This document shows positions 1-64,000 of a stretch of 64,000 nt of DNA, one piece after another. The stretch comes from Candidatus Omnitrophota bacterium (lineage in GTDB: Bacteria; Omnitrophota; Omnitrophia; Omnitrophales; Aquincolibacteriaceae). Made by a program: the position numbers and the translations under genes. Numbering within the stretch: position 1 is the first letter of the stretch; each line of letters starts with the position of its first letter. Where the stretch lies: positions 20,257 through 84,256 of the forward strand of contig JAKJDL010000003.1 of NCBI GenBank assembly GCA_022705945.1, given 5' to 3'. Under the pieces are notes generated by a model. The model saw only the letters and a program-made list of their open reading frames with translations. It was not told the origin of the DNA and ran no database searches.

Positions 1-1078
1 CCACGGCCTTCGCATAAAAAACACCCGCCCTCTCAAGCATCCCGCTCAGGTTGCCCGTTTCCTCCCCGATCGCCACCATCTGGATCAGACTGGCCGGAAT
101 CTTTTTATCGGCTCGCAACATGACCGAGAGGGTCTCTCCCCTTCTCATCCTCTCCGGAAATTCCGCCATAGAACTTTGCAAGACAACGTTTTGCATCACA
201 TCGCTCGCCAGTTCCAGGGCCTTGATAATCGGGACCCCGCTTTTCAAAAGCAATCCCATCGTGGCCAAGAACCTTGAGAACGCGACATCTCGATTCAGGG
301 GACCAAAAACAGGGATCACAAGTTTCAGGGAATCGAGATGATATCTGCCCGGCTTCGTCCTGAGGTAACGCCAGATTCCCCAGGCGGCCAAACCCATAAC
401 GGCAAGGACCAAATACCAGTAGCGGATCACCGCAATTCCAAACACGTACAACACCTGCGTGATTACCGGCAAGTCAACCCCGGCCGTCGAAAAGATGTCA
501 ACAAATTTGGGAACGATAAAAAGCACAAGGAACAAAATCACCGCCATACCCAAACAAAAAAGTAGCGCGGGATAAAAAAGGGCACCCGTTATTTTCCGTT
601 GAATTTCAAGATGTTCATCATACAAAACATTGTAATTCCGAAGCACGGTCTCCAACTCCCCGCTGGCTTCCCCGCTTTTGATCATGCTGACAAACAGCGG
701 CGGGAAAATGTCCTTATGTTGCTCAAACGCATCAGAGATACTGGTGCCTTTTCTGAGAAGAACGACAATGTCGTCTATCGCGTTTTTTAACTTTTGGTTC
801 CGAGTTTGTTCCGCAATCATTTCAAGGCTTTTCAGGAAATTGATCCCGGCGCTCACCATGTCGTAAAGCTGCGAATAAAAGATGAGCAATTCACCGGACC
901 GCACTTTTCCAAAAAGAGGGTCGAAAAACCGCGAATGGGACAGGGTGGATTCCCGAATCTCGACGGGCCGGAGCCCTTTTTCATTGAGTTTTGCCCCGGC
1001 ATCCTTTCTGTCAAAAGCCTCGATGGTTCCCTTGACCTTTTCCCCTTTGACAGTCACCGCCCGGTAAGTAAAAAGCAT
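1..1078 (-). CDS. pilC: Type IV pilus / type II secretion platform protein PilC/GspF family; 3' (C-terminal) end truncated by the window edge
   Basis: Own translation of the minus strand starting at ATG 1078..1076, preceded by a GGAGACGGGG RBS. It gives MLFTYRAVTVKGEKVKGTIEAFDRKDAGAKLNEKGLRPVEI...GEASGELETVLRNYN...LLKSGVPIIKALELASDVM...MVAIGEETGNLSGMLERAG, a typical GspF/PilC duplicated-domain architecture. It is absent from the ORF track because the gene runs past position 1. It sits directly downstream of the PilB-like ATPase. Confidence 0.8.
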   Translation of the reverse strand, partial: MLFTYRAVTVKGEKVKGTIEAFDRKDAGAKLNEKGLRPVEIRESTLSHSRFFDPLFGKVRSGELLIFYSQLYDMVSAGINFLKSLEMIAEQTRNQKLKNAIDDIVVLLRKGTSISDAFEQHKDIFPPLFVSMIKSGEASGELETVLRNYNVLYDEHLEIQRKITGALFYPALLFCLGMAVILFLVLFIVPKFVDIFSTAGVDLPVITQVLYVFGIAVIRYWYLVLAVMGLAAWGIWRYLRTKPGRYHLDSLKLVIPVFGPLNRDVAFSRFLATMGLLLKSGVPIIKALELASDVMQNVVLQSSMAEFPERMRRGETLSVMLRADKKIPASLIQMVAIGEETGNLSGMLERAGVFYAKAV

Positions 1079-1105
1079 TCTAGTCCCCGTCTCCTTGGGA
1101 GAGCC

Positions 1106-3214
1106 TCAGAAAGAAGTCCTTCTCAAAAGCATTTTTAACCTTGCCAAAAGTTTGTCGTGATCGAACGGCTTCATCATGTAATCATCCGCTCCGGCATCAA
1201 TTCCTTTCAATTCGCTCTCCTTGTCATGCCGTGCGGTCAGCATGATGATCGGAATAACGGCGGTCTCCAGGCTCGAACGAAGCTGCTTCGTCAGCTCAAA
1301 TCCGTTCATCTTCGGCATCGTCACATCCGTAATGACAAGATCCGGCTTCTCCTGAAAGGCCAGAAGAAGTCCCTCGTTCCCGTCCCTCGCCTTGATCACG
1401 TCGCAGTTGGCCATCACAAGCCGTTTTTCCAAGGCCCGCAGAATATCCTCTTCATCATCCACAATCAGGATCAGGGGGCGTTCACCACGCCTGACCGCCA
1501 TACGGCTTACCTCGTCCTCTTCAAGGACAATGACCCGGGCAAGCTCATCCAGGGTCGTGTGTCCTTCAAGCACCTTCTCAATCGCGACGGTTGATAGCGG
1601 TTTCAACCCTTCCCTCCTGGCCTCGGTAAGAATCTCATTGGCGGAGGCCTTGCGTTCGACCATGGCTTTGATCGATTCCGTAATTTCCAAAACCTCCAGA
1701 ATCGGTATCCGCCCGAAAAATCCCGAAAAACCGCATTCTTCACAACCTTTTCCCCGATAAAACCGGGTCGCACCGGCTTTGTCCAAATAACTCCTGATTT
1801 TTTCAAGTTCGGACGGATCCGGCAGGTATTCCTCCTTGCAACGAGGACATATTCTCTTGATAAGCCTCTGGGCCACAACAACGGCCAGCGATGACGCAAT
1901 CAAATAAGGTTCCAGCCCGAGATCAAGAAGCCGGGTGATTGAGGCCACAGAGCTGTTTGTATGCAAGGTCGACAGTACGAGATGGCCCGTCAGCGACGCG
2001 CGAAAAGCAATGTCCGCGGTTTCCCGGTCCCTTATTTCTCCGACAAATATCACGTTCGGATCCTGCCTCAGGAAACTTCGGAGTGCCGTTGAAAACAGAA
2101 AATCTTTCGCGGGATTAATCTGGGTCTGATTAATACCTTCAATCAGATATTCAATGGGATCTTCTATGGTCACAATATTCTTTGTTTCACATTTGATGTA
2201 ATTCAGCGTCGCATAAAGCGTAGTCGTTTTCCCGGAACCCGTCGGCCCCGTCACCAGAACCATCCCCTGGGGCTTGACAATGTGATTCTTGTACTTTTGC
2301 AGGCTCTTTGGATCAAACCCCACGTTGTCGAGATCGACCCTCATCGCCTTGGGATCCAGTATTCTGATTTCCACTTTTTCCCCGTAGGCGGTCGGGATCG
2401 TTGCAATTCTCAAATCAATCTTTCTGTCCTGAAAAAGCAGCTTGAGCCGCCCGTCCTGGGGTTTCCGTTTTTCCACAACATCCATGCCGGCGAGAATTTT
2501 AATCCGTGCGGCAAGCTCCACCTGCAACTTGGCGGGTACTTCCATGATGTTTCGCAGATCCCCGTCAATCCGGTATCGGACCTTCACCTGATTTTCTTCC
2601 GGTTCAATGTGAATATCGCTGGCCCGGGCCTTGAGCGCATCCTTCATGATCAGGTTGTACAAACGGACAATCGGAGACGCCTCATCCTTCATGGAGGTTT
2701 GGTCGATGACGATTCCTCCGCTCTCTTCTTCCCGAATGATTTCAAACGGAGCTGCGTCGGGGACATTTTTCAGAATATCATAGATGGAATCATCCGTTTG
2801 GTAGTGTTTGTTGATAGCCTTGTTAATATCGCTCTTCGTGCAAAGGGTGGGTTTCACTTTGAGTTTCGTCCGGATCCTCACCTGCTCCATCGCCATGAGG
2901 TCCTGGGGGTTACTCATGGCCAGAACAAGAACATCCCCTTCGCGTCTGACCGGAAATACCCCATATCGCTTGACGATCTCGTATGTCAACAGGCAAAGGG
3001 CTGCAGGATCGATGGTTTCCCTTTCCAGATCAGACAGCGGCATCTTGTAAACCCTGGAGGCCGTTTTAAGGAGATCTTCTTCCTTCAGAAACCCCATCTC
3101 CACAAGGAGTTCATGGACAGGTTTCTTGGCTCCAATCTGCTTCGTTTTCGCATCAGCAAGCTGTTCCGAACTGATTAGCCGCTCTCTGATCAGTTCGTCA
3201 AACAGAGAAGACAT
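1106..3214 (-). CDS. pilB: PilB/GspE-family secretion ATPase with a fused C-terminal response-regulator receiver (REC) domain
   Basis: 702 aa. It has an N-terminal T2SSE_N-like domain, a Walker A motif GPTGSGKTTT, the tetracysteine motif CPRCKEEY...CEECGFSG, and a C-terminal segment LILIVDDEEDILRALEKRL...DLVITDVTMPKMNGFELTKQLR typical of CheY-like receivers (acceptor Asp in DLVITDV). Confidence 0.9.
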   Translation of the reverse strand: MSSLFDELIRERLISSEQLADAKTKQIGAKKPVHELLVEMGFLKEEDLLKTASRVYKMPLSDLERETIDPAALCLLTYEIVKRYGVFPVRREGDVLVLAMSNPQDLMAMEQVRIRTKLKVKPTLCTKSDINKAINKHYQTDDSIYDILKNVPDAAPFEIIREEESGGIVIDQTSMKDEASPIVRLYNLIMKDALKARASDIHIEPEENQVKVRYRIDGDLRNIMEVPAKLQVELAARIKILAGMDVVEKRKPQDGRLKLLFQDRKIDLRIATIPTAYGEKVEIRILDPKAMRVDLDNVGFDPKSLQKYKNHIVKPQGMVLVTGPTGSGKTTTLYATLNYIKCETKNIVTIEDPIEYLIEGINQTQINPAKDFLFSTALRSFLRQDPNVIFVGEIRDRETADIAFRASLTGHLVLSTLHTNSSVASITRLLDLGLEPYLIASSLAVVVAQRLIKRICPRCKEEYLPDPSELEKIRSYLDKAGATRFYRGKGCEECGFSGFFGRIPILEVLEITESIKAMVERKASANEILTEARREGLKPLSTVAIEKVLEGHTTLDELARVIVLEEDEVSRMAVRRGERPLILIVDDEEDILRALEKRLVMANCDVIKARDGNEGLLLAFQEKPDLVITDVTMPKMNGFELTKQLRSSLETAVIPIIMLTARHDKESELKGIDAGADDYMMKPFDHDKLLARLKMLLRRTSF

Positions 3215-3462
3215 AATCTATTTCCTTTTTTGAGAGTCTTTCGGCAGAAACAGTGGGTATTGTGTTTTAAAAAGGCCATATCGTCCAGCAAAATTTGAAG
3301 TTTAAACGGGTTTTCCCCTTGGGGTACCGGGCAGTTATCACTCCTGGCACAACAACCATGCCAACCCCGGAGGATTTCCCGGCACAAAGGGAAGGAAAAA
3401 CAGGGAATTACGATGGAAAGATATAAACCTATGTGCGACCTGAGACATAGGTTAAAGAAAAG

Positions 3463-3536
3463 TGGGCCCGCCTGGACTTGAACCAGGGACCAAGCGATTA
3501 TGAGTCGCCTGCTCTAACCAACTGAGCTACGGGCCC
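3463..3536 (-). tRNA. tRNA-Met (anticodon CAU), elongator-type; could alternatively be tRNA-Ile2 (lysidine)
   Basis: Minus-strand sequence GGGCCCGTAGCTCAGTTGGTTAGAGCAGGCGACTCATAATCGCTTGGTCCCTGGTTCAAGTCCAGGCGGGCCCA folds by hand into a cloverleaf. Acceptor stem 7 bp (GGGCCCG/CGGGCCC), D arm GCTC/GAGC, anticodon stem GGCGA/TCGCT with loop CTCATAA, T arm CCTGG-TTCAAGT-CCAGG, discriminator A. The 1:72 position is a paired G:C, so it is not an initiator. No CCA is encoded. Confidence 0.8.
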
Positions 3537-3637
3537 CCAAAAACACAGAGGCGCCCCTTACATCCCGATCGCGGGGCTAGAATATCGGAGAAAAAAGGGC
3601 TTGGCAATAAAACAATTGTTTCGGAGAAAGAAACTTT

Positions 3638-4043
3638 TCAGGAAGATTGAAGTATTTGCTCAACCTTGCTCTGGAGGTTCACAAGGTCGAAGGGTTTTTC
3701 AATGTAACCGCTGATTCCCTCAAGCTCAAAAAGAGACTGCATGGTCGCGCCGGCTCCGGTAAGAATAATCACGGGCGTTTTTCTCAGCCTTGTCTGGGTT
3801 TCGATATTATCGTGGCGGTAGGAACGGAGCTTGCGAAGATAGGTCAGACCGTCTTCGCCGTGCGGGATCCGGACATCGACAAGCACTATGTCGGGGTGAT
3901 GCTCCTCGGTCTTTTTGAGACCTTCGGCGCCTTCGTTCGCCGTCAGAACTTTATAGCCGACCGTTTCGAAACGGGCTTTGACAATCTGACAGATATCATC
4001 CTCGTCATCTATGACCAAAATGCACTTTGAGCCCTCAGGCATG
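3638..4043 (-). CDS. Stand-alone response-regulator receiver domain protein (CheY-like)
   Basis: ILVIDDEDDICQIVKARF...DIVLVDVRIPHGEDGLTYLRKLR...IILTGAG are receiver motifs. The likely start is ATG at 4043 (MPEGSK...) with a GGAGG RBS 5-6 nt upstream; the track ORF extends to 4084. Confidence 0.8.
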
Positions 4044-4113
4044 ATACCCCTCCGATTGCTAAAACTTCCATCGTCAACTTCCAAAGAAACTGAACCGAAC
4101 GGGCGTTATTTTA

Positions 4114-5862
4114 TTACTCACTCAACTTGATATCCAGAAAATTCTTGAGTTTGCGGGCCCGGATCGGATGCCTCAACTTCCGCAAAGCCTTCGCTTCAAT
4201 CTGCCGAACGCGCTCGCGGGTCACATTAAAAATATGCCCCACTTCTTCAAGAGTCCTCGGATAACCATCCCCGATCCCGAACCTGAGCCGGAGAACTTTT
4301 TCTTCTCTCTCGGTCAGCGTCAGAAGCACATCATCCATTTGCTCTTTGAGCATGCTGTAGGCCGTCGCATTCGCCGGAGAAACCGCGGACTTGTCTTCGA
4401 TAAAATCCCCGAAGGTCGTATCTCCCTCGTCCCCGATCGGGGTTTGAAGGCTGATAGGTTCCTGCGCGATCTTGAGAATGCCCTTCACCTTATCAAGCGG
4501 CATTTTCATAACATGCGCCACCTCTTCAGGGGTGGGTTCACGGCCCGTTTCCTGAACCAGATGCCGCGACGCACGGAAAAACTTATTGATCGTTTCTATC
4601 ATGTGGACGGGAATACGAATCGTCCGGGCCTGATCCGCGATCGAACGCGTGATCGCCTGGCGAATCCACCAGGTCGCGTAAGTCGAAAACTTGTAGCCGC
4701 GTTTGTATTCGAATTTATCGACGGCTTTCATCAAACCGATATTTCCCTCCTGGATCAGGTCCAGGAACGAAAGGCCCCGGTTTGTATATTTTTTCGCGAT
4801 ACTCACCACAAGCCGGAGGTTGGCCGCCACAAGCGCTTTTTTAGCTTTGGAGAGCTCATATTCCCGTTTGACTATTCCTTTAAAATGCTCCAGGAGTTTT
4901 TCTTCGGACTCTCCCAATTCTTTCAGAATTTCACGGTTGCGTTCTTCAAGCTTTCCGATTTTCCCGCGGACACTGCTTCTGCGGACTCTTTTGATCTCCT
5001 CGCGATTTTTCCGGAGCTCACGAAGCTTCGCGCGGAGATTCGCCACGATCTTCTCAACGATCTGGATACTGAGATTAAACTGAAACAACAGGGCGGAAAT
5101 ATTGGACTGCTTACGGGACGCTCGAAACTTGCGAATCAGCTGTTGGAGCTTTTTCTTAAGCGTCTGGATCTTGACTTCCTGATCTTCGTCAACAATCTCT
5201 TCAAGCTGAAGCTCTCCGTCCAGGATCTTCCGCGCGATCTCAAGCACCTCATGACGGGCCGCTTTGGTCTGGTAAACAACCTTTTTTAGTTCCTCTTCAC
5301 AGTCCTCGATCTTTTTGGCCAGCGCAATTTCCTGCTCGCGCGTCAAAAGGGCGATCTGTCCCATTTGCCTGAGATAGGTCCGCACGGGATCGTCGATCCT
5401 GACCCGCTCCGGCTCTTCGATCCCGTCTTCTTCTAATTCGGAATCCTTGGTCTTCTTGGCGTCCACATCCTGCAGGACATCTATGGTGGACTTGCCCTGT
5501 TCCCCGATCGCCTCGCTCGTAACCCCGATCCCTTTTTCGTTCAGCTTGGCAATAAGCTCCTCGACCTTATCCGCCGACTGCATGTCGGCGGAAAGATTCT
5601 TTTTCATCTGCTCGATCGTGACAAACCCCTGCTTTTTGCCGAGGGCCATGAGCATTTCAAGAGCCGCGTCCATTTGTTGAGGAGTCACCGAAACGGCTTT
5701 CGCCTTTGAAGACGCGCCGCCCTTAGAGGGCTTCTTGCCGCGGGCACCGGACTTGGAAACGGATTTAACCGTTTTAGGGGAAGGTTTTTTAACCGTCTTT
5801 TTCACCCCGCTCAATCTCCCATTTGAAATGATTTTGAGGATAAGGACACGTTTTCCCGGCAA
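4114..5862 (-). CDS. rpoD: RNA polymerase sigma-70 factor RpoD with a lysine-rich N-terminal low-complexity extension
   Basis: Conserved regions 2-4, e.g. [60 protein letters not shown] and [29 protein letters not shown]. It lies downstream of dnaG, the classic dnaG-rpoD arrangement. The true start is uncertain: ATG 5862 or GTG about 5805 after a GGGAGA. Confidence 0.9.
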
Positions 5863-5965
5863 ACCGAGGCCACAACAGGCAAGACTCCTTCGGGATTCAC
5901 AGAGCTGAATATTATATTTAAGGAAGGGAAAGAATACAAAGGAATTTATCGTTGATGCGGAGCGC

Positions 5966-7762
5966 CTATTTTGCCTTGATATCGCGTAAAAGCGCCTGAT
6001 ACTCCCTTGTATAGGTGAGGATCCCCGCGTGATCCCTGGCGGATTCGGCTTCCCGGATCAGCCTCCGCAATTCCTCCAACCGGACGTTCCCGTGGCGGCA
6101 GAGAATCTTATTAAGACAATCTGAAAAAATCCTGCTCTTGTCCTCGGCCTCCTCGATTGCGGCAAGAGCCTCGACAAGCTGCTCCCGGTAACCGGCATCG
6201 GAGACGCTGTTGATGATCGCAGGCAAAGACCTTTTCTTTTTTTGCCTGACGGAATTCAGCAGGAAAGAAAAAAATTCCCGACTGATCGGGGAACCGAGAT
6301 CCTCCTCCTTCAACTGAGCCTCCGCCTGACTCACAAACCCTTCATCTTCCGCCATCAGGGCCAACAGCACTATTTCCTCTTTGGGAACAGATGAAGCGGG
6401 TTTTTTCGTCTCGGGAACTCCGCTCCTTCTTCTCCCCTGCCCGCCAGGATCAGCTTTCGACACTTTCTGAAACTCGGCCCGGAGAGAACCTTCATCGATG
6501 CGAAGCTCGCGGGAAAGACGCTTGATATATTCCGCGCAAATCACGGGACTCGAGACCTTCCGGAAAGTCTCGATCATTTCACGGCTGATCTTGGCTAGCC
6601 CCAGCGCGTCGGCCCTCGGATAACGGCCAAGAAGCATTTTGAGCTTGTAATCAAAAAAGTCCTGGGCGGTCTTCAAAAGTCCCGCAAAAGCCTCCGCTCC
6701 CTTTTTATGAACAAAATCGTCCGGATCAAACCCTTGCGGAAGACTGACAATCTTGACCTGCATCCCGCCTTCAAGCAGGACCTCAAGCCCGCGCATCGCG
6801 GCCGCCTCCCCCGCCTTGTCTCCGTCGTAGACCACGGTCACCTCTTCGGCAAAGCGCTTCATCAAACGAACGTGATCCTCGCCGAGCGCCGTCCCGAGCG
6901 TCGCGACCGTATTTTTGAATCCATACTGGTAAAGCGCGAGAAAATCCATATACCCTTCCACAAGAATCAGGTTCGGCCATTCCCGGTCGATGAATTTTTT
7001 CGCGAGGTTCAAACCGAAGAGCTCCCTGCGTTTTGAAAAGATCGGATTTTCCGGTGAGTTCAGGTATTTGGGTCCCTCACCGTCCCCAAGCAGTCGTCCT
7101 CCGAAAGCAACGGGCCTGTTCTGCAGGTTCATGATCGGAAAAAGAAGGCGCCCCCGGAAGGTGTCGTAGAAATTCCCCTTGGAAGATTGCTGGATGAGCG
7201 CGGACTGTTTAAGAAACGCCTCGGAATACCCTTTGGGGATCAAATGATCATAAAGAGTCCTCCACTCATCGGGCGCCCAGCCAATCCGGAATTCCCGGGC
7301 GATCTCATCCGTGATACCGCGGCTCGCCAGATAGGCCCTCGCCTTTCCCCCGGACTCGCCCCAAAAGAGCTTTTGATAGAAATCGGCCGCGCGCTGATAA
7401 ACTTCGTAGAACTTGTCTTTCTGTGAGGAAGCGCTTCCCGGAAACCGTTTTTCCGGAAGCGTGATATGGGCCCGGTCCGCAAGCATCTTGAGAGCTTCGG
7501 GAAAAGAAAGGTTCTCATAACGCATCAAGAAGCTGAAGACATCCCCTCCCGCCTTGCATCCGAAACAGTGAAACAGTTGTTTTTCCGGATGAACCATGAA
7601 CGAAGGGGTTTTTTCTCCGTGGAACGGGCAACACGCCTTGAAATTACGGCCGGAGCGCTTCAGGGGAACAAACTGGGAGATGATCTCAACAATGTCGTTG
7701 GCTTCGGCCACCCGCTCGACGACATCATCGTGCTCGCGGGCACGGGAAAAATCCGTCCTCAT
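5966..7762 (-). CDS. dnaG: DNA primase DnaG
   Basis: Zinc-ribbon [35 protein letters not shown] and Toprim region [30 protein letters not shown]. Start set at ATG 7762 ([18 protein letters not shown]...). The longer track ORF (to 8047) overlaps the upstream cvpA gene and is rejected. Confidence 0.88.
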
Positions 7763-7767
7763 ACCGG

Positions 7768-8355
7768 TCAGGCCGCCGGCTTTTTGTCGGCGCCCCGCAT
7801 CCCGGGGAATGGAGCCGTGGCAAATTGCTGAATGACCGGAGCGAGGCTTGCGATTGTCTTTCCCGAATAGGAACCGCGGGACGTGAACGGTTTTTTGATA
7901 TCCTCTCCGGGCATAAAAAGGATCACCTGGACAAGGAAGCTCAAAAGCAGCGCGCAGTAAAGTCCCCCGAAAATAACGCCGCCAATAAATCTCAGGAAAG
8001 AAGATACGTCGACCCTGAATATCTTGCCGGCAAAATTGAATACCCACCCAACAAGCAACCAGACGACGGCCGCGAGCGGGATAAACACCACGGGATCTGC
8101 CATTTCACGGTTGAGGGCGGGGATGATTTTTATCAAGTAGGCGCTGATCAAGGGATAAAAGGACAGCGTAAAAACAATGATCAGAAGGATCTCCAGAACC
8201 CTTGCGAACATCTCGACAAAGCCTTTCTTGGCGCCCTGGAGCATTCCGGAGAGAACGAAAAAAAGCACGACCCAGTCAATAACCGCAAACTCTCGGACGA
8301 CGGTATAGAATGCGGTTTTCTGAACATCATCAATCAGCTTCCACAAAAAATCCAT
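7768..8355 (-). CDS. cvpA: CvpA-family membrane protein (colicin V production protein-like)
   Basis: 195 aa, four predicted TM helices; N-terminal FAVIDWVVLFFVLSGMLQGAKKGFVEMF resembles the CvpA consensus. Confidence 0.6.
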   Translation of the reverse strand: MDFLWKLIDDVQKTAFYTVVREFAVIDWVVLFFVLSGMLQGAKKGFVEMFARVLEILLIIVFTLSFYPLISAYLIKIIPALNREMADPVVFIPLAAVVWLLVGWVFNFAGKIFRVDVSSFLRFIGGVIFGGLYCALLLSFLVQVILFMPGEDIKKPFTSRGSYSGKTIASLAPVIQQFATAPFPGMRGADKKPAA

Positions 8356-8358
8356 TCC

Positions 8359-9669
8359 CTACCCCCCTTCATCTGAACCTTGGACATCTCCAAGGCAACC
8401 GTCATCGCAAAGATCCCTCAGGATCACGGGTATGATACATCCTCGGATGTCCCGAGGGAAATCAAAAAACACTCGAAGATAATTCGGAGCGTACCCCTCC
8501 CAACAACCCGTTCCCGGATCCCTGTGTTCCGCGAGCACTTTAAATTCCCGTCCCAAAAATTCTTCCCGGACTTCCGCTGAAATTTGTCCGCTCCACTCGG
8601 ATATCCGCCGAACCCGTTCCCGGACAACAGTGCCGGGAAGAATTTTTAAACGATCAGCACGCGTCCCCTTCCGTCTGCTGAACGGGAAAATATGACTTTT
8701 GAGCGGACGAACATTTTTTAAAACCTCCAGGCTTTTCAAAAAAGCGTCTTCCGTTTCACCGGGAAATCCGACCATGACGTCCAGACTCAAACAGAAATCC
8801 GGCACCGCTTCGCGAAGTTTACTGATCGTTTCGATATAGAGCGAGGGCGAGTAGCGCCTGTTCATTTGTTTGAGAACCGCATCATCCCCGCTTTGCAAAG
8901 GGATATGAACATGCGGGCAAAGCTTCGGCACTTCCCGGAACGCGCCGATCAAAGACTCCCGGATATCCGTCGGCTCGACCGAACTCAGACGGATCCTTTC
9001 GATCCCTTCGAATTCGGCGCAATCCCGGATCAACTCCGCCAGGGCTCCCTCGTTCCCTTTCTCCAGGCCGTAGGCCCCGAGCTGAATACCCGTGAGAATA
9101 ATCTCACGGTAACCCGCGTCACGAAGCCGCCGAACTTCCTCGAGAACATCCCGCGGCGGACGGCTCCTCGAACGTCCCCGGGCAAGCACGACCTTGCAAT
9201 AGCTGCAGGAATGATTGCAGCCATCCTGAATTTTCACGTTCGCCCGCGTCCGGCCGTCGCTTTTGGCGATTTCAAGAGGAAGAAACTCTGTCCCTTGCGA
9301 CGCCGGGCCGGGACATGAGCCGTGTCCACCGCCGGTCAGAACTTCGGCGATCCGGTTCTTCCCCTGGTTGGAGAAAATCATATCGACTTCGGGCATCCTC
9401 TCGAGAACATCCCGGTCCGTTTCCGCGAAACATCCCGTTACAACCAGCCGGCACTCGGGATACTCGCGCTTTAACCGGCGGATCCAGTTACGGTTGGCGC
9501 GATCGGCATCCCCAGTCACCGTGCAGGTATTCACGATCACAAGATCAGCGGACCCGCTCCCCTCCGTGACTTCCCGGGCGCCCGTTTTCTCAAGGGACTC
9601 GCGTATCGCCTGAGTCTCGTATTGATTGACCTTGCAGCCGAATGTTTTAAGAAGGAATTTTTTCGTCAT
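8359..9669 (-). CDS. mtaB: Radical-SAM methylthiotransferase, MtaB/MiaB/RimO family (most like MtaB)
   Basis: N-terminal MTTase motif KTFGCKVNQYETQ, radical-SAM CNHSCSYCKV cluster, C-terminal TRAM-like region. Confidence 0.8.
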   Translation of the reverse strand: MTKKFLLKTFGCKVNQYETQAIRESLEKTGAREVTEGSGSADLVIVNTCTVTGDADRANRNWIRRLKREYPECRLVVTGCFAETDRDVLERMPEVDMIFSNQGKNRIAEVLTGGGHGSCPGPASQGTEFLPLEIAKSDGRTRANVKIQDGCNHSCSYCKVVLARGRSRSRPPRDVLEEVRRLRDAGYREIILTGIQLGAYGLEKGNEGALAELIRDCAEFEGIERIRLSSVEPTDIRESLIGAFREVPKLCPHVHIPLQSGDDAVLKQMNRRYSPSLYIETISKLREAVPDFCLSLDVMVGFPGETEDAFLKSLEVLKNVRPLKSHIFPFSRRKGTRADRLKILPGTVVRERVRRISEWSGQISAEVREEFLGREFKVLAEHRDPGTGCWEGYAPNYLRVFFDFPRDIRGCIIPVILRDLCDDGCLGDVQGSDEGG

Positions 9670-9720
9670 TTTTGTTATTGAAGGAATCGCGCAAACTGCG
9701 CCCCGCCGGGAGTGTCCGGT

Positions 9721-10530
9721 TCAGATGATTTCCAGGAATCGGAGAGCGCTGAGGACTCCGACAAAAGCCGTATCCGCTTTAAGTACCGTATCGCCCAGGC
9801 CGACAACCCATGTATTTTCGCCGGCCCGACAAGAAAGCGCCCGGCCGATCTCTTCGTCCGTAAAACCGCCCTCCGGACCGATGAGAACGTTAAGGGATTT
9901 AAAATCATTTGTTCTTACCCTGAAAGCCTCCGCCCATTTCATAAAAGCCGGGGAGTCCGGGCCGGGATGAAAGATCACAAGCGCGTCCTCCGGCCCCAAA
10001 CTTTCAACGGCCCGCGCGAACATTTTCGGCTCCGTGATTTTTACGGTTTTCAGGACACCGGACTGCTTGCTCGCCTCGACCGCGATCCTGCGCCAGCGGT
10101 CCGCGGTTTTTGAGATCCTGTCGCCGGGTATTTTGACTTCGCAGCGGTCAGAAAAAATCGGGAAAAATTCATCCGCTCCAAGCTCCTGCGCTTTTTCAAC
10201 CAGAAGATCGTTCTTTCCCTTCTGCAAAAGAGCCGGCATCATCCGTAGGAAAATCTTGTTAGGCCGCGCCTCTACTTTTCTTTTGATTCCGAGAATGGCG
10301 AGCCGGGTCCTTCCGTCCCTGAGGAATTCGCAAATCTCCGCCTCCGCCTCCCATCCCTGCCCGTCCGTCACGAGACAACGGTCGCCGACACCGAGACGTA
10401 TGATGTCCCGGAGGTGGCGGGTCTCACCGGGCTCGATGAAAATAATACCCTGGGCCTGGCTAAGCGGCCGAGGAATATAAAAACGACGGAGACGGCGGCC
10501 CTGCTGCTTGTGGTTTTGTCTTGGATCCAT
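9721..10530 (-). CDS. rsmE: 16S rRNA (uracil1498-N3)-methyltransferase RsmE
   Basis: RRFYIP...IEPGETRHLRDIIRLGVGDRCLVTDGQGWEAEAEI N-terminal PUA-like region and a C-terminal SPOUT region ending VGLGDTVLKADTAFVGVLSAL. Confidence 0.8.
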   Translation of the reverse strand: MDPRQNHKQQGRRLRRFYIPRPLSQAQGIIFIEPGETRHLRDIIRLGVGDRCLVTDGQGWEAEAEICEFLRDGRTRLAILGIKRKVEARPNKIFLRMMPALLQKGKNDLLVEKAQELGADEFFPIFSDRCEVKIPGDRISKTADRWRRIAVEASKQSGVLKTVKITEPKMFARAVESLGPEDALVIFHPGPDSPAFMKWAEAFRVRTNDFKSLNVLIGPEGGFTDEEIGRALSCRAGENTWVVGLGDTVLKADTAFVGVLSALRFLEII

Positions 10531-10577
10531 TTCGTCCTGTTCCGAACACGAAATCCGAATGAGCGGATCGCCGTGCT

Positions 10578-10749
10578 CTTCGGATCTGCTTTGCGAAAGC
10601 GGTTATCCCCCGCATTCAAGCACATCCTTCGGATCTGCTTTGCGAAAGCGGTTATCCCTCGCATTCAAGCACATCCTTCGGATCTGCTTTGCGAAAGCGG
10701 TTATCCCTCGCATTCAAGCACATCCTTCGGATCTGCTTTGCGAAAGCGG
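10578..10749. repeat. Intergenic direct tandem repeat, 49-bp unit x about 3.5 copies, each unit containing a short hairpin (CTGCTTTGCGAAAGCGG)
   Basis: Units start at 10578, 10627, 10676 and 10725 (partial): CTTCGGATCTGCTTTGCGAAAGCGGTTATCCC[C/T]CGCATTCAAGCACATC. Copies 2 and 3 are identical; copy 1 differs by one base. The period is not a multiple of 3 and it lies between csp and rsmE. Confidence 0.9.
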
Positions 10750-10837
10750 GATAAAAAAACAAGGGAAGCTCAGGCCAAAACCCGAGCTTCCCCATGCGTT
10801 AAAAAAAATAATTCCGGAACAAAAAAATAGAGCGGAG

Positions 10838-11110
10838 CTACTTTCCGTCTTTTTTCTTTTCTTCAGCCTTGGCTTCTCCAGAGGCCGACTCTTCTTTAGG
10901 TTTTTTGGTCCGGACAACGTTTTGGGCCTGAGGGCCTTTCTCACCCTGGACAATTTCGAACTCCACCTCTTCGTCAGGATTCAGCCGTTTGTAGCCTTCT
11001 CCCTGAATGGCTGAGTAGTGGATAAAAATATCCCGCTCTTCGCCCTCCTTACGGAGAAAACCATAGCCCTTCACATTTGAGAACCATTTCACCTTGCCTT
11101 TTTCAGCCAT
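10838..11110 (-). CDS. Cold-shock protein (CspA family) with a C-terminal Lys/Glu-rich tail
   Basis: [62 protein letters not shown] (RNP1/RNP2 motifs) followed by [24 protein letters not shown]. Confidence 0.9.
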
Positions 11111-11179
11111 CCGAATCCTCCTTGTAGCGTTAAAAAATCAAAATACCCGCCCTAACGAAAGCGGCCCTTCGAGACTTCC

Positions 11180-11452
11180 TTACTTCACCTTCACTTTCAA
11201 GACAAGCCCGGGCTTGAAGACAACAACCTTTTTCTCGGGAACCGTGACCTCTTGGCCTGTGCGAGGGTTGCGCCCAAGCCGCCCGCGGCGTGTTTTCACT
11301 TTAAAAACGCCAAAATTCCTGAGCTCGACGGTTTCACCCGCCTGGAGGCTTTCGGAGATAACATCAAGGGTTTTTTGAACGATCTTTTTGACATCGATCT
11401 GGGTGAGATTGGTTTCGTTGGAGACTTTCATCACGATATCTTTTTTGGTCAA
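11180..11452 (-). CDS. HU/IHF-family nucleoid DNA-binding protein
   Basis: (M)TKKDIVMKVSNETNLTQIDVKKIVQKTLDVISESLQAGETVELRNFGVFKVKTRRGRLGRNPRTGQEVTVPEKKVVVFKPG. Start assigned to TTG at 11452, 7 nt after an AAGGAGGTG RBS; the track ORF from 11572 has a non-homologous N-terminal extension. Confidence 0.85.
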   Translation of the reverse strand: MTKKDIVMKVSNETNLTQIDVKKIVQKTLDVISESLQAGETVELRNFGVFKVKTRRGRLGRNPRTGQEVTVPEKKVVVFKPGLVLKVKVK

Positions 11453-11602
11453 GATTCTCACCTCCTTTTCAAAATAACGAGCTAAATATTCCCAACTGCT
11501 TATCCTGTTTGAAGATAGAGAAAGATAGCAAACCCGCAGGGGGCTGTCAAGGAATTTCAAGCTTAAATTCAATAAACACGGGGGGTTAAAGAAAATCTCC
11601 CT

Positions 11603-14600
11603 CTACGACCGGATCTTAACCGAATTTTCCCCAAGAAGTTGCTCCAGCTCTTCAAAAAGGGCGTCGGAAGTTTCCACCTTGAGATTATCGCCGGAATCCA
11701 GGATCGTCCGCCGGCCTTTGGGATCAGAGAGACTGATATAGACGGGAACGCTTCCCTTATGACGCAGCAGAATCTTCCGGATGTCCTTCAGGGTATCGGG
11801 AGAAAGACCGGCCGTTTTGAGATTGATCGCGACCATGCGCGTAAAACGTTTCGGGACTTCGTCCAAAGGAACGATCTCATCGGCCAGGATCTTGGGGTTA
11901 TCGTCACGGGCATCGACCTTCCCGCGGACAAAAACGAGCTGATCCTTTTGCATGAGGGAGACAACTTCCTTGTAAACGCTCGGGAAAACCACCACTTCAC
12001 ATGATCCGGAAAGATCCTGGAGAGTGAGAAAGGCCATTTTATCCCCTTTTTTTGTCAGGATCTCTTTTAACTGATCGATGATCCCTCCCATGGTCGCTTC
12101 CGCCTGATGGCTGAACTCGGGCAGCGTCGCGGACGTCGCGGACGCGTAGTTTTTCAGGATTTTCGTATGCTTGGAAAGAGGATGAGACGAAACGTAGAAA
12201 CCGATCAGCTCCCTTTCGTAAGCCAGGCACTGGTTCTCCGGCCACTCGGGAATATCCGGGATCGTCCCGCTTTCGTCATGAAATGCGTCCCTGGTTCCGT
12301 CCGACTCAAAAAAGGACATCTGCCCCCGGTTGCGGTCCTTTTGGAGGCTAGATCCCATCTCAAGCGCGCCGTCCAGGACAGCCATCAGTTGCGAGCGGTG
12401 CAGATTCCACTCGTCAAAGGCGCCGCACTTGATAAGGCTTTCGAGGACTTTACGGTTGCAGACGCGCAGATCGACCCGCTGGACAAATTCGAAAAAGTTT
12501 TTGAACGGGCCGTCTTTCGTGCGGCTGGCAATGATCGATTCGATCGCAACCCCCCCCACGTTTTTAATGGCGGCAAGTCCGAACCGTATATGCTTGCCCA
12601 CACAGGTGAATTCGTTATAGCTTTCATTCACCGCCGGCGGAAGCACCTCGATCCCCATCTTTTTGCAGGCCTCGATATACTGGACGATCTTGTCCGTATT
12701 GTTCATCTCGGAAGTCAGCAACGCGGTCATGAACTCGACAGGATAATGGGCTTTCAGGTAGGCCGTCTGATAGGAAACCGCGGCGTAGGCCGTCGAGTGG
12801 GATTTATTAAAACCATAGCCCGAGAAGTAGTCGATCTGTTCCCACACTTTTTCGGCGATCTTTTCCTTGACGCCCCGTTTCGTGGCCCCGTCAATGAACG
12901 ACTTTTTCTCTTTCGCCATAACCTCCGGAATCTTTTTTCCTATCGCGCGGCGAAGCGAATCGGCCTGCGCGAGCGTAAACCCGGCGAGGTCGCTCACGAT
13001 CCTCATCACCTGTTCCTGGTAAAGGATAACACCGTAGGTTTCCTTAAGGCTCGGCTCCAGCTCCGGGTGATCGTATTTGATCAGTCTGGGATCACGCATA
13101 CGCTTTACAAAATCGTCCACCATCCCGCTCCCGAGAGGTCCCGGCCGGTAAAGCGCGAGAAGAGCCACGAGATGGTCAAATTTTTCCGGTTTCATTTTTT
13201 TAAGAAGGTCCCGCATCCCCGAACTTTCAAGCTGGAAAACCCCGAACGCGTCCCCTTTTGAGAGCATTTCATAGGTTTCGGGGTCGTCCTCGGGAAGGGT
13301 ATGGATATCGAGCTGGATCCCGTGCATCTTTTTGACGATTTTCACGGCTTCATCGATGACGGTCAGCGTTTTGAGCCCCAGAAAATCCATCTTGAGAAGA
13401 CCGATCTTCTCAAGATCCTTCATCGTGAACTGCGTGCACACCTGATCCTCGGTCTTGAAAAGCGGAACCCGCTCCGTGAGCGGGACGTCCGAGATCACAA
13501 CGCCGGCGGCATGAATAGAGGCATGGCGCGAAAGCCCCTCCAAGGCCTTGGATGTTTCAATCAGCTGGGCGATCCTTGAATCCTTCGCGATCTGCTCCTT
13601 CAGGGCCGGTTCCTTCGCGATGGCCTGTTCAATCGTGATGTTTAGCTCGTTCGGTATCATTTTCGCGATCGCGTCCGCTTCCCCGTAGGAAAGTCCCATC
13701 ACGCGCCCCACGTCCCGGATCACCGCCTTCGCCTTCATGGTTCCGAACGTGATAATCTGGGCGACCTTGTCTCCTCCGTATTTGCGCTTCACGTAATCAA
13801 TAACCTCATCGCGGCGCTCGTAGCAGAAATCGATATCAATATCGGGCATGCTCACGCGCTCGGGATTCAGGAAGCGCTCGAAATAGAGGTGGTGCTTCAG
13901 CGGATCGATATCCGTGATATGGAGGGCGTAGGACACGAGACTTCCCGCCGCGGAACCGCGGCCCGGCCCCACGGGGATATTTTTTTCTTTCGCGAACCGG
14001 ATAAAATCCCACACGACAAGAAAGTAACTGACATATCCCATCTTGGAGATAAGGTCCGTTTCCATCTCAAGCCGTTTCTGATATTCCCCCGGGATATCCC
14101 CTCCCATGCGCGCCCTGAGCTTTTCCTGGCAGATCTCGCGCAAATACTGCTCCTGGGTCTTCCCTTCCGGCGGGCGGAACTGGGGCAGGTAGACCTTGTT
14201 GAAATCGAACTCAACATTGCACCGCTCCGCGATCCGGACCGTGTTCGTGATCGCCTCCGGAAGCTCCTTGAAAAGCTGTTTCATTTCTTCCGCGGATTTC
14301 AGGTAATACTGGTCCCCCTGATACCGGAGACGGTTCGGTTCATCCAGCTGGGAACCCGTCCCGATACAGATCAGGGCATCGTGCGCCATAGCCTCGTTCT
14401 GGTAAATGTAGTGCACGTCATTCGTGGCGGCGAGCCCGATCTCGAAATCTTTCGCGAGCCGGCGGGATTCCGCGATTACCCGCTTCTCGGGATCAAGTCC
14501 GTGGTCCATTACTTCCAGGAAAAAATTCTCGCGCCCGAAAATGGCGATGTATTCGTCGATCACCTTCTTCGCTTCATTGATCTGGTCGTGATAAAGGTAA

Positions 14601-15043
14601 TACGGGATCTCGCCCTTCAACCCGCCCGAGAGGCAGATCAGGTCTTTTCCCAATTCCTTCAGCACCTCTTTATCAACGCGGGGGCGGTAGTAGAACCCTT
14701 CGGTATAACCGATGCTGGCCAGACGGGTAAGATTCTTGTAGCCCTCTTCGTTTCTCGCGAGAAGGGTCAGATGGAAAGAGGCTTCTTTGATGCCGTGGGC
14801 CTGTTTTTCAAGTCTCGATCCGGGCGCCACATAGGTGCGCATGCCGATAATCGGCTTGATACCCGCTTTCATCGCCTGGGAGTAAAACTGGATCGCACCG
14901 AACAGGTTCCCGTTGTCGGTCATGGCAAGCGCCGGGAACCTGAGCTCCGCGGAACGTTTCATCAGGCCGGAGATCTTGCACGTCGCGTCAAGAAGACTGA
15001 ACTCGGTGTGACAATGAAGATGGACAAAATCGGTACGAGACAT
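11603..15043 (-). CDS. dnaE: DNA polymerase III alpha subunit DnaE
   Basis: 1146 aa. N-terminal PHP domain HLHCHTEFSLLDATCKISGL, polymerase core, and a C-terminal OB region. Confidence 0.95.
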   Translation of the reverse strand: MSRTDFVHLHCHTEFSLLDATCKISGLMKRSAELRFPALAMTDNGNLFGAIQFYSQAMKAGIKPIIGMRTYVAPGSRLEKQAHGIKEASFHLTLLARNEEGYKNLTRLASIGYTEGFYYRPRVDKEVLKELGKDLICLSGGLKGEIPYYLYHDQINEAKKVIDEYIAIFGRENFFLEVMDHGLDPEKRVIAESRRLAKDFEIGLAATNDVHYIYQNEAMAHDALICIGTGSQLDEPNRLRYQGDQYYLKSAEEMKQLFKELPEAITNTVRIAERCNVEFDFNKVYLPQFRPPEGKTQEQYLREICQEKLRARMGGDIPGEYQKRLEMETDLISKMGYVSYFLVVWDFIRFAKEKNIPVGPGRGSAAGSLVSYALHITDIDPLKHHLYFERFLNPERVSMPDIDIDFCYERRDEVIDYVKRKYGGDKVAQIITFGTMKAKAVIRDVGRVMGLSYGEADAIAKMIPNELNITIEQAIAKEPALKEQIAKDSRIAQLIETSKALEGLSRHASIHAAGVVISDVPLTERVPLFKTEDQVCTQFTMKDLEKIGLLKMDFLGLKTLTVIDEAVKIVKKMHGIQLDIHTLPEDDPETYEMLSKGDAFGVFQLESSGMRDLLKKMKPEKFDHLVALLALYRPGPLGSGMVDDFVKRMRDPRLIKYDHPELEPSLKETYGVILYQEQVMRIVSDLAGFTLAQADSLRRAIGKKIPEVMAKEKKSFIDGATKRGVKEKIAEKVWEQIDYFSGYGFNKSHSTAYAAVSYQTAYLKAHYPVEFMTALLTSEMNNTDKIVQYIEACKKMGIEVLPPAVNESYNEFTCVGKHIRFGLAAIKNVGGVAIESIIASRTKDGPFKNFFEFVQRVDLRVCNRKVLESLIKCGAFDEWNLHRSQLMAVLDGALEMGSSLQKDRNRGQMSFFESDGTRDAFHDESGTIPDIPEWPENQCLAYERELIGFYVSSHPLSKHTKILKNYASATSATLPEFSHQAEATMGGIIDQLKEILTKKGDKMAFLTLQDLSGSCEVVVFPSVYKEVVSLMQKDQLVFVRGKVDARDDNPKILADEIVPLDEVPKRFTRMVAINLKTAGLSPDTLKDIRKILLRHKGSVPVYISLSDPKGRRTILDSGDNLKVETSDALFEELEQLLGENSVKIRS

Positions 15044-15141
15044 ATCGTTCGGGACTCGCGCGTCGGGACTCGTTGAATACCTTTCGGCCGCAAAAATGAA
15101 ACGAGGGACGAGTCCCTAGTCCCCAGTCCCGCCTTTGCGTG

Positions 15142-16683
15142 CTATTCCCACTCGATCGTTGCCGGGGGTTTCGAGGAAATATCGTAAGTAACGCGGTTAA
15201 TGCCCCGGACCTCATTGATGATCCGGTTCGAGATGCGCCCCAGAAGATCGTAGGGCAATTTGGCCCAGTCCGCCGTCATCCCGTCAAGTGACGTCACGGC
15301 GCGGATCGCGACCGCGTTCTCATACGTCCGCTTATCCCCCATCACGCCGACGCTCTGGACCGGCAGAAGCACCGCGAAAGACTGCCAGACCTTGTCATAG
15401 TAGCCGCTTTTTTTGATCTCATCGACCACGATCCAGTCTGCCCGACGGAGAAGGTCGCAGCGATCCTTCCGGACTTCCCCGAGGATGCGAACCGCAAGAC
15501 CCGGCCCGGGAAAAGGCTGACGGCCGACAATGTCCTTGTCGATCCCGAGCGCGTAACCGACCGCACGGACCTCGTCCTTGAAAAGCTCCTTGAGCGGCTC
15601 GATCAGCTTGAATTTCATGTCCTTCGGAAGACCGCCGACGTTGTGGTGGCTCTTGATCGTACTCGTCGGTCCGCCAAAATAGGAGACGGACTCGATCACG
15701 TCGGGATAGAGCGTCCCCTGCGCGAGGAACGGCACCTTTCCCAGCTTGTTCGCTTCCTTCTGAAACACGTCAATAAAGGTCTTGCCGATGATCTTGCGCT
15801 TCTGTTCGGGATCGGTCACACCTTTGAGGCGGGTCAGGAAGATCTTCTCCGCATCAATCACTTTCAGATTCATCTTGAAATGCCCGCGGAACGTTTTATC
15901 GACCCGCTCGACTTCGTTCAGACGCAAAAGCCCGTGGTCCACAAAAATGCAGGTCAGCTGTTTCCCGATCGCTTTGTGGATGAGCCCCGCGACCACCGAC
16001 GAGTCGACCCCGCCCGAAAGTCCGAGCACTACGCGGTCCTTGCCGACCTGCTTCCGGATCTTCTTGACGGTTTCATTGATGAACGACCGCGGCGTCCAGC
16101 TCTTTTTACATCCGCAGACCCGGACAAGGAAATTTTCAAAAATCTTGGAACCGAACTCCGTGTGAGCGACCTCCGCGTGAAACTGGATCGCGTAGATCTT
16201 CTTCCTGGGATCGCCCATCGCCGCGAACGGGGCGTTCTCGGTGTAGGCTAGCCGCTCAAACCCGTGCGGGATCCTGTCCAGCTTGTCGCCGTGGCTCATC
16301 CAGCACGTGAGTGTCCGGGGAATACCCTTAAAAAGAGCGCTTTCGCGTTTCGAAACGTGAAGTTTGGCAAATCCGTATTCGCGTTTTCTGGATTTATGGA
16401 CACGGCCGCCAAGCTTGTGGGAAAGGATTTGCATCCCGTAGCAAATCCCGAGGATCGGGAGGCCGCAATAGAAGAAGCGTTTGTCCGGAACCGGCGCGTT
16501 TTTGGAGCGGACATCGGCTGGGGAACCGGAAAATATGATCCCCTTCGGGTTATCCTCCATGACCTTTTCAAAGGGCACATAGAATGGATAAACTTTGGAG
16601 AACACCTTGTTCTCGCGCACGCGGCGCGCGATCAGCTGAGTATATTGCGATCCAAAATCAAGAACAACTATCGTTTGATCCAT
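15142..16683 (-). CDS. guaA: GMP synthase (glutamine-hydrolysing) GuaA
   Basis: GATase domain (VLDFGSQYTQLIARRVRE, catalytic Cys in GICYGMQ) plus ATP-PPase SGGVDSSV and C-terminal dimerisation domain ending PPATIEWE. Confidence 0.95.
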   Translation of the reverse strand: MDQTIVVLDFGSQYTQLIARRVRENKVFSKVYPFYVPFEKVMEDNPKGIIFSGSPADVRSKNAPVPDKRFFYCGLPILGICYGMQILSHKLGGRVHKSRKREYGFAKLHVSKRESALFKGIPRTLTCWMSHGDKLDRIPHGFERLAYTENAPFAAMGDPRKKIYAIQFHAEVAHTEFGSKIFENFLVRVCGCKKSWTPRSFINETVKKIRKQVGKDRVVLGLSGGVDSSVVAGLIHKAIGKQLTCIFVDHGLLRLNEVERVDKTFRGHFKMNLKVIDAEKIFLTRLKGVTDPEQKRKIIGKTFIDVFQKEANKLGKVPFLAQGTLYPDVIESVSYFGGPTSTIKSHHNVGGLPKDMKFKLIEPLKELFKDEVRAVGYALGIDKDIVGRQPFPGPGLAVRILGEVRKDRCDLLRRADWIVVDEIKKSGYYDKVWQSFAVLLPVQSVGVMGDKRTYENAVAIRAVTSLDGMTADWAKLPYDLLGRISNRIINEVRGINRVTYDISSKPPATIEWE

Positions 16684-16763
16684 GTCAAGATCCTGTCGGA
16701 ACGCGTACCCGGGGACCTGCCCTTCGAAAAATTTTAACGGGTCCCGGGCTACGAGTTCCCTGT

Positions 16764-17924
16764 TTATTTACACATTCCGAGTTTCTGGGCGGATTGAAAA
16801 AGCTTTCCCTCGGTCTTGATCGCGGGAGCGATCACGATCTCGGTCAGCTGCATCTCGCGGATATTCTTCGCGCCGACGTTCCCCATCGAAGTCCGAAGCG
16901 CACCGACAAGATTCTGGGTCCCGTCGTCAAGACGCGCGGGGCCGTAGAGGATCTCTTCAAGGGAGCCGGTCGTCCCCACATGAATGCGGGTGCCGCGCGG
17001 CAGGTTTGCGTGCGGAGTCGCCATCCCCCAGTGGAAACCGCGTCCCGGAGCTTCTTTCGTCCTGGCAAATGCGGAACCGACCATCACGCCGTCCGCGCCG
17101 CTTGCAATCGACTTGCAAATATCACCGCCGGTCGACATACCGCCGTCCGCGATAATCGAAACGTATTTACCGGTCTTTTTGTAATAATATTCGCGGGCGG
17201 CCGTGCAATCAGCGATAGCGGTCACCTGGGGCACCCCGATCCCGAGGACCCCGCGCGTTGTGCACGCCGAACCGGGACCGATGCCCACGAGCAGAGCAGC
17301 CGCTCCGGTCTCCGCCAATTCAAGAGCCACTTTGTAGGTAACGCAATTCCCGAGAACAACCGGAATCTTCATTTTTTTGCAGAATTTTTTGAAATCAACA
17401 ACCTGGTAGGCCTTGGCGATATGACGGACCGTCGTCACGGTCGATTGAACCACAAACACATCCGCGCCCGCCTCTTCGGCAATCTTCCCGAACCGCTCGG
17501 CCCGCTGAGGGATCGCGGAAACCGCGCAAGGGACCTTCGCCTTTTTGATCTCCCGGATACGTTTGGCGATCAGCTTCTCGTTAATCGGCTTGACGTAGAG
17601 CTTCTGGACAAGCTGAGTCGCTTTTTCGGGAGAGGCTTTCGAGATCTCATCCAGAATGGTCTCGTAGTCATCATACCGGACATAAATCCCCTCAAGATTC
17701 AGCACAGCAAGGCCGCCAAGCTTCCCCATCGCGACCGCGAACTTCGGGTCCACTACCCCGTCCATGGCAGAGGCCAGGAACGGAATGGGAAGCGTCATTT
17801 TCCCGAGAGGCATACTGATATCCACTTCTTCGGGATTGATCGTTACATCCCCGGGGACAAGCGCGATCTCGTCAAATCCGTAGGATCTGCGGGCTTTGCG
17901 GTCTTTTCCGATAAAAACTGACAT
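16764..17924 (-). CDS. IMP dehydrogenase / GMP reductase family protein lacking the CBS subdomain
   Basis: 386 aa. Catalytic loop [20 protein letters not shown] and phosphate-binding [27 protein letters not shown]. No CBS insert; adjacent to guaA. Confidence 0.8.
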
Positions 17925-17952
17925 GTGATTTCTCCTTTTTAACAGTTAAAAG

Positions 17953-17991
17953 AAAAAGGACAGGCCGTTAATGAACGCCTGTCCCTTTTTG
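17953..17991. terminator. Bidirectional rho-independent terminator downstream of the pilin operon
   Basis: GGACAGGC-(11 nt loop)-GCCTGTCC flanked by an A-run upstream and CTTTTTG downstream. Read on the minus strand it gives the same stem followed by a U-run. Confidence 0.55.
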
Positions 17992-18198
17992 AAAAAAAGC
18001 ACAAAGCAACGCGCGTTTCGCGCGGCCTTGTGCCTTGAAATGTTGCTGAGCGGATACTATTGACTGTCCCATTTGCGGTATCATACTAAAGGCTTTTTTT
18101 CTTGTCAACGAGCTCCCGGCAGGATTTGGAAAATCCACGCACAACGACACAAGAACAGACCCAATTCTCAAAACTCGATACTGTCCCGCAACCAATAC

Positions 18199-18582
18199 TT
18201 AACTTGCGGGTTTGTATCTGGATGTCCCGTTAAACTCCCCTTCCTCGTCAATGATAATCGTATCCGTCGTTCCCTGCCGTGTCGCCGTCGCTGTAAAATC
18301 ATCCGGAGTTTCACTTTCGATGGCAAAATTATAGGGAGTTCCGGTAATATCAACCGCCAAATGCGTCTTGATCACCTTCGGATCGTTGCTGACAAGAAAA
18401 AAGTCGTTTTTGGAGTAATACATTTGCTGTCCCGCTTTGATCATGCGCAGATAAGCCGCCGCCTGGTTTGCCTTTGATTTTTCAACACCTTCAAGAAATT
18501 TCGGAACAGTAAGCGCAACAAGGACGCCGACAAGAACCACCACTATGAGAATCTCGACAAAAGTAAATCCCTTGTTTTTCAT
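18199..18582 (-). CDS. Type IV pilin / pseudopilin (prepilin-type N-terminal cleavage/methylation domain)
   Basis: MKNKGFTFVEILIVVVLVGVLVALTVP: class III signal peptide with the G/FTxxE motif. Confidence 0.85.
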   Translation of the reverse strand: MKNKGFTFVEILIVVVLVGVLVALTVPKFLEGVEKSKANQAAAYLRMIKAGQQMYYSKNDFFLVSNDPKVIKTHLAVDITGTPYNFAIESETPDDFTATATRQGTTDTIIIDEEGEFNGTSRYKPAS

Positions 18583-18630
18583 GGAAAAGCTCCTGTCGCT
18601 ATTTTGTTGATAACGCCGGAAGTGATTCGG

Positions 18631-19029
18631 TTAATTTTGGGGTGTATATTTAGATTTCCCACCAAAGGTTCCGTCCTGATCGAGTGTGATTGTATTGCCG
18701 GAGCCGTCATTGCGAGTCGCTGTTATAAGAAAACCATCTTCAGTAACTCTGACCGTAAAGTCATAATTCGAATCCGAAACCTCGACATCCAGATTGTCCC
18801 TCATCTCATCGAGATTCTCCCAATTGCTATAGGCCGCATTTTTTGAATAATACATTTTCTGCGCCGTCCGGATCATGCGAAGGTAATTGATCGCTTCATT
18901 GGCCCGGGCTTTTTCAATATGCTCTTGCAATTGCGGAACCGCAATCGATGCCAGGATGCCCGCGAGAATAACCGCGATAAGAATTTCAGTCAACGTAAAG
19001 CCTTTTTTCATAGCTCTGTGCCCCTTCAA
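18631..19029 (-). CDS. Type IV pilin / pseudopilin paralog (prepilin-type N-terminus)
   Basis: ...MKKGFTLTEILIAVILAGILASIAVP. It shares the YLRMI...QKMYYSKN core with the neighbouring pilin. The true start is probably the internal Met at 19011. Confidence 0.85.
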   Translation of the reverse strand: MKGHRAMKKGFTLTEILIAVILAGILASIAVPQLQEHIEKARANEAINYLRMIRTAQKMYYSKNAAYSNWENLDEMRDNLDVEVSDSNYDFTVRVTEDGFLITATRNDGSGNTITLDQDGTFGGKSKYTPQN

Positions 19030-19072
19030 TCTGTTTTATCTGTTTTCCCAACGAAAAAGCCGGCCCAAAACA

Positions 19073-19378
19073 TCAGAGATCCGGATAATCCACGCTAATA
19101 TCCAGCCGGTGTACACCCGGCCCGATATCGGTGGCTACAATTTCGATCGGCCATTCTTCGCCACGCAGTGTTTCGCTGGCACACCCGCTTGTGCGGCATC
19201 TCCATATGGCATGCTGCATTCCGGCCTGGGCCAAATATTGAGCCTTCAGCTCCTGGAGATTCTTTGTCTTCATATCCGCCTGGCTTCCCAGCGATTGGAG
19301 AATAGTCACGATCCCGACCGTAACAATAATCAAAACCGCCAAAACAGTGATTAATGCGAAGCCGTTTTTCCGTTTCAT
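19073..19378 (-). CDS. Minor pseudopilin with prepilin-type N-terminus
   Basis: MKRKNGFALITVLAVLIIVTVGIVTIL (GspK/PilX-like N-terminus). Confidence 0.7.
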   Translation of the reverse strand: MKRKNGFALITVLAVLIIVTVGIVTILQSLGSQADMKTKNLQELKAQYLAQAGMQHAIWRCRTSGCASETLRGEEWPIEIVATDIGPGVHRLDISVDYPDL

Positions 19379-19947
19379 TGTTGCGCACTCCGCGACCGCA
19401 TAATCGCGACCGTTGACAAGATTTCTTTTGGCCCTTCCGCGGGCTGAGCTTCAAGATCGACCTGTATCCTGTTCCCGTCCGCAGGATCCCGAGTGAAAGC
19501 AATCGAAACAATATCACCCGCTATAACAACGTCGGGCGACTCAGGGCCAGAACCCCTCTTGCGTTTGCGCTTCAGCTGCGTTCCGTCCTGCCAATAGGTA
19601 TAAACAGCATCGTCAGTATAATCCGCCGGTGTGGGATCCGCCGCCCCGGCATCCCGTCCAACATCCGATCGAATTTCAATCGACGACGAACCGGGGCTCG
19701 GGGCAGGGCTGAGCGTCGTTGCCGGAATCTTCACATCATTCGCCAGACTAATTCTCTTGATTATTTCTTCATAAGCTCCCAGAGCCGTAGCCATAAGCGA
19801 TTCTTCCGATCTGACCACGTTGAAAGAAAAATTGGCGAAATTAACCATCAGCGTGAATGCGCCCACCACAACAATTCCCAGGAGAACGCTGGCCGCCAAA
19901 AACTCCATCAAGCTCAAACCTCTCATGCCAAGCGTTAATCGTCCCAT
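19375..19947 (-). CDS. Minor pseudopilin (GspJ/PilW-like) with prepilin-type N-terminus
   Basis: MRGLSLMEFLAASVLLGIVVVGAFTLM; Pro/Ser/Ala-rich middle region. Confidence 0.65.
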   Translation of the reverse strand: MGRLTLGMRGLSLMEFLAASVLLGIVVVGAFTLMVNFANFSFNVVRSEESLMATALGAYEEIIKRISLANDVKIPATTLSPAPSPGSSSIEIRSDVGRDAGAADPTPADYTDDAVYTYWQDGTQLKRKRKRGSGPESPDVVIAGDIVSIAFTRDPADGNRIQVDLEAQPAEGPKEILSTVAIMRSRSAQQ

Positions 19948-20339
19948 GTCACCGTCACAGTCACTTTTTTATAGTCGGGAACTCCATCTCCATCCGCGTC
20001 AATGTCCCACACCCTGTAAGATCGCGCGCCGCCGTGCTTTGCCAAGTCACTATCGGCAGGGAGAGCGTTGATCGAGTAATGGTTATCATAAAGCGTTCCT
20101 CCCCCGTCGCTGTCTTCGAGGTGCTCACTGCGGTCGGGATCCGTACTAACGGCATTTCGTAGAGACTCAAGCGTTTCGCGAGCATAACCCGCAGCCTGAA
20201 GGTCAAGGCTCCCGCCACCGGGCGCGCGCATGAGCCTCCCCGCAACCATATTTCCGGTGGAGGCAATAACAAGGGCGGTAATGGACAGGATCACCAGTCC
20301 GACTACTATTTCGACAAGGGACATTGCTTTTGTATTCAT
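19935..20339 (-). CDS. Minor pseudopilin (GspI/PilV-like) with prepilin-type N-terminus
   Basis: MNTKAMSLVEIVVGLVILSITALVIAS. Confidence 0.7.
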   Translation of the reverse strand: MNTKAMSLVEIVVGLVILSITALVIASTGNMVAGRLMRAPGGGSLDLQAAGYARETLESLRNAVSTDPDRSEHLEDSDGGGTLYDNHYSINALPADSDLAKHGGARSYRVWDIDADGDGVPDYKKVTVTVTWDD

Positions 20340-20441
20340 GGGAGCGTTATTCTATAGTGCGGGAATAATACTTATCAACTACTATTCGGTTTTCAATTCT
20401 GATTCCCCATTTTGGGGTTTTATGTTACATTACGTCCGATT

Positions 20442-21140
20442 ATGCTCAAGTCTTTTCGCCGGCACACCAAAATCATTATCTGGGTTGTGGTCGTTTCATT
20501 CGTGATCTGGGGTGGTTATTCCGTCACCACCCTGAAGAAAGAGGGCCGCTATGCCGGAGAAGTACTCGGGAAGCCCGTTACTTTCCAGGAATATAATAAA
20601 TTCTATAACGCGACACAGCTTTTCATGCCGTCAAAAGACAGGGCCGAGTTTGAAAATCCCGAAACCCTCCGCATGTTCACCTGGCAGAACATCATCTATG
20701 CCAGAGAAGCAAAAAACCTCGGGATTGACGTTACGGACGAAGAGGTTCGCGGGCAAGTCACAACGATACTGACCCAGCAAGGGCTCTCGAATCCGACGCA
20801 GGAACAATACAGGATCTGGCTCACCCGGACACTGCGGATTTCTCCCCGCGAATTTGAAGAAGGTCTCCGGGAATTCATGCGGATTCAAAAACTGATCCGG
20901 TCAAAACTCCGGGAGTTTTCCGCTTCCGACACGGAACAGGATTCCGAAGACCCGGCAAAAGCCTCCGAAGAAGCCGAACAAAAAAAGCAGGCGAAGTTCA
21001 TGCTATGGACTAATGAGCTTAACCAAAAATCCCGTCTTGTTGACTATCTTGCTTTACCCGAGGCGGAGGCCCCTCCGGTCTCCGGAAACAGCGATCCCCA
21101 ACCGGCCGATGCACCTTCGTCGGCTGCAGAGAAAGGGTAA
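20442..21140 (+). CDS. SurA N-terminal domain-containing protein (PpiD/SurA-like periplasmic chaperone N-domain)
   Basis: MLKSFRRHTKIIIWVVVVSFVIWGG membrane anchor followed by a SurA_N-like region; the C-terminus is an acidic, Pro-rich tail. Start set at the internal Met 20442 (track ORF starts 20412). Confidence 0.6.
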   Translation: MLKSFRRHTKIIIWVVVVSFVIWGGYSVTTLKKEGRYAGEVLGKPVTFQEYNKFYNATQLFMPSKDRAEFENPETLRMFTWQNIIYAREAKNLGIDVTDEEVRGQVTTILTQQGLSNPTQEQYRIWLTRTLRISPREFEEGLREFMRIQKLIRSKLREFSASDTEQDSEDPAKASEEAEQKKQAKFMLWTNELNQKSRLVDYLALPEAEAPPVSGNSDPQPADAPSSAAEKG

Positions 21141-21152
21141 GCCGCATTCTCA

Positions 21153-22214
21153 ATGGCAAATTCTCATAAAAACTTCACCGAAAAAACAGCCGGGGAAATC
21201 GCCGGGATCGTTGGCGGAGAGATCGTCGGCGATGCTTCTCTTATCATAAAAGGCATCACCAACATTGAAAATCCTCTCCCGGGGCATATTACGTTCGCGC
21301 AGGACGAAAAGGGTTTTAAGGAACTCGAATCTTCCGACATAGCCTGTCTAATCGTCCCGAAACAGATCTCGCAGTCTTCAAAAGTTTTGATTCAGGTCCC
21401 TCATCCGAAACAGGCGTGGGCAAAACTCCTCCGGGAAATTTTTCCCGCGCGAAAATTCGTTCCGGGGATTTCCGAACGGGCCGTGGTTGCATCTTCGGCA
21501 AAGATCGGAGCGAATGTCACAATCGAGGCCTTTGTGTCCGTCGGCGAAAATTCCGAGATCGGTGACGGAAGCGTCATCCGTTCGGGAAGCGTTATTGATG
21601 AAAATGTCAGGATCGGCGCGAATTGCGTCATTCATCCGAACGTCACGATTTACCGGGGATCCGAACTCGGCGCCCAAGTGATCATTCATGCGGGAAGCGT
21701 GATCGGAGCGGATGGGTTCGGATATGTCGCGACCCCTGCGGGGCAGGAAAAGCTTCCCCAGATCGGCAGCGTCGTGATCGAGGACGATGTGGAGATCGGA
21801 GCCTGCTGCACGGTCGACCGCGCGGCGCTCGGGTCCACGCGGATCTGCAAAGGCGTCAAGATCGATAATCTTGTCCAGATCGCCCATAATGTCACGGTCG
21901 GTCCTCACACGGTTATTTCCGCCCAGACCGGGATCTCCGGAAGCTGCAAGATCGGAGCTCACGTCACGATGGGAGGAAGCGTAGGGGTCGGCGATCACGT
22001 AGAGATCGGTGATTGGGCGATGATCGGTGCGGGAGCAGGCTTCCCTTCCAATAAAAAAGTCCCGGGCAAACAAATTTATTTCGGTCAACCTGCCAGGCCG
22101 TATGCCGAAATGAGGAAACAGTTCGGTGCCCAGCTCCGCGCCGCAGAAACCCTGGATGATGTCCGCGCCCTTAAGAAAAAAGTCGCGGAACTGGAAAAGA
22201 AGCTCTCTTCCTAA
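21153..22214 (+). CDS. lpxD: UDP-3-O-acylglucosamine N-acyltransferase LpxD
   Basis: Left-handed beta-helix hexapeptide repeats ([49 protein letters not shown]...) plus an N-terminal LpxD domain and a C-terminal helical extension. Confidence 0.9.
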
Positions 22215-22302
22215 GCCGCACGATTCACACCGCCGACCGCAGGCGGCATGATCAGCCCCGCGCCGTAGCCGCACGACTTGTGTCTTTGTAGCGAGCCCGT
22301 CT

Positions 22303-22923
22303 TTACTCTTCCCTTTTCAGCCGGATCAAACTCAGGAATTCAGTGCGGGAACGGGCATCCCTGCGAAAGGCGCCGAGCATGGAGCTCGTGATCGTGTAGG
22401 TATCGGACTTTTTAACACCGCGCATGCACATGCAAAGATGCAGGGCTTCGATCACAACCGCGACCCCTTTCGGTTTCAGGGCGCTCATGAGGGATTCCGC
22501 AATCTGCGTCGTGAGGCGCTCCTGGACCTGAAGCCTTCTTGAAAAGACCTCGACAAGCCGCGGGATCTTGGAGAGCCCGATGATCTTTCCGTTCGGGATA
22601 TAGGCGATATGGGCCTTGCCGTAAAAGGGAAGAAGGTGATGCTCGCAGAGGGAGAAGATTTCGATATCCTTCACGATCACCATTTCATCATAAGGCTCTT
22701 TAAAAACCGCGTGCGCGAGTATTTCCCTGGGGTCGGTCTTGTATCCTTCGGTCAAGTACCGGAGCGATCTGGAAACGCGGAGGGGTGTTCGCTGCAATCC
22801 TTCACGCGTCGGGTCCTCCCCAAGCATGATAAGCATCTGTCCGACTAATTTCTGGAACTTGTCTTCTTCCGATTTTTTCGTGCCCACATTTTTCATCGTC
22901 ATCCATTCTCCCACCCGTTTCAA
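22303..22923 (-). CDS. folE: GTP cyclohydrolase I FolE
   Basis: [46 protein letters not shown] signature. Confidence 0.9.
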
Positions 22924-22932
22924 GACCGGGTC

Positions 22933-23982
22933 TTAGGACCGGGTCTTGGAAGGGTTATCGTTTTTATAAAAAGCCTGACGGATCGCCTCGGCGATCTTTA
23001 TAAAGCGTTCACTTGTTCCGCTCCCGGCTGTCGCGGCGACAATCGGCACTCCGGCATCCCCGCATTCTCTGATCTCCGCATCAAGCGGAATATCCCCCAG
23101 GAACGGCACCTGAAAGTCCTTCGCCACCCGTTCCCCGCCGCCTCTCCCGAACACGGGACCCGTCATATTCTCCACGACCCCGAGTACCGGGATCTCAAGC
23201 TGACGGAACATGTTGATCGCGCGCCGCACATCCGCCAACGCCACCTCCTGGGGAGTCGTGACAATCACGGCGCCCGAAACCCTGACCCACTGCGCGAGAG
23301 ACAACTGAACATCTCCGGTTCCCGGAGGCAGATCAACGACCAGAAAATCCAGCTCCCCCCACTCCACCCGGTGAAGAAACTCCTGAACCGTCTTGTGGAG
23401 CAGCGGCCCGCGCCAAATCATCGGCTGTTCGGGGTTCGCGAAAAAACCGATCGAAACGGCCCTGATCCCGTGCGCTTCGATGGGAAGAATCTTCCCCGAT
23501 CCGCCCGGTTCGGTCCGTCTGTCGCTGGGAATCCCGAGCATGATCGGAATATTGGGGCCATAGATATCACCGTCCATAAGACCGGTCCGGGCTCCCAGCT
23601 TTTTCAGGGCGAGTGCGAGATTGACGGCGGCCGTGGATTTCCCAACCCCCCCCTTGCCGCTCGAAACGGCGATCACATGCTTCACTCCCGAAAGAGGCTC
23701 CGCCTCCTGGCCGCCCATCCCGCATTTCGGTTTGCCGGAAAAATGGATTTCGACATGACTGGCCCCGGCTTCCCCCAAAACACTCTTTATTTTTTCGGTT
23801 AATTCGTTCCGGACCCCGGGATCGGATGAGGCATTTTCCATGTGCAGAAAGACACGGGCCTTATCAACCTCGATCTCATGGACAAGCCCCAAAGAAATAA
23901 TATTTTCATTCAAAACGGGTTCGTTAACGCGCTTGAGACATTCCATCACTTTTTCGCGTGTCAGATGGCTGAAAGTGGACAT
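22933..23982 (-). CDS. apbC: Mrp/ApbC/NBP35-family Fe-S cluster carrier ATPase with an N-terminal MIP18/DUF59 domain
   Basis: VIAVSSGKGGVGKST deviant Walker A and CGMGG...DxxC-like motifs. Confidence 0.9.
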   Translation of the reverse strand: MSTFSHLTREKVMECLKRVNEPVLNENIISLGLVHEIEVDKARVFLHMENASSDPGVRNELTEKIKSVLGEAGASHVEIHFSGKPKCGMGGQEAEPLSGVKHVIAVSSGKGGVGKSTAAVNLALALKKLGARTGLMDGDIYGPNIPIMLGIPSDRRTEPGGSGKILPIEAHGIRAVSIGFFANPEQPMIWRGPLLHKTVQEFLHRVEWGELDFLVVDLPPGTGDVQLSLAQWVRVSGAVIVTTPQEVALADVRRAINMFRQLEIPVLGVVENMTGPVFGRGGGERVAKDFQVPFLGDIPLDAEIRECGDAGVPIVAATAGSGTSERFIKIAEAIRQAFYKNDNPSKTRS

Positions 23983-23994
23983 TGAAGATATTCC

Positions 23995-24870
23995 CTAGCG
24001 GACAACACCGGAAGCGTCGCTGTCCGGTTTGAGAGTTTTATAAAGAAAAACCGTGAGACAAACCAGAAGCAGCCAGCCGAGAAGACCGTCATAAACGACC
24101 TTGGATCCCCACAAAAAAGTCCTCTCTCCCTGAAACTTCACGAAAAGATCGTCCAGACGGATGAAAAACACACAGCCCGCGTGCAGTCCGATCGCAGGGT
24201 AAAGAGAACCCGTTTTGAAGACAGCCGCGTTAAGCGCCAGTCCGAAAAAAAATAATCCGACCGCTTCCGGCCAGAACCTGGGCCAATCCAAAAACGAAAG
24301 AAACGGCGCACCGATCAGCTTGAGCCCGTCTAAAAATCCCGGGTCGGGACCGATTAGAAGTTTTTTCATCCCGATGAAATGGATCACGGAATAGAAAACG
24401 CTGGTAATCAGAATCGCAATCAATACTCGTCCTTTGAGGATGCGCTCGAGCTCCCTGAAAATAAAACCCCTGAAAAAAAATTCCTCGATCACGCCGATCA
24501 ACAGGCCCGTGAAAAGAGCCAGAGAAATCTTGCCTATCCACTCGGAGACCGCAAATTCCGGAATGACAAAATACGCGTTCCCGGAAAGAATATTTATCGC
24601 ACTCGTCAGGCTCAAAGTCAGTATTCCCGCAAAAAAACCGAACGTGAGAAATCCCGGGCTCGTGTCCCGCCAAATGAGGCCCAAACGGATGAGGGTCTCT
24701 TTTTTGATCCTGACGAAGATCACAATGGCAAGAAGCGTCCCGATCATCACAAGACGGTTAAAAATCTTCTCGAATTTGAAGGGAAGAAAATCATAAAGGA
24801 TCGGCGCAAGGAACGCGCTCAGGAGAAGCACGCTCCCGAAAATCACCAGAAATCTCAGAAAACCTTTCAC
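23995..24870 (-). CDS. CPBP-family intramembrane metalloprotease (CAAX protease / Abi)
   Basis: Multi-TM protein with EEFFFRGFIF and FYSVIHF motifs. Confidence 0.8.
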   Translation of the reverse strand: MKGFLRFLVIFGSVLLLSAFLAPILYDFLPFKFEKIFNRLVMIGTLLAIVIFVRIKKETLIRLGLIWRDTSPGFLTFGFFAGILTLSLTSAINILSGNAYFVIPEFAVSEWIGKISLALFTGLLIGVIEEFFFRGFIFRELERILKGRVLIAILITSVFYSVIHFIGMKKLLIGPDPGFLDGLKLIGAPFLSFLDWPRFWPEAVGLFFFGLALNAAVFKTGSLYPAIGLHAGCVFFIRLDDLFVKFQGERTFLWGSKVVYDGLLGWLLLVCLTVFLYKTLKPDSDASGVVR

Positions 24871-24927
24871 TCGTCAAATCTCCTTTTTCAGCCCGGGCAT
24901 TAGCCGGGGCGTTGACACAAGACTCTT

Positions 24928-25383
24928 TTATTCCAGTTCGAGAATCAGCTCAATCTCGACTGCTGCATTAAACGGCAGGCTCGCCATCCCGACCGCGGAG
25001 CGGGCATGCACGCCCGCTTCCCCAAATACCTCGCACAGGATTTCCGAGGCCCTGTTCAAGACAGAAGGGATCTCATAAAAATCCGGAGATGTCTGAACAA
25101 ATCCGGTGACCTTTAAAACCCGGGCGATCTTTTTGACCCCGATCAGATGATGCATGACGCTGAGTGCGTTCAGAACGGCCAGTTCGGCGGCCTTTCTCCC
25201 CTCCTCGGCCGTGAGGTCCTTCCCGACCTTCCCCGCAAGCACTTTCCCGCCCTGATCTTTCGAAAGCTGTCCGCTCAAAAAAACCAGCTTCCCCGACACC
25301 GTAAAAGGCTGATAGACCCCGACAGGTTTCGAAGCGGGCGGCAATTTTAATCCAAGCTCTTTCAATTTCGATTCGATATTCAT
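24928..25383 (-). CDS. ridA: RidA-family reactive intermediate deaminase (YjgF/TdcF)
   Basis: 151 aa; ...YEIPSVLNRASEILCEVFGEAGVHARSAVGMASLPFNAAVEIELI. Confidence 0.85.
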   Translation of the reverse strand: MNIESKLKELGLKLPPASKPVGVYQPFTVSGKLVFLSGQLSKDQGGKVLAGKVGKDLTAEEGRKAAELAVLNALSVMHHLIGVKKIARVLKVTGFVQTSPDFYEIPSVLNRASEILCEVFGEAGVHARSAVGMASLPFNAAVEIELILELE

Positions 25384-25471
25384 CGGATTTCCTGGTTTAA
25401 TCCGCTCCTATAAATCCGTCGGAACGAAAGCTCACGGGAACAAACGGCCGGATGCAATTCCAAAACCAAAA

Positions 25472-26182
25472 TCACTTCGCCGCTATAATAAGCGTTGCGG
25501 CGCCAAAAGCAAAGCGTTTCAATTGAAAGTTACGGAATCCGGCGGTTTCCATCGCCTTGACAGTATGATCAGAGGTCTGGAAATAACATACCGAATCCGC
25601 GAGAAAACGGTAAGCTTTCCGATCACCCGAAATGATCCATCCAAGCGCAGGAAGGATCCGGCGGAGATAGGGATAGAAAAACAGGGCCGCAACCCCCTTC
25701 CCGGGCCGTGTAAGGTCCAGGAATGCCACTCTCCCGCCGTCTGCAAGAACCCGATGGACCTCTTTCAGGAAAATGTCGAGATTTCCAGCGCTTCGGAGCG
25801 TGAATGCCGAGATCACGAGGTCAAAACTGCTCTCGAGGAAAGGCATCCTGTCAAAATCCTGTTCGAGCCAAACCGCATTCCCGGCAACCGTTTCTCTTGC
25901 CTTTTTGAGCATCTCGGAAGAAAAATCAAGCCCTACCGCCTGCTTCCAGGCCCTTCGCTTCATGAAACATTCGAGGAACTTCCCCGTGCCGCAACCGAGA
26001 TCCAGGATTGTTTTGGGAAAAAAATCGGCCTCGCCGAGAACCATGTCCGCGGACCGTTCACGCCAGGCTTCCGACATTCCGAAACTGAGAATTTGATTAA
26101 GAAGATCATAGCGCTGGCTGATCGAATCAAACGTGTTCCGGATAAAGGTTTTGTCCGGAGCAGAATAGCACGGCCCTTTCAT
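25472..26182 (-). CDS. ubiE: Demethylmenaquinone/ubiquinone C-methyltransferase UbiE/MenG family
   Basis: YDLLNQILSFGMSEAWRE and the SAM motif ILDLGCGTGKF. Confidence 0.8.
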   Translation of the reverse strand: MKGPCYSAPDKTFIRNTFDSISQRYDLLNQILSFGMSEAWRERSADMVLGEADFFPKTILDLGCGTGKFLECFMKRRAWKQAVGLDFSSEMLKKARETVAGNAVWLEQDFDRMPFLESSFDLVISAFTLRSAGNLDIFLKEVHRVLADGGRVAFLDLTRPGKGVAALFFYPYLRRILPALGWIISGDRKAYRFLADSVCYFQTSDHTVKAMETAGFRNFQLKRFAFGAATLIIAAK

Positions 26183-26676
26183 CGGAGATCTTTCTCCATT
26201 CTGTAATCATCCATCACAAAACCCTCCCCGATCTCACGGATTAAGGGCTCCAGGATTTCGAAACCCATTTTCCGGTAAGCCCGGATCGCATTGGTATTGT
26301 TTTTGTTAACGGTCAGCGTTATCCTCCGGAGCCCGCGATCCCTTGCGATCTTTTCCGAAAAATCCATGATCGTTTTCCCGAATTTCCTTCTCCGGGCCTC
26401 CGGCTTAAGGTAGATCTTGCTTAGGAGAAGTTCGCCGTCCTTCCCGGGGAGAACCGCAAAATACCCGGCAGGCTTGTCATTCGAGCGGAGAAGGAAATAA
26501 AGATAGCCTTCGCGAATCTGTTCCCTGACGGCCGGACGCGACTGGAACTTTCGGAGCATGTAATCCACCTGCGGCCGGCCGATGAGCGGAATATAAACCT
26601 CGGGCCATATCGCTTCGGCCAGATCAATGACCTCGGATATCAAAAACTCGTTCGTGACCGGCTCGATAACCATCAT
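26179..26676 (-). CDS. GNAT-family N-acetyltransferase
   Basis: GYFAVLPGKDGELLLSKIYLKPEARRRKFGKTIMDFSEKIARDRGLRRITLTVNKNNTNAIRAYRKMGFE (acetyl-CoA-binding Q/RxxGxG/A-like region). Start set to the internal MMVIEP; the track ORF (to 26868) adds a non-homologous Arg/Ser-rich extension. The stop overlaps the ubiE start by ATGA. Confidence 0.7.
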   Translation of the reverse strand: MMVIEPVTNEFLISEVIDLAEAIWPEVYIPLIGRPQVDYMLRKFQSRPAVREQIREGYLYFLLRSNDKPAGYFAVLPGKDGELLLSKIYLKPEARRRKFGKTIMDFSEKIARDRGLRRITLTVNKNNTNAIRAYRKMGFEILEPLIREIGEGFVMDDYRMEKDLR

Positions 26677-26893
26677 GCAAGAATCCTCAAAAAAGGTGTT
26701 TGTCGGCGACAAAAACAAAACATATCGGCAAAACGGATATAAGCCGGCCTCCGTTTGTCCTCGCAGCTTTCCGGACAAACGCACCGACCGATTCTTTGTA
26801 ATGACGGATCGCGTCGATCTGGAGGAGAACGTTATCCCCCGTATAAAGCGGGGTAACGATCTTATCAAGACCTTTCAGACCCGTGCCGATCAT

Positions 26894-26921
26894 AAAAACT
26901 CCTCATAAACTTTTTATGAGG
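26894..26921 (-). terminator. Putative rho-independent terminator after the mqn radical-SAM gene
   Basis: CCTCATAAA-CTT-TTTATGAGG 9-bp stem; on the minus strand it is followed by a UUUUU run, about 25 nt downstream of the stop at 26946. Confidence 0.45.
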
Positions 26922-26945
26922 AAAAGAAAAAGGCCGGATTATAAA

Positions 26946-28109
26946 TCAATCAAAGACTTTCACAATACCGTAATTCGTATCCCGCTGGACAGGCATAAAA
27001 CCGGCTTGCCGTATCAAGCGAACAAGGTCATCCTTCCGGGTATTAACTTTGATCCCGGCCGGTTCAAGCACCTTGTCCTCAACAAGGGTCCCCCCCATGT
27101 CGTCGCAGCCGAACGCAAGCGCCGCCTGCCCGAGACGCATCCCCTCGGTCAACCAGCCGCTTTGGATATGATCGAAATTGTCCAGCATAAGCCGTGAGAT
27201 CGCCACCGTTCTGAGATAATCATCCCCGCCCGCCGGAACGACCGGCGGCTCCGGTAACTGATTCTTATCCCGTCCGCCGGACATCCGCGAAACCGGCATG
27301 TAGCTCCAGGGGATGAAAGAGCGAAAGCCGCGGGTTTCATCCTGAAGTTCGCGGAGCTTCATCAGATGCGTGAGCCTCTCTTCCCTGGTTTCGATATGTC
27401 CAAAAACCATGGTCGCCGTCGTCTTTAAACCCGCCTCATGAGCCGCACGCATAACCTCAAGCCAGCGACCGGACGATATCTTCTTCGGGCTGGTCCGCTC
27501 ACGGACCCGATCCACAAGGATCTCGGCTCCTCCGCCCGGCATGGAATTAAGACCCGCTTCCCTGAATATCCTGAAAAGCTCTGGCAAAGCCATGCCTGCT
27601 CTTTTCGACAAAACGTCCATTTCGATCGGCGAAAAAGAATGGATATGGATTGCCGGATATTTTTCATGGATCGCGCGGACTACCCCAAGATAGTAGTCCA
27701 GTCCAAGATCCGGATGAATGCCTCCCTGGACCATCACCTGCGTGCCGCCAAGCTCGACAAGTTCTCCGACCCTCCGCAGGATCTCGTCGTTTGAAAGAAC
27801 ATAAGCATTCGCCGATCCGGGATCGCAGTGAAAAGCGCAAAAATCGCACCCGACCGTGCAAACATTCGTGGAGCTGATATTCCGGTCAACAATAAAGGTG
27901 ACGGCATCCGGAAGAAGGCGCTTCGTCAGCTTTTGCGCGGCCGCACCAAGATCGAGAAGATCACACGAATAAAGACCGAGTCCTTCATCGAGACTGAGTC
28001 TTTTTCCGGTCAGCCGTTTTTCGATGATTTCTTCGCAGGTGCCGCCGGAAGCGGGGTTCATAAACCGCTTTCCCATTTTGCAATACCCAAGCAGGCAGAA
28101 AAAAGCCAT
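26946..28109 (-). CDS. Radical-SAM menaquinone (futalosine pathway) enzyme, MqnC/MqnE family
   Basis: CTVGCDFCAF (CxxxCxxC), then GGTQVMVQGGIHPD and a C-terminal region typical of the MqnC/MqnE/CofH-like subfamily. Adjacent to mqnA. MqnC and MqnE cannot be told apart by eye. Confidence 0.75.
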   Translation of the reverse strand: MAFFCLLGYCKMGKRFMNPASGGTCEEIIEKRLTGKRLSLDEGLGLYSCDLLDLGAAAQKLTKRLLPDAVTFIVDRNISSTNVCTVGCDFCAFHCDPGSANAYVLSNDEILRRVGELVELGGTQVMVQGGIHPDLGLDYYLGVVRAIHEKYPAIHIHSFSPIEMDVLSKRAGMALPELFRIFREAGLNSMPGGGAEILVDRVRERTSPKKISSGRWLEVMRAAHEAGLKTTATMVFGHIETREERLTHLMKLRELQDETRGFRSFIPWSYMPVSRMSGGRDKNQLPEPPVVPAGGDDYLRTVAISRLMLDNFDHIQSGWLTEGMRLGQAALAFGCDDMGGTLVEDKVLEPAGIKVNTRKDDLVRLIRQAGFMPVQRDTNYGIVKVFD

Positions 28110-28189
28110 TGCGAATCCGATTCTCTATTTCCGCCTCCGGCTGTATGCTCAAATTCACAATTGTCCATACTCTGCCGCCCAAATGTTTC

Positions 28190-29032
28190 TCATAAAAAGA
28201 ATTCGAGACTTTGAGGTTCGGGAGCAAGTTTTTCTTCGTGTGCCAATCTGAAAAATTTGCCGAGTCCTCCGATCATCTCGTCATCAAGTCCATAGCGCAT
28301 ATTGGCCAGGTAGCCGGTCATTTGCACAAATCTTTGTTCCGTCGGCAAAATGCCGGATGCTTTCCTGAGAAGCGTTTCCGGGTCCGCAAGATTCCTCTCG
28401 AGATTGCACTTCAGCATCCTTTCAATCTCCCGGATCTCTTCGGGCCGTTCCCGTGCGCTTTCACGCCTGATCGTCCACAGTGCGAAAACAAAAGGTGTCC
28501 CGGTCCACTCCCTCCACATTGCGCCCAGATCGTATTTGTAAACCCAGTCCTCCGACTCAAAAAAAAGAGCGGCGTCCCCGATCATGAGCGCCGCCTTATG
28601 CCCGTCGAGGATCCTGGCAGGGTCCTGAGCAACCGTTTCAAATTGATTCGTGAAACCAAACCGGAGCTTGAGAAGGATCTTAAGAAGCGTTGCCGAACTG
28701 AGGCTTTCTTCCGAAAGCGCGATTGTGGAATGGTTCAACTCGTTCACCGGAACTTTTGAAAAAAGAGTAACGCTTCGCACAAAGTCTTCGGCGCCGATAG
28801 CAAGATCCGGAAAAATCAGGTAGTCCTTCTGACGCATCAGGTATTCGATCGAAGAAACGGGCGCCAGGTCGATCTCGCCCGCCGCGAGCGACCGGCACAG
28901 ATCCGCCGGATGGGACTCGAGAAACTTCGCCGCCAATCCTTTCTCCCTGACCATCGTTTCGAGCCCAAAATAAAAAGGCAGACAGTTCAGATACCGGATC
29001 ATGCCGACCCGCAGAGCAGCAGACTTCATCAA
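28190..29032 (-). CDS. mqnA: Menaquinone biosynthesis protein MqnA (chorismate dehydratase) / MqnD-like periplasmic-binding-fold family
   Basis: N-terminal RVGMIRYLNCLPFYFGL motif characteristic of MqnA/MqnD-fold proteins. Confidence 0.7.
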   Translation of the reverse strand: MMKSAALRVGMIRYLNCLPFYFGLETMVREKGLAAKFLESHPADLCRSLAAGEIDLAPVSSIEYLMRQKDYLIFPDLAIGAEDFVRSVTLFSKVPVNELNHSTIALSEESLSSATLLKILLKLRFGFTNQFETVAQDPARILDGHKAALMIGDAALFFESEDWVYKYDLGAMWREWTGTPFVFALWTIRRESARERPEEIREIERMLKCNLERNLADPETLLRKASGILPTEQRFVQMTGYLANMRYGLDDEMIGGLGKFFRLAHEEKLAPEPQSLEFFL

Positions 29033-29117
29033 TCAGCTCCGATAACACACGCCATATGCCGCGAGAACACATGAATAAAAAACATGGTTGCAAAACACCG
29101 GAGAGCGGCCTTCACCA

Positions 29118-29786
29118 TCACTGTGGCTTCGGGGCTTGAAGGCTGCCGACCCAGCGGGGATACAACATATGCGGTATCTCGAGCTGATCAAGGACCTTCC
29201 CGACTACAAAATCGACCAGGTCCCCGACAGTCTTCTGTTGTCCATAAAATGCCGGCATCGGCGGAACAATCTTCACTCCCAGACGGGCAAGCTTGAGCAT
29301 GTTTTCGAGATGAATCGCGGAAAGCGGCGTTTCACGCGGGACGAGCACCAGCTTTCGGCCTTCCTTGATCGTGCTGTCCGCCGCGCGGTGGATAAGGTTC
29401 TGGGAAAGGCCCGACGCGACGGCACCGAGCGTTCCCATACTGCAAGGGATGATGACCATGCCGGCCGTCGGATAGGAACCGCTCGCGATGGGCGCGGTAA
29501 AATCGAGAAAATCGTGCGTGCGGAGGCAGTCACCACCGGCAATCTCGCCGGCGCTGCCCAATTCCTCGAGCATCAGGATCTTTGCCGCATCCGAGATCAC
29601 GATCTCGACCGGAATCTTGTTTTCTTCAAAAAACCGAAGCAGCCGGATGCCATAAACCGCTCCGCTTGCGCCGGTCATCGCAACAATGTATGGTTTCGTG
29701 ATAACGTCCTCCTCCCGCTCACAGGTCCGGGACGGGAATATTATAAGAGAAAGAATCAGTTCTCGCCAAAAAAGATTTCCTATCAC
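29118..29786 (-). CDS. ubiX: Flavin prenyltransferase UbiX (UbiD partner)
   Basis: IVAMTGASGAVYGIRLL...VEIVISDAA...MVIIPCSMGTLGAVASGLSQNLIHRAAD flavoprotein motifs. Confidence 0.85.
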   Translation of the reverse strand: MIGNLFWRELILSLIIFPSRTCEREEDVITKPYIVAMTGASGAVYGIRLLRFFEENKIPVEIVISDAAKILMLEELGSAGEIAGGDCLRTHDFLDFTAPIASGSYPTAGMVIIPCSMGTLGAVASGLSQNLIHRAADSTIKEGRKLVLVPRETPLSAIHLENMLKLARLGVKIVPPMPAFYGQQKTVGDLVDFVVGKVLDQLEIPHMLYPRWVGSLQAPKPQ

Positions 29787-30547
29787 TTCAGAAACGGATC
29801 AAAACAGGACGGAAGCGTTGAGGTAAAAATCATCTTCTTTTTTGTAACGGGATGACGGAATTCAAGCCTGCACGCGTGAAGCAAAAGACGCTCGGACTTC
29901 ACCACCGACCGCATATCTTCCCGCCAGCCCTCATGAATATAACGCTCAAAAATCGACGGATCGATATAGATTTTATCCCCGACAACCGGATGACCGAGGA
30001 ATGCGAGATGTACCCGGATCTGATGGGTCCGCCCCGTTCGCGGAATGATCCGGAGAAGCGAATATTCCCCCGCAACGCTCAGTACCTCGTAATCCGTGCG
30101 AGCATCCTGTCCTGCCTGATCCGGGACACGAATATTATGAACTCCCCCGCTCTTGAGACCAAGCGGAACTTCAACAGACCCTTTGGGTTTTTCGGGAATT
30201 CCGAAAACAACCGCGTTGTATTCTTTCAAAACTTCCCGTTTTTCAAACAAAACTCCGAGCCTCCCGGCTATTTCCGGCGAGCGTGAAACTATAACAAGAC
30301 CGCTTGTCTCGGAATCAAGCCGGTTCACGATCTGAAGTCCGGATCCATTGGCTCCGACGGCGTTCTGGAGAAGGCTTAAAAGATTTCTCTGTCTGAAACA
30401 CCCTACCGGATGCACCGGAAGCGGCGCGGGCTTGTCCGCTATCAAGAACGCTTCATCTTCGTAGAGGATTTTGTAACCGGTTTCGACATAAAGATCCTTT
30501 TCATCTCTTCGGGGATGATTTTTTACAAGCGGCAAAGACCGGGACAT
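29783..30547 (-). CDS. RluA-family pseudouridine synthase (no S4 domain)
   Basis: NRLDSETSGLVIVSRS (catalytic Asp) and HQIRVHLAFLGHPVVGDKIY. Confidence 0.8.
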   Translation of the reverse strand: MSRSLPLVKNHPRRDEKDLYVETGYKILYEDEAFLIADKPAPLPVHPVGCFRQRNLLSLLQNAVGANGSGLQIVNRLDSETSGLVIVSRSPEIAGRLGVLFEKREVLKEYNAVVFGIPEKPKGSVEVPLGLKSGGVHNIRVPDQAGQDARTDYEVLSVAGEYSLLRIIPRTGRTHQIRVHLAFLGHPVVGDKIYIDPSIFERYIHEGWREDMRSVVKSERLLLHACRLEFRHPVTKKKMIFTSTLPSCFDPFLK

Positions 30548-30549
30548 GG

Positions 30550-31401
30550 CTAAAAAATGATATCAACCGAGGTCGCTACAAAAAGGCCCAGACTCACAAT
30601 CACATTCATAACAAAAAAAGCCTCGTTGATCTTCGCCGTGCCGAAGGATCGGACAAGCCGGTGGGAACGGTTCATAAAAAGCGCGGCCAGTAGAATCCCC
30701 CCGAAAAAAAAGATCCCCTGCCCGTTCAGATAGCCCGCAACCGTCCAGAAAATCACACTGAAGAGATGCAGGATCCTTGTCGCTGTAAGCGTCAGGTCCT
30801 TGCCAAACCGCTCCGGGAATGAACGGAGCCCTTCCGCACGGTCAAATTCGATATCTTGAAGGGCGTAGACCATGTCGAAACCGGCTACCCAGAAGATCAC
30901 TCCGAGCGAAAGAAGAAACGGTACGAGATCAAACCCGCCCCGGCTCGCAATCCAGGCCCCGTAGGGAGCGATTGCAAGCACGCTTCCAAGCACAAAATGA
31001 GAACCCCAGGAGATACGTTTCATGGTCGGATAGAATACCGCAAGAATGAAAGGAACGGGCGACAGAAGGAAGCAGAGCGGTCCAAGTATAAACGCGCAAT
31101 ATTCGAAGACCGCAAGTGAAATGGCCGCTGTTGCGGTCACGGCCCTCTTGGAAAGCCTGCCCGAAGGAATGGCCCGATCGCGTGTCCTCGGGTTTTTGGC
31201 ATCGATCGCCGCGTCAAAAAGGCGGTTGATTCCCATCGCAAAGGTTCGGAAACTCACCATTGCGAGAGTAACCCAGAACCAGAGCCTCGAAGAAGGCATA
31301 CCGTTTTCGGCCATGATCAACCCGAGATAGGCGAACGGAAGAGCGAAAAGGGAGTGCTCAAACTTGATATCTTTGAAAAACAGTATGGTTTTTTTTATCA
31401 T
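30550..31401 (-). CDS. UbiA-family aromatic prenyltransferase (likely the menaquinone/futalosine-pathway prenyltransferase)
   Basis: Eight or more TM helices; NRLFDAAIDAKNPRTRDRAIPSG (first Asp-rich motif) and DIEFDRAEG (second motif). Confidence 0.8.
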   Translation of the reverse strand: MIKKTILFFKDIKFEHSLFALPFAYLGLIMAENGMPSSRLWFWVTLAMVSFRTFAMGINRLFDAAIDAKNPRTRDRAIPSGRLSKRAVTATAAISLAVFEYCAFILGPLCFLLSPVPFILAVFYPTMKRISWGSHFVLGSVLAIAPYGAWIASRGGFDLVPFLLSLGVIFWVAGFDMVYALQDIEFDRAEGLRSFPERFGKDLTLTATRILHLFSVIFWTVAGYLNGQGIFFFGGILLAALFMNRSHRLVRSFGTAKINEAFFVMNVIVSLGLFVATSVDIIF

Positions 31402-31464
31402 AGGATTTCAGTTGCGGTAACAAGCATAAAGCGCGCGGCGGGTCATCGTATTTTTCAACGCGCG

Positions 31465-32934
31465 CTAAGCCAGGAATTTGGGATCGAGTCCGTATTCCTC
31501 CCAACGCGACTCCACAAGCTTTTTGATATCTTCCGACATCACAATATCTTCGGGCCAGGGTCGCTCCATTCCCTCGGCTTCACTTTTGCGGGTCGCGTCG
31601 ATCCCGATCTTGGAACCCGAAAAATCCCGGAGAGCCCCATGATCCAGCTCGTCCAGCGGGCCTTCACCGAACACAACATCGCGTTTCGGATCGAAATTAT
31701 TCAGCGTCCTCCATGCAACTTCGCGCATGTTCCTGACATTCGCGTCATGATCCAAAACAACGATCATTTTTGAAAACATAAGCTGACCAAGCCCCCAAAG
31801 ACCGTGTATGATCTTTTTCCCCTGCCCGGGATAGGTCTTCCGGATCGCCGCCACCACGCAATTATGAAAACTCCCCTCCCACGGCAAATGGAGGTCCGTA
31901 ATTTCCGGAAACTGTTTCTGGATCAGGGGCAGGAATATCTGCTCGATCGCAAGCCCCATATAACAGTCTTCCATCGGAGGCCGTCCGACAACCGTCGCGG
32001 CGTAGATCGCGTCCTTGCGATGCGTCATGCATGTCACATGAAAAACCGGAAATTCCTTGGCCCTGGAATAAAAGCCGGTATGGTCCCCGAAAGGGCCCTC
32101 CATTCGCATATCCCCTGCCTCCACATAACCCTCGAGCACGATTTCGGCATTCGCGGGGACCTCCAGATCGACCGTCCTGCATTTCACGAGTTCGACGGGA
32201 CTTTGCCTCAGAAAACCGGCAAACATCAGCTCATCTATTCCCCGCGGCAAAGGGCATGCCGCCGAAAAAACGGTCGCCGGATCCGAGCCGATCACGCATG
32301 CCGCTTCAAGACGTTTTCTCCCTCCCTTTCCAAGGCTCCGGTAATGCTCCGCGCCGTCCTTATGGACATGCCAGTGCATTCCCGTGGTTACGTTATCATA
32401 GACCTGCATGCGATACATGCCGATATTCCTTTTTCCGGTCAGGGGATCCTTTGTAAAAACAAGCGGCAATGTGATGAACTTCCCTCCGTCCTTGGGCCAG
32501 CACTGGATTACCGGAAGCTTGTCGAGCACAGGACCTTCTCCCGGGCGAACGACGATTTCCTGGCATACCCCCCGTCCCACCGTCTTCGGAAGAATCGCAT
32601 TCAGTTCAAGAAGCTTCGGAAGCATCCAGAGCTTTTCCCATAGATTCGTCGGGACCTTCGAATCAAGCAGGCTCTCAATCCTCTCGGCGACATGCGTCAA
32701 CTTTTCAACACCAAGGGCCTTTGCCATCCGCTTCTCCGACCCGAATAAATTGATTACAAGCGGCATCGAGGTCCCCCGAATCTTCTTGAAGAGAAGGGCC
32801 GGTCCCCCTTTCTTCACGACCCGGTCATAGATCTCGGTAATTTCGAGTTTCGGGTCCACAACAGCGGTTATTTCCGCCAACTCACCGTCCTTTTGAAGAT
32901 CTCTCAGAAAATCACGTAAGTCTTTATATGCCAT
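31465..32934 (-). CDS. ubiD: UbiD-family (prenyl-FMN dependent) decarboxylase
   Basis: 489 aa; MAYKDLRDFLRDLQKDGELAEI N-terminus, conserved across the UbiD family. Confidence 0.85.
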   Translation of the reverse strand: MAYKDLRDFLRDLQKDGELAEITAVVDPKLEITEIYDRVVKKGGPALLFKKIRGTSMPLVINLFGSEKRMAKALGVEKLTHVAERIESLLDSKVPTNLWEKLWMLPKLLELNAILPKTVGRGVCQEIVVRPGEGPVLDKLPVIQCWPKDGGKFITLPLVFTKDPLTGKRNIGMYRMQVYDNVTTGMHWHVHKDGAEHYRSLGKGGRKRLEAACVIGSDPATVFSAACPLPRGIDELMFAGFLRQSPVELVKCRTVDLEVPANAEIVLEGYVEAGDMRMEGPFGDHTGFYSRAKEFPVFHVTCMTHRKDAIYAATVVGRPPMEDCYMGLAIEQIFLPLIQKQFPEITDLHLPWEGSFHNCVVAAIRKTYPGQGKKIIHGLWGLGQLMFSKMIVVLDHDANVRNMREVAWRTLNNFDPKRDVVFGEGPLDELDHGALRDFSGSKIGIDATRKSEAEGMERPWPEDIVMSEDIKKLVESRWEEYGLDPKFLA

Positions 32935-33649
32935 GTCGCCTCCCGCGCTGTGAGAAAGCTATCACGGGGCTAATCGGAAACAGAATGAGGCAGGCCAGAC
33001 CTTCAAGCGCCGCGGCCTGATTCAATTTCCTGAAACAGGTTAGCTCGTGGGGTTTGAGACAGCCGGAAACCGCTAATATCGCGGAAGTTTTTTCCTCCCT
33101 TTCCAGCTCAAATGAAAGATCAAAAAAAACGAATGCCATCACCACCGTAAACAAGCCAAGACCGGCCCCTATAAGAAACCGGAGTCCTTCGAAGCTCATT
33201 CCCGCCAGAAAAAAAATCCACCCGAGGATCACGGAGATCCTGGCTATAAATATCATTTTTCTCTTAAGGAGATACCAGAACGTCAGGTTTGAAAGCTGAC
33301 CCTTGAGGAATGCGTGACGCGCGGCCTGAACGAGGGAAGGGAGATCCCGTCCGTCGTAGATTCGCCGCGGGATAAAAAATCCCTCACCGGAAAGATGCTC
33401 ATCAGGTGTTGCGGGAGACGCGACCGGCGTCACGCTCACATGAACCATTCCCATCTTGTCAAGAACGCCCCTTGCGACTTCGGCACCGGTAATCGAAGCC
33501 GCAAACCCGGACAGCGAGTATTTCCACTTGATCCAGAATCCGTAAACCGCAATCCCCGCCGAAATACCGACCGTAGCGAGAAAAAAAAGCCACTGAACTG
33601 GATTCATTTTTCCGGTCTCCAACTCGTTGGAATCATGTCTGCAAAACAC
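32924..33649 (-). CDS. YugP-like (zinc metallopeptidase family) membrane protein, apparently lacking the HExxH motif
   Basis: ITGAEVARGVLDKMGMVHVSV...DEHLSGEGFFIPRR aligns by eye with the YugP region MTGAQVA..IL...DV.V..TDGELTDHYDP. Where YugP has AAHEVGHAIQ this protein has AARHAFLKG. Four TM segments. Confidence 0.45.
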   Translation of the reverse strand: MFCRHDSNELETGKMNPVQWLFFLATVGISAGIAVYGFWIKWKYSLSGFAASITGAEVARGVLDKMGMVHVSVTPVASPATPDEHLSGEGFFIPRRIYDGRDLPSLVQAARHAFLKGQLSNLTFWYLLKRKMIFIARISVILGWIFFLAGMSFEGLRFLIGAGLGLFTVVMAFVFFDLSFELEREEKTSAILAVSGCLKPHELTCFRKLNQAAALEGLACLILFPISPVIAFSQRGRRHGI

Positions 33650-33773
33650 GGCCGGCGGCCGTTTTTAGGGATGCCATATTACGCTTCCGGGTATGCTAAA
33701 CCTTTCCTTGATGATTATAGGCGAACCACGGATGCGACTCTATTGATTTTATTTCCGGGATGGGAAAGCACCC

Positions 33774-34697
33774 TTAAGATTGCGTTTCAAGCGCGCGCAG
33801 AAGTTCGCGCATGTCTTCGGGGAGTTCGCTCGTGAAAGAGAGCCTCTTTTTCGTTGTCGGGTGTTCAAACCCGAGGGAAGAAGCGTGGAGCGCCTGTCTC
33901 TTGATGGGGGGAAAAGGTATCCCGTAAAAAGTATCTCCCAACACAACGTGCCCCAGATGCGCCAGGTGGACCCGGATCTGATGAGTTCGTCCGGTCCTGG
34001 GACGGATCTCGACCAGGGTCCCTTTGGGGAACCGTTTCACAACCCGGAAATAAGTCACCGCATCTTTGCCGCCGGAAGGTTTTACGATAACTTTTTTGCG
34101 GTTCAAAAACGCGCGACCGACCGGTTCCTCGATAATACCCTCATCATGCTGGATCACGCCGCGGACAATCGCGTGGTAAACCCGGTCGATTGTGTGGTCT
34201 TTGAACTGACGCGCGAGCTTCGCGTGCGCGATATCGGTCTTGGCGACCACCATCACGCCGGAGGTGTCCTTGTCCAGACGGTGAACAATTCCGGGGCGAA
34301 CCTTGTCTTGCTCGTGCGAAAGATGACGCACATGGAAAAGAAGCGCGTTCACAAGCGTGTGATTCGGATTGCCGTGAGCCGGATGGACCACCATGCCTGC
34401 CGGTTTGTTAACGATGATCAGGGCGTCATCCTCGTGAAGAATCTCAAGAGGGATCGCTTCCGCCGGGAGGTCTTCCCGTGGCCGTTCCAGTTTTTCAACC
34501 CGGATCTTTTCACCTGCTTTCACGGCGTAATGCGGCGTCACGTGCCGGTCGCCGGCAAGCACTCCCCCGTTTTTGATCATCTTCTGAAGGTGGGCCCGGG
34601 AATGGACCTCGGCAAGTTTCCCCGCCAAAAAAACATCGAGCCGCTTTCCGGCTTCAACCTCGTCCACAATGAATTCTTCAAAGCGCCGGTAGTTCAC
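33774..34697 (-). CDS. rluD: 23S rRNA pseudouridine synthase RluD (S4 domain + RluA catalytic domain)
   Basis: S4-like N-terminus (KRLDVFLAGKL), HRLDKDTSGVMVVAK, HQIRVHLAHLGHVVLGDTFYG. Confidence 0.85.
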   Translation of the reverse strand: MNYRRFEEFIVDEVEAGKRLDVFLAGKLAEVHSRAHLQKMIKNGGVLAGDRHVTPHYAVKAGEKIRVEKLERPREDLPAEAIPLEILHEDDALIIVNKPAGMVVHPAHGNPNHTLVNALLFHVRHLSHEQDKVRPGIVHRLDKDTSGVMVVAKTDIAHAKLARQFKDHTIDRVYHAIVRGVIQHDEGIIEEPVGRAFLNRKKVIVKPSGGKDAVTYFRVVKRFPKGTLVEIRPRTGRTHQIRVHLAHLGHVVLGDTFYGIPFPPIKRQALHASSLGFEHPTTKKRLSFTSELPEDMRELLRALETQS

Positions 34698-35485
34698 GGC
34701 AACTGCCTCGAAGCTGCGCGGCGAAGCATCAGAAAAATGGCAAGTGCGAGCGCAAACAAAACCAGACTAACCCACTGATTGAAGGTAAAACCGAGCCAAT
34801 ATATCTCCTGCTCACGGACAAATTCGGTGAGATAGCGACCGGCCGCATAGAGCATAAAGTAAAGGAGCCCTGTTTTTCCGTTAAAACCCGTGCGTGCGGT
34901 CCGGCTTTGAAGGAAGAAAAAAAGCACGAGTGAATAACCGGCTTCATACAATTGCGTCGGATGGACGGGCCCTGAACTTTGCGGAAAATGAACGGCCCAC
35001 GGAAGACTGCAAGTTTTACCGTAGCAACACCCGTTCAAGAAACATCCGACCCGGCCAAAAAACTGCGTCAAGGCAACATAGGGAACGATAAAATCAAGAA
35101 GCCTCCAAAAGGAATGCTTCTGTATCCGGGCCGTAACCCAAAAACCCAGAAGAGCCGAGATCGTTCCCCCATAAAAGATCAGTCCGCCTTCCCAGACGGC
35201 AAAAATCTTGAGCGGATTAGAAAGATAATAAGCGGAGTTCTGAAGAACATAGAGAAGCCGGGCGCCGGAAAAGCCCCAGATAAAAAGCCAGAACATCATG
35301 TCGGAACAATCATCCGGTTTTGGGAATCCTTCGCGGGAAGCACGCCGGCGCATCAAAAACAGGGAGACCAGCATTCCGGCCGCAAGGCAGAGTCCGTATG
35401 AAAAAAGATGGATGGGGCCGATCGAGAAAATAACGGGAATCACGCTTTCTCTCCCCTGCGGAAAAGGCTCAAAAGATAGATACAA
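34694..35485 (-). CDS. lgt: Prolipoprotein diacylglyceryl transferase Lgt
   Basis: IGPIHLFSYGLCLAAGML...IFAVWEGGLIFYGG signature. The ATG at 35485 overlaps lspA by 46 nt; a GTG at 35443 would give a GTGA start/stop overlap with lspA instead. Confidence 0.85.
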   Translation of the reverse strand: MYLSFEPFPQGRESVIPVIFSIGPIHLFSYGLCLAAGMLVSLFLMRRRASREGFPKPDDCSDMMFWLFIWGFSGARLLYVLQNSAYYLSNPLKIFAVWEGGLIFYGGTISALLGFWVTARIQKHSFWRLLDFIVPYVALTQFFGRVGCFLNGCCYGKTCSLPWAVHFPQSSGPVHPTQLYEAGYSLVLFFFLQSRTARTGFNGKTGLLYFMLYAAGRYLTEFVREQEIYWLGFTFNQWVSLVLFALALAIFLMLRRAASRQLP

Positions 35486-35880
35486 ACGCCGATCGAAATT
35501 GCAAGATCGGCAAGGTTAAAAACGGGCCAGATCCGGAAATCAAGAAAATCAATAACCGCCCCGATGCGGAGCCTGTCGATCCAGTTACCAACGGCACCTC
35601 CAAGGATAAGGCTCAGCGCCCATTTTTCCGAGAGATTCGCGCCTTGAGACCGAACCGTCAAAATGAACAGAAAAACAATGCTGATGGTAATCACCGAAAA
35701 AAGGAAGGAACCATGATCACTCAAGAATCCAAATGCGGCACCGGTATTAAATACAAGCGTCAGATGGAAAGCATCCGGTACGACAATGACCGGCGCCTGT
35801 GCGAGGAAGGTCAGAGCAATATACTTGGAAAGTTGATCAACGCAGACGACCGATAGCGCCCAAGCGTAAAAAGCGATCAA
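35440..35880 (-). CDS. lspA: Lipoprotein signal peptidase II LspA
   Basis: VDQLSKYIAL...FNTGAAFG...NWIDRLRIGAVIDFLDFRIWPVFNLADLAISIG motifs. Confidence 0.9.
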   Translation of the reverse strand: MIAFYAWALSVVCVDQLSKYIALTFLAQAPVIVVPDAFHLTLVFNTGAAFGFLSDHGSFLFSVITISIVFLFILTVRSQGANLSEKWALSLILGGAVGNWIDRLRIGAVIDFLDFRIWPVFNLADLAISIGVCIYLLSLFRRGEKA

Positions 35881-36473
35881 GCTCGCCGGGGCTCCTTTTC
35901 AAATTCTTCCTGGGCCTGGAGACAAAATCTTACGTAAGGAGCGGCTAAAAGACGTTTTTTGGGGATCGCCACACCGTATTTCTCACAAATACCATAGGTG
36001 CCATCTTCAATCTTTTTGAGCGCATTCTGCACATCATTTAAAAACCGCTGTTTGTTCGAAACAAGACCGATGTTGAGTTCGCGGTCAAAACTGTCCGTCG
36101 CCGCATCCGCCATGTGCAGACCGTATCCCGAAAGGTCTCCGGACGAATCCTTTTGGCTGGTATTAAGATGTTCACCTTCGATCGACTGCAAATTTCCGAC
36201 TATCTTTTTTTTGAGATCAGTCAGGAGCTTCCTGAAAAGCTCCTGTTCCGATTTACTATAGGGACTTTTGGTAAGCTTGGGGCCCTTCGGAGCTTTGACG
36301 ATCGAGGGGGCCTTATATCCCATGATCGGAACTGTTTTTTTTGCTTTGGAGCGGGATGCGGCCTTGGGCTTAAGTTTACCCTTCGCTTTAGGTTTGGACC
36401 TGGATCCGGACCGCGCCTTCGATTTAGCTCCGGAAACGGCTCTTTTTTTCACAACTTTTTTCTTTTTAGACAT
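35877..36473 (-). CDS. dksA: DksA/TraR-family protein with a Lys-rich N-terminal extension and a degenerate (two-Cys) zinc finger
   Basis: Coiled-coil with tip HMADAATDSFDRE (DxxDxE) and C-terminal KKIEDGTYGICEKYGVAIPKKRLLAAPYVRFCLQAQEE (CxxY...CxxA where DksA has CxxC...CxxC). N-terminal MSKKKKVVKKRAVSGAKSKARSGSRSKPKAKGKLKPKAASRSKAKK. Start set at the internal Met 36473; the track ORF runs to 36545. Confidence 0.75.
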   Translation of the reverse strand: MSKKKKVVKKRAVSGAKSKARSGSRSKPKAKGKLKPKAASRSKAKKTVPIMGYKAPSIVKAPKGPKLTKSPYSKSEQELFRKLLTDLKKKIVGNLQSIEGEHLNTSQKDSSGDLSGYGLHMADAATDSFDRELNIGLVSNKQRFLNDVQNALKKIEDGTYGICEKYGVAIPKKRLLAAPYVRFCLQAQEEFEKEPRRA

Positions 36474-36651
36474 TTGGGTACATCCTTCCTTATGCTCTCG
36501 ATACGGACACCCCTGCGGGGGCCGTGTATCCCGAGCCCCGCACAATTCGCGGCGGCATTATACTGAGGTCCCCTTCTTGGCGCAAGCGTTAAAAGCCGCC
36601 ACATTCCTCACGGTAAGGTTTTTTTAATATGAGGCAACGGGGGCGGGAGTG

Positions 36652-37950
36652 TCAGTGCTGCAACGAGGAGGCCGTAACGTTACCCTCGGCCATTTCTTTC
36701 TTGAGGACCCTGATAAACGCATCCACAACAACCGGGTCAAATTGAGTCCCTGCGCAGCTCTCAAGCTCCAGAAATGCCGTTTCGATCGAGCGTCCTTCCC
36801 TGTAGCATCGGTTGGAAACAATGGCGTGGAAACTATCGACAACGCAGACAATGCGTGCTTCAATCGGAATGGCCTCCCCTTTAAGCCGACGAGGATAACC
36901 GGTTCCGTCAAACCGCTCGTGGTGAGAAAGGATAATCTCTCTAACCTTTTTGAAATCCGACAAAGGCTCGAGAATTTTCGCTCCTTTTTCCACATGGGTT
37001 TTCATAACCGCCCATTCCTCAGGAGTCAAATGCCCCGGCTTGGTGAGGATATTATCAGGAATCCCGATCTTGCCGACATCATGAAGCAGAAGCGCGGCCG
37101 AGAGAATGTCCTTGTTGCGACCGGCAAGATCCAGCCCCAGTTCGCGAGCGGTCATCATCCCGAGCTTTTCCACTTCGGAAACATGACCATAAACCGAGGG
37201 CTCCTTGGCTTCCACTTCCTCGGCAAGCGATCGGATGATTTCATAATAAGTCTGCTGCTCTTTATATCGGAGCTTCTCAATCTCGGTCAGGCGGCGTTCG
37301 AGTTCGCGGTTTTTCTCGATAAGGCTCTGGTTGTATTCCGAAGTTTTGATGGCCATTGAACAGTCATGCGCGAGGGTCTGGAAGAAAAATATCTCCTGCA
37401 TGGTAAAAGGCTTCCCGCTGAGTTTGCTTCCGAGCATCAGGATACCGACCAGGTCATTTTTAAAATAACCGGGAATCACAAGATCGACCTTGAGCATTCC
37501 CATGGTTCTCTGTACCTTGACAAGGTCATCGGACCGGGAACGGATTGCCAGCCGGAAATGAGCCTTGTTTAGATTCTTCCTGATGTCCGCAAGGAGAAGG
37601 TAATCCTGATGAAAGGGTGTTTTTTCCCGTGAGACGGAAAACCATTGGATCAGCGGGTGGTCCGCGTCAAACTTAATGAGCCCCACCGGCACCCGTCCGG
37701 TTCCTTTTGAATCAACGAAGACATACCGCTGCTTGGACGATTCATGAACAAGCAGCGCAGTGTGCCGGAGTCCGAACTGCCTGTCAATAAACCTCGCGAT
37801 CAGCTTGAGGAGGCGGTCAGGCTTCCTGAGACGAACCATACTGCGAGCCACGTCCCTGAGAGCTTGCTGGTAATCAATTTTTTTATCAACCGATCCGGAA
37901 CTCCTGCCCGACATAGAATCGTTACACCCGCCCCGGTTTTGCCTGATCAA
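36652..37950 (-). CDS. GAF domain + HD-GYP c-di-GMP phosphodiesterase
   Basis: LLHDVGKIGIPDNILTKPGHLTPEEWAVMKTHVEKGAKIL and HHERFDGTGYP (the HD and GYP motifs). Confidence 0.85.
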   Translation of the reverse strand: MIRQNRGGCNDSMSGRSSGSVDKKIDYQQALRDVARSMVRLRKPDRLLKLIARFIDRQFGLRHTALLVHESSKQRYVFVDSKGTGRVPVGLIKFDADHPLIQWFSVSREKTPFHQDYLLLADIRKNLNKAHFRLAIRSRSDDLVKVQRTMGMLKVDLVIPGYFKNDLVGILMLGSKLSGKPFTMQEIFFFQTLAHDCSMAIKTSEYNQSLIEKNRELERRLTEIEKLRYKEQQTYYEIIRSLAEEVEAKEPSVYGHVSEVEKLGMMTARELGLDLAGRNKDILSAALLLHDVGKIGIPDNILTKPGHLTPEEWAVMKTHVEKGAKILEPLSDFKKVREIILSHHERFDGTGYPRRLKGEAIPIEARIVCVVDSFHAIVSNRCYREGRSIETAFLELESCAGTQFDPVVVDAFIRVLKKEMAEGNVTASSLQH

Positions 37951-38321
37951 GCACCGGCAAGACTTTCTATTTTTTCCTGAACATCTTTCTCGAGATATTC
38001 CAGGCTCAACGGTTTTGTAATGTAATTATCGGCTCCGGCCCGCATGGCGTCTTCGATCCTGTCTTGCGTTTCGACCGCAGTAACCATGATAACCTTGGTT
38101 TTCGGATATTTCTCCTTGATCTTCCGAAGGGCCGTTAACCCGTCCATTTCAGGCATCTGGATATCAAGAAGGACAACATTGGGACCGAATTTCTCGACCT
38201 GGTCGAGGGCCTGGACCCCGGAATGAGCGGTCGCAACATTATAATCGCGATCTTCAAAAAAGGATCTCAAAAACTCGCAAATTTCGACTTCATCATCTAC
38301 CAGCAGCAGCTTTTTTTTCAT
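37947..38321 (-). CDS. Single-domain response regulator (CheY-like receiver)
   Basis: KKLLLVDDEVEICEFL...VVLLDIQMPEMDGLTALRKIKE...VIMVTAVE. Confidence 0.85.
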   Translation of the reverse strand: MKKKLLLVDDEVEICEFLRSFFEDRDYNVATAHSGVQALDQVEKFGPNVVLLDIQMPEMDGLTALRKIKEKYPKTKVIMVTAVETQDRIEDAMRAGADNYITKPLSLEYLEKDVQEKIESLAGA

Positions 38322-38353
38322 TGGTCAGCCTCCCGATTAATGATTTCAAAAAC

Positions 38354-39898
38354 TCAGCCTTCGTTCCTTATCAAAACCGAATCATTCTGCCTGCTTTCTT
38401 CATCAGCCTCTCGGGAACTTGCTTTCGAGAGCGGCAGCTGAACGACAAAAAGACTACCCTCGCCCGGCCGGCTTTCAGCCCGAATCGCTCCTCCGTAACG
38501 GTGAACGATCTGTTGCGTCACAAAAAGCCCCAACCCCACAGCGTCATGCCTGGTCGTGAAAAACGGATTGAAAACCTTCTCCAGATCGTCGGGAGCGATC
38601 CCCTTCCCCGAATCCGAAAATCTGACCTCGATCACCTCATCTTCCGGAGATCGACGAAGTTCGATATGAATTTTCCCTTCGCTTCCGATCGCTTCCGCCG
38701 CGTTTAAAAAAAGATTGAGAAAAACTTCGCGAAGCTCCTGCACATTTCCCAAAAACAGCGGGAGATCCGGATCGACCGCTCGCGTAATCTCGATCTTGTC
38801 GTGCATTGCCTGATATCCTGCGACAGCCACCGTATCGTCCAGAACCTTTTCCAGAGACACGCGCTCCCGGGGAGCTTTCGATGCCTGGGAATACACGAGC
38901 AGCTTTTTGGTAATATCGGCAGCCCGGCGTGTTTGCTTCACTATAACATTCAGTGCATCTTCAATGTGCGGCTCGAGCGGCGTCCGGTTTTTCTGCATCA
39001 AAAGGACCTGTGCTTTCCCCGAAATAATAGCAAGAGGGTTATGGACCTCATGAGCGATTCCTGCCGCCAACCTCTCGATCGCGGACATCTTCGTCTTTTG
39101 GAACCACTCCGCCTGTGAGTCTTGAAGCTCGAAGTTTTCAGTTTTCAGACCGCGGACCACCTGGGCATTGAGAAGACAAACCGCGACCGATCCTGCAAAT
39201 TCCCGAAAAAACTGGAAGTCTCCCTTGTCAAAAATGGTGTCGGGTGAATATGCGCCAAGCGCGAGCAGTCCTACGAGCCGATCTCCGACAAAAAGCGGGA
39301 TGACCCATCCCGCACGAAGCTGATCAAAATCACGGGCAAGATCGTTCGCCCCCTGCCACGTCAGCGTCTTGAGAAGCGGCTCCCTCACAAGCACATGCGG
39401 TCCCGTACGATGGATCATTTTGACAAGAGGCGACTCCTCGTTGAGGCAGACTTTCCTGGGAGACGCAAGCGGCCACCCGAAAGCCGACGTCACCTCAAAA
39501 GAACCCCGAAGAGGGTCTGATGCAAGTATGGCAACCGTCTTAAGATGAAGAATCTCGCCGAGCGTATTTACGATCAGATTGGAAAGCTCCTGAAGATCAA
39601 GGTTCGTTTTCAGTTCCTCGGCAAGCTGAGTCAATGTCCACTGGGCATAGCTTTTTTTATGGAAAAAATATTTTTCAAGGAACCATTTCACCGCACGCTC
39701 GATGGGCTTGAAAGCAACGAGAAAAATGATCGTCATGATAAAAATGGGCGTGAACGGATGGGAGCCCCAGAAAGCGTCCACGAACCAGGGAAGAATCAAC
39801 GATGTCAGATAGGCGGTAACAGCCCCCAAGAAGAAAAGTATGAGGCCGGTAAGAATCTTGCGGAGAACGGTTTTGGGATTTCTCAAATAAAAAAACAT
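38354..39898 (-). CDS. Sensor histidine kinase (2 TM, GAF-like sensor, HisKA, HATPase_c)
   Basis: H-box ERLAAGIAHEVHNPLAIISG, N/G boxes LNLFLNAAEAIGSEGKI...DSGKGIAPDDLEKVFNPFFTTRHDAVGLGLFV. Confidence 0.85.
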   Translation of the reverse strand: MFFYLRNPKTVLRKILTGLILFFLGAVTAYLTSLILPWFVDAFWGSHPFTPIFIMTIIFLVAFKPIERAVKWFLEKYFFHKKSYAQWTLTQLAEELKTNLDLQELSNLIVNTLGEILHLKTVAILASDPLRGSFEVTSAFGWPLASPRKVCLNEESPLVKMIHRTGPHVLVREPLLKTLTWQGANDLARDFDQLRAGWVIPLFVGDRLVGLLALGAYSPDTIFDKGDFQFFREFAGSVAVCLLNAQVVRGLKTENFELQDSQAEWFQKTKMSAIERLAAGIAHEVHNPLAIISGKAQVLLMQKNRTPLEPHIEDALNVIVKQTRRAADITKKLLVYSQASKAPRERVSLEKVLDDTVAVAGYQAMHDKIEITRAVDPDLPLFLGNVQELREVFLNLFLNAAEAIGSEGKIHIELRRSPEDEVIEVRFSDSGKGIAPDDLEKVFNPFFTTRHDAVGLGLFVTQQIVHRYGGAIRAESRPGEGSLFVVQLPLSKASSREADEESRQNDSVLIRNEG

Positions 39899-39980
39899 AG
39901 ACCGCGCAGTATCGATTCTTTATTTTTTTTTGCCAATGATCTATCCTCCTGAAAACGCGTTTCCAAACCCATAATTCCTT

Positions 39981-42848
39981 TCACGACGAACCCGATGGCG
40001 CGGCCTGACGGGATTGAACAGCCTCGACGCATTTGGGACAAAGAGCTTCATAACCGGCGTGTTTTCCAACCTCCGGCGAATAGTTCCAGCACCGGACGCA
40101 CTTCACACCGTCTGCTTTGCACACCGAAACTCCAAGCTTCATTTTTTTCTGGAAGACCGCGGAAAAATTTTCTGCGGTCTCCATACCCTGCCGCACCGCC
40201 CGTTCCAAAGAAGCCCGGGACACCACGAAAACGCGGGCAAGCTCTTTTTCATAGGCTTTCAGTATTTCGGCAGATTCCGGCAAGTCTACAGCAAGTGTTA
40301 CCTTCGCCTCCAGGCCCGCTCCGATTACCTTGGCCTCCCGTTGTTTCTCAAGAAACGGCGTTACCGCATCCCGAATCTCCCGGATATGTTCCCAGTCGCT
40401 GAACTCCGTAGCCTTGTGAGTTTGGACGGCGGGCCATGCGCTCGCATGAACGGTCGGGACACCGGGCTCCAGCACATAGGATTTCCAGACCTCATCCGAA
40501 GTGAACGGCATAATAGGCGCCGTCAGCTTCACAAGCCGGGCAAGCACATAATGAAGCGAAGTTTGGGCCGAACGCCGAATCCAGGATGCCGGCGCGGCCG
40601 TATAAAGAGTGTCTTTCAGTATATCCAGGTAATAGGCGCTCAGATCCACGACACAAAAATTATAAATTTCACGATAAATCTGATGGAATTCGAAATCCTC
40701 GTAAAGACCCGTGACAGTTTTCACCAGCTGGTCGGTCTTCCCGATAACCCATCGATCCAGGGGGTGTTGCTTCTCAAACGACACCGCGTCTTTGACAATA
40801 TCAAAATCATAGAGGTTCGAGAGAAGATAGCGATAGGTATTTCGAAACTTCCGGTAAGCGTCTACCAGCTGCTTCAAAATCTCGTTGGAAAGACGAACGT
40901 CGAATTGATAATCACAGGAAGCAACCCAAAGCCGGAGAACGTCCGCGCCGAATTCTTTCATGACATCCTGGGGCGTAACAACGTTGCCGGCCGATTTCGA
41001 CATCTTTTTCCCTTGGCCGTCCACCACAAAACCATGGGTCAGAACATTCTTGAACGAACTTTGTCCTTCGATGGCGACTGCCGTGGTAAGAGAGCTTTGA
41101 AACCATCCCCGATGCTGATCCGAACCTTCAAGATACAGATCGGCGGGAAACGAAAGCCCCGGCTGCAATCGGAGTACGGCCTGGTGGCTCACCCCGGAAT
41201 CAAACCAAACATCGATAATATCCGTTTCTTTCTCAAATTCCTCACTTCCGCATTTCGGACAACGGCTGCCCTGAGGGAGAAAATCCCCTGCCGGATGAAT
41301 AAACCACGCGTCCGCTCCCTCCCGACTGAAAAGCTCGAGAATTTTCTCTTTCGATTCTTTGACGAAATGGACCCCCGGGCACTTCGCGCACCGCACGACC
41401 GGGATCGGAATCCCCCAGTAACGCTGCCGCGACAAACACCACTCGGGGCGGGTCTCGACCATGGCTCCGATCCGGTTCCTTCCCCAATCAGGTATAAAGC
41501 GAATCCCTTCCTTGATGGCCCCGAGCATTTTCTGACGAAGATCCAGGTGATCGATCTTCATGAACCATTGCGTCGTCGCGCGAAAGAGGATCGGCTTTTT
41601 ACAACGCCAGCAGTGCGGATAAGAGTGCGGGTGGTCGGCTTCATGAAGCAAAAGATTTTTTTCCTTCAAAAGCTCCGTGATCTTCGAATTCGCCTTGAAA
41701 ACATGTTCGCCGCGACAGAAGGGAAACTCATCCGTAAATCTTCCCTTCGCGTCGACAGGAGAGAGAATCGCCAGTCCATTTTCAAGATGCCCGAACTTGT
41801 AGTCCTCCTCGCCGTGTCCCGGCGCGATATGAACGATGCCCGTCCCGTCCTCGCTTGAGACATAATCCGCCAGGATCGCCCGCCCTCGCCGCTCCAGAAA
41901 AGGATGTTCGTATTCAGAACCGTTTAAAAGGGCTCCCTTGACGCTAAAAACAGTTTCCGCAAGCGGCTGCTTCAGGCGAAGCGTGCGGATAAACGGTATC
42001 CTGGCGTCCGCAAGAAACCAGACCTCGTCCCCCATATCGAGGAACGAGTAGGAAAGTTCCGGGTGAAGCGCGATCCCGACGTTTGCGGGAAGCGTCCAGG
42101 GGGTGGTTGTCCAGACAAGCGCATAGATTGGACGTTCACCGGTCTTGTGAATTTCAACCGGGCTTACCTTTCCGTTCAGGGATTCTTTAACAATCTTGAA
42201 TTTAACGTAAACGGATTTTGAAGTTTTATCTTCATATTCGAGCTCCGCATCCGCGAGCGCAGTCTCGCAATCAAAACACCAGGGAACAGGCTTCAACCGC
42301 TGTTCGATATAACCCTCTTCATAGAGCTTGATGAACGATGCGGCAATCGCGGTTTGGTATTCATAGTTCATCGTCAGATAGGGCTTTTCCCATTCCCCGA
42401 AAATCCCGAGCCTCTTGAACTCTTCGCGCTGGGTCCCGATGAACTTTTCCGCATAGCTTCGCGCCTGTTTCCGGAAGGCTACGCGGTCAACGTCTTCCTT
42501 GCGCTTCCCCATCTCCTTGAGACAAGCGTGCTCGATCGGAAGGCCGTGACAGTCCCACCCGGGAACATAAAGCGCGTCATACCCCCGCATGGTCCGGAAT
42601 TTCACGATCAGGTCTTTTAAAACCTTATTCAGCGCATGACCGATATGGATGCGTCCGTTCGCGTAAGGCGGTCCGTCATGAAGGACATATTTCGGCTTCC
42701 CTTCCGATTTTTCACGGACTTTGCGATAGACGTCTTCTTTCTCCCACACGGTCAGCATTTCCGGTTCCCGCTGGACAAGATTCGCTTTCATGGGAAACGG
42801 TGTTTGAGGAAGATTCAGCGTGTTTTTGTAGTTTTTTTCCTGTGTCAT
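39981..42848 (-). CDS. ileS: Isoleucine-tRNA ligase IleS
   Basis: HIGH ([12 protein letters not shown]), KMSKS (KMSKSAGN), and a C-terminal zinc-binding CxxC...CxxC; 955 aa. Confidence 0.95.
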
Positions 42849-42923
42849 GGTTTTAAAGTCGGGGCTCTTAAAAACAAAGGATGAAAAGCGAGTTCCCGGT
42901 CCCCGGTTACGAGTCCCTTTGGT

Positions 42924-43772
42924 TTAGAATCTTTTTATCGCCGCCGTAATCAGCTTATCCAGTTTCGGACCCGCTTCATTCGCCGTTTTGATGATCTCCT
43001 GAATATCACAAGGTTCCAAATGATCGGGATCGCAGATATCCGTCACCACGCTCACCCCGAGCACTTCCATCCCCATGTGGACGGCCACGATCACCTCCGG
43101 CACCGTCGACATACCGACAAGATCGGCACCGAAATTCCGCATCATGCGATATTCCGCGCGCGTCTCAAGGCAGGGACCCGTCACTCCGATATAAACCCCC
43201 TTCCGCACAGGCACTTTCACTTCAGCGGAAGCTTTGGAAGCGATATCGATAAGTCTGCGGGAGTAAGGTTCGCACATATCCGGGAAACGGGGCCCGAGCT
43301 TCTCTTCATTCGGACCGACAAGAGGATTCACCCCCATAAAGTTGATATGGTCATCAATCAAAACGATCTCACCTTTACGATAACCGAGATTGAGACCTCC
43401 CGCGGCATTTGAGACCACAAGAATTTTTGATCCGAGTTCCCGGAGCACCCGCACCGCGAATGTCACTTCCTCGAGAGAATACCCTTCGTAAAAATGAAAC
43501 CGGCCTTCCATGGCCGCGACCTTCTTTCCGGCAAGTTCTCCAAAAACCAGCTGACCTTTGTGCGACCGGACGGTCGAATGGGGAAAATGCGGAAGTTTTT
43601 CATAGGAGAAAACATGAGCGGGTTTAATCCGGGCCGCCAGATTCCCGAGACCGGTTCCGAGAATCAGGGCTATTTCCGGATTAAAATCCGCCTTCTTCCG
43701 AATAAATCTCACGCATTCTTTGATATTTTCCATAAGCCCGGTCTTGGTGCGGCAAAAACGCTTCATCGCCAT
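42924..43772 (-). CDS. Purine nucleoside phosphorylase family protein (PNP/MTAP-type trimeric phosphorylase)
   Basis: ILGTGLG...VSNAAGGLN...GVYIGVTGPCLETRAEYRMMRNFGADLVGMSTVPEV signature of the PNP-I/MTAP family. Confidence 0.8.
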   Translation of the reverse strand: MAMKRFCRTKTGLMENIKECVRFIRKKADFNPEIALILGTGLGNLAARIKPAHVFSYEKLPHFPHSTVRSHKGQLVFGELAGKKVAAMEGRFHFYEGYSLEEVTFAVRVLRELGSKILVVSNAAGGLNLGYRKGEIVLIDDHINFMGVNPLVGPNEEKLGPRFPDMCEPYSRRLIDIASKASAEVKVPVRKGVYIGVTGPCLETRAEYRMMRNFGADLVGMSTVPEVIVAVHMGMEVLGVSVVTDICDPDHLEPCDIQEIIKTANEAGPKLDKLITAAIKRF

Positions 43773-44078
43773 TTAAAACCCTCCCTGAAATTTATAAGCC
43801 ACCGTCAAAAGCAATGTGACGAGAACGCGGTTCAGAAGATATAAAAGAATAAAAGCCAGCATCGGCGTGAAATCCATCATGCCCATCCGGAGAGGGATTC
43901 TCCTCAGGGGCGCAAGGATCGGATCGGTAACCTGGCAAAGAAACTGGACAATGCTCGAATAAGGATCCACGGGCAGCCATGAAATAATGATCCTCGCGAA
44001 AAGCATCCAGTAGAGGATCGTCGTGATCCCGTTCACAAGCATGGCCAGTGCTCTGAAAATCTCTCCGATAATAAACAT
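43773..44078 (-). CDS. yggT: YggT-family membrane protein
   Basis: 101 aa, 2 TM; ARIIISWLPVDPYSSIVQFLCQVTDPILAPLRR typical of YggT/Ycf19. Confidence 0.8.
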   Translation of the reverse strand: MFIIGEIFRALAMLVNGITTILYWMLFARIIISWLPVDPYSSIVQFLCQVTDPILAPLRRIPLRMGMMDFTPMLAFILLYLLNRVLVTLLLTVAYKFQGGF

Positions 44079-44083
44079 GCCCC

Positions 44084-44887
44084 TTATCCTTTCCTGAGCT
44101 GACGGCTGCGCCGCGCCGCGGCGTCAAGGCCCGCGTGGAAAATTTTCCCGAATTGTTTTCGCATGAGTGTTTTTATAGCGGCTTCGGTCGTCCCCTTTTT
44201 TGACGTCACCTTTTGCCTCAACACAGCGCAGGAATCTTTCGAGTTTCTCGCCAACAACGCCGAGCCGAACGCGGTCTGAACCGCAAGCCGGGAAGCCGCC
44301 GCTTTCGGGAATCCGTTCTTGATACCAAAATCGGTCAAAAGCTCCATGAGATAGAAAAAATAGGCCGGTCCGCTTCCGCTTATGGCCGTAACCTGATCAA
44401 AGGTGTTTTCAGGAAGACGGACAACCTCGCCGCATCCTCTAAAAATCGCCTCGGCCGCGAGAATAAGCTTCTTGTCATGTCCCGTAATCACAGTCATGGA
44501 CTCTCCCATTTTCGCCCCGAGATTCGGCATCGCCCGGACCACCGGGACGGGCCCCAGTTTTTTTCGGATGCTCTTGATCGTCAGGCCCGCAAGGATCGAA
44601 ATAACGGATTTCCCCTTTTTGAGAGAGTCACGGCATTCTTCCGCAAACCCGGGAAAGTCCTGGGGCTTCATTGCAAGGAAAACTATGTCCGAATTCTCAC
44701 AAAGATCTTCCGCGCTTCGAGCCATCCGAACCTTGAACAATTTTGAAACTTCTTTCGCCCGGCCCGGAAGCTTATCATAACCCATTATCATGGAATGAGT
44801 TGCAACTCTCTTTTGCAAAACCCCTTCCAGGATCGCGGACCCCATATTGCCGATACCGGCAAACCCTATCTTTTGTTTCAGCATCAT
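44084..44887 (-). CDS. proC: Pyrroline-5-carboxylate reductase ProC
   Basis: IGFAGIGNMGSAIL Rossmann motif and a ProC C-terminal dimerisation region. Confidence 0.9.
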   Translation of the reverse strand: MMLKQKIGFAGIGNMGSAILEGVLQKRVATHSMIMGYDKLPGRAKEVSKLFKVRMARSAEDLCENSDIVFLAMKPQDFPGFAEECRDSLKKGKSVISILAGLTIKSIRKKLGPVPVVRAMPNLGAKMGESMTVITGHDKKLILAAEAIFRGCGEVVRLPENTFDQVTAISGSGPAYFFYLMELLTDFGIKNGFPKAAASRLAVQTAFGSALLARNSKDSCAVLRQKVTSKKGTTEAAIKTLMRKQFGKIFHAGLDAAARRSRQLRKG

Positions 44888-44891
44888 TCGA

Positions 44892-45581
44892 TCACTTTGC
44901 CTCTCGCGGAAAGATTAAAGAACCAATTCTAAGCATATTTGAGCCTTCTTCAATGGCAATCTTGTAATCGGAAGACATCCCCATCGAAAGAATATCCCAG
45001 GAGTAGGTGATATACTTCAAACGAAGCGCCTCGAAAAGTTCCCGGGTTTTACTGAACACATCCCGAATCCTCGTCTCATCTTCCGTAAGCGGCCCGATTG
45101 TCATAAGGCCTTTAACTTTCACGGAAGGATAGTTGCCGAGACCGGCCAGAAATTTTTCGATCTGCCCGGGATCCACGCCCGATTTAGTATCCTCTCGCGA
45201 CATATTGACCTGGATCAAGCAAGGAACCCCGGCAATCCCCTTTTTACGCGCTTGTCTTTCAATTTCGTCGGCCAGTTCCAAACGATCAAGGGAATGAATA
45301 AGATGAACGTTTCCGATCACATATTTCACTTTATTGGTCTGCAGGCTTCCGATCAAATGCCACCGGATGTCCGCGGGCAGAATTTCTTTTTTCTCCCGCC
45401 ATTCCTGAACCCGGTTCTCTCCGAAATCCCGCGCCCCCGCCTGATAAGCCTCCAGAATACGTCCGGTGTCGATCGTTTTTGTTACAACCACGAGCCTGAT
45501 GTCACCGGAGCACCGGTTTTTTCCGACCGCACTTCGATGGATCATTCGACCCAGTTCCCGGAGACGGCTGTTCATGCTCAT
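44892..45581 (-). CDS. yggS: YggS-family pyridoxal-phosphate homeostasis protein (PLPBP)
   Basis: IRLVVVTKTIDTGRILEAYQAGARDFGENRVQEW...WHLIGSLQTNKVKYV. Confidence 0.9.
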   Translation of the reverse strand: MSMNSRLRELGRMIHRSAVGKNRCSGDIRLVVVTKTIDTGRILEAYQAGARDFGENRVQEWREKKEILPADIRWHLIGSLQTNKVKYVIGNVHLIHSLDRLELADEIERQARKKGIAGVPCLIQVNMSREDTKSGVDPGQIEKFLAGLGNYPSVKVKGLMTIGPLTEDETRIRDVFSKTRELFEALRLKYITYSWDILSMGMSSDYKIAIEEGSNMLRIGSLIFPREAK

Positions 45582-45582
45582 A

Positions 45583-46605
45583 TCATGATTCTTTCAGCGC
45601 AGTATCCGGATCGGGATCGCCCGCCGGAAGAATCTTTTGATTCGGATCGAGCGTCTCACCCTCGTTCTCAAGAGCGCGCAAAAGATCCAGCAATTGAATA
45701 ACCTTGGTCCGTTCAACAAGAAAAACCGCGTCCCCCCCCTGCCGCTTGCCGTAATAAGCATTTTTAGCAGGTATCTCATTCCCGAAATTGAAGATTTCTT
45801 CCCCGAAATCGCCCGTCACCCGGATCAGGTCATGAATGATATAAAAACCCAATTCGGCATCAGACCTATCCTCCTGATCGATAAATTCCCTGACATGGAA
45901 TCCGGCCAGCGCCATAAAAACAAGATCCATCCTGTCCTTGGTCATCTCCTTGGCAAACCTCCTGAGAGGTTCGATCCAATACCATTTCCCGCCGTCGTTT
46001 TTCCATTCATAAGTATTCGGCCCCAACTCGATAAAAACCTTGGCGGCTTCGACCGGTTTGAATGTGAAGATGCGTTTATCCCTCAGTCGGTAGAGGCTTG
46101 CCTGGAAAGAAGCCTTTAGTTCCGGAGCGGCAAGAATATAACCTCGTTCACCCAGCCAGCGCGCGTAGACTGCCCGTCCCACGGGCGATTCGCCTCCGAA
46201 AACAAGCGCCCACTCTTTCTTCCGATCGGTCATGATCCTGACCTCAAGGTCAGCTTTTTCGAGGCCGTATTCATCCCAATCTTTTTCGGCACGGAGTCGT
46301 GTCTGTTTTGATGCAAATCGGGCTGCCATCGCAAGTCCTTCCGCCATGCCGGAATCCGCAGGATAATCAACGGGAGAAGATATCCTCCAGCCGTCCCCGG
46401 AACGTTCCAGGAGAATTTCCGATTCCCTGGTTTTGTCCTTGATCGCAATCCCGGTAATTCTTTCTTCCGGATCCAAAACAACATCGCGGCTCACCTCGTC
46501 CGGAGAGATGGAGAGGATCTCCTTGTCCAAACGCGTTTGATAAAGATAGATCGCGACAACCGCGATGAATAGCAGGAAAATAACTATCGTCCGGCCGGGC
46601 TTCAT
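45583..46605 (-). CDS. DUF4340-domain protein (auxiliary component of GldG-type ABC systems)
   Basis: N-terminal signal anchor, then WRISSPVDYPADS...EYGL repeats typical of DUF4340; fourth gene of the GldA/F/G-like module. Confidence 0.6.
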   Translation of the reverse strand: MKPGRTIVIFLLFIAVVAIYLYQTRLDKEILSISPDEVSRDVVLDPEERITGIAIKDKTRESEILLERSGDGWRISSPVDYPADSGMAEGLAMAARFASKQTRLRAEKDWDEYGLEKADLEVRIMTDRKKEWALVFGGESPVGRAVYARWLGERGYILAAPELKASFQASLYRLRDKRIFTFKPVEAAKVFIELGPNTYEWKNDGGKWYWIEPLRRFAKEMTKDRMDLVFMALAGFHVREFIDQEDRSDAELGFYIIHDLIRVTGDFGEEIFNFGNEIPAKNAYYGKRQGGDAVFLVERTKVIQLLDLLRALENEGETLDPNQKILPAGDPDPDTALKES

Positions 46606-48020
46606 GACGTGCGGGACCGAATTACGTGATAAAGACCGCCGACCACGAAAAATACCAGCGGATAGATCACAAGAACCGAAAAAACAAGCATCGTCCTCTT
46701 GGGAACATCGAGGAGTAGCGGCTTGAACTTGAACTGCGGTTTCTGGACCTCAACAAAACGGTCATCCTTGGCGAGCCACTGGAAAAGCCTTATCCCGAAC
46801 TCCTTGTTGCCCGAAAGGTTAAGATAACTGTTATTAAGAAAATCGCTGTCGCCCACGATGATCATCCGGCCCTGTTTTTGAGCATCGGATGATGGAGGGT
46901 GGATGGTGTCGGGTTTTGCGTCATCCGTCCCTCGCGGCCCGCCATCCGGCATTCTTTCAACAGCGACTGCGGCAGGAACGGGGCCGGCAATATCGGTTTT
47001 AATATCAAAGGTCGCGTTTCCCTCTTCAAGAGCGACAAGATCGGTTTCCGCCCAGCTCCCCGCCCCCGTCATCGCGAGAGGCGTCACTTCAAGACCGGGC
47101 ACCGGATCGGAAGAAGGCTGGATGCTTCTCAGAAGCGGGAAAAAAGTAGCCTGTTTCATCCCTTTCGAGACCGAATGCCGTGAAAAATACTGGCTCACGA
47201 GCGGCATCAGGAAATCACCCCCGACGATCCGGCTTGCCTTGTCCACAACCACATTGTCGCCGATCGTAACTCCGAACTTGGTCGCAAATTCCCGGAAAGA
47301 TTTTCCCGTCCCCGGATCCATGGGATCCAGAAGAAAAAGAATCCCCTTCCCGCGATCAAAAGCGCCCTCAAGGTCGCTGAACTCCTCCTGCGTGAGCTCC
47401 CACCGCGGCCCCGCAAGAGCTACGACCTGACAGACATCGGGGACGTGATCGCGCGAGAGAACGATCTCATGGGTTCTTGCGTTATACCCCTCAAGAGCGA
47501 GTTTGAACATTTCATAGTTCGTCGGCTCTGTCCCGTAAAGCTCAACCTCCCCGTGCCCTTTCACAAAACAGATATCGATACTTTGAGGATGCAGAATGCG
47601 CAAAATTGCGTTCGTGAAGCTTTCTTCCGTGGGTCTGATAATCCGCTGTTCGAGATCGCCCGACTGAATCAGCAGGGTCGAAGGCTCGGATATCTGGAAT
47701 TTCTTGGCAAGAGCGGGGCGCCGGCTCGGGTCGTAAAAGTGATAGCGGAAATCCGGATGATGCCGCCGACACTCTTTAAGGAATATCTCAAGGGCCCGTC
47801 TTGAATCATCTTCCTGCAGGTAAAAAGCGAGAACGTTCAAAGGCCGGGGCCGAAGCTCCCGCAGGATATTGGCCGTGGCCTTCGGCAACGAATAGACTTT
47901 TTCCTGGGTAAGATCCCATCGGTAGTCGCAGCGGTCGAGCAGGATCCCGACGATCACGAGCGTAAAAAAAAGAAGAACCGCTTCGAACACCAGCTGGAAT
48001 TTAAGAAGGGACTGTTTCAT
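46602..48020 (-). CDS. gldG: GldG-family ABC-transporter auxiliary protein (ABC_transp_aux)
   Basis: N-terminal TM, then RWDLTQEKVYSLPKATANILRELRPRPLNVLAFY and a C-terminal TM; matches the GldG architecture. Confidence 0.75.
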   Translation of the reverse strand: MKQSLLKFQLVFEAVLLFFTLVIVGILLDRCDYRWDLTQEKVYSLPKATANILRELRPRPLNVLAFYLQEDDSRRALEIFLKECRRHHPDFRYHFYDPSRRPALAKKFQISEPSTLLIQSGDLEQRIIRPTEESFTNAILRILHPQSIDICFVKGHGEVELYGTEPTNYEMFKLALEGYNARTHEIVLSRDHVPDVCQVVALAGPRWELTQEEFSDLEGAFDRGKGILFLLDPMDPGTGKSFREFATKFGVTIGDNVVVDKASRIVGGDFLMPLVSQYFSRHSVSKGMKQATFFPLLRSIQPSSDPVPGLEVTPLAMTGAGSWAETDLVALEEGNATFDIKTDIAGPVPAAVAVERMPDGGPRGTDDAKPDTIHPPSSDAQKQGRMIIVGDSDFLNNSYLNLSGNKEFGIRLFQWLAKDDRFVEVQKPQFKFKPLLLDVPKRTMLVFSVLVIYPLVFFVVGGLYHVIRSRTS

Positions 48021-48796
48021 ACATTCTTCCAGTTGCGGGTCTCAATGGACCTGAGAGAAAGAAAAAGAAAATAGAAAAAAAAGAATCCGAAATAAACGAG
48101 ATCCCGAAGATCCAGGATCCCGTAAGTGAGATTTCGGAAATGCTTGAGCGGAGACATCGCGCTGATTAAAAGCGGCCACCCGCCCCCTCCCGCCATCGGC
48201 GCAAGATCCATCATCCAGAAAATCACAAGAAGACCGAATGTCCCCATGGCGCTCATCACGGAACTTTTGGTCAGAGTGGAGATAAAGACACCCGCCGCGA
48301 GATAGGCCACGCCCAAAACCCAAAAACCGAGAAAGCCGGAAAGCACAGGCCCCCAGTCCACTTCCCCCCCGAGCAGATGAAAAACCAAGAAATACCCGGC
48401 CAGGGGAACAAGCAATATTTCAAAAAACCAGATCAGTCCGAGCAATTTCCCGGCGACGATTTCAAGATCGGACAAGGGGTAGGTGAAAAGAAGCTCAAGC
48501 GTTTCATGCTTTTTTTCCTCGGCAAAAGAGCGCATGGTCAGGAGGGGCACCAGAAAGAGAAGGATCACGTTCACGTTCAGAAAAAAAGATCCGAAGATGT
48601 AATGCGTCTGGCTGAGATCCGGAAAACTTGAAAAACCCGCTCCCCGCGGATCCATGGAAATCTTGGCATAGCTCAAAACCAGCATGACAAAAAAGATGCC
48701 GGTGATCAGAAAGAACATGACGCCCGTTAAAACACCCGTCCAGGAACGAAAAAAAGATGCGAATTCTTTCCTGGCAATCGCAAAGACTTTTTTCAT
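48017..48796 (-). CDS. ABC-2 family transporter permease (GldF-like)
   Basis: Six TM helices; start ATG 48796 overlaps the ATPase stop by ATGA (track ORF extends to 48820). Confidence 0.75.
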   Translation of the reverse strand: MKKVFAIARKEFASFFRSWTGVLTGVMFFLITGIFFVMLVLSYAKISMDPRGAGFSSFPDLSQTHYIFGSFFLNVNVILLFLVPLLTMRSFAEEKKHETLELLFTYPLSDLEIVAGKLLGLIWFFEILLVPLAGYFLVFHLLGGEVDWGPVLSGFLGFWVLGVAYLAAGVFISTLTKSSVMSAMGTFGLLVIFWMMDLAPMAGGGGWPLLISAMSPLKHFRNLTYGILDLRDLVYFGFFFFYFLFLSLRSIETRNWKNV

Positions 48797-49791
48797 CCGG
48801 ATTTCCCTCCCTGGAACCACCCGTCCTTGAGAAGCTTCAGAAATATCTCTTCGAGTGTCAGCTGGTCCCGGCTGACCTCAAGGAGCGGTATCGCGTTCCT
48901 GACGAACATCTCCGAAACTTCGGGTCTCAGGTCGCGCGACTGCGACGTTTCAAGGCAAAACTTGATCTCCTTCTCATGCCGCTCAACAACCCTCACGTTT
49001 TCAACTCCGCGGATCCCGGACAAAAGCCGTTCGGCGGGTTCCTCACAATCCGCTCCGCCGACGGTCACAAAAATCGCTTCGCGGTCCCTAAGACACGCCT
49101 CAAGTTCTCGCACGGTTCCGCTCGCAAGAACCTTTCCGTGATGAATCATAATCACCCGGTTGCAGACCATGGAAACTTCGGGAAGAATATGGGTGGAAAG
49201 AATCACCGCGCGCGTTTTTCCCAAATGACGTATTAATTCCCGGATTTCCGAAATCTGTTTGGGATCGAGCCCGGTTGTCGGCTCATCGAGAATCAACACG
49301 GAAGGATCCCCGACAAGCGCCTGGGCCAATCCGACTCGTTGCCGGTATCCTTTGGACAAGCGCCCGATCAACCGTTTCGAAACATCCCCGAGACCGCAAA
49401 GTTCGACTTTTTCCTCGATATGAGCCCCGCGGTCCCTCCGGGGAACCCCTTTGAGCTCCGATACAAACGCCAAATATTCCCGGACCCGCATATCCGGATA
49501 AAGATTAACAACCTCGGGAAGATAACCTATGTTGCGCTTGGTCTTCTGCGGCTCCTTGAAGAGATCCATTCCGTCAATTTTCACATGCCCCGCAGTCGGC
49601 GCAAAATAGCCGGCCAGAATGCGCATAGCCGTTGTTTTCCCCGCTCCGTTCGGCCCAAGAAAACCGACGACCTCCCCGCGCGCGATCTCAAAGGAAAGGT
49701 TCTCGACAGCGGGATGCCGACCGTAGGTCTTGGTGACACTCTCAAAGCGGACAAGACCTTCGGTGGATCTCGGTTTCCGTACGTTTAGCAT
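48793..49791 (-). CDS. ABC transporter ATP-binding protein (GldA-like)
   Basis: Walker A GPNGAGKTT, signature LSKGYRQRVGLAQAL, Walker B ILDEPTTGLD. Confidence 0.9.
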   Translation of the reverse strand: MLNVRKPRSTEGLVRFESVTKTYGRHPAVENLSFEIARGEVVGFLGPNGAGKTTAMRILAGYFAPTAGHVKIDGMDLFKEPQKTKRNIGYLPEVVNLYPDMRVREYLAFVSELKGVPRRDRGAHIEEKVELCGLGDVSKRLIGRLSKGYRQRVGLAQALVGDPSVLILDEPTTGLDPKQISEIRELIRHLGKTRAVILSTHILPEVSMVCNRVIMIHHGKVLASGTVRELEACLRDREAIFVTVGGADCEEPAERLLSGIRGVENVRVVERHEKEIKFCLETSQSRDLRPEVSEMFVRNAIPLLEVSRDQLTLEEIFLKLLKDGWFQGGKSG

Positions 49792-49794
49792 GGA

Positions 49795-51006
49795 TCAGGC
49801 GGGTTCAATGCGCGCAAACTTCCGTTTACCGCACTGAAGAATGAAAGGTTTTTCGATTGTCAGGATATGCCGGGGATCCGCTATCTTTTCCTGATCGATA
49901 CGGACCCCCCCCTGATCGATCATGCGTCGCCCTTCACCTTTGCTTGAAACAAGTCCGGCGTTCAAAAGAAGCGACACGATATTGATTTTCTTCTCTGAAA
50001 TTTTTACGGAGGGAACCTCGTCAGGGAGCCCTTTCTTTTTGAAAATCTCGTCAAATTCCCGGGAAGCGTCCCGCGCGGCATCGGCCCCGTGGAAGAGCCC
50101 GACGATCCTTTCGGCCAGCTTCGCTTTCATCTGGCGCGGATGCAGGCTCCCATCTTTAAGCCCCCTGATAATTCCCTCCGTCTCTTCGGCAGGAAGCGCG
50201 CTCACGAACCTGTAAAACCGCTCCATCAGGGGATCGGGGATCGACATGACCCTGCCGAACATTTCTCTTGGCGTGTCTTTAAGCGCAATATGATTGTTCA
50301 GGCTTTTCGACATCTTCTGCACGCCGTCCGTTCCCTCGATGATCGGAAGCGTCATCACCACTTGCGGTTCCTGGCCGTCGGTCTTTTGAAGCTCGCGGCC
50401 AACCAGAAGATTGAATTTCTGATCCGTCCCTCCAAGCTCGATATCCGAGCGCACGATCACGGAGTCGTGCCCCTGCATCAGCGGGTAAAGGAATTCGACA
50501 AGAGCGATCGGATCTCCCGCCTTGAAACGTTTTGAAAAATCGTCGCGTTCGATTAGACGCGCTACTGTGTACTGGCCGGTCAGACGCAGGAAATCTTCGG
50601 AAGTCATTTTAGACAGCCACTCGGAATTATAACGAACCTCGGTTCTGTCCCGATCGAGAATTTGAAAGACCTGCTCCTGATAAGTTTTCGCGTTTTCTGT
50701 AACCTCGGCGGCTGTCAGTATCTTCCGCGTCTCGGAGCGGCCGGAGGGATCGCCTATCCTTGCCGTAAAATCACCGATAATGAACACCACAAGATGCCCG
50801 AGATCCTGAATTTGACGGAGTTTTCGCAACGGGACGGTATGCCCGAGATGAAGGTCAGGAGCCGACGGGTCAGCCCCGTATTTAACGCGCAGGGGACGGT
50901 TTTTTTTAAAAGAATCCGCAAGCTTGGCCTCGAGCTCCTTTTCGGAGATAAGCTCAACGAGATTCTCCTTGAAAATCCCGAGTTGTTCCGGAACAGGCTT
51001 GAACAC
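49795..51006 (-). CDS. tyrS: Tyrosine-tRNA ligase TyrS
   Basis: HLGH (PDLHLGHTVPL), KMSKS (KMSKSLNNHIAL), C-terminal S4-like domain. Confidence 0.9.
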   Translation of the reverse strand: MFKPVPEQLGIFKENLVELISEKELEAKLADSFKKNRPLRVKYGADPSAPDLHLGHTVPLRKLRQIQDLGHLVVFIIGDFTARIGDPSGRSETRKILTAAEVTENAKTYQEQVFQILDRDRTEVRYNSEWLSKMTSEDFLRLTGQYTVARLIERDDFSKRFKAGDPIALVEFLYPLMQGHDSVIVRSDIELGGTDQKFNLLVGRELQKTDGQEPQVVMTLPIIEGTDGVQKMSKSLNNHIALKDTPREMFGRVMSIPDPLMERFYRFVSALPAEETEGIIRGLKDGSLHPRQMKAKLAERIVGLFHGADAARDASREFDEIFKKKGLPDEVPSVKISEKKINIVSLLLNAGLVSSKGEGRRMIDQGGVRIDQEKIADPRHILTIEKPFILQCGKRKFARIEPA

Positions 51007-51088
51007 TTCTATCTACCTCTTTGGTAACAAGTTACAAATGGGAATCGTATTTTAACAATGAGGGAGGAGAATGGAAAGGATTTAGTGC

Positions 51089-51135
51089 AAAACGAAAGGG
51101 ACCGGGCTTTACCTTTATCGATAAAACCCGGTCCC
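51089..51135 (-). terminator. Putative rho-independent terminator downstream of the giant gene
   Basis: GGGACCGGGCTTTA ... TAAAACCCGGTCCC 14-bp stem (1 mismatch). On the minus strand it is followed by UUUCGUUUUG, about 20 nt after the stop at 51156. Confidence 0.5.
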
Positions 51136-51155
51136 CGCGGGACACAAACGCGTCT

Positions 51156-54100
51156 TTAAGCCGATCGTGCGATCAGGGACATCTTGACGAGCTCTGTCGC
51201 AAGTTCCGCGACATGGCTGATCACAAGCCCGTAAGTACCCTTTCTCTGCATTGCCATACCGTGATCTTGCATTTGTTTCAGAAGCGCTTCGGCGCTGGCG
51301 TCGGCAAACAATGTCAGCTGCACGGCAAATCCGGCAGCAATCAGTAGATCCTCATCCCCCATTCGCTCCCCGATCGCGACGTTCACGCCGCCCTCAAGCG
51401 ACGGAAGCAGCGCATCATCAAGGTGAATCGTCGCCATCCGGCCGTTCATCTGAGCAATGCGTCCGTTAAGCACAACCGCTTCGCTCTGGCCATCGCTGAT
51501 CGGATTCACTTTAAGGAACTTATCGAGGTCAGCGAGAACAGCGTTCCGTTCAGCAACGTTCGCGATGCCGGCTTTCCTGTTCTCGATCGCGATGCGGATC
51601 CGATCACGCAGCGACGCATCCCCCGAAGTTTCGAGCACCGGCGTCCCCCGGGGGGTATGTTTCCAAACATTGTGGAATGATCTCAGCAGAAGATAAAGCG
51701 CCCGCGGATTGTCCTTCAGGAGCCTTGAAAAAAGGCTTGATCCGGCATATACGACACCCCCCGCTTCAACATCGGCCCGATCATGAACGCGCGAAGATGT
51801 GATTGACTGGACCGTAGCTGACGGAATTTCCGGCAGGTCTTTCGCGGAAAAAATCGCGGAAAGAACTTCCGTTTCCGTCATTGCGGCATGGACGGTTCCG
51901 GGCACAGAAACCCCGGAAGCTTTGAGAAGTCTTATGAGCGCCTCTGTCCCGTTTTTAAGACTGTGCTCCAAACCATCCTGGACACGGATCGGAGCGATTC
52001 CGAAATAATATTCGCGAATCAACACCAAAACCTCGGCACTTACCAGTCTTCGAAGATTCATCTGATCCGGACTCGCAGTCACAGCCGCCCGCGCTTCGGA
52101 ACGGGATGCGGAAGTTTTTTCAGTAGGTATTTGCTTAATCCCCGCCGCGATCCGCAAAAGTTCAGCCTCTTGCGGGCTTAGGTGAAATTGCTTGACGATC
52201 GTATTAAACGTCTCTTGTACATCAGTATCCGCCGCGGCAGAAGAAGGGTCCAGAAAATCCAGAGCCTGGGACAACTGAGGTATCCCGCGGGGGATCCTGG
52301 ACTTCACAAGCTCGAAAACCTTCTTGCGCTCGCCCTTTTGACGCTCCAGCCGCGCCCGCTCAAACCCAGCCCTGCGGACGGCTAACGACCTCTCGAAATC
52401 CATCGCCCGCTCGGACAAAGCCTGCTCCTGCTGCGCGGCGATCTCCTTCAACTCGGCAGCATTCCTCTTCTTCTGGGTCTCCGTCTCCGCCGCGAAATCG
52501 CGACGCAACTTTGCCACTTCAGCAAGCAGCGCAGCCTCCTCGCCATCCTGGTCTTTCGCGAAAATCTTGAGTTCATTTTGGAGCGCTTGTTCGACCGACA
52601 CCCGAACACCTTCGAGCACTTGTTTCCACTGACCGGCGAGCCAGGTGCTCAAAGCATCCGCCTCGGTCTGCCTCCATTTCTTCTTGGCCTCGATCTTCGC
52701 GGCATCGCCATTAAGCTCGTTCCACACGGCACGCTCAATGTCGTTCAGGAGGTCATTCCGCATCACGGTAAAATTGGTCAGCGGAACAGGCTGACCGTGC
52801 CACAGGTCCACACCGGAGAGCACAGTAGCGCTGTAATACGGCATAGCTCTCCTACGGATCACTTTGGCCATGGGGACATCTTCCCCCCGCAGCGCCTTTT
52901 GCAGCGTCGATAGGCCGACGACATCCACATTCACCGGAAGCCCGGGTATGACGCGTTTAATTTTCGAGGACAACTTCTCCGCGCTCACCCGTTCAAACGC
53001 GCGGTCTCCCGCGACCACCACGATCAGATCCAGATCATTCGGTGTTTCTTTCCAGACATAACTCCCCATCACCGACAACTCCACCAGGGGCTCGACCTGA
53101 GATATCAGCTTGCTCTCATAAAGAGCAGCTATTATCGCCGTAATCTTGGCTTTGAGCCGAGCAATGCGTTCCGTGATCTTTGTCGCCGCCGACGGATCGG
53201 ACTTGGTCAAATGCGGCCACAGCCAGCTCCTCGACATCAGTCTCGCTACCGATTCACGGGCATCGGACACGATCAAACCGTCCTGGTTCGGATCAAAGGA
53301 CGGGATCTTGAAATCCCAGAAAGTGACGTCTGCCGCGAAGGGCTTGATGATCACTTCCAGCTTGCCGCCAACCTTGGGTCGGGCGGGCTTCGGCAGTCGC
53401 GTCACGGGCACTTCAACCCCCATAGCATTTCTCGAACGGATATTGAATATATCAAGGTGTGGAGCCTTATCCGTCACGGAATAGGAACCACTCTCATTTC
53501 CGTAGATATCATAGGTGGTCTCCTCATGCGTTTCCTCGGGTTCTTCCCTATAATCCGCAAGCAATGATTCCCCCCGCATATAGGCGGTCTGGATGCCTGC
53601 GACCTCATCATCGCTTAAAACTTTGTAGGTTCTGCTGTGTCCTCCAATCCAGTCAAAATAGCGCCTCAATTCTTTAAGTGATACGCCCGGGCCGGAGGCA
53701 ACCATCAACGAAAGGATCCCCGCGGCAAGGCGATGACTATCCTCACCAAATCTTTCCCTCAGACACTGCAAAAGCGCCGGAATCGCCATGGGATCTTTCC
53801 ATTCGCGAAAAACTCTCAGGATCGATTTATAGACGGAATCGGAGCGGGCATCGTTGTATAATTCGGCAATCAACGCGGAAAGCAGGCTTCTATCGCCGAT
53901 CTCGCCGATCGCATCGACCGCAAGAGCACAAACGTTGTCCCGCGGGTCCCCCAACAGTTCTATCAGCGCGTCAACGGCCTTGAAGTGCCTTAAAGCCCCG
54001 ACGAGCGATTTACTTGCTTGTTGTTGACGTTTCTGGTTTTTCGCTTCCCGGATGATTGCCGGCAGGGCCTTGCCCGCATTAAGGGATGCGCCGAGAGCCG

Positions 54101-57100
54101 CTGCCGCAAGCGCACAAACATTGTCCCGAGGATCCCCCAGCAGCTCGATCAAGCCATCGACCTCTTTGAGCTGGACCAGCGCCTTCACCAGCACCTCGGC
54201 CGCAGCCGGTTTACGCTTGATGTTCCTCGATTCCTGGAGTAGCGCAGCAACGGATCTTTTATCTCCCACCTCTAGCAATTCCGCGGTAACCGCGATGCAA
54301 ACACCGTCATCGACATCTTTAAGAGCTTTTATCAGCGCGTCGACCGATCGTGCGTCCTTGTATTCGGCTAGCGCACCAGCAAGCCGCTTCCTCAGTTCAA
54401 CGTGCGGACTGGCGACGAGCCGTTCCGCGAACACCTCCGCGACTCGCGGGGATTTTATTGAGGCGAGTACCTCAGCCGCCATGCTGGCGACATCCACTTG
54501 GGCATGGGATAAGAGCGGGATCACCAATTCGATGGATGCGGGATCCCTTAAACGGACCAAAGCCATTTTCGCTTCTTGATCCACTCTCGATCCATGGTAA
54601 GAGGAATACCGGTTATCTTCCAGCGCACGGACCAGCGCCGGGACCACTTTGGGATGATTCATCCCGCCCAAGGCCCGAACGGCGGCGCAGGAGAGAGGGA
54701 CATCTATATCCCTTTGCATCAGCGATATCAGCGGGTCAACGGCTCGAGGATCTTTTATTTCCCCAAGCGTCTTGATCGCGGCGATCCGGCGATCTCCGCC
54801 GCTACCATTATGGTTACCATCCCACCACTTCGGCTGGATGTCGCGAAGGACTTTCTGGAATTGCCTTTCCTGTTCAGGTGTCAGACGGGTTTCGGAACGC
54901 AGCGTTGACTGCGCCACCTTAACATTTCCCGCTCGAATGCGCAGCGCCGCTTGGGCAACATTCTCCGGAACTGCACCGGCGCCCGGTAAAATCCAGTTGC
55001 CCTTGATGGCTCCTTTCGGGTTATCCGGATCAAGACGTTCGATCTGGCCAAGCGCATGGTCAATCCAGAAATCGAGCTCCGCAGGATCCGTTTCCGGCCC
55101 CGTAACGGGAAGCTCGGGAGCATAGCTGTAGAAATCGACCTTGGTGTCCCAGTTGAACTGCTTTTCAAAAATGAGCCGGGAAAGGTGCATGCCGGTGGGC
55201 ATTTGAACCAAAATAGCGTTGGAGATCTTGGCGCCCTGCCGCTTCAAAAGGGCGGCACTAAACTCCGCATTCTGACCCGTGTGCATGGAATCCGCTTCGA
55301 TATCAAAAGGAACGGAAAGTCCCCCTTGTCCATTTCCAAACCCGAGGTCTGTAAGGTCCTTCGTGATAAGTTTGCTGAGCGTAACAGCCTCGGCAACCGC
55401 GCCGGGCCCCTTACCGGAAGCAAGAATGCGCTTGGGTTTGTATTTGAGAAAAGCCTCTACGGCAGCCTTGGCCGTCACTTCCAGTTTAGGATTTCCAAGA
55501 ACAATTAGGACGTCCGGATTCTGCGGTGCATTCTGATCTCGTTCCGCCAAAAATCCAAACACCGTCCCGACATCCGACGCTTGTCCCGTTTGCCCGGCTG
55601 TCTCCGTTTTGCGAGCTTCGGAGCGCGGGGTCAGGACATCAAGCACTTCCACGGTAACGCTTGCGCCGACGGGATTGAAGCTGCGGCCCCACGCCGTTCT
55701 GCCAAAATGGAATGTGATCCCGCTCATACCGGCAGGAATAGTCACGATCACATCGGTGTTACCGGAATAAGGCCCCTTCTTCCAAGACGGGTTATCACCG
55801 GGCCCGCTGATATAAAATCGCGCATCACCCGACGTTACGATATGCAGGCCCTTGCCTCCAAGGCCGCTCCCGGTGGAAGCAGACGCCCAGGTGTAGGAGT
55901 TCCCGCCATTCACCAACGTGTTGCCGTTCACCTTCGCGTCACCATAAGCGCTCCAGCCGCCGAGCACACTCCGTGCACTACCCATATCATAATTCTCCGA
56001 AGAAGGCTTCGTATCCGCCGAAGAATCGCGTTTCGGCTTTTCAGGGCGGGTGGCCACGGGAGTTGTCGCGGTCGGTGTAATATCGTCTTCGCTGTCCTTC
56101 TCTTCGCGCACTATGCCGTTAGCTTTTGTCACTGCAAATTGACTTGCCCGAGATTCGGAACGCCTTTTCACCTCACGCGCGGCCTCATGCGAAACAGCTT
56201 TCAAAATCAAATTCCTCTCTTTTTCAAAAAAGGCCTCAGCATCCTCACCGTTCAGCCCGGTTGCCGCTTGAAAGGTTTCAAGAATTTGTCCGGCAACATC
56301 AAAATAGTCCTGTCCCATTGCGTCGAGCGTTTTTCTCCCCTGCAACGCGGCCCAAAGCAGGTTGGTGTCTGCGGTCACATTCTTGACAAGATCCTGAGCG
56401 ATCCGCGAAGCCAGCGCATCAGCATCCACCCGTGATTCCGACCGCGGGGTCAGGACATCAAGCGCTTCCACGGTAACATGCGCTCCTTGCGGATTAAGCG
56501 GCTCCCCCCAGGCTTCGGCGCCAAAGTGAACCGTCACGTCAACCGCATCGGCCGGAAGGTCAAGAATCATGTCGGAATTCGCGGGGAAAGGTCCCATTTT
56601 CCAGGAGGGATTCGGGCCGGATCCGCTGATGTAATAATCCGCGGTCCCGGAAGTCACGACATGCAGCCCCTTGCCAGCAATACTCACAACAGGAACCGTT
56701 ACAGCCGATGCCCACCTCATCGTATTTCTTGCGTTAATCAGTGTGTTCCCCAAAACATCCGCATCACCCCACCACGACGTCCAGTTCCCGAGAATGCTCT
56801 GCGCGGAATCCATATCGTATTTCCCGGGTTCTTCGGTAAGGTTCACCCGATCAATCACCTTCACGCGATAGAAACGCTGTCCGGGAAGCTCGCCGCCCGT
56901 AAAACTTCCGTCATCGGTCCAAGATAGACTGTTAACGTCTGAAAAAATTCCTCTCTGCGCAATCTCCCAGTCTCCTTGCGTGAGGCTGTCACGATAGTCG
57001 ACCTGATAAATAAACCCGGGCTGGGTTTTAAAAGTGACTTTGAAATTGCCGTTTTCCTGTTTAAGGCCGCGAATCACGGGCGTTTCAACCGGAACAGGAA

Positions 57101-60100
57101 TCTCATATCTCCCTGCGTTCGGATCGATCGTATTTGCCAGGTTCACGGTTGCCGTGATCGGGTCCGTTGTCGAGGTTTCGGCCAGAACCCCTGTTCCCTT
57201 CTTCACGATCATCGCCCAACTATTCGCCGGAGCCGTACGAATCTCATTACTCCCCAAGTCTTCGAGCGCTTGATAGATCGATTCGCTTAAAGCGGGATTT
57301 ATATTCAAGCCGCTATTGTCAGCGACTCCAATCAGTACGACCGAACCATTTGGGATGGCGTTCAAGTAATCAGCTACCCCTTGTCTAAAAGCGGCATCGT
57401 ACTGATTTGCCCATGTATCAAAATGCTTGAATTCTTTGAACCGTATGCCGGTTTTTTCATCTAGGATCGCAATATTGACCCCCCGGGCGCCACCACCATC
57501 CACACCCTTACGGAACAAGACGGTCTTGCCATTAAGTTCAAACTTCACCGAACCACCGGAAGTTATCTGCATCACGGGATTCGTCACAAGCGGGATCGCG
57601 TTCTGCCCGTCAAGTGAGAAGCGCTGCTGAACCGCGTAATAGGCCGGTCTCGGATTGCGATAAATATCAAGAAGCCCAAAGTACTCTTCGTCATTATGTC
57701 CGTCCGGTTGGCCCCCGTTTTGCTCCCAACTGGGCGCCTGCGTCATGGGGTAACCATTTTTGTGCCACTCGTCGTTCCATTCAAAATAAAGTCCCCCGGA
57801 GATCACTCCATTCGTACGTGAGGAAGCAAGATTGAAAATGATCTCATCCCAGAGACCGCGATTGAAATCAGCCTGCACCTGTTCATCCACTCCGCTCGCA
57901 TAATGGCTATAGGCATCGGCCCCAAACTCACTGACGAATGCCGGACGGGTAGTAACTTTGGACCATTGCGAAAAGGCATCCCCAAAACTCCAGCCGCGGT
58001 AAAGCTGCAATCCAAAAACATGGACGCTCGGAAGATCAGCAACAATATCAGCGGTTTGAATACCACCGTCCAAGGTTTCTGGCGCATAATGATAGGGGCT
58101 TCCGAAGTACCACTGAACGATATGCGGATCCGCCATGAAAGTGATGACCACATGGTTCGTGTCCAGGCCTTTGACGATCTGGGCCGCCCGCTCTGTGTAT
58201 TCAACGGAATCCTGGAGAGTCGTAAAGGTGTTGTAGTAATAGTTGATATCCCATTCGTTCCCGATCCCCCATCCGAGGATCGCGGGATGGTTTTTAAAAG
58301 TGTTCACAACGCCGGTAATATTATTGGTCCTTGCGATCTGGCCGTAAAAAGGTGAATCGACCGGCATAATGACCTTGATCCCATGCTTGTAAAACTGGTC
58401 CAGAAGCGCAACCGCCTGCGCGTTGGTTCCCGGATCATAGTAGGGCCGGATCACATTGGCGCCCATCGCCGCCATCATGGGAATGTCATTCGTCGACCAC
58501 TTGAACATTTCCTGGCGATAGACAAGCGGATACCACTGCGGATCGATTCCCGGGGAGGTGGGACCCCAGTTAGCGCCTTTGATGGTCAACGCGTAAGGAG
58601 TTCCCAGCGTTCCGTCCGGTTTCCGCTCCTCGACGAAAATCCGGCGGTCCCCTTCTTTCGTATAGGTCACAGTCGGAAGATTGGGCACACCGAAAGTCTG
58701 CGCTACCACATCCCTCGCGGCAAGCAGAAACGCCGCAACTCCGGCAAGCATCGTCAAAAAAACCGAAGATGAAATACTAAAAACTGAAACCCTGCGATCC
58801 GAATCTTTTGCCGGGGACCGTCCTTTGCGCACCTCCGAGCGGACGGGAACAATCCTTATAATCTCCGGTCGCAAAACCTTCCATACTTGATGCGCTTCCA
58901 CTTTGGTGGTGTTAGTGAACTCGTATTCATCCCCCTCAGCTTCCGAAGGCGGACTGTGGCCTCTCGGCAACATGAACGTACTACTTTCCACAGTTGCTTT
59001 TTCGGGAACTTTCATCCATTCGCCTTCTTCGGGGAAATAATCGATCCGGAACGGTTGATTCATCTGCAAAGCATCCGGAAGAAGATGCAAAACGAGGTAG
59101 CTCAAATGAAGATTTTTAACATAATCAGACGGGGGAATATAAGAAACGGTGATCAACTTCTCCTGCTCGAGAAAATTATATACCAAGAACTGTTCGCTCT
59201 CTTTTCTTTCGTACAAACTGATCTTCTCCAGAGCTTCGCTCGGAATCAGTTCTTTCAATTGTTCGATCGCCCGAAGAATACCGGGGGCAGCGAGATGGGA
59301 AGAATGCATCAAATAATGAACCAACCCATCCAGATCATTCCCCCGGATAAAACGGCGAACATTCACCCAGAAATCAGCCCAGAAATAAACCCAGAAATAA
59401 GCCGGGAAATGAGCCCGGAAATAAGCCCCTCGGAAATGCCGGAAAACTAAAACCAAGATTCCGAATCCGGCCAATGTGACAAAACCGACTAGAGCATCTC
59501 CCATATCTAAACGCACACTGGCAGCGGCATTGGCTAAAAGACTCGTTGGGTCGATTGTAACACCTGCTGCGCCGACAGCATGCGCAATAGCGGGCACCGA
59601 AAAAACAAATTCATGCATTCGGGCTTCCGAGCGGGATTTGTAATCATCAAGCTGTTTTTTGTAACGCGTCACGCGATCCTGCGCTTCGGCCTCCTGTTTT
59701 TTCAGGATCTCCAGACGCCTGGATTCATTAGACCTCGGATTCCGTAATTTTGTTGGGTCCCGCTCTAGCCTCCGGATCTCGTTCCCAATCACGTCAAGAT
59801 CCGACTGCGCGCGACGCAGAAGGGCCTCCAGCCACTCCCCGTCTGCGTCATAAGAGGTCTTCACCGTTTCGCCGCGAGTTTCAGAGCGGGGTGAGGCGGA
59901 GCCGTTCCCCGAACTTTGCAATGCGGTATAAAGAATCCCCAACGGGCCCGAAAGCATAGGATAGTGCCCTGCGACGGAAGTTTCGTGATCAGGGAAGCGG
60001 CCCCAGGGGTTTGGAGCGGTCAGGGTCGCGTGAATAGCACGAATACGCTCAACCACCCATAACTTTTGCAAATCTTCAAATACGCTTCCTCGCCATTCGT

Positions 60101-63100
60101 CAACATCCCCAAGGTCGCCCAGGAGATTAAGAACCGCCTCATGGGCCGCAATCTTGCCGGCAACCGACTTGTCATCCCCCAATGTAATTTCAAAAATGCT
60201 TTGCTCCCCAGTCCGGACCTCAAGCGTCCAGATGGCGGTATACTCCTTCAAATAAAGACTCAACGTCCCAAGCGAAGCGATCCGCTCCTCCCCCACAAAC
60301 TTTTTCAAAAAATAGCGACCACTCTCCTTGACAAGAGCGACATCCTGGAACTTTTCACGCGCCAGCCCCGGCCAGCCTGCCGGTATGTGCCGAGACTGAG
60401 TCGCCCGCGCTTCGGCGCGAGGTTTGGCGGCAAAAATGTCCAGATTAACACGCACCCGGGGAGCATCCTTGTGGGCATTCGCGATCGTCACCCCAGCGCC
60501 GTTGTCCATTCTCACATGGTCGCGAGCCGCCTGATAGTTCGCAAGAACAATCGGTCCCCGGCGGTCAAACACAAGACGGATCCTCTCATCGAGAATACTG
60601 GGAGACCCTTGGGACAGAAGGATTTCCAGGCTCTCCAGAAACTCCCTCCCCCATCTTTCCCAGGAAACATGTTCCACCACAAAACCGGAATATACCGGAT
60701 CTTCATGCATGGCGGCTTCGATCTTTTTACGCACCGCACCGGTCGCTAAAGGATAAAGTTTTTCCGGATCTAACCTTGCATTGCGGACCACCCTCAAAAC
60801 ATGTCCGGCAATGACCGCGATTATTCCCGCAGCCGCCCCAAATACACCCGTTAGCCTCGGGAACACCCCCCTCCCGGTTGCAGCGCCTTCCACTCGTGCT
60901 TCGGAGCGGAGTGAGGCGGTTACACCCTGTTCCTCACGGATGGCCTCCAATATCCTCTTCCTCTCCTGGTAAAGAGAACGGAGACTGGATCGTATGGATT
61001 CCAAAGTTTTTTCGATCTCCGGAAGCCTGCGGGGAGCATCAGCCAGCGCTTCAGGCGTCAAACCGTAATGTCTTGTTCGTAAACGATTCCGTTCACCAAT
61101 AAGTTGAAACTCCTGCTCCTGCAATCGCCAAATATCATCCTGGACGGTATCCCAGCGGCGAGATGTGTCCACCGGCACAGCATCCGACGCTTGTCCCGTT
61201 TGCCCGGCTGTCTCCGTTTTGCGAGCTTCGGAGCGGACACTCGATGTCGCGATACCGGCCGCTTTCTTGAGACGGACGGCAAGGTCCTGGGTGGCTTTGA
61301 GATCGTGTTTCACGACAGTCTGCGCCGCGCGATAAACCATCAGGGCTAACTTCTGCGGATCAATGCCGTAGGAAGTGCCTTCGGGAGCGGAAAAAACCTT
61401 CGGATCGGAAAGAAAAACCGATTCGTATGTGGATTTTAAAACCGGAGCTGGAGACTCATGGCCGGGGACCCGTTTTCGTCCTTCGTTCTGTTGAGCCCCG
61501 GGTTGCGAGGTTCGAGCCCTGGTCCGCAAGATGTGAGCGATATAGGCCCGATGCCCTTCCTCATCCACCCCGCTGATAAGCGGTGAAATGAGCGCGTAGG
61601 TATAATTCCTGGACGCAAAATAATCCTTGAAGGGCTGTGAGTGGAAACCTCCCGTAATAACCGCCGCTTTCCGGACCCCGGTCTCACGGAGGCGTTTTTC
61701 GACCTTTTCGATCATCGCAAGATCACGCGCTTTGACTCCCGAATAAAATTCCATCGCGGAATCATAGAGCGCATCCAACTCCGCCAAATGATCGAATTGC
61801 ACGTTTTTGATCTTGCGGATACCGGATTGGGGACGGAGGATAGCGCTTTCAAACCTGCGGGCAATACCTGAGGGGCTCAAGCTCCCTTCGTCTTCCGTCG
61901 TTCGCCGACCGATTTTTTCATAATCATCAGCCGTCAATTCCAGCGAAAACAGTTTCTGCAGGAGCCGATAATCCCTGAGCATGCCGACGATCTTCTTTTC
62001 CGTCTCGGTCTTCGCGAGTTTTTCGGCAATCATGTCCGTGAGTTTTGAAACCTCACCCATGAGACGGTCTGCCTTAAGCTCGCTCGATAAAAGCAGCGTC
62101 CCGATAAAATACCGGACATTCGGGAAAGCGGCATAATTGAAATCCTTCGGAAGGAGTCTGACCATATCCTCAAAAAGTAAGCTTGTTTCGGGATCGGGAA
62201 GCTGCCGGCTCATCGAATCATTTCGAAGCAATGATTCGACCGAGGACACAAGACCGCCGGACCGTAAAGCCGCGGGCTCATGGCTTGCGGCATGTGCCGT
62301 GCGGTGTGTGTCTTGTGGAATAAAACGCCGAAGAGCTTTGAGAAATTCATCCCGTTCTTTTTCAAAAGCTTTCCCGTTAAACTGCTGATGCAGTTTTTTC
62401 AATTTGAAAAAACGCACCATCATCGGCCATTGAATTTGAAGCGCGGCGTTTCGGAGGTCCATTTTGAGGGATCTTTCCGATTCCTCTCCGAGACAGGATA
62501 ACCAGGCGTCAAACGGCATGAGCTTCTTTTCAAAGGAATCTTCGGAACGGAGAAATTTCCGGAGATTGTCGTTCAAATAATGACTGGAGAGCCGGCTGAT
62601 CCCTTCATCCATATTTCTGAGGAACCGGGATGACTTTTCCTTTTGATTCAGTACAGTCACAAAGGATTCACCGTTCGCCCGATAGGTTCCGATGTCTTCG
62701 ATTCCCAGCGCTCTCGGCAAAGGGGTCCGCGGCGATCCGGCGGAAAATCGGTTTGCGTTTTTCTGCAGTTTGTCCAGCAAATAGAGTTCGGGTCCCTTTA
62801 CGATTGCGTGCTTCGTAAGCTCATCCGCCACACTTTGCGTCAGTTTGGGATTGCCGGGAAAAAAATTCAAAATGTCCGGATCAAGTTCGTAAGCGCTGCC
62901 TTCCACGAACACTGTCTGGACCCCGTGATTTTCATCCAGATAATGAAGTATCTCGCGGATTTTCTGCTGAGCTTCATAATGCCCGTGAGCGGTCTGGATA
63001 TGAATGATGCTGGCACCTTGTCCCGTGCGGATATCCTCGACCTTTCCGAGATTTTGAGGAAGCGCGAGCTTCAGACTTGAATCAAGCGCCACCTGGTAAG

Positions 63101-63263
63101 GGAGCCTGGTTTCAGCAATTGACGGCATCGACGCGGCACCGAAAGACACTCCGGGCGTCCAGATCGTGGTGGCAATGAAAGCAACCAGAGTGACAAGGGC
63201 GGTAACAGACTTACTTTTGCGGAAGGACAAACTGGAAACATTTGCACTGTGGTTGCTGTCCAT
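51156..63263 (-). CDS. Giant (4035 aa) multi-domain secreted/membrane-anchored protein of unknown function. Domains are itemised in the findings: signal anchor, TraB/GumN/Tiki-like, GH-A glycoside hydrolase, ILEI/PANDER-like, tandem-duplicated unknown domain, DUF218-like, HEAT repeats, minimal nucleotidyltransferase motif, coiled coils.
   Basis: Uninterrupted 12,108-nt reading frame on the minus strand. N-terminal MDSNHSANVSSLSFRKSKSVTALVTLVAFIATTIWTPGVSFGAAS signal anchor. Internal domains were recognised by motif: GNEW/SEFG for the glycoside hydrolase, GS...DLDLIVVVAGD for the nucleotidyltransferase, HEAT/PBS-lyase repeats. Nine RSE[ATSV]R motifs. The AT-rich 380-bp upstream region and a terminator-like hairpin downstream suggest a monocistronic unit. 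Confidence 0.85.
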   Translation of the reverse strand: MDSNHSANVSSLSFRKSKSVTALVTLVAFIATTIWTPGVSFGAASMPSIAETRLPYQVALDSSLKLALPQNLGKVEDIRTGQGASIIHIQTAHGHYEAQQKIREILHYLDENHGVQTVFVEGSAYELDPDILNFFPGNPKLTQSVADELTKHAIVKGPELYLLDKLQKNANRFSAGSPRTPLPRALGIEDIGTYRANGESFVTVLNQKEKSSRFLRNMDEGISRLSSHYLNDNLRKFLRSEDSFEKKLMPFDAWLSCLGEESERSLKMDLRNAALQIQWPMMVRFFKLKKLHQQFNGKAFEKERDEFLKALRRFIPQDTHRTAHAASHEPAALRSGGLVSSVESLLRNDSMSRQLPDPETSLLFEDMVRLLPKDFNYAAFPNVRYFIGTLLLSSELKADRLMGEVSKLTDMIAEKLAKTETEKKIVGMLRDYRLLQKLFSLELTADDYEKIGRRTTEDEGSLSPSGIARRFESAILRPQSGIRKIKNVQFDHLAELDALYDSAMEFYSGVKARDLAMIEKVEKRLRETGVRKAAVITGGFHSQPFKDYFASRNYTYALISPLISGVDEEGHRAYIAHILRTRARTSQPGAQQNEGRKRVPGHESPAPVLKSTYESVFLSDPKVFSAPEGTSYGIDPQKLALMVYRAAQTVVKHDLKATQDLAVRLKKAAGIATSSVRSEARKTETAGQTGQASDAVPVDTSRRWDTVQDDIWRLQEQEFQLIGERNRLRTRHYGLTPEALADAPRRLPEIEKTLESIRSSLRSLYQERKRILEAIREEQGVTASLRSEARVEGAATGRGVFPRLTGVFGAAAGIIAVIAGHVLRVVRNARLDPEKLYPLATGAVRKKIEAAMHEDPVYSGFVVEHVSWERWGREFLESLEILLSQGSPSILDERIRLVFDRRGPIVLANYQAARDHVRMDNGAGVTIANAHKDAPRVRVNLDIFAAKPRAEARATQSRHIPAGWPGLAREKFQDVALVKESGRYFLKKFVGEERIASLGTLSLYLKEYTAIWTLEVRTGEQSIFEITLGDDKSVAGKIAAHEAVLNLLGDLGDVDEWRGSVFEDLQKLWVVERIRAIHATLTAPNPWGRFPDHETSVAGHYPMLSGPLGILYTALQSSGNGSASPRSETRGETVKTSYDADGEWLEALLRRAQSDLDVIGNEIRRLERDPTKLRNPRSNESRRLEILKKQEAEAQDRVTRYKKQLDDYKSRSEARMHEFVFSVPAIAHAVGAAGVTIDPTSLLANAAASVRLDMGDALVGFVTLAGFGILVLVFRHFRGAYFRAHFPAYFWVYFWADFWVNVRRFIRGNDLDGLVHYLMHSSHLAAPGILRAIEQLKELIPSEALEKISLYERKESEQFLVYNFLEQEKLITVSYIPPSDYVKNLHLSYLVLHLLPDALQMNQPFRIDYFPEEGEWMKVPEKATVESSTFMLPRGHSPPSEAEGDEYEFTNTTKVEAHQVWKVLRPEIIRIVPVRSEVRKGRSPAKDSDRRVSVFSISSSVFLTMLAGVAAFLLAARDVVAQTFGVPNLPTVTYTKEGDRRIFVEERKPDGTLGTPYALTIKGANWGPTSPGIDPQWYPLVYRQEMFKWSTNDIPMMAAMGANVIRPYYDPGTNAQAVALLDQFYKHGIKVIMPVDSPFYGQIARTNNITGVVNTFKNHPAILGWGIGNEWDINYYYNTFTTLQDSVEYTERAAQIVKGLDTNHVVITFMADPHIVQWYFGSPYHYAPETLDGGIQTADIVADLPSVHVFGLQLYRGWSFGDAFSQWSKVTTRPAFVSEFGADAYSHYASGVDEQVQADFNRGLWDEIIFNLASSRTNGVISGGLYFEWNDEWHKNGYPMTQAPSWEQNGGQPDGHNDEEYFGLLDIYRNPRPAYYAVQQRFSLDGQNAIPLVTNPVMQITSGGSVKFELNGKTVLFRKGVDGGGARGVNIAILDEKTGIRFKEFKHFDTWANQYDAAFRQGVADYLNAIPNGSVVLIGVADNSGLNINPALSESIYQALEDLGSNEIRTAPANSWAMIVKKGTGVLAETSTTDPITATVNLANTIDPNAGRYEIPVPVETPVIRGLKQENGNFKVTFKTQPGFIYQVDYRDSLTQGDWEIAQRGIFSDVNSLSWTDDGSFTGGELPGQRFYRVKVIDRVNLTEEPGKYDMDSAQSILGNWTSWWGDADVLGNTLINARNTMRWASAVTVPVVSIAGKGLHVVTSGTADYYISGSGPNPSWKMGPFPANSDMILDLPADAVDVTVHFGAEAWGEPLNPQGAHVTVEALDVLTPRSESRVDADALASRIAQDLVKNVTADTNLLWAALQGRKTLDAMGQDYFDVAGQILETFQAATGLNGEDAEAFFEKERNLILKAVSHEAAREVKRRSESRASQFAVTKANGIVREEKDSEDDITPTATTPVATRPEKPKRDSSADTKPSSENYDMGSARSVLGGWSAYGDAKVNGNTLVNGGNSYTWASASTGSGLGGKGLHIVTSGDARFYISGPGDNPSWKKGPYSGNTDVIVTIPAGMSGITFHFGRTAWGRSFNPVGASVTVEVLDVLTPRSEARKTETAGQTGQASDVGTVFGFLAERDQNAPQNPDVLIVLGNPKLEVTAKAAVEAFLKYKPKRILASGKGPGAVAEAVTLSKLITKDLTDLGFGNGQGGLSVPFDIEADSMHTGQNAEFSAALLKRQGAKISNAILVQMPTGMHLSRLIFEKQFNWDTKVDFYSYAPELPVTGPETDPAELDFWIDHALGQIERLDPDNPKGAIKGNWILPGAGAVPENVAQAALRIRAGNVKVAQSTLRSETRLTPEQERQFQKVLRDIQPKWWDGNHNGSGGDRRIAAIKTLGEIKDPRAVDPLISLMQRDIDVPLSCAAVRALGGMNHPKVVPALVRALEDNRYSSYHGSRVDQEAKMALVRLRDPASIELVIPLLSHAQVDVASMAAEVLASIKSPRVAEVFAERLVASPHVELRKRLAGALAEYKDARSVDALIKALKDVDDGVCIAVTAELLEVGDKRSVAALLQESRNIKRKPAAAEVLVKALVQLKEVDGLIELLGDPRDNVCALAAAALGASLNAGKALPAIIREAKNQKRQQQASKSLVGALRHFKAVDALIELLGDPRDNVCALAVDAIGEIGDRSLLSALIAELYNDARSDSVYKSILRVFREWKDPMAIPALLQCLRERFGEDSHRLAAGILSLMVASGPGVSLKELRRYFDWIGGHSRTYKVLSDDEVAGIQTAYMRGESLLADYREEPEETHEETTYDIYGNESGSYSVTDKAPHLDIFNIRSRNAMGVEVPVTRLPKPARPKVGGKLEVIIKPFAADVTFWDFKIPSFDPNQDGLIVSDARESVARLMSRSWLWPHLTKSDPSAATKITERIARLKAKITAIIAALYESKLISQVEPLVELSVMGSYVWKETPNDLDLIVVVAGDRAFERVSAEKLSSKIKRVIPGLPVNVDVVGLSTLQKALRGEDVPMAKVIRRRAMPYYSATVLSGVDLWHGQPVPLTNFTVMRNDLLNDIERAVWNELNGDAAKIEAKKKWRQTEADALSTWLAGQWKQVLEGVRVSVEQALQNELKIFAKDQDGEEAALLAEVAKLRRDFAAETETQKKRNAAELKEIAAQQEQALSERAMDFERSLAVRRAGFERARLERQKGERKKVFELVKSRIPRGIPQLSQALDFLDPSSAAADTDVQETFNTIVKQFHLSPQEAELLRIAAGIKQIPTEKTSASRSEARAAVTASPDQMNLRRLVSAEVLVLIREYYFGIAPIRVQDGLEHSLKNGTEALIRLLKASGVSVPGTVHAAMTETEVLSAIFSAKDLPEIPSATVQSITSSRVHDRADVEAGGVVYAGSSLFSRLLKDNPRALYLLLRSFHNVWKHTPRGTPVLETSGDASLRDRIRIAIENRKAGIANVAERNAVLADLDKFLKVNPISDGQSEAVVLNGRIAQMNGRMATIHLDDALLPSLEGGVNVAIGERMGDEDLLIAAGFAVQLTLFADASAEALLKQMQDHGMAMQRKGTYGLVISHVAELATELVKMSLIARSA
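55571..55625. repeat. 55-bp exact intragenic direct repeat, copy 1 (partner at 61182..61236)
   Basis: CATCCGACGCTTGTCCCGTTTGCCCGGCTGTCTCCGTTTTGCGAGCTTCGGAGCG is identical at both sites and encodes RSEARKTETAGQTGQASD on the minus strand. Confidence 0.9.
59366..59447. repeat. Intragenic 12-bp tandem repeat (about 5-6 units) encoding aromatic tetrapeptide repeats A-[Y/H/D]-F-[R/P/W]
   Basis: CCCAGAAATCAG/CCCAGAAATAAA/CCCAGAAATAAG/CCGGGAAATGAG/CCCGGAAATAAG... read on the minus strand as AYFR-AHFP-AYFW-VYFW-ADFW, next to predicted TM helices. Confidence 0.85.
61182..61236. repeat. 55-bp exact intragenic direct repeat, copy 2 (partner at 55571..55625)
   Basis: Same 55-mer as 55571..55625, about 5.6 kb away within the same ORF. 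Confidence 0.9.
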
Positions 63264-63646
63264 AATAGTCGGTTTAGACCTTTCTTTTCAGTAGATTTGG
63301 AAAGCTTCTTTTTTAGAGAATAAAAAACTCATTTAATCTGTTTATTTTACGCCTTTAGAAAGTCTCCGAAAATATAGCTGACACCTTTTATATTTACAAG
63401 AGCAGAGGAAGGAATTTTTTATATTTTTTGAAAGCTTTTATCGAAAAATCGCAGAAAACAACGAAGTGTTTAAGCGATCCCCTATCGAAAACAAATTATA
63501 ACAATTTATAACTTGAGGACTAACTCCGGATAGCATACACAGAATTCAAACCGTGGATTTTTAATCAAACTGGATTTAAACCGGGGCAAATGCGGAAAAT
63601 TTTAATTGCTCCTGCTCCGGTCCAGAGATAGCGTGGAACGAAAAAA
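63264..63646 (-). promoter_or_regulatory. AT-rich 380-bp intergenic region upstream of the giant gene (presumed promoter/5' UTR)
   Basis: Base composition is visibly far more AT-rich than the flanking coding DNA (runs such as TTTTTTAGAGAATAAAAAACTCATTTAATCTGTTTATTTTAC). No ORF; lies between the lpxA 3' end and the giant-gene start. Confidence 0.4.
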
Positions 63647-64000
63647 TCAGAGGACCCCGGAAGATCCTTCCGCTTCAACCGAATCAGCAGCCTGATTCTT
63701 CCGGTGCGCGATGGTGTCGGAGACCGCACCGCTTCCGTCAATGATTCCCCGTTTTGACTCTTCGATAAATTTCACGAAGTGATTGATCTCGGGGCTTTGG
63801 AGGGATTTTTTTATCGCGCAAATCGCCTGAGTCGTGTTGAGCCCGGAACGGTACAGCAAACGGTATGCTTCCTTGATCTCCGCGCGTGTTTTCGGCCCGA
63901 TCCCCGCACGGCGCATCCCGACCACATTGATCCCTTGCGCAACACCGGGCCGTCCGCCACAGATCACAAAAGGCGGGATGTCTTTATTGAATGCCGAGAG
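63647..64000 (-). CDS. lpxA: Acyl-ACP--UDP-N-acetylglucosamine O-acyltransferase LpxA, C-terminal part (5' end beyond the window)
   Basis: C-terminal helical domain IKEAYRLLYRSGLNTTQAICAIKKSLQSPEINHFVKFIEESKRGII matches the LpxA C-terminus. The reading frame stays open to the window end (…LSAFNKDIPPFVICGGRPGVAQGINVVGMRRAGI). Confidence 0.8.
   Translation of the reverse strand, partial: LSAFNKDIPPFVICGGRPGVAQGINVVGMRRAGIGPKTRAEIKEAYRLLYRSGLNTTQAICAIKKSLQSPEINHFVKFIEESKRGIIDGSGAVSDTIAHRKNQAADSVEAEGSSGVL

Follow-up and report, generated by a model that had tools for sequence, protein, structure and literature searches.

The switching of type IV pilus extension motors is an open question. The recognised inputs to these motors are c-di-GMP and PilZ/FimX, together with response regulators whose mode of action in trans is unclear. 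The closest described relatives of the protein reported here, which is encoded in a 64-kb stretch of Omnitrophota DNA (the whole stretch analysed, hereafter the window) and carries a receiver domain at its carboxy-terminus, are PilB of Geobacter (5TSG, 5ZFR, 6OLJ) and Myxococcus (3JC8) and PilF of Thermus. They have the same succession of N-domain, N2 and CTD, the same Walker motifs and the same zinc site, and a PilC-type platform partner is also encoded beside the fused gene. However, a C-terminal receiver is missing from every solved or model PilB, their alignments to the fused protein end at about residue 565, and the operon of the fused gene in the relatives inspected is without PilMNOPQ/PilT.

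The MshE/PilB c-di-GMP ATPases likewise have an input for signals within the motor polypeptide; they share the PF05157 N-domain, and for them the available part of Wang et al. 2016 (PMC5013675) gives a c-di-GMP motif of two tandem 24-residue RLGxx[LVI][LVI]xxG[LVI][LVI]xxxxLxxxLxxQ units. In contrast, the input of the fused protein is a phospho-receiver, it lies at the opposite end of the polypeptide, and the RLG...Q motifs are absent. The same part of that paper gives MshEN-REC combinations such as Bd2402 (REC + MshEN_N), and it makes no mention of an ATPase with a C-terminal receiver.

CheY-type receivers acting downstream of a kinase, several to each kinase, govern the extension motor in Synechocystis and in Pseudomonas, and in this respect both resemble the present case. 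The PATAN-REC regulators of Synechocystis (PixG, PixE and LsiR) bind PilB1 directly (10.1101/2021.06.11.447907), but they are separate proteins whereas the receiver of the fused ATPase is covalently attached. In Pseudomonas, PilG and PilH influence PilB localisation, and a 2024 review (PMC11656802) states that direct contact of either with PilB has yet to be reported. Unlike in that system, the kinase associated with the fused ATPase belongs to the classical HisKA sensor type instead of being a CheA.

In NtrC, NtrC1 and DctD, a receiver is tethered to a ring ATPase, and phosphorylation governs the assembly or activity of the ring through receiver dimerisation. These proteins belong to another branch of the ATPase superfamily, their receiver is N-terminal whereas the one described here is C-terminal, and their output is transcription rather than a membrane machine. 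Pfam gave no Sigma54_activat (PF00158) match in the fused protein and weak generic P-loop matches fell below cut-off, and the likeness would be one of analogy, not of membership. No description of a receiver-ATPase fusion was found in the literature searched, a scope outside which most subscription journals fall, and a receiver fused to a pilus motor is an arrangement not described in the searchable pilus literature. An earlier note on this DNA had stated that receivers are normally on separate proteins, which holds for the studied model systems, but metagenomes contain many receiver-fused PilB-like ATPases; none of these appears to have been studied.

The fused ATPase and its receiver domain

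Positions 1106..3214 (-) form a single unbroken ORF of 702 aa, from ATG to stop, and reading this ORF revealed no stop or frameshift between its ATPase and receiver parts. The three Pfam matches in the protein are all far over their gathering cut-offs. Its features are as follows.

2780..3214 (-), aa 1-145: MshEN-type N-domain (MshEN/GSPII-type, PF05157; Pfam match aa 56-143, 75.1 bits)
1535..2686 (-), aa 177-560: T2SSE ATPase core (PF00437; 449.8 bits, cut-off 24.9)
2225..2248 (-), aa 323-330: Walker A GPTGSGKT, inside the ATPase core
1733..1849 (-): tetracysteine zinc motif CPRC...CEEC (C456, C459, C491, C494)
1472..1534 (-), aa 561-581: flexible linker between ATPase core and receiver
1109..1471 (-), aa 582-702: receiver (REC) domain (Response_reg, PF00072; 97.5 bits, cut-off 30.2, aa 582-693)
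1454..1459 (-): acidic pair DD of the receiver (D586/D587)
1325..1327 (-): predicted phospho-acceptor D630 of the receiver
1235..1237 (-): T660 of the receiver
1169..1171 (-): K682 of the receiver

Judged by profile, motifs, zinc site and gene neighbour, this is an assembly ATPase of the GspE/PilB family (PF00437), and by profile, fold and residues its carboxy-terminal part is a two-component receiver domain (PF00072). The ATPase core is complete with its zinc motif and appears to be of the hexameric type; such a tetracysteine motif is typical of extension, not retraction, ATPases. Since the 702-aa protein has no exact database record, relatives 93% and 90% identical to it were used instead. 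The AF2 monomer comprises three confident modules and a disordered linker (pLDDT <50 at aa 566-577), and the receiver adopts the canonical (beta-alpha)5 fold with beta1 to alpha5 in order (pLDDT about 89). The nearest solved structures for the ATPase are those of Geobacter PilB, aligned over aa 4-565 at about 450 bits, while alignments to solved GspE/EpsE start only at about aa 97-177 and reach 363-385 bits; for the receiver they are PleD REC1, PhoP, RpaA and ArlR.

The three-domain architecture is kept in all 120 of the best database homologs (51-93% identity), whose named members are Candidatus Omnitrophota, and the fusion is therefore neither chance nor an assembly error. In a family alignment of 69 sequences, receiver residues D587, D630, T660, Y679, K682 and P683 were each found in 69/69 and D586 in 66/69. 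The ATPase motifs are equally invariant (Walker A, G323..T330; Asp box, E351-D352-P353; Walker B, G392-E393 and R395-D396), as are T409-G410-H411 and H418 (His box) in the core and the four cysteines C456, C459, C491 and C494. The linker has a median length of 19 residues across the family and is poorly conserved in the alignment, and residues E668, D677, D678 and R692 on the alpha4-beta5-alpha5 surface of the receiver are invariant. Because the family shows no variation at any of the residues that phosphorylation requires, phospho-control of the motor would be the natural reading. The earlier note had seen here a PilB/GspE secretion ATPase followed in the same frame by a complete receiver, and the ORF, Pfam and the 120/120 homologs bear it out. 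The three domains that it proposed to search for (PF00437, PF05157, PF00072) all score over gathering, and the two points on which it thought its reading might fail went in its favour, the frame being free of stops and frameshifts and the conserved Asp and Lys invariant in the 69 sequences. Taken together, the fused protein is probably an ATPase for the assembly of a type IV filament (pilus or pseudopilus) and at the same time a two-component response regulator in its own right.

Pseudo-receivers do exist among pilus regulators, as in FimX, whose REC lacks the acceptor Asp (PMC11656802), and one could suppose that the receiver described here works independently of phosphorylation or that the fusion arose from an error of sequencing or assembly. 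Both suppositions are extremely improbable, given that the five catalytic and switch positions are invariant in 69 sequences and that more than 120 independent clusters of diverse sample and source contain the fusion. Among the 150 best representatives at 50% identity, 88 have it too, and on the evidence of sequence both suppositions are already refuted. An N-terminal receiver occurred in 8 of the same 150, and the 88 clusters with the C-terminal form, a lower bound, come in addition to the 120 best homologs.

Named examples among the receiver-fused PilB-like ATPases include Elusimicrobia and candidate division WOR-3, and one from a genome-collection scan (L007) is labelled Deltaproteobacteria. 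Metagenomic forms include N-terminal REC, triple REC and long-linker proteins, with linkers of up to ~260 residues, and L051 is a split form in which PilB and the receiver are separate proteins. In a neighbour-joining (NJ) tree of the ATPase cores the C-terminal-receiver proteins largely group together, which is compatible with one or few old fusion events in a tree that has no support values, a sample biased to receiver-bearing matches and some 'receiver-less' tips that are truncated.

We also considered a canonical c-di-GMP input through the MshEN N-domain and rejected it, the motif being present in 0/69 family members in its strict form or in the authors' relaxed form. Among 73 control PilB-like ORFs from other phyla, mostly receiver-less PilBs from the genome-collection scan that also supplied L006, L007, L036 and L051, the relaxed motif was found in 28 and the strict one in 8. 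The R and G of 'RLG' are replaced by S/T/A and I/T/L in motif 1 and by P and Q/H in motif 2. Residues 1-60 of the N-domain are strongly conserved within the family, and L007 retains two relaxed motifs. Since the family has lost the canonical motif, phosphotransfer would take the place of c-di-GMP as the direct input to the motor.

Gene neighbourhood and the candidate partner kinase

The fused gene is flanked in the window by the following features.

2..1078 (-): PilC/GspF platform protein, partial, running off the window (PF00482 T2SSF, 169 bits)
3462..3536 (-): tRNA-Met (CAT), in the gap that separates the fused gene from the upstream receiver (ARAGORN; Rfam tRNA, 71.8 bits)
3638..4042 (-): single-domain receiver of 134 aa, directly upstream of the fused gene (PF00072, 74.1 bits)

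The pilC/gspF gene begins 27 nt past the ATPase stop with its own AAGGAG ribosome-binding site, in agreement with the operon claimed in the earlier note, and 359 of about 402 aa of its product are present (the ortholog of the relative L088 has 402 aa). Upstream of the fused gene lies a gap of 423 nt, which was considered as the site of a regulatory RNA but holds the tRNA-Met instead; this tRNA is conserved in L088 and L001. A sub-threshold Plastid-ycf2 match in the gap is the antisense of this tRNA, and the leader that remains beside it folds no better than shuffles (z = -0.53). The upstream receiver has DD, D, T and K all in place and an insertion before beta4, and is predicted to be phosphorylatable. 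The copy in the clade of the window has diverged, being 34-36% identical to its counterparts upstream of the fused gene in other lineages, and is not clearly their ortholog.

The edge of the window falls within pilC, and for this genome the kinase, the pilins and the receiver downstream were therefore placed by synteny with the 90-93% identical relatives. Their operon, in the 93%-identical relatives L086-L088, runs from PilC through a T2SSG-like pilin with G|FTLIE and two N_methyl-like minor pilins to a 387-aa membrane-anchored protein, then a kinase of 1245 aa (CHASE + 5 PAS + HisKA + HATPase_c) and then a receiver. Gene context was inspected in about seven independent lineages only. Pilins follow the platform gene in L086-L089 and L001, a single-domain receiver lies upstream of the fused gene in 6/7 annotated Omnitrophota lineages, and L003, L004/5, L090 and L091 combine the upstream receiver with downstream kinases and receivers. 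Each locus has one kinase whose core is 53-60% identical to that of the L088 kinase (40% in L006), the other kinases reaching at most 34%, and the orthologous cores score 254-280 bits against L088. Kinase identity tracks that of PilB-REC (92/90, 60/59, 53/58, 54/55, 54/53 and 40/46). Thus one orthologous histidine-kinase core has been co-inherited with the fused ATPase in 6 lineages, and the sensors it carries vary by lineage (CHASE+PAS, dCache+PAS, HAMP+PAS or PAS alone). The post-kinase receivers (44-52% identity) group by mutual best matches, as do the upstream receivers (40-55%), giving two single-domain receiver families co-inherited with the fused ATPase across the sampled Omnitrophota lineages. 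In the Omnitrophota lineage L089 (69% identity) PilC and pilins are present, but neither a receiver nor a kinase adjoins them, and neither pilus nor receiver genes were found within 10 kb of the Elusimicrobia homolog L092, the kinase fragment at the edge of that locus having an unrelated core (50 bits). No MCP or CheW genes were seen in the relatives' loci inspected.

The earlier note had looked for the phosphodonor inside the window, among two orphan receivers, 3638..4042 (there ending at 4043) and 37947..38321, and a sensor kinase at 38354..39898. All three genes are real, the last two belonging to this group.

36652..37950: HD-GYP protein, next to the receiver 37947..38321
37947..38321: receiver, next to the 38-kb kinase
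38354..39898: GAF histidine kinase

Receivers accept phosphate and do not donate it, so that neither of the two could serve as donor. The kinase is the sole histidine kinase within the window, and orphan cross-talk might connect it to the fused receiver. However, it is directly followed by its own receiver and HD-GYP protein, with which it would form a self-contained split c-di-GMP phosphodiesterase module, and its core matches the co-inherited kinase only in part (34% over 112 aa, 57 bits, against 254-280 for the orthologs). We therefore rejected it as the best donor, and consider it very unlikely to be the cognate one. The CHASE/PAS kinase placed just past the left edge of the window is the better candidate.

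We advance, with less assurance than the response-regulator reading itself, that the extension motor is the output of a dedicated, co-inherited phospho-module comprising one kinase, the receiver on the motor and the two single-domain receivers that compete with it, in which c-di-GMP control has been replaced. With such a module the sensors of the kinase would be interchangeable and periplasmic.

The type of filament machine

TIGR02538 (PilB equivalog) is the top NCBIfam model for the ATPase with 605.5 bits, yet remains below its cut-off of 675.65, and TIGR02533 (GspE equivalog) gives 548.4 bits against 630.25, so that in assigning a filament class (T4P or T2SS-like) neither the PilB nor the GspE cut-off is reached. 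The label 'PilB' given earlier was thus too specific, all the more since the platform protein resembles GspF and the operon pilin GspG. It could be, though we find it doubtful, that the ATPase serves a pseudopilus like that of type II secretion, or a filament of the competence type, in which the receiver would steer secretion or uptake and not pilus extension. The platform protein is nearer to GspF (304.7 bits, its best NCBIfam match, under a cut-off of 424) than to PilC (229.7), the operon pilin of the relatives matches T2SSG (25 bits, cut-off 21), PilM/N/O/P/Q and PilT were not found in the operon of the relatives inspected, and a separate T4aP cluster of canonical type, which includes PilM and whose PilBs lack receivers, occurs in a different genome of Omnitrophota, L036. 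However, the ATPase itself scores higher with PilB than with GspE (605.5 against 548.4 bits), and likewise against solved structures (~450 against ~385 bits), where it aligns over its full length to PilB only; a secretin and GspC/L/M were likewise not seen. The choice of machine touches the output and not the phospho-control.

Possible substrates of the fused ATPase are encoded at a second pilin locus in the window, 18199..20339 (-), with five tandem pilin-like genes.

18199..18582 (-): pilin-like gene, N_methyl and ComP_DUS pilin domains over cut-off
18631..19029 (-): pilin-like gene, N_methyl and ComP_DUS pilin domains over cut-off
19073..19378 (-): pilin-like gene, prepilin-like N-terminus
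19375..19947 (-): pilin-like gene, prepilin-like N-terminus
19935..20339 (-): pilin-like gene, prepilin-like N-terminus

Proposed mechanism and its meaning

The AF2 monomer shows no confident interface between receiver and ATPase (pTM 0.59), and the mechanism of coupling can therefore be proposed by analogy only. The co-inherited kinase, with its lineage-specific periplasmic or cytoplasmic sensor, would phosphorylate D630 and thereby switch the tethered receiver, most likely through PleD/OmpR-like dimerisation across adjacent protomers, or through docking onto or off the ATPase. The switched receiver would alter hexamer assembly or ATP turnover and so gate filament extension, while the two single-domain receivers may compete for the kinase, as phosphate sinks or adaptors. 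The sign of the effect, activating or inhibiting, cannot be read from the sequence.

An unlikely alternative is that the receiver leaves catalysis alone and is a phosphate sink, or a phosphorylation-dependent tag for localisation or recruitment to a given machine or pole, the activity of the ATPase staying the same. Indeed, in Pseudomonas PilG and PilH alter the localisation of PilB and not its activity, and PilH has been proposed to be a phosphate sink (PMC11656802); the flexible linker, the lack of a docking interface in the predicted structure and the several receivers per kinase in the relatives' loci would also suit such a role. However, a sink needs no covalent tie to a hexameric motor, the fusion and its short linker (median 19 residues) have been kept over 50% divergence, and the invariant E668, D677, D678 and R692 suggest a specific protein-protein output.

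Returning to direct control of the motor, the conserved covalent fusion of receiver and PilB, together with a co-inherited kinase, is a "Rosetta stone" in favour of a direct action of receivers on the motor. One polypeptide and one kinase core also make a simple, purifiable system for the effect of phosphorylation on a PilB-type hexamer. If the proposal is true, it would be the first natural evidence of a CheY-type receiver acting physically on a PilB-type ATPase. These Omnitrophota are ultra-small and possibly host-dependent. Type IV pili are near-universal in Omnitrophota and are thought to mediate host attachment (PMC10066038). The variable sensors of the partner kinase are a clue to the signals that these cells perceive, and the fused ATPase, if it works as proposed, would let them switch the extension of a pilus or pseudopilus directly, fast and at the post-translational level in response to external (host or surface) cues.

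Anatomy and class of the fused ATPase

When we translated window positions 1106..3214 (minus strand), we found one ORF of 702 amino acids, uninterrupted from ATG to stop, in which three Pfam domains scored far above their gathering scores. The earlier note had described a PilB/GspE ATPase core followed in frame by a complete receiver, with pilC as the next gene, and every structural detail of that description was borne out by the ORF, the domain search and the translated residues. The platform gene starts 27 nt downstream of the fused ATPase, behind an AAGGAG site.

Features of the fused gene and its surroundings (window coordinates; all minus strand)
5966..8047, dnaG
4114..5862, rpoD
3638..4042, upstream single-domain receiver, 134 aa
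3462..3536, tRNA-Met (CAT), separating the upstream receiver gene from the fused ATPase gene
aa 56-143 of the fused protein, MshEN (75.1 bits)
aa 177-560, T2SSE (449.8 bits)
aa 582-693, Response_reg (97.5 bits)
2225..2248, Walker A GPTGSGKT
1733..1849, zinc motif CPRC...CEEC
1109..1471, receiver, with acidic pair (1454..1459), D630 (1325..1327), T660 and K682
1106..1108, stop codon of the fused gene
2..1078, pilC/T2SSF platform protein gene, cut by the window start (169 bits)

Among NCBIfam models PilB scored best (605.5 bits, below its cut-off of 675.65), followed by GspE (548.4 bits, below 630.25). Solved PilBs (Geobacter, Myxococcus) and Thermus PilF align over aa 4-565 with about 450 bits, while solved GspE/EpsE give shorter alignments (363-385 bits); no solved chain among the structure matches reaches into the receiver. 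Since neither cut-off is reached, the platform protein scores best as GspF and the operon major pilin of relatives matches T2SSG, we keep the family-level name PilB/GspE for this type IV filament assembly ATPase, which by sequence leans toward PilB and may serve a pilus or a pseudopilus.

A conserved element, TTGGCATGGTTGTTGTGCCA, lies about 130 nt upstream of the fused-gene start (3345..3364, minus strand). Its sequence is nearly palindromic (TTGGCA-N9-TGCCA) and at the same time similar to a sigma-54 -24/-12 promoter (TGGCAT-N5-TTGT), with single substitutions in relatives; taken whole, the leader showed no folding advantage over shuffled sequences.

Conservation and spread of the fusion

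A homolog search covered 5.8 billion clustered proteins, from which the best 120 matches were taken. These are 51-93% identical, each about 700 aa long with the same three Pfam domains, and those with an organism name belong to Candidatus Omnitrophota/Omnitrophica, except one labelled just "bacterium". The window's housekeeping genes (dnaG, rpoD, dnaE, guaA/B, ileS) and a 4035-aa ORF agree with Omnitrophota. In an alignment of 69 family members, receiver residues D587, D630, T660, Y679, K682 and P683 are invariant, which upholds the conserved Asp and Lys on which the earlier reading depended, as are Walker A residues G323, P324, T325, G328, K329 and T330, the Asp box, Walker B and His box residues and all four zinc cysteines. 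Because the receiver residues are under such selection, the fused receiver is almost certainly phosphorylated.

An exhaustive profile search also covered 1.84 billion representatives at 50% identity, among which the Omnitrophota family amounts to essentially one; we assigned architecture classes to the best 150 with sub-profiles cut from the family alignment. A C-terminal receiver was found in 88 of these 150 (one with three receivers), an N-terminal receiver in 8 and tandem double ATPases in 14, the remainder being plain or carrying multiple MshEN domains; since the ranking favours receiver-bearing proteins, these counts are lower bounds and not proportions. Named fused examples outside Omnitrophota come from Elusimicrobia and candidate division WOR-3, and a locus labelled Deltaproteobacteria (L007) is also receiver-fused. 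C-terminal-receiver proteins fall mostly together on an NJ tree of the ATPase core (without support values), which is compatible with one or few old fusion events. Within Omnitrophota, PilB and receiver are split in one locus (L051), where a 286-aa receiver protein is encoded after a 556-aa PilB, and another (L036) has a canonical T4aP cluster comprising PilC, pilin, PilM, an MshEN protein standing alone and two PilBs that lack a receiver.

Unusual PilB-like architectures also occur among the best representatives (P0125, P0128, P0130-P0132 and others; P0122; P0181, P0188, P0193): tandem double ATPases (14 clusters, about 1000 aa each), the protein with three C-terminal receivers, up to four consecutive MshEN-type N-domains, and proteins that reach 1400-1500 aa through long unannotated stretches beyond the receiver.

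The MshEN c-di-GMP site consists of two tandem 24-residue motifs, for which Wang et al. (PMC5013675) also give a relaxed search form. Neither the strict nor the relaxed motif matched any of the 69 fused-family members; among 73 control PilB-like ORFs from other phyla, 28 matched the relaxed and 8 the strict form. Throughout the family, other residues stand at both "RLG" positions (S/T/A and I/T/L in motif 1; P and Q/H in motif 2), yet residues 1-60 are strongly conserved (e.g. G28-A29-K30-K31-P32, M40-G41-F42), so the N-domain, which has lost the canonical c-di-GMP site, is selected for some other role. Wang et al. warn that imperfect motifs may still bind.

Gene neighbourhood and the probable partner kinase

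The minus-strand order in the window is dnaG, rpoD, 134-aa receiver, tRNA-Met, fused ATPase and pilC. The tRNA accounts for the 423-nt gap ahead of the fused gene, where other lineages have just 1-15 nt; it is kept in relatives L088 and L001. Three loci with 93% identical fused ATPases (L086-L088) have the same gene order, starting at dnaG or rpoD, and beyond the fused ATPase they carry PilC (402 aa), a GspG-like pilin (KG|FTLIE), two minor pilins, a 387-aa membrane-anchored protein, a 1245-aa kinase (CHASE, five PAS, HisKA, HATPase_c) and a 124-aa receiver. The 387-aa protein (L088 6115..7278; orthologs in L086, L087 and L089) has an N-terminal membrane anchor, a repetitive C-terminal part and only a weak bactofilin-like match; it could be part of the filament tip or an adhesin.

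More distant loci (L003, L004/5, L090, L091) lack the pilC-pilin block at the fused-gene site; in them a single-domain receiver precedes the fused gene by 1-15 nt, and the flanks contain kinases and receivers. In L006 a PAS kinase lies directly downstream. We compared the L088 kinase core by BLAST with every kinase in the inspected loci and found exactly one strong match in each.

BLAST matches to the L088 kinase core
L003_HK1: 60%, 280 bits
L004_HK: 54%, 258 bits
L091_HK: 54%, 259 bits
L090_HKup3: 53%, 254 bits
L006_HK: 40%, 196 bits
Remaining kinases of the same loci: <=34%, <=139 bits
Window kinase 38354..39898: 34% over 112 aa only, 57 bits

Identities of kinase core and fused ATPase run in parallel (92/90, 60/59, 53/58, 54/55, 54/53, 40/46), the pattern that co-inherited partners would show, even as the sensors are swapped between lineages (CHASE/PAS, dCache/PAS, HAMP/PAS or receiver). 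Two mutual-best groups emerge among the receivers, one made up of those encoded after the kinase (44-52% identity) and one of the upstream receivers from four lineages (40-55%); the window-clade upstream receiver diverges from the latter (34-36%). The 69% identical relative (L089) has PilC and pilins and no adjacent signalling genes; in the Elusimicrobia locus, pilus and receiver genes are both absent from the vicinity and the edge carries just a fragment of an unrelated kinase.

The phosphodonors proposed in the earlier note, namely receivers 3638..4043 and 37947..38321 and kinase 38354..39898, were not supported. Receivers accept phosphate, so the single-domain proteins would be competitors or sinks rather than donors. 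The kinase, ruled out by BLAST as the orthologous partner, adjoins its own receiver and HD-GYP gene.

Kinase module of the window
38354..39898, minus strand, GAF-HisKA-HATPase_c kinase
37947..38321, minus strand, single-domain receiver, after the kinase
36652..37950, minus strand, HD-GYP (HD_5) protein, after the receiver

Together (36652..39898) they look like a self-contained split RpfG-like c-di-GMP phosphodiesterase module; c-di-GMP is thus in use in this organism, although the MshEN binding motif is missing from its fused ATPase.

In the 90% identical relative (L001/L002), fused-gene codon 18 is an in-frame TAG (CAG in the window; L001 about 10050), the start being called at a later Met (664 aa), and a Y1 (IS200-like) transposase gene inserted in the partner kinase (L001 14615..18991) leaves an 858-aa PAS part separated from a 448-aa kinase part; both changes could reflect decay of the module in that genome or errors of assembly. 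A further pilin locus, 15 kb away from the fused ATPase, consists of five tandem pilin-like genes (18199..20339, minus strand): two encode canonical type IV pilins that are paralogs of each other (127 and 132 aa; N_methyl and ComP_DUS-type domain) and three have minor-pilin-like N-termini. A four-gene ABC cluster (45583..49791, minus strand) encodes an ABC_tran ATPase, an ABC-2 permease, a GldG-like ABC_transp_aux protein and a DUF4340 protein, an arrangement elsewhere tied to gliding-type transporters. Most of the 4035-aa ORF (51156..63263, minus strand) is unannotated, its matches being limited to HEAT repeats, an ILEI domain and, weakly, DUF218; giant ORFs have been described as a hallmark of Omnitrophota (PMC10066038). 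In Candidatus Gygaella obscura (L004/L005 1617..9558), the receiver and fused-ATPase pair is immediately preceded by a complete V/A-type ATPase operon, which recalls the ATPase/T4aP co-location reported for Omnitrophota, although the complexes there are F-type 2/3 (PMC10066038).

Proposed mechanism and significance

Among solved structures, the fused receiver is closest to PleD REC1, PhoP, RpaA and ArlR, receivers that signal by phosphorylation-induced dimerisation through the alpha4-beta5-alpha5 face. Residues of this surface (E668, D677, D678, K/R688, R692) are invariant or nearly so (n=69). AF2 predicted three confident modules (mean pLDDT 84) and a disordered linker (aa 566-577; family median 19 residues), and no fixed interface (pTM 0.59). 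We infer that D630 is phosphorylated by the co-inherited kinase, from which the single-domain receivers would also draw phosphate. The dimerising kin, the conserved face and the disordered linker without fixed interface favour a tethered switch with six receivers per hexamer, in which phosphorylation would make receivers of neighbouring protomers pair, or make receivers dock on the ATPase. Either event would change how the hexamer assembles or cycles between conformations and thereby gate filament extension, by activation or by inhibition. The closest mechanistic analogy is with NtrC1/DctD-type receiver-AAA+ proteins, which have no kinship with the fused ATPase.

Domain fusions to receivers are common, and this architecture already stands in database records under generic names ("response regulator", "ATPase, T2SS/T4P/T4SS family"). 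We found no description of a receiver-fused PilB/GspE in full texts that include few subscription journals, and an earlier mention elsewhere is possible. The words "receiver" and "fused" appear nowhere in a 2024 review of PilB regulation, as of which no PilG/PilH-PilB interaction was reported (PMC11656802). The main Omnitrophota genomics paper (PMC10066038) finds T4aP genes near-universal and does not mention PilB, response regulators or two-component systems. MshEN-receiver combinations, e.g. Bd2402, are listed in PMC5013675, the accessible part of which makes no mention of an ATPase with a C-terminal receiver; Synechocystis PATAN-REC regulators bind PilB1 in trans (10.1101/2021.06.11.447907). 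The Omnitrophota protein is a type IV filament assembly ATPase with its own receiver, part of a conserved kinase/three-receiver module, and the combination of the fusion with an identifiable partner kinase makes direct phospho-control of a PilB-type motor testable.

Follow-up and report, generated by a model that had tools for sequence, protein, structure and literature searches.

Giant open reading frames are a hallmark of the Omnitrophota, whose genomes are small and largely taken up by them. One such frame, on the minus strand of the 64,000-nucleotide stretch of DNA analyzed here (the window), raises the question of how so long a chain is organized and whether it is used in one piece or as many. 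The main paper on Omnitrophota giants states that analysis is blocked because cleavage points are missing. An earlier note on this locus, prepared from the sequence alone, had described the product as a mosaic of modules, listed in N-to-C order; that architecture stands, and we describe below the separators, the ends and the family that go with it.

A Single Gene of 4035 Codons

The frame (51156..63263, minus strand, as are all features of the protein given below) has an ATG start and comprises 4035 codons plus a stop codon in the list of open reading frames and their translations. It is translated over 4035 amino acids without interruption, begins with a head and finishes with a tail that are both typical of its family, and is of a length not attributable to chance; we therefore take the single frame to be real, as had been proposed. 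An AT-rich spacer of ~385 bp (63264..63649, minus strand), which is probably the promoter region of the gene, separates it from a C-terminal fragment of lpxA upstream (63650-64000). Just 3' of the stop codon is a terminator-like hairpin (51097..51136, minus strand) with a 17-bp stem containing nine GC pairs and a T-rich tail next to it, and together the two elements bear out the suggestion that the gene is a stand-alone transcription unit. Farther downstream are tyrS and a GldG-type ABC transporter. A look-up of the exact 4035-residue sequence returned no matching record.

A Large Family with Conserved Ends and a Variable Middle

A profile of the head retrieved at least 8,136 cluster representatives; wherever the N-terminus of a listed representative is intact, the head begins no more than about 110 residues from it, mostly at 40-75. 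Members of the family reach 7.8 kaa. When genomic loci were fetched with a seven-sequence head alignment, all 80 came from Omnitrophota MAGs, and the TyrRS encoded next to the giant gene shares 79.5% identity with the TyrRS of an Omnitrophota MAG carrying a related locus; both results support the supposed origin of the contig in this phylum. The earlier note had also asked whether homologs are giants too or are split into several genes, and intact giants of the same plan are found in many independent assemblies. Their domain combination is not conserved, the middle being a hypervariable string of cassettes. We place the giant in a very large family of cassette proteins, found here in Omnitrophota only, and we show that its architecture consists of a Sec signal peptide, the head, modules bounded by R-S-E-Φ-R (Φ being hydrophobic or small) and a conserved tail. 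Our searches of the literature and databases yielded no description of a family of the form head-RxExR-tail, those for polyproteins of Omnitrophota yielded nothing relevant, and domain-model and PDB searches disclosed no characterized family with the same domain combination, as had been anticipated.

A Head with a Putative Catalytic Set of Residues

The protein opens with a signal peptide or anchor of the Sec type (aa 1-44, 63132..63263) made up of RKSK, a hydrophobic core and SFGA/AS. This segment, recognized as a signal anchor in the earlier note, is present in all homologs examined. The head that follows is a domain of the TIKI/TraB/Ere fold (aa ~60-575, 61539..63086), ~530 residues long and split by a helical insertion of ~330 residues. 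Its α/β core fold is also that of solved members of the TIKI/TraB/GumN/Ere/ChaN superfamily, and an AF2 model of it has a pLDDT of 80. The conserved residues are QTAH (H93), E121 (+28), R513-D514 and GGFH (H541), within a family signature of HIQxAH, EG, PDPET, RD and TGGFH, and H93, E121 and H541 are kept wherever the aligned homologs cover those positions. The gap of 28 between H93 and E121 is that of Bcr135 and of RRSP, a site-specific endopeptidase (PMC6254334). Both the fold and the His/Glu/His pattern thus uphold the earlier reading of this region as TraB/GumN/Tiki-like, and the His/Glu/His set, judged by its conservation, is intact and putatively catalytic. Scans of the head against Pfam and NCBIfam gave no above-threshold match to any clan model; with the insertion removed, Cofac_haem_bdg alone appeared, below threshold (E 0.03-0.13), in three of six sequences. 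The head profile had no match among PDB sequences, and a Foldseek search of the head returned nothing significant.

A Conserved Tail

The C-terminal domain that the earlier note had left without an assignment is real and conserved across the family. It is an α/β domain (aa 3726-4035, 51159..52088) that ends in ...LIARSA-COOH, corresponding to a family tail of ~300 residues with a free C-terminus of the form ...Φ-x-x-[A/S]-A. Relatives of the tail came from the representatives retrieved by the head profile. The proteins P0023, P0033, P0041, P0027, P0011, P0021, P0034 and L001 all match aa 3721-4035 at their C-terminal ends, and the pentapeptide described in the next section precedes the tail in all but one of the seven aligned members that reach that far upstream. 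No match to the tail was found in Pfam, in a comparison of its profile with PDB sequences, or in a word-indexed homolog search with the tail alone.

A Pentapeptide Separates Gene-Sized Modules

The sequence RSEAR, noted once before, is indeed present, but it is one of ten R-S-E-x-R separators. Ten copies in 4035 residues compare with an expectation of 0.088 and a maximum of two in 2000 shuffles; all ten lie between modules and outside Pfam matches, and their codons vary. Motif 1 (RSEAR, aa 677, 61221..61235) is proximal to the head, 136 residues past H541. It is followed by module 2 (aa 682-785, 60909..61220), a linker with a putative coiled coil, and by motif 2 (RSEAR, aa 786, 60894..60908). 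Module 3 (aa 791-1125, 59889..60893) starts with a transmembrane segment centered near aa 809 and continues with a further domain; its halves match P0023 at two places (815-961 and 4342-4513), and it contains a variant site, RAEAR (aa 949, 60405-60419). Between motif 3 (RSETR, aa 1126, 59874..59888) and motif 4 (RSEAR, aa 1211, 59619..59633) is module 4 (aa 1131-1210, 59634..59873), which has a weak match at aa 1146-1205 to the coiled-coil family DUF7491. Module 5 (aa 1216-1474, 58842..59618) consists of a hydrophobic or transmembrane stretch (~1257-1275), the aromatic repeat FRAHFPAYFWVYFWADFW and then a further domain, and ends at motif 5 (RSEVR, aa 1475, 58827..58841), directly ahead of the internal signal peptide considered below.

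The second half of the chain is built likewise. The duplicated domain of ~125 residues reported earlier was recovered, its two copies being 58% identical to each other: copy 1 (56445..56822) closes with LDVLTP before motif 6 (RSESR, aa 2274, 56430..56444), and copy 2 follows a low-complexity linker in module 8 (aa 2373-2546, 55626..56147). Between them are the 89-residue module 7 (aa 2279-2367, 56163..56429), whose homologs in L008 (721-805) and P0012 are also bounded by the motif, and motif 7 (RSESR, aa 2368, 56148..56162). Motif 8 (RSEAR, aa 2547, 55611..55625) introduces module 9 (aa 2552-2788, 54900..55610), which equals a free-standing DUF218 protein in size and scores 29.9 bits against DUF218 (PF02698; cut-off 27.6) when scanned alone and 24.1 bits within the full-length protein, in agreement with its DUF218/YdcF-like designation. 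Homology blocks shared with L004, L011, L015, P0011 and P0013 begin exactly at motif 9 (RSETR, aa 2789, 54885..54899). Module 10 (aa 2794-3720, 52104..54884) contains the expected HEAT repeats (53895-54788; HEAT_2, E=2e-30), a region resembling NTP_transf_2 (52896-53087, MGS..DLD) and a putative coiled coil, and motif 10 (RSEAR, aa 3721, 52089..52103) stands directly before the tail. The proposed minimal nucleotidyltransferase is weakly supported: MGSYVWKETPNDLDL fits hG[GS]...DxD by eye, but the match to PF01909 (13.1 bits, E=0.13) is below the cut-off of 21. A role in a defense system was considered and rejected, PADLOC returning a generic HEAT match alone.

The motif is a property of the family. 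There are 396 occurrences in 193 kaa from 79 loci (4.5 expected), and an independent set of 145 representatives has 744 (9.9 expected), an enrichment of about 80-fold. The median spacing is 203 residues. The modules are gene-sized and are shuffled as units across the family: 41% of homology blocks start within 3 residues of a motif (4% at random), and 14% span one (42% at random). The flanks are without conservation. In 93% of members R-x-E-x-R follows GGFH, at a median distance of 116 residues (10% by chance). Position 2 varies by lineage (S, A, T or P), position 4 is constrained in the class of its residue (V, A, L, M or I), and R, E and R are constant; R-S-E-x-R looks like a cutting site. 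Since whole lineages have Ala, Thr or Pro at position 2, the Ser can be neither a nucleophile nor an acceptor of modification, which rules out self-cleavage or modification through this residue and fits a recognition site. A search of the literature for the motif met with unrelated words only. An RSETR inside the neighboring TyrRS gene is taken as a chance occurrence.

A Pre-Protein Embedded in the Chain

Directly after motif 5 comes a segment (aa 1480-2145, 56829..58826) that can be aligned over its full length with stand-alone proteins of ~650 residues, to which it is 55-59% identical; one of these is encoded in an ordinary operon. The Met and signal peptide of these proteins align on the internal signal peptide of the giant (58698-58826), where a signal-peptide-like segment had been noted before, and the embedded segment has a signal-peptidase-like site as well. 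Next is a clan GH-A TIM barrel (module aa 1523-1915, 57519-58697), for which the claim of a GH-A hydrolase is borne out by Glyco_hydro_2_C (25.2 bits with the segment scanned alone, cut-off 21), by a GH158 match in the PDB (3.7e-4) and by GNEWD and SEFGAD motifs that are invariant among homologs of the module. The ILEI/PANDER-like domain (57195-57485) also holds, with 57.1 bits against PF15711 (cut-off 27, E=2.6e-15) and a PDB match to FAM3C; a putative β-sandwich lies C-terminal to it. Judged from these alignments, the embedded module is a complete, predicted secreted GH+ILEI pre-protein of the stand-alone type, signal peptide included.

A Candidate Polyprotein

Is the chain cut? The leading reading, to which we give an even chance, is that of a polyprotein processed at R-S-E-Φ-R, most probably by the TIKI-like head. 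The sites would be endoproteolytic and recognized in an extended form through their alternating Arg, Glu and Arg side chains. Cutting would free the head from the chain and release the modules, of which some would use a signal peptide or anchor of their own (here a complete secreted glycosidase of clan GH-A that carries an ILEI lectin-like domain) and others (DUF218, the HEAT scaffold, the NTase-like module) would work as separate proteins. The content of the modules and the Omnitrophota literature suggest that the role of such a system may be to furnish rapidly diversifying glycan-active and accessory proteins for the envelope or for prey surfaces. If processing occurs, the head is somewhat favored as its agent, because it is the sole universal enzyme-like part and its superfamily has site-specific endopeptidases; that the superfamily also holds esterases and a haem binder counts against it. 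More tentatively, and short of an even chance, R-[S/A/T]-E-Φ-R might be the cleavage code so far lacking for one major class of Omnitrophota giants. These would then be true cellular polyproteins, complete proteins strung together as in an operon, some with signal peptides of their own, made as a single translation product and cut by their own TIKI-type head, with the conserved tail and its free [A/S]-A end as a second recognition handle. Such a way to organize and express genes would be one not known at this scale in cellular organisms.

Rather unlikely, in our judgment, is that the giant stays uncut and anchored in the membrane, with R-S-E-x-R serving as a linker, as a docking element for a partner or the head, or as a charged hinge. 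There are transmembrane segments inside the chain, and Omnitrophota giants have been discussed as intact cell-surface 'coats', peptides of one having been detected (PMC10066038). Motif-poor members exist too (L067 has four motifs in 3,940 residues and P0071 has none), and cleavage cannot therefore be obligatory across the family. Yet a plain linker needs no three invariant charged residues, without conservation of the flanks, across thousands of diverged proteins, and a linker or hinge does not readily account for gene-sized modules shuffled as units or for a whole pre-protein with its signal peptide right after a motif. Signal- or anchor-like segments are, moreover, about 2-fold commoner just past motifs: 67 hydrophobic segments fall within 45 residues after one, as against 33 ± 5.6 in permutations.

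A chain that is processed by a separate, probably cytoplasmic protease acting in trans is less likely still. The head would then be otherwise employed, for example as an esterase or peptidase on prey or envelope substrates. What recommends this possibility is topology: the head, lying behind a signal peptide, should be exported, whereas the sites before internal signal peptides and around the HEAT and NTase modules, which lack export signals, are presumably cytoplasmic, which counts against one exported protease reaching them all. The TIKI superfamily includes non-proteases, and a trans-acting enzyme need not be encoded nearby, which accords with the conserved neighbors of family loci, all of them housekeeping genes with no dedicated partner gene among them. 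Against it, no candidate protease was found, and the near-universal motif ~116 residues past the head and the strict co-occurrence of the two have their simplest explanation in a head that acts on its own chain.

We regard as very improbable that the element operates on nucleic acid, as an mRNA processing site or as a hot spot at which cassettes are exchanged by recombination, with the peptide as a by-product. Cassettes are shuffled at motif boundaries, and a 66-nt repeat, 94% identical, begins exactly at the motif (55560-55625, motif 8 and 17 codons; 61170-61235, motif 1 and its linker). The first two codons are biased (CGY in 84% for Arg, TCN in 93% for Ser), which hints at a constraint on nucleotides or at common descent. 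But Arg at position 5 is encoded by any of its six codons in background-like proportions (29% AGR), GAA and GAG are background-like for Glu, third codon positions vary, and position 4 is held by residue class and not by sequence. Finally, false fusion of several genes, a concern with DNA of an uncultivated organism, is extremely improbable, given the family-typical signal peptide and head at the start, the tail and ...SA-COOH at the end, and the same-plan giants of many assemblies, positional orthologs at lpxA-giant-tyrS in independent ones included.

Returning to the polyprotein reading, a pentapeptide enriched ~80-fold that delimits shuffled, gene-sized modules is a testable candidate for a cleavage code, and it supplies a rule for dividing giants before structure prediction or annotation. 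New as well are a family of more than 8,000 cluster representatives defined by a head profile and a candidate protease with named putative catalytic residues. Were processing true, these would be bacterial polyproteins in which complete stand-alone secreted enzymes have been captured in one frame.

Comparison with Known Systems

The closest precedents are giants already described for Omnitrophota: those of the Archaeovorin and Dockerin types (West-Roberts et al. 2023, bioRxiv 10.1101/2023.11.21.568195), the long proteins of 'multi-enzyme clusters' (Nielsen & Lui 2026, bioRxiv 10.64898/2026.06.07.730766) and those in Seymour et al. (2023; PMC10066038). They share with the present protein the phylum, very long frames in which enzyme domains of unrelated kinds and HEAT domains follow one another, a signal peptide with few transmembrane segments, and poorly conserved middles. 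They differ in length (>10-30 kaa as against 4,035 aa here), in having dockerin/TSP3, C39, S8 or SecA domains, none of which occurs in our protein, and in their surroundings, a type II secretion-like locus upstream and pilZ and sugar import downstream in place of lpxA, tyrS and the GldG-type ABC transporter. Post-translational cleavage of them has been proposed, and one of these papers says that its cleavage points are not known; term searches of West-Roberts et al. (2023), Nielsen & Lui (2026) and Seymour et al. (2023) turned up neither a TIKI-like head nor a cleavage motif, nor any account of a conserved C-terminal tail.

MARTX toxins likewise have conserved ends, variable recombining effector cassettes between them and processing between cassettes, and one of their effectors, RRSP, adopts the TIKI fold that is seen in the head (PMC6254334). 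Unlike the giant, with its Sec signal peptide at the N-terminus, they have RtxA repeats, a C80 cysteine protease domain and adjacent type I secretion genes, none of which was found here, and the cysteine protease domain cuts at a Leu-X site and not at a fixed pentapeptide. Domain-model scans of the giant detected no RHS/YD repeats or known toxin tips either, and its placement in a known RHS, MARTX or adhesin class, raised earlier as a possibility, received no such match. With the TIKI/TraB/PrgY/GumN/erythromycin esterase/ChaN superfamily, whose members Tiki and RRSP are site-specific endopeptidases, the head shares the pattern xTxH...E(+28)...GxxH; it departs from that superfamily in its ~330-residue insertion and in always forming the N-terminal part of a giant.

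Gingipain/HagA of Porphyromonas and the P97/P102 adhesins of Mycoplasma hyopneumoniae are examples of large surface proteins that are processed, at short motifs or behind Arg or Lys, to give several fragments with functions of their own; the adhesins are cut at S/T-X-F|X-D/E. They have far fewer modules, which are mutually homologous, and are without a universal head and tail or gene-sized heterologous enzyme cassettes. The polyproteins of flaviviruses and picornaviruses are single translation products that contain complete functional proteins, short cleavage sites and a protease encoded in the chain, and internal signal peptides direct some of their segments through the membrane. In contrast to these, the family described here, with its putative cleavage, is cellular and chromosomal, has dozens of paralogs across genomes, and is hypervariable in content.

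Architecture of the Giant Gene

The minus-strand gene at 51156..63263 had been described in the earlier note as a single uninterrupted ORF bracketed by an AT-rich region and a terminator-like hairpin. Analysis of the window confirmed this description: 4035 codons run from an ATG without interruption, an AT-rich spacer of ~385 bp lies upstream of the start, and directly after the stop comes a hairpin that has a 17-bp stem and is followed by a T-rich tail. G+C along the gene is unremarkable, and its neighbors are housekeeping genes (lpxA upstream; tyrS, a GldA/F/G-like ABC transporter, proC, ileS, and others downstream).

Several modules that had been assigned from motif reading were recovered, namely HEAT repeats (HEAT_2, 2e-30), ILEI (2.6e-15), DUF218 (29.9 bits versus a cut-off of 27.6), a clan GH-A hydrolase (Glyco_hydro_2_C, 25.2 bits versus a cut-off of 21 when the segment was scanned alone), and a duplicated ~125-aa domain, whose two copies are 58% identical. 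The GH-A segment also has a GH158 match in the PDB (3.7e-4), and its GNEWD and SEFGAD sequences are invariant among homologs. The nucleotidyltransferase assignment is weak: the GS...DLD motif is present, but NTP_transf_2 reached only E=0.13. No fold could be assigned to modules 3 and 5 or to the domain present in two ~125-aa copies; module 5 contains a faint match to Big_14 (bacterial Ig-like; E=0.16) at window 58980-59080 (about aa 1395-1428).

A Pentapeptide Motif Marks Module Boundaries

The sequence R-S-E-x-R occurs ten times in the giant protein (aa 677, 786, 1126, 1211, 1475, 2274, 2368, 2547, 2789, and 3721), as compared to 0.088 occurrences expected from composition and a maximum of two among 2000 shuffles, and a variant, RAEAR, is found at aa 949. 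The earlier note, whose interpretation was supported but incomplete, had recorded RSEAR only once. All copies of R-S-E-x-R lie outside every Pfam match, between recognisable modules. Their codons vary, so selection acts mainly on the peptide. The sole further in-frame copy within the 64-kb window, in TyrRS, was taken as chance. A 66-nt direct repeat (94% identical; window 55560-55625 and 61170-61235), which encodes RSEARKTETAGQTGQASD, represents an RSEAR-plus-linker unit copied between two sites within the gene.

The motif is a property of a family. When the first 680 aa were used as query, the matches were partial Omnitrophota proteins only, and these too contain RSExR. An alignment of the head, the conserved N-terminal domain that follows the signal peptide, yielded 80 genomic loci (L001-L080). 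Every locus comes from an Omnitrophota MAG, a single genome often contributing several, and in nearly all of them the head stands at the start of a very long ORF, most of these extending beyond the 10-kb flank. Searching 1.8 billion representatives with a profile of the head gave 8,136 matching proteins at E≤1e-3, of which 2,633 reached E≤1e-30, and the longest has 7,823 aa; among the listed proteins whose N-terminus is intact, the head always begins no more than about 110 residues in, mostly at 40-75. Some members lie in tandem (L005:2-3010, L025:2-9565, L052:3-9443, L058:2-9643, L064:1-9609, and L050:50-2935), the upstream ORF ending in the family-type ...[A/S]-A tail, with the signal peptide and head of the following member a few hundred bases further on.

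Across the fetched loci RSExR was found 396 times in 193 kaa (4.5 expected), and in 145 independent representatives 744 times (9.9 expected). Flanking ORFs contained 22 copies in 146 kaa, about three quarters of them within long neighboring ORFs, and six long neighbors carrying RSExR end in a family-type ...[A/S]-A tail. Its logo reads R-S-E-[V/A/L/M/I]-R, the flanks being essentially devoid of information, and spacing has a median of 203 aa (interquartile range 117-364). No other enriched pattern recurs within proteins; the remaining top patterns are single-copy head motifs. Members poor in RSExR carry RAExR, RTExR, or RPExR in its place (17 RAExR each in the family proteins P0033 and P0149, 16 RTExR in P0062, 10 RAExR in L007, and 6 RAEVR in L023), from which it follows that R, E, and R are fixed while position 2 drifts by lineage. 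Finally, R-x-E-x-R follows the GGFH motif of the head in 93% of 205 members, at a median distance of 116 aa (10% by chance).

Outside the head, homology among 79 locus giants and the giant protein is scant (125 BLAST HSPs), and it respects the motif: 41% of HSPs start ≤3 aa from a copy (4% at random), and 14% span one (42% under random placement). Blocks common to the giant protein and L004, L011, L015, P0011, and P0013 start at RSETR 2789; the 89-aa module 2279-2367 matches likewise motif-bounded modules of L008 and P0012; and the adjacent pieces aa 822-968 and 970-1132 match P0023 at 815-961 and 4342-4513. The motif is thus enriched, placed at module boundaries, and constrained at the peptide level.

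An Embedded Pre-Protein and a Conserved Tail

The giant chain contains a complete pre-protein. The best homologs of the GH segment are ordinary ~650-aa proteins (GH2_C/GH72 plus ILEI; 55-59% identity, 99-100% coverage), one of them encoded in a normal operon whose genes are of usual size, and they match aa 1480-2145 from one end to the other. In this alignment the start Met and signal peptide of the ~650-aa proteins coincide with the internal signal-peptide-like stretch right behind RSEVR 1475, the signal-peptidase-like sites (AYA|G, SYA|G) with VAQT|FG, and the C-termini with ...FYRVKVIDRV. In another giant (P0063, 615-1341) a GH/ILEI cassette of 42% identity directly follows the head. Family-wide, 67 hydrophobic segments lie ≤45 aa downstream of a motif, as against 33 ± 5.6 in permutations (maximum 51).

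From the last motif on, aa 3721-4035 share homology with the very C-terminal ends of many members (P0023, P0033, P0041, P0027, P0011, P0021, P0034, and L001). The final residue is Ala in 99 of the 145 representatives, 83 of which end in AA or SA, and LIARSA ends both the giant protein (window 51159-51176) and L001. A free C-terminus of the form hydrophobic-x-x-[A/S]-A is conserved in most family members. Judging from this sequence pattern, the free C-terminus seems to be recognised by something, a PDZ-type protease or an export signal being candidates.

Evolution of the Locus

The order lpxA-giant-tyrS-ABC is common to the window, L020, and L038, and L001 has at least its downstream giant-tyrS-ABC part. 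TyrRS of the window and of L001 are 79.5% identical, whereas the two giants differ in length (4035 versus 2943 aa), share 56% identity in their heads and 30% in their tails, and have unrelated middles. The divergence of giants at syntenic loci with similar TyrRS, together with the copied 66-nt repeat, shows that the locus is a fast-evolving cassette array between stable ends. The ABC-2 set downstream of tyrS (45583-49791) comprises ABC_tran, ABC2_membrane, ABC_transp_aux, and DUF4340, and its ATPase is syntenic with L001, L020, and L038. The lpxA gene (window 63650-64000; compare L008, L014, L020, and L038) precedes the giant gene in 19 loci; the two genes run in the same direction in the window but are divergent in nearly all other loci.

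A Possible Processing Code

We propose that the R-S-E-Φ-R sites (Φ, hydrophobic or small) would serve as endoproteolytic processing sites. Whether they do, making the giant protein a polyprotein, we consider an even bet. In an extended strand, the conformation of protease substrates, the motif's three charged residues, at i, i+2, and i+4, would all face the same way. A role for the Ser as a nucleophile or modified residue is excluded by the lineage-specific swaps at position 2.

Were processing to occur, the head would be a somewhat favored candidate for the protease. Its AF2 model (aa 45-600; pLDDT 80, pTM 0.71) gives a predicted fold bearing conserved catalytic-type residues: H93 (QTAH), E121, R513-D514, and H541 (GGFH) are conserved in the family, and E121 lies exactly 28 residues after H93. 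This His/Glu/His pattern and its spacing are those described for Bcr135 and the endopeptidase RRSP (PMC6254334). Foldseek of the model against the PDB gave no significant match, a result probably owed to a ~330-aa helical insertion that interrupts the fold, and Pfam gave only sub-threshold ChaN-type matches to the head, even with the insertion taken out. In one homolog (P0001, L009:3458-4369) the head is interrupted by heptamer and palindromic DNA repeats, (GTACGGA)n plus a complementary TACGCCG arm, which preserve the reading frame and are translated as EYGVRSTA...TPYAFRRT in loop regions; they resemble small insertions of hairpin-forming repeats that the frame tolerates.

Three observations sit uneasily with processing. 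An exported head is hard to reconcile with sites that are probably cytoplasmic. A few members (L067 and P0071) have almost no motifs. And codon use is biased in an unexplained manner: among 394 instances, CGY encodes the first Arg in 84% (background 45%) and AGR in 3% (background 22%), and TCN accounts for 93% of the Ser codons (background 68%); codons for the Glu and the fifth-position Arg are like background.

Comparison with Known Systems

Giant ORFs of Omnitrophota are already known (PMC10066038; preprints). Term searches of these accounts brought up no TIKI-like head or cleavage motif, the passages returned describe no conserved tail, and one account states that cleavage points are unknown; a literature search on Omnitrophota polyproteins gave nothing relevant. 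The proposed cleavage code offers a concrete, testable hypothesis for the maturation of Omnitrophota giant proteins. The giant protein lacks the features that define Archaeovorin and Dockerin-type giants, RHS toxins, and MARTX toxins. Nevertheless, while a member of neither group, it resembles MARTX toxins and viral polyproteins in its putative working, with conserved ends, exchangeable cassettes, and sites between the cassettes at which, in the giant protein, we infer cleavage.

Follow-up and report, generated by a model that had tools for sequence, protein, structure and literature searches.

Arg-(Ser/Ala)-Glu-x-Arg marks the junctions between modules of a 4,035-residue protein and of related giant proteins of Omnitrophota

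What is the role of a short peptide that recurs between the modules of a 4,035-residue protein encoded in the window (the whole 64,000-nucleotide stretch analyzed here)? Very long ORFs tiled by many unrelated Pfam domains are described in Omnitrophota, together with signal peptides and transmembrane (TM) segments, and their post-translational cleavage into several products has been suspected (West-Roberts et al., 2023, bioRxiv 10.1101/2023.11.21.568195; 2026 preprint 10.64898/2026.06.07.730766). The present ORF belongs to the same phylum, is smaller than these published giants, and can be compared with their “multi-enzyme metabolic cluster” class (10.64898/2026.06.07.730766). Text searches of those two preprints turned up no R[SA]ExR motif and no N-domain/C-module architecture, and no published description of the junction motif was found; the motif is the first concrete candidate for the cut sites of such giants. 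The original prediction had been made from the sequence alone, and its junction-motif observation proved real and far stronger than such a reading could reveal.

The ORF (Table 1) belongs, as a complete representative, to the very large Omnitrophota giant family, which numbers 7,979 clusters at 50% identity and whose plan runs from a Sec signal peptide and an EreA/ChaN/TraB/Tiki-like N-domain through variable cargo modules to a C-terminal module that is conserved. This N-/C-terminal architecture is retained by no fewer than 39 complete proteins, which come from many samples, the location of the gene between LpxA and TyrRS is conserved, and an N-terminal hydrophobic segment is present in 132 of the 149 members beginning with M. 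In the N-domain, H88, Q90, H93, E121, E189, R284, R513, D514, T537, G538, G539, F540 and H541 are invariant across the family, and E159 and R235 nearly so. The domain gave zero matches in Pfam, even at E<=1, and nothing significant in a Foldseek search; it differs from the EreA/ChaN/TraB/Tiki superfamily, which it resembles, by a helical insertion of ~300 residues.

Table 1. Features of the giant ORF and their positions in the window (aa, residues of the 4,035-aa protein).
Feature	Residues	Position	Strand	Remarks
Giant ORF, 4,035 aa		51156..63263	minus	translation; family membership by comparison
Sec-type signal peptide	1-44	63132..63263	minus	n-region basic RKSK, h-region VTALVTLVAFIATTIW, c-region PGVSFG/AAS
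N-domain	~60-676	61236..63086	minus	alpha/beta core of EreA/ChaN/TraB/Tiki type, large helical insertion
Motif 1, RSEAR	677	61221..61235	minus	immediately past N-domain
Motif 2, RSEAR	786	60894..60908	minus	followed by hydrophobic segment, aa 804-820
Motif 3, RAEAR (Ala variant)	949	60405..60419	minus	absent from the original list
Motif 4, RSETR	1126	59874..59888	minus	
Motif 5, RSEAR	1211	59619..59633	minus	followed by hydrophobic segments, weak (aa 1219-1235) and strong (aa 1258-1274)
Motif 6, RSEVR	1475	58827..58841	minus	
Signal-peptide-like segment, VSVFSISSSVFLTMLAGVAAFLLAA	1492-1516	58716..58790	minus	KGRSPAKDSDRR before, RDVVA/QTFG after; precedes glycoside hydrolase module
TIM-barrel glycoside hydrolase-like region + ILEI domain (ILEI, aa 1927-2023)		57195..58691	minus	GH2_C/GH72 matches weak
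Duplicated beta-rich domain, copy 1	2149-2273	56445..56819	minus	duplicated domain ends ...VLDVLTP right ahead of a motif
Motif 7, RSESR	2274	56430..56444	minus	
Motif 8, RSESR	2368	56148..56162	minus	
Duplicated beta-rich domain, copy 2	2425-2546	55626..55991	minus	
Motif 9, RSEAR	2547	55611..55625	minus	hybrid junction
DUF218 (YdcF/SanA-like) module	2584-2706	55146..55514	minus	begins 32 aa past motif 9
Motif 10, RSETR	2789	54885..54899	minus	
HEAT-repeat module	2826-3122	53898..54788	minus	
Motif 11, RSEAR	3721	52089..52103	minus	immediately ahead of C-terminal module
C-terminal module	3726-4035	51159..52088	minus	conserved; Rossmann/HAD/PTA-like alpha/beta fold; end ...LIARSA
Exact 55-bp direct repeat, copy A		55571..55625		encodes RSEARKTETAGQTGQASD; extends to 55560..55625, 94% identity
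Exact 55-bp direct repeat, copy B		61181..61235		extends to 61170..61235, 94% identity

RSE.R occurs ten times in the ORF, and all ten sites match RSE[ATSV]R; a single RAEAR of the same motif class brings the total to 11, when ~0.1 would be expected by composition (0.09 for RSE.R, 0.026 for RSE[ATSV]R). At least nine RSE[ATSV]R sites had been predicted, and the tenth, missing from that list, is KRRSESRASQ at residue 2368. Among the other real genes of the window, RSE[ATSV]R is present only as GRSETRK of TyrRS; this match was rejected as a junction motif and is a coincidence, at a site conserved in the TyrRS of relatives. It could be argued that the motif is an artefact of composition or repeats, as R, S and E are abundant in the protein, at 6.7-7.0% each, and one pair of sites lies within an exact DNA repeat, or that the giant ORF itself arose from assembly or gene calling. 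Such explanations are already refuted, and their probability is negligible: enrichment over composition is at least 100-fold in three independent data sets, the flanks of the motif are non-homologous, and both the architecture and the LpxA-TyrRS location are conserved as described above.

Across the family, R-[S>A]-E-[V,A,L,M,I,T,S]-R ranks first among recurring pentapeptides in two independent sets and in most single relatives. The 40 non-redundant metagenome relatives contain 244 sites in 89 kaa (4.8 expected), and the 153 independent cluster representatives contain 939 in 440 kaa; in the latter, RSE-Φ-R (Φ = V, A, L, M, I, T, S) was observed 699 times vs. 4.5 expected, ~156-fold. An equal frequency in unrelated proteins had been raised as the sign of a compositional artefact, and frequencies are not equal: density reaches 2.1-2.7 sites per kaa in giants and 0.11-0.15 in ordinary ORFs of the same loci. 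The motif is also strict, with R:K ratios of 232:4 at the first position and 232:1 at the last, an E:D ratio of 232:1 at the third, and aliphatic or small residues only at the fourth, the S/A alternation being lineage-specific. Its flanks are almost uninformative apart from small residues, hydrophobicity drops locally around it, and the adjoining residues have low confidence in both AF2 models. Junctions number up to 32 per protein, and the motif is absent from a few family members (P0093, P0100, P0124, P0079, P0066).

The motif is located in short linkers. The first one always lies past the N-domain and the last one at the start of the C-terminal module, 240-365 aa from the C-terminus; none falls inside any of the 10 Pfam envelopes, and the claim that these sites separate domains can be extended to a junction mark of the whole family. 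When different giants are compared in pairs, BLASTP HSPs start between -10 and +30 aa from a motif in 48% of cases and end near one in 28%, vs. 8 and 7%, respectively, in shifted controls; the same boundaries of homology blocks are seen in a smaller comparison set, and module content differs greatly between relatives. Whole enzymes are bracketed by motifs (Ugd, GDH, a NagB/Pgl-type enzyme), and the motif stands 11-12 aa ahead of the NagB/Pgl and Ugd domain starts, approximately where a start codon would be expected. The cargo includes NAD-dependent and central-metabolism enzymes, and sources have named some giants adenylate kinase, FBPase or GalU. Thousands of related giants have the appearance of whole operons of ordinary enzymes joined into a single reading frame. 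We lean, if only modestly, toward regarding the 4,035-residue ORF as an operon-like cellular polyprotein, in which the motif would be both separation site and recombination junction. If modules were separated in the cytoplasm, the compartment paradox posed by cytoplasmic-type enzymes behind a Sec signal would be gone.

Export signals, detected by in-house hydrophobicity and regex rules, also follow the motif. A TM segment lies within 40 aa after the motif at 66 of 921 sites (27.6 ± 4.7 at random), whereas the 23 found ahead of these sites represent no enrichment. Internal Tat-like signals are situated within ~25 aa after a motif in 13 of 20 cases; with one duplicated sequence counted once, 12 of 19 fall in the post-motif 10.7% of sequence (binomial 5e-8). 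Three of five lipobox signals also stand within ~25 aa after a motif, and textbook examples include SRRDFLR...ARA and lipoboxes ...LVGC. Three signal-peptide-like segments had been proposed in the 4,035-residue protein: hydrophobic segments do begin 9-17 aa past motifs 786 and 1475, the one past motif 1211 (3 aa away) being weaker, and the segment after 1475 directly fronts the glycoside-hydrolase module as claimed, with a weak hydrolase match. The enrichment of TM, Tat-like and lipobox signals after the motif agrees with the idea that some modules bring an export signal of their own. These signals are the exception, since only ~7% of motifs precede a hydrophobic segment, and the internal Tat and lipoprotein signals may be left over from recent fusions, given the rapid turnover of module content.

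The same data can be read with an uncut protein, in which R[SA]ExR would be a short linear motif of the linkers, bound and not cut, acting as a repeated docking site for a binding partner (a chaperone, an envelope component, or the HEAT or C-terminal module) or as a structural staple of a beads-on-a-string megaprotein, with the hydrophobic segments as the usual membrane-spanning helices of a polytopic protein. Large multi-enzyme proteins without cleavage are known elsewhere, and a consistent polytopic topology can be drawn for the 4,035-residue protein. Of the five shortest complete members that were scanned, three (P0082, P0027, P0067) have HEAT repeats, which typically serve as scaffolds for peptide binding, placed between their N- and C-modules. 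The 2026 preprint likewise treats the giants as membrane-anchored single polypeptides (10.64898/2026.06.07.730766). We nevertheless consider an uncut protein unlikely, as it leaves unexplained the canonical Tat and lipoprotein signals directly after motifs, the TM enrichment after and not before them, the motif at the start-codon position of stand-alone enzymes, and the NAD-dependent and central enzymes placed behind a Sec signal without stop-transfer (L092, L088); L092 has zero internal TM segments despite the Sec-type start of such ORFs.

At the DNA level, the predicted exact 55-bp repeat exists and continues to 66 bp with 94% identity, its second copy lying one base away from the position first given. 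The repeat begins at the first motif codon and the shared peptide RSEARKTETAGQTGQASD at the motif R; the SVRSEAR peptide claimed to occur twice is therefore the same from that R on, and the preceding residues differ (SSV vs. LTP). Site 2547 is a hybrid, with a left flank homologous to site 2274 and a right flank identical to site 677, which bears out module shuffling at the motif. The 15-nt consensus is CGC-[T/G]CC-GAR-GTG-CGG; TCC encodes 62% of motif Ser (22% background), CGY 85% of the first Arg (42%) and CGG 48% of the last (22%), and Glu codons follow background usage. A site acting purely at the peptide level would not be expected to show this codon bias, which counts against a pure cleavage-site reading.

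The primary function might accordingly reside in the DNA, the 15 nt being a cassette boundary or recombination signal at which modules are inserted, swapped or deleted in frame (cf. VENN-type motifs or integron core sites), and the peptide being incidental. Besides the wobble bias and the crossover exactly at the motif, this would fit the identical 15-mer at 10 of 16 junctions of L100, the homology blocks that stop at motifs and the variable module content. It is quite improbable, however, given that the pattern is restricted to one coding-strand frame (143 vs. <=6 in the others), synonymous variants occur at every position with the amino acids fixed, the fourth codon varies within one chemical class, Glu codons stay at background, S/A alternation follows lineage, and no recombinase is linked to the gene in the 64-kb window or the gene neighborhood. 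These observations imply selection at least also on the peptide, with recombination as an expected by-product.

Regarding the agent, the co-encoded protease that had been suggested was not found: no peptidase gene is present in the 64-kb window or conserved beside the giant gene. The N-domain, the only conserved enzyme-like core domain of the family, is apparently exported, and its Sec signal peptide makes it ill placed for junction cuts in the cytoplasm; its superfamily also holds esterases and haem binders. Since separation would have to be cytoplasmic, this lack of a protease could favor co-translational separation at the ribosome, like the viral 2A “stop-carry-on”, or a programmed pause at each junction timing the folding and targeting of the finished module. 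The same strict motif at every junction whatever the context, and the different codons preferred by its two Arg positions (CGY vs. CGG/AGG), a matter for decoding and not for a protease, would also agree. Such a mechanism is very unlikely, though: conservation is limited to five residues, with an uninformative upstream flank, while known nascent-chain effectors require longer tunnel-contacting sequences; the last motif Arg of the 4,035-residue ORF is without CGG bias; and we know of no 2A-like mechanism in bacteria.

In the polyprotein reading, every structural element of which is supported by the comparative data, we infer that the chain separates at the motif, together with the cut position and the agent. 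The cargo between the N- and C-modules is a fast-changing set, many of its modules being complete ordinary proteins (sugar-nucleotide and central-metabolism enzymes, glycoside hydrolase, HEAT arrays, exported or lipid-anchored proteins), and R-[S/A]-E-[aliphatic or small]-R in the linker would be the recognition site, most likely of an endopeptidase with high sequence specificity that works on the cytoplasmic side while the chain is being translated or shortly afterward. Once released, every module would take its own route: the N-domain would be exported by Sec, signal-less enzymes would remain cytoplasmic, and modules headed by a Tat, lipoprotein or Sec signal or anchor would undergo export or insertion. 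The ~15 nt encoding the motif would be the favored in-frame crossover point for duplication, swap or deletion of modules, because they are the sole sequence common to all junctions. No split orthologues were found with gene ends coinciding with motifs.

Several known systems invite comparison with this arrangement. Viral polyproteins (picornavirus 3C, potyvirus NIa/TEV) similarly join unrelated units in one chain with a short, strict linker recognition sequence at each junction; here, on the other hand, the gene is cellular and chromosomal, lies amid housekeeping genes, and carries housekeeping enzymes and export signals, cleavage of its product being putative. MARTX toxins (Vibrio RtxA) have loosely defined cut sites (Leu in a loop) and enter by type I secretion, whereas the 4,035-residue protein has a strict pentapeptide, a Sec signal and ordinary metabolic enzymes among the cargo, RTX repeats and a CPD domain being absent from it in Pfam. 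A bacterial polyprotein precedent is provided by the secreted gingipains of Porphyromonas gingivalis (RgpA, Kgp, HagA), whose domains are released by cuts after Arg/Lys at conserved junctions, made by a protease domain of the same family; they differ in their C25 cysteine protease fold, their few modules, all extracellular adhesin domains, and the lack of an R[SA]ExR consensus. Finally, the demarcation motifs of polymorphic toxins (VENN in CdiA, PxxxxDPxGL in Rhs) are short peptides that, with their DNA, border exchangeable modules and serve as crossover points for replacement (cf. hybrid site 2547 here); each of those toxins has only one such border and follows a toxin/immunity logic, while the giants have up to 32 junctions and no immunity genes.

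The pentapeptide RSE.R occurs ten times in the giant protein of the window, always in the form RSE[ATSV]R, in agreement with the original prediction of at least nine such sites; composition predicts 0.09 and 0.026 occurrences of the two patterns, respectively. An eleventh site of the same class, RAEAR, is situated at aa 949. The exact 55-bp repeat that had been described also exists, although its second copy had been placed one base off, and the similarity continues to 66 bp (94% identity); hydrophobic segments indeed follow three of the window motifs, as claimed for signal-peptide-like segments. Outside the giant gene, only one real gene of the window contains RSE[ATSV]R: tyrosyl-tRNA synthetase (TyrRS), in whose conserved catalytic core GRSETRK matches the motif exactly. 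This stretch is kept in the TyrRS of relatives, among them metagenome loci L001, L003 and L004; the match is coincidental, and proteome-wide searches for the motif will encounter it.

The giant gene occupies an ordinary chromosomal setting, and the window is assigned to Omnitrophota by its TyrRS, whose sequence is 76% identical to that of Candidatus Omnitrophica UBA1443; the five closest TyrRS loci come from two named Omnitrophica/Omnitrophota MAGs and three unclassified “uncultured bacterium” MAGs. The conserved neighbors of the giant gene are exclusively housekeeping genes (LpxA upstream, TyrRS downstream, aromatic amino-acid genes and S1), and Rfam and tRNA scans of the window gave no match inside the giant gene. 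West-Roberts et al. (bioRxiv 10.1101/2023.11.21.568195) noted that genes for type II secretion occur close to the giant genes of Omnitrophota; the window holds a type II/IV secretion ATPase with an additional C-terminal domain.

Coordinates of features in the window and in related metagenome loci (L) and giant proteins (P); residues refer to the respective giant protein
Feature	Nucleotides (strand)	Residues (aa)	Remarks
Giant ORF	51156..63263 (-)		Single 4,035-codon ORF
Motifs 1-11		677, 786, 949, 1126, 1211, 1475, 2274, 2368, 2547, 2789, 3721	R-[S/A]-E-x-R
Inserts in N-domain loops	about 61420..62770 (-)	~166-183, ~318-340, ~455-470, ~584-614	
Exact 55-bp repeat	55571..55625 and 61181..61235		
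Segment after motif 6		1480-1520	Candidate Sec or Tat signal peptide: basic n-region with RR, 25-aa h-region, VVA/Q
Segment VMGSYVWKETPNDLDLIVVV	53013..53072 (-)	3398-3417	Resembles nucleotidyltransferase-fold GS...DxD signature
TyrRS	49795..51006 (-)		Downstream of giant ORF
GldA/F/G-type ABC system	45583..49791 (-)		Downstream of giant ORF, directly after TyrRS; four-gene, gliding-motility-type: ABC_tran, ABC-2 permease, GldG-like ABC_transp_aux, DUF4340
LpxA-like gene, C-terminus			Upstream of giant ORF
DnaE, DnaG, RpoD, GuaA, IleRS, type II secretion ATPase			Farther off in the window
Type II/IV secretion ATPase	1106..3214 (-)		MshEN + T2SSE, fused to C-terminal response-regulator receiver domain
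L096 giant ORF	7312..14736		
L096 in-frame stop	12052..12054		
L092 double junctions		1796/1813, 1934/1951, 3782/3799	
L100 double junctions		2526/2547, 3651/3672, 3785/3806	
P0035 close-spaced motif series		2229/2249/2269	

The protein belongs to a large family. Its first 676 residues, which comprise the N-domain, have nine homologues in a word-indexed protein collection, the four with a source name all being Omnitrophica/Omnitrophota; the N-domain is 34-50% identical to those of the related giants P0001-P0007. An exact search of the contig collection for the giant protein gave no record. A metagenome scan with the N-domain gave 46 loci, in each of which it opens a very long ORF, most of them running past the 10-kb flank at ~3,900 aa. 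With a cutoff of E<=0.001, an exhaustive profile search against 1.84 billion cluster representatives returned 7,979 proteins. Among the best 150, lengths reach up to 7,823 aa, and the N-domain is N-terminal in nearly all and internal in two. At least 39 complete members share a ~310-aa C-module with an [I/L]xx[S/A/M]A end and a motif in front. The window protein displays all the features of the family: a signal peptide with a ~600-aa N-domain, junction motifs, and the C-module, with the terminus ...LIARSA and the last motif 314 aa before the end.

Without any prior pattern, RSE.R or RAE.R emerged as the commonest gapped pentapeptide of the metagenome giants. Forty non-redundant ORFs (89,386 aa) contain 244 R[SA]E.R sites vs 4.8 expected, and an independent set of 440 kaa contains 939; in the latter, RSE-Φ-R (Φ = V, A, L, M, I, T or S) was observed 699 times vs 4.5 expected, and RAE-Φ-R 168 times vs 6.7. 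An artefact of composition, for which an equal frequency in unrelated proteins had been proposed as the sign, is refuted: normal-sized ORFs of the same loci carry 0.11-0.15 sites/kaa and the giants 2.1-2.7. The motif is strict, with Arg:Lys ratios of 232:4 at position 1 and 232:1 at position 5, and a Glu:Asp ratio of 232:1 at position 3; position 4 follows the order V > A > L, M, T, I, S, and position 2 is Pro, Thr, Asn, Gln or His in some lineages. The flanks are nearly devoid of information, small residues at -3..-1 and +1 excepted. A motif variant is the top recurring pentapeptide in ~78 of the 99 members of at least 2,000 aa. A few members with the same N-domain lack R[SA]ExR, or virtually so (P0093, P0100, P0124, P0079, P0066), and can serve as natural controls in comparative genomics for a cognate enzyme; P0093 (5,936 aa) bears the source label Verrucomicrobiae, and some motif-poor members show Ala-rich recurring patterns in its place. 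In a word-index search for motif-rich proteins of any family, an alignment of 134 motif instances collected 65 candidates, none of which scored.

The position of the motif is equally regular. All complete members have their first motif after the N-domain and their last one 240-365 aa from the end, directly before the C-module, with domain-sized distances in between (median 172-222 aa). A dip in hydrophobicity and a rise in Pro/Gly/Ser/Thr are confined to ~5-10 residues around the motif, and the adjacent residues are of low confidence in both AF2 models. The proposal that motifs fall between recognizable domains stands, as none of ten Pfam envelopes in five proteins contains one. Motifs enclose complete enzymes: a NagB/Pgl-type enzyme starts 11 aa past one motif and ends 30 aa short of the next; 12 aa separate a motif from the start of a UDP-glucose dehydrogenase, whose Rossmann GxGxxG is approximately where the stand-alone enzyme has it; and the DUF218 and HEAT modules of the window each start 32 aa past a motif. 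Different giants have little similarity beyond their terminal modules, and 48% of the starts of BLASTP shared blocks lie within -10..+30 aa of a motif vs 8% in shifted controls (28% vs 7% for block ends near a motif). One recurring sequence is placed at every junction between independently folding units, as would be expected of a polyprotein processed at conserved sites.

Some junctions and modules deserve separate mention. About 5% of neighboring motifs are at most 30 aa apart and form conserved double junctions (e.g., RSEARSSLR..TGAVRAEVR or RAEVRRAER..PIGRRAEVR), which may represent redundant sites, spacers set free as peptides, or scars left where modules were deleted. The giant ORF of locus L096 has one in-frame stop, in a low-complexity stretch between two RAEVR sites, past which the same frame continues with six further motifs and HEAT repeats; this stop may reflect a sequencing error, pseudogene status or a true split of the gene. 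In the window protein, VMGSYVWKETPNDLDLIVVV belongs to the long module that motifs 10 and 11 delimit, and its region has no Pfam match.

We favor, with moderate confidence, the reading of the giant as a polyprotein in which the motif would be a putative separation site, its DNA doubling as an in-frame crossover point. Separation would most simply be achieved by a specific endopeptidase on the cytoplasmic side, while the motif-encoding DNA would allow crossover in frame during module turnover. The export signals of the modules bear on this reading. A general rule of a signal peptide after each motif fails, as a hydrophobic segment follows only ~7% of motifs, 2.4 times chance: TM-like segments occur within 40 aa after 66 of 921 motifs vs 27.6 +/- 4.7 at random positions, and the 23 cases before motifs represent no enrichment. 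Export signals after motifs are a minority feature but a real one. Using simple home-made detection rules, which make the counts approximate, 13 of the 20 internal twin-arginine-type signals fall in the 10.7% of the sequence just after a motif (12 of 19 when one duplicated sequence is counted once, binomial 5e-8), as do three of five lipobox signals; examples are RSEAR-LSQDSFEVPV-SRRDFLRTAALATAGFFLLPAGTARA and RSELR-VRSVIQRVTIFAAVAAMAGLVGC. It is established that Tat and lipoprotein (Lgt/Lsp) signals function when the N-terminus is free and are engaged from the cytoplasmic side; for the segment after motif 6, a free N-terminus would depend on cleavage.

Most family members begin with a Sec-type signal peptide, and their cargo includes enzymes of cytoplasmic type, such as a GDP-mannose-dehydratase-like epimerase, a 2-hydroxyacid dehydrogenase, glutamate dehydrogenase and UDP-glucose dehydrogenase; the source names of some giants are adenylate kinase, FBPase and GalU. 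In locus L088, such enzymes follow the signal peptide with no intervening TM segment, and L092 has none in 3,867 aa. That the motif is bound but remains uncut, as a linker motif, we regard as unlikely. A co-encoded protease, whose search had been recommended, did not appear: no peptidase or recombinase was seen in the 64-kb window or conserved nearby. If a chain with a Sec signal stayed uncut, its cytoplasm-type enzymes would leave the cytoplasm. Cytoplasmic-side separation at the motifs would let each module be routed by its own N-terminus, and would resolve this compartment paradox.

At the DNA level, the suggestion of module shuffling by recombination gained support from the junction at aa 2547, a hybrid with its crossover exactly at the motif: the DNA to its left is 89% identical to junction 2274 (the end of a duplicated beta-rich domain), and from the first motif codon rightwards 55 bp are identical to junction 677. 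Codon usage within the motif is also skewed relative to the usage of the genes, with CGC/CGT at 85% vs 42% for the first Arg, TCC at 62% vs 22% and AGY at 4% vs 31% for Ser, GCC at 66% vs 32% for Ala, and CGG at 48% vs 22% for the last Arg; the two Arg positions thus differ in preference (CGY first, CGG/AGG last). Some genes have the same 15-mer at most junctions, as in locus L100, where CGCGCCGAGGTGCGG is identical at 10 of 16. Such uniformity is what a signal acting primarily on DNA, as a cassette boundary, would have in its favor; we nonetheless consider this improbable. The pattern occurs in the coding frame alone, synonymous variants exist at every position, Glu codons are at background usage, and at position 4 the codon varies while the chemical class is kept, so selection acts on the peptide. 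The extra nucleotide uniformity could derive from homogenization between junctions by recombination, from Ser/Ala toggling within NCC codons, or from a translation-level role. Separation or pausing at the ribosome is a reading to which we give slightly less weight still than to a DNA signal.

Other mechanisms were considered and discarded. For a DNA hairpin or palindrome, the best pairing is no more than CGC/GCG flanking a mismatch; in addition, the pattern depends on frame and strand, and no inverted repeats are present at the junctions. An internal start at the fourth codon, which is often GTG or ATG, is contradicted by Ala, Thr or Ser at ~28% of sites (7 of 11 in the window), with neither an upstream stop nor a purine-rich stretch. 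Autoprocessing dependent on Ser (N-to-O acyl shift) does not fit the replacement of Ser by Ala at 85 of 244 sites of the locus set and approximately a fifth of the larger set.

The terminal modules are the constant part of the family. The N-domain is probably an enzyme, since 33 sequences all share H88, Q90, H93, E121, E189, R284, R513, D514 and GGFH541; of these, H88, H93, E121 and H541 are candidates for the catalytic His/Glu/His signature of the superfamily named below. It matches no Pfam family at E<=1 and no PDB sequence in a profile search; its alpha/beta core fold, of hydrolase type as in the Tiki and RRSP proteases, is common to the EreA/ChaN/TraB/Tiki superfamily, which comprises these proteases but also esterases and haem binders. 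As the N-domain appears to be exported, at most extracytoplasmic junctions would be within its reach. The C-module was rejected as a protease: it is modelled as a generic Rossmann/HAD/PTA-like fold and lacks invariant catalytic residues; as a query it found no homologue in the word-indexed protein collection. Three of the five shortest complete members scanned (P0082, P0027, P0067) consist of N-domain, HEAT repeats and C-module, the middle of the other two being UDP-glucose dehydrogenase (P0064) or without Pfam match (P0022); given this architecture, it is plausible that N-domain, HEAT repeats and C-module were the core that took up inserted cargo. In P0001 and P0007, the N-domain has in-frame inserts (“EYGVRSTA...TPYAFRRT”) at three variable loops, and the peptide pair YGVRS / RTPY is the in-frame product of the DNA palindrome GAGTACGGAGTACGGAG / its reverse complement, which suggests that short palindromic repeat elements were inserted in the coding sequence. 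At the same loops, the inserts of the window protein are unrelated to these.

In a broader and more tentative proposal, to which we assign somewhat less than an even chance, a major Omnitrophota lineage would produce a share of its ordinary proteins in the form of chromosomal polyproteins dismantled at R-[S/A]-E-x-R, with the 15-nt junction as recombination site. Among the proteins borne in this way would be cytoplasmic housekeeping enzymes as well as Tat substrates, lipoproteins and membrane proteins; the dismantling activity would be dedicated and highly specific, and could be a new protease or a ribosome-level mechanism; and the junction would let genes enter and leave the polyprotein in frame. 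If separation is true, a cellular organism would employ the polyprotein strategy of viruses for housekeeping genes, as a cellular alternative to the operon, with a bearing on the economy of promoters, ribosome-binding sites and regulation in ultra-small cells, and possibly with a new pair of high-specificity protease and tag.

Omnitrophota giants have already been described and their proteolytic processing proposed, with cleavage and cut points unknown and structural analysis blocked as a consequence (West-Roberts et al., bioRxiv 10.1101/2023.11.21.568195), and a 2026 preprint (10.64898/2026.06.07.730766) presents “multi-enzyme metabolic cluster” giants; term searches of its text for motif, linker, cleavage and polyprotein gave no occurrence. 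Full-text literature searches for RSEAR, RSEVR, RAEVR or RSExR returned nothing relevant. What is described here is a putative junction site of polyprotein type in a cellular, chromosomal gene family with housekeeping enzymes. A strict family-wide motif makes it testable whether and where giants are cut, and accounts for the fast in-frame change of their module content; in-silico splitting at R[SA]ExR opens them to prediction of structure and function, metaproteomes may be screened for protein ends that coincide with the motif, and the cognate protease can be approached by phylogenetic profiling against motif-less lineages.

The closest functional analogues are the polyproteins of viruses, MARTX toxins, gingipain polyproteins and, among polymorphic toxins, the demarcation motifs; the window protein is a member of none of these groups. 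MARTX toxins have RTX repeats, a CPD and a type I secretion signal, whereas Pfam and NCBIfam scans detected none of these in the window protein, whose N-terminus is a Sec signal. The catalogued Omnitrophota giants are of at least 10 kaa and contain C39, S8 or SecA-DEAD domains, in contrast to the 4,035 aa of the window protein, which is without them.
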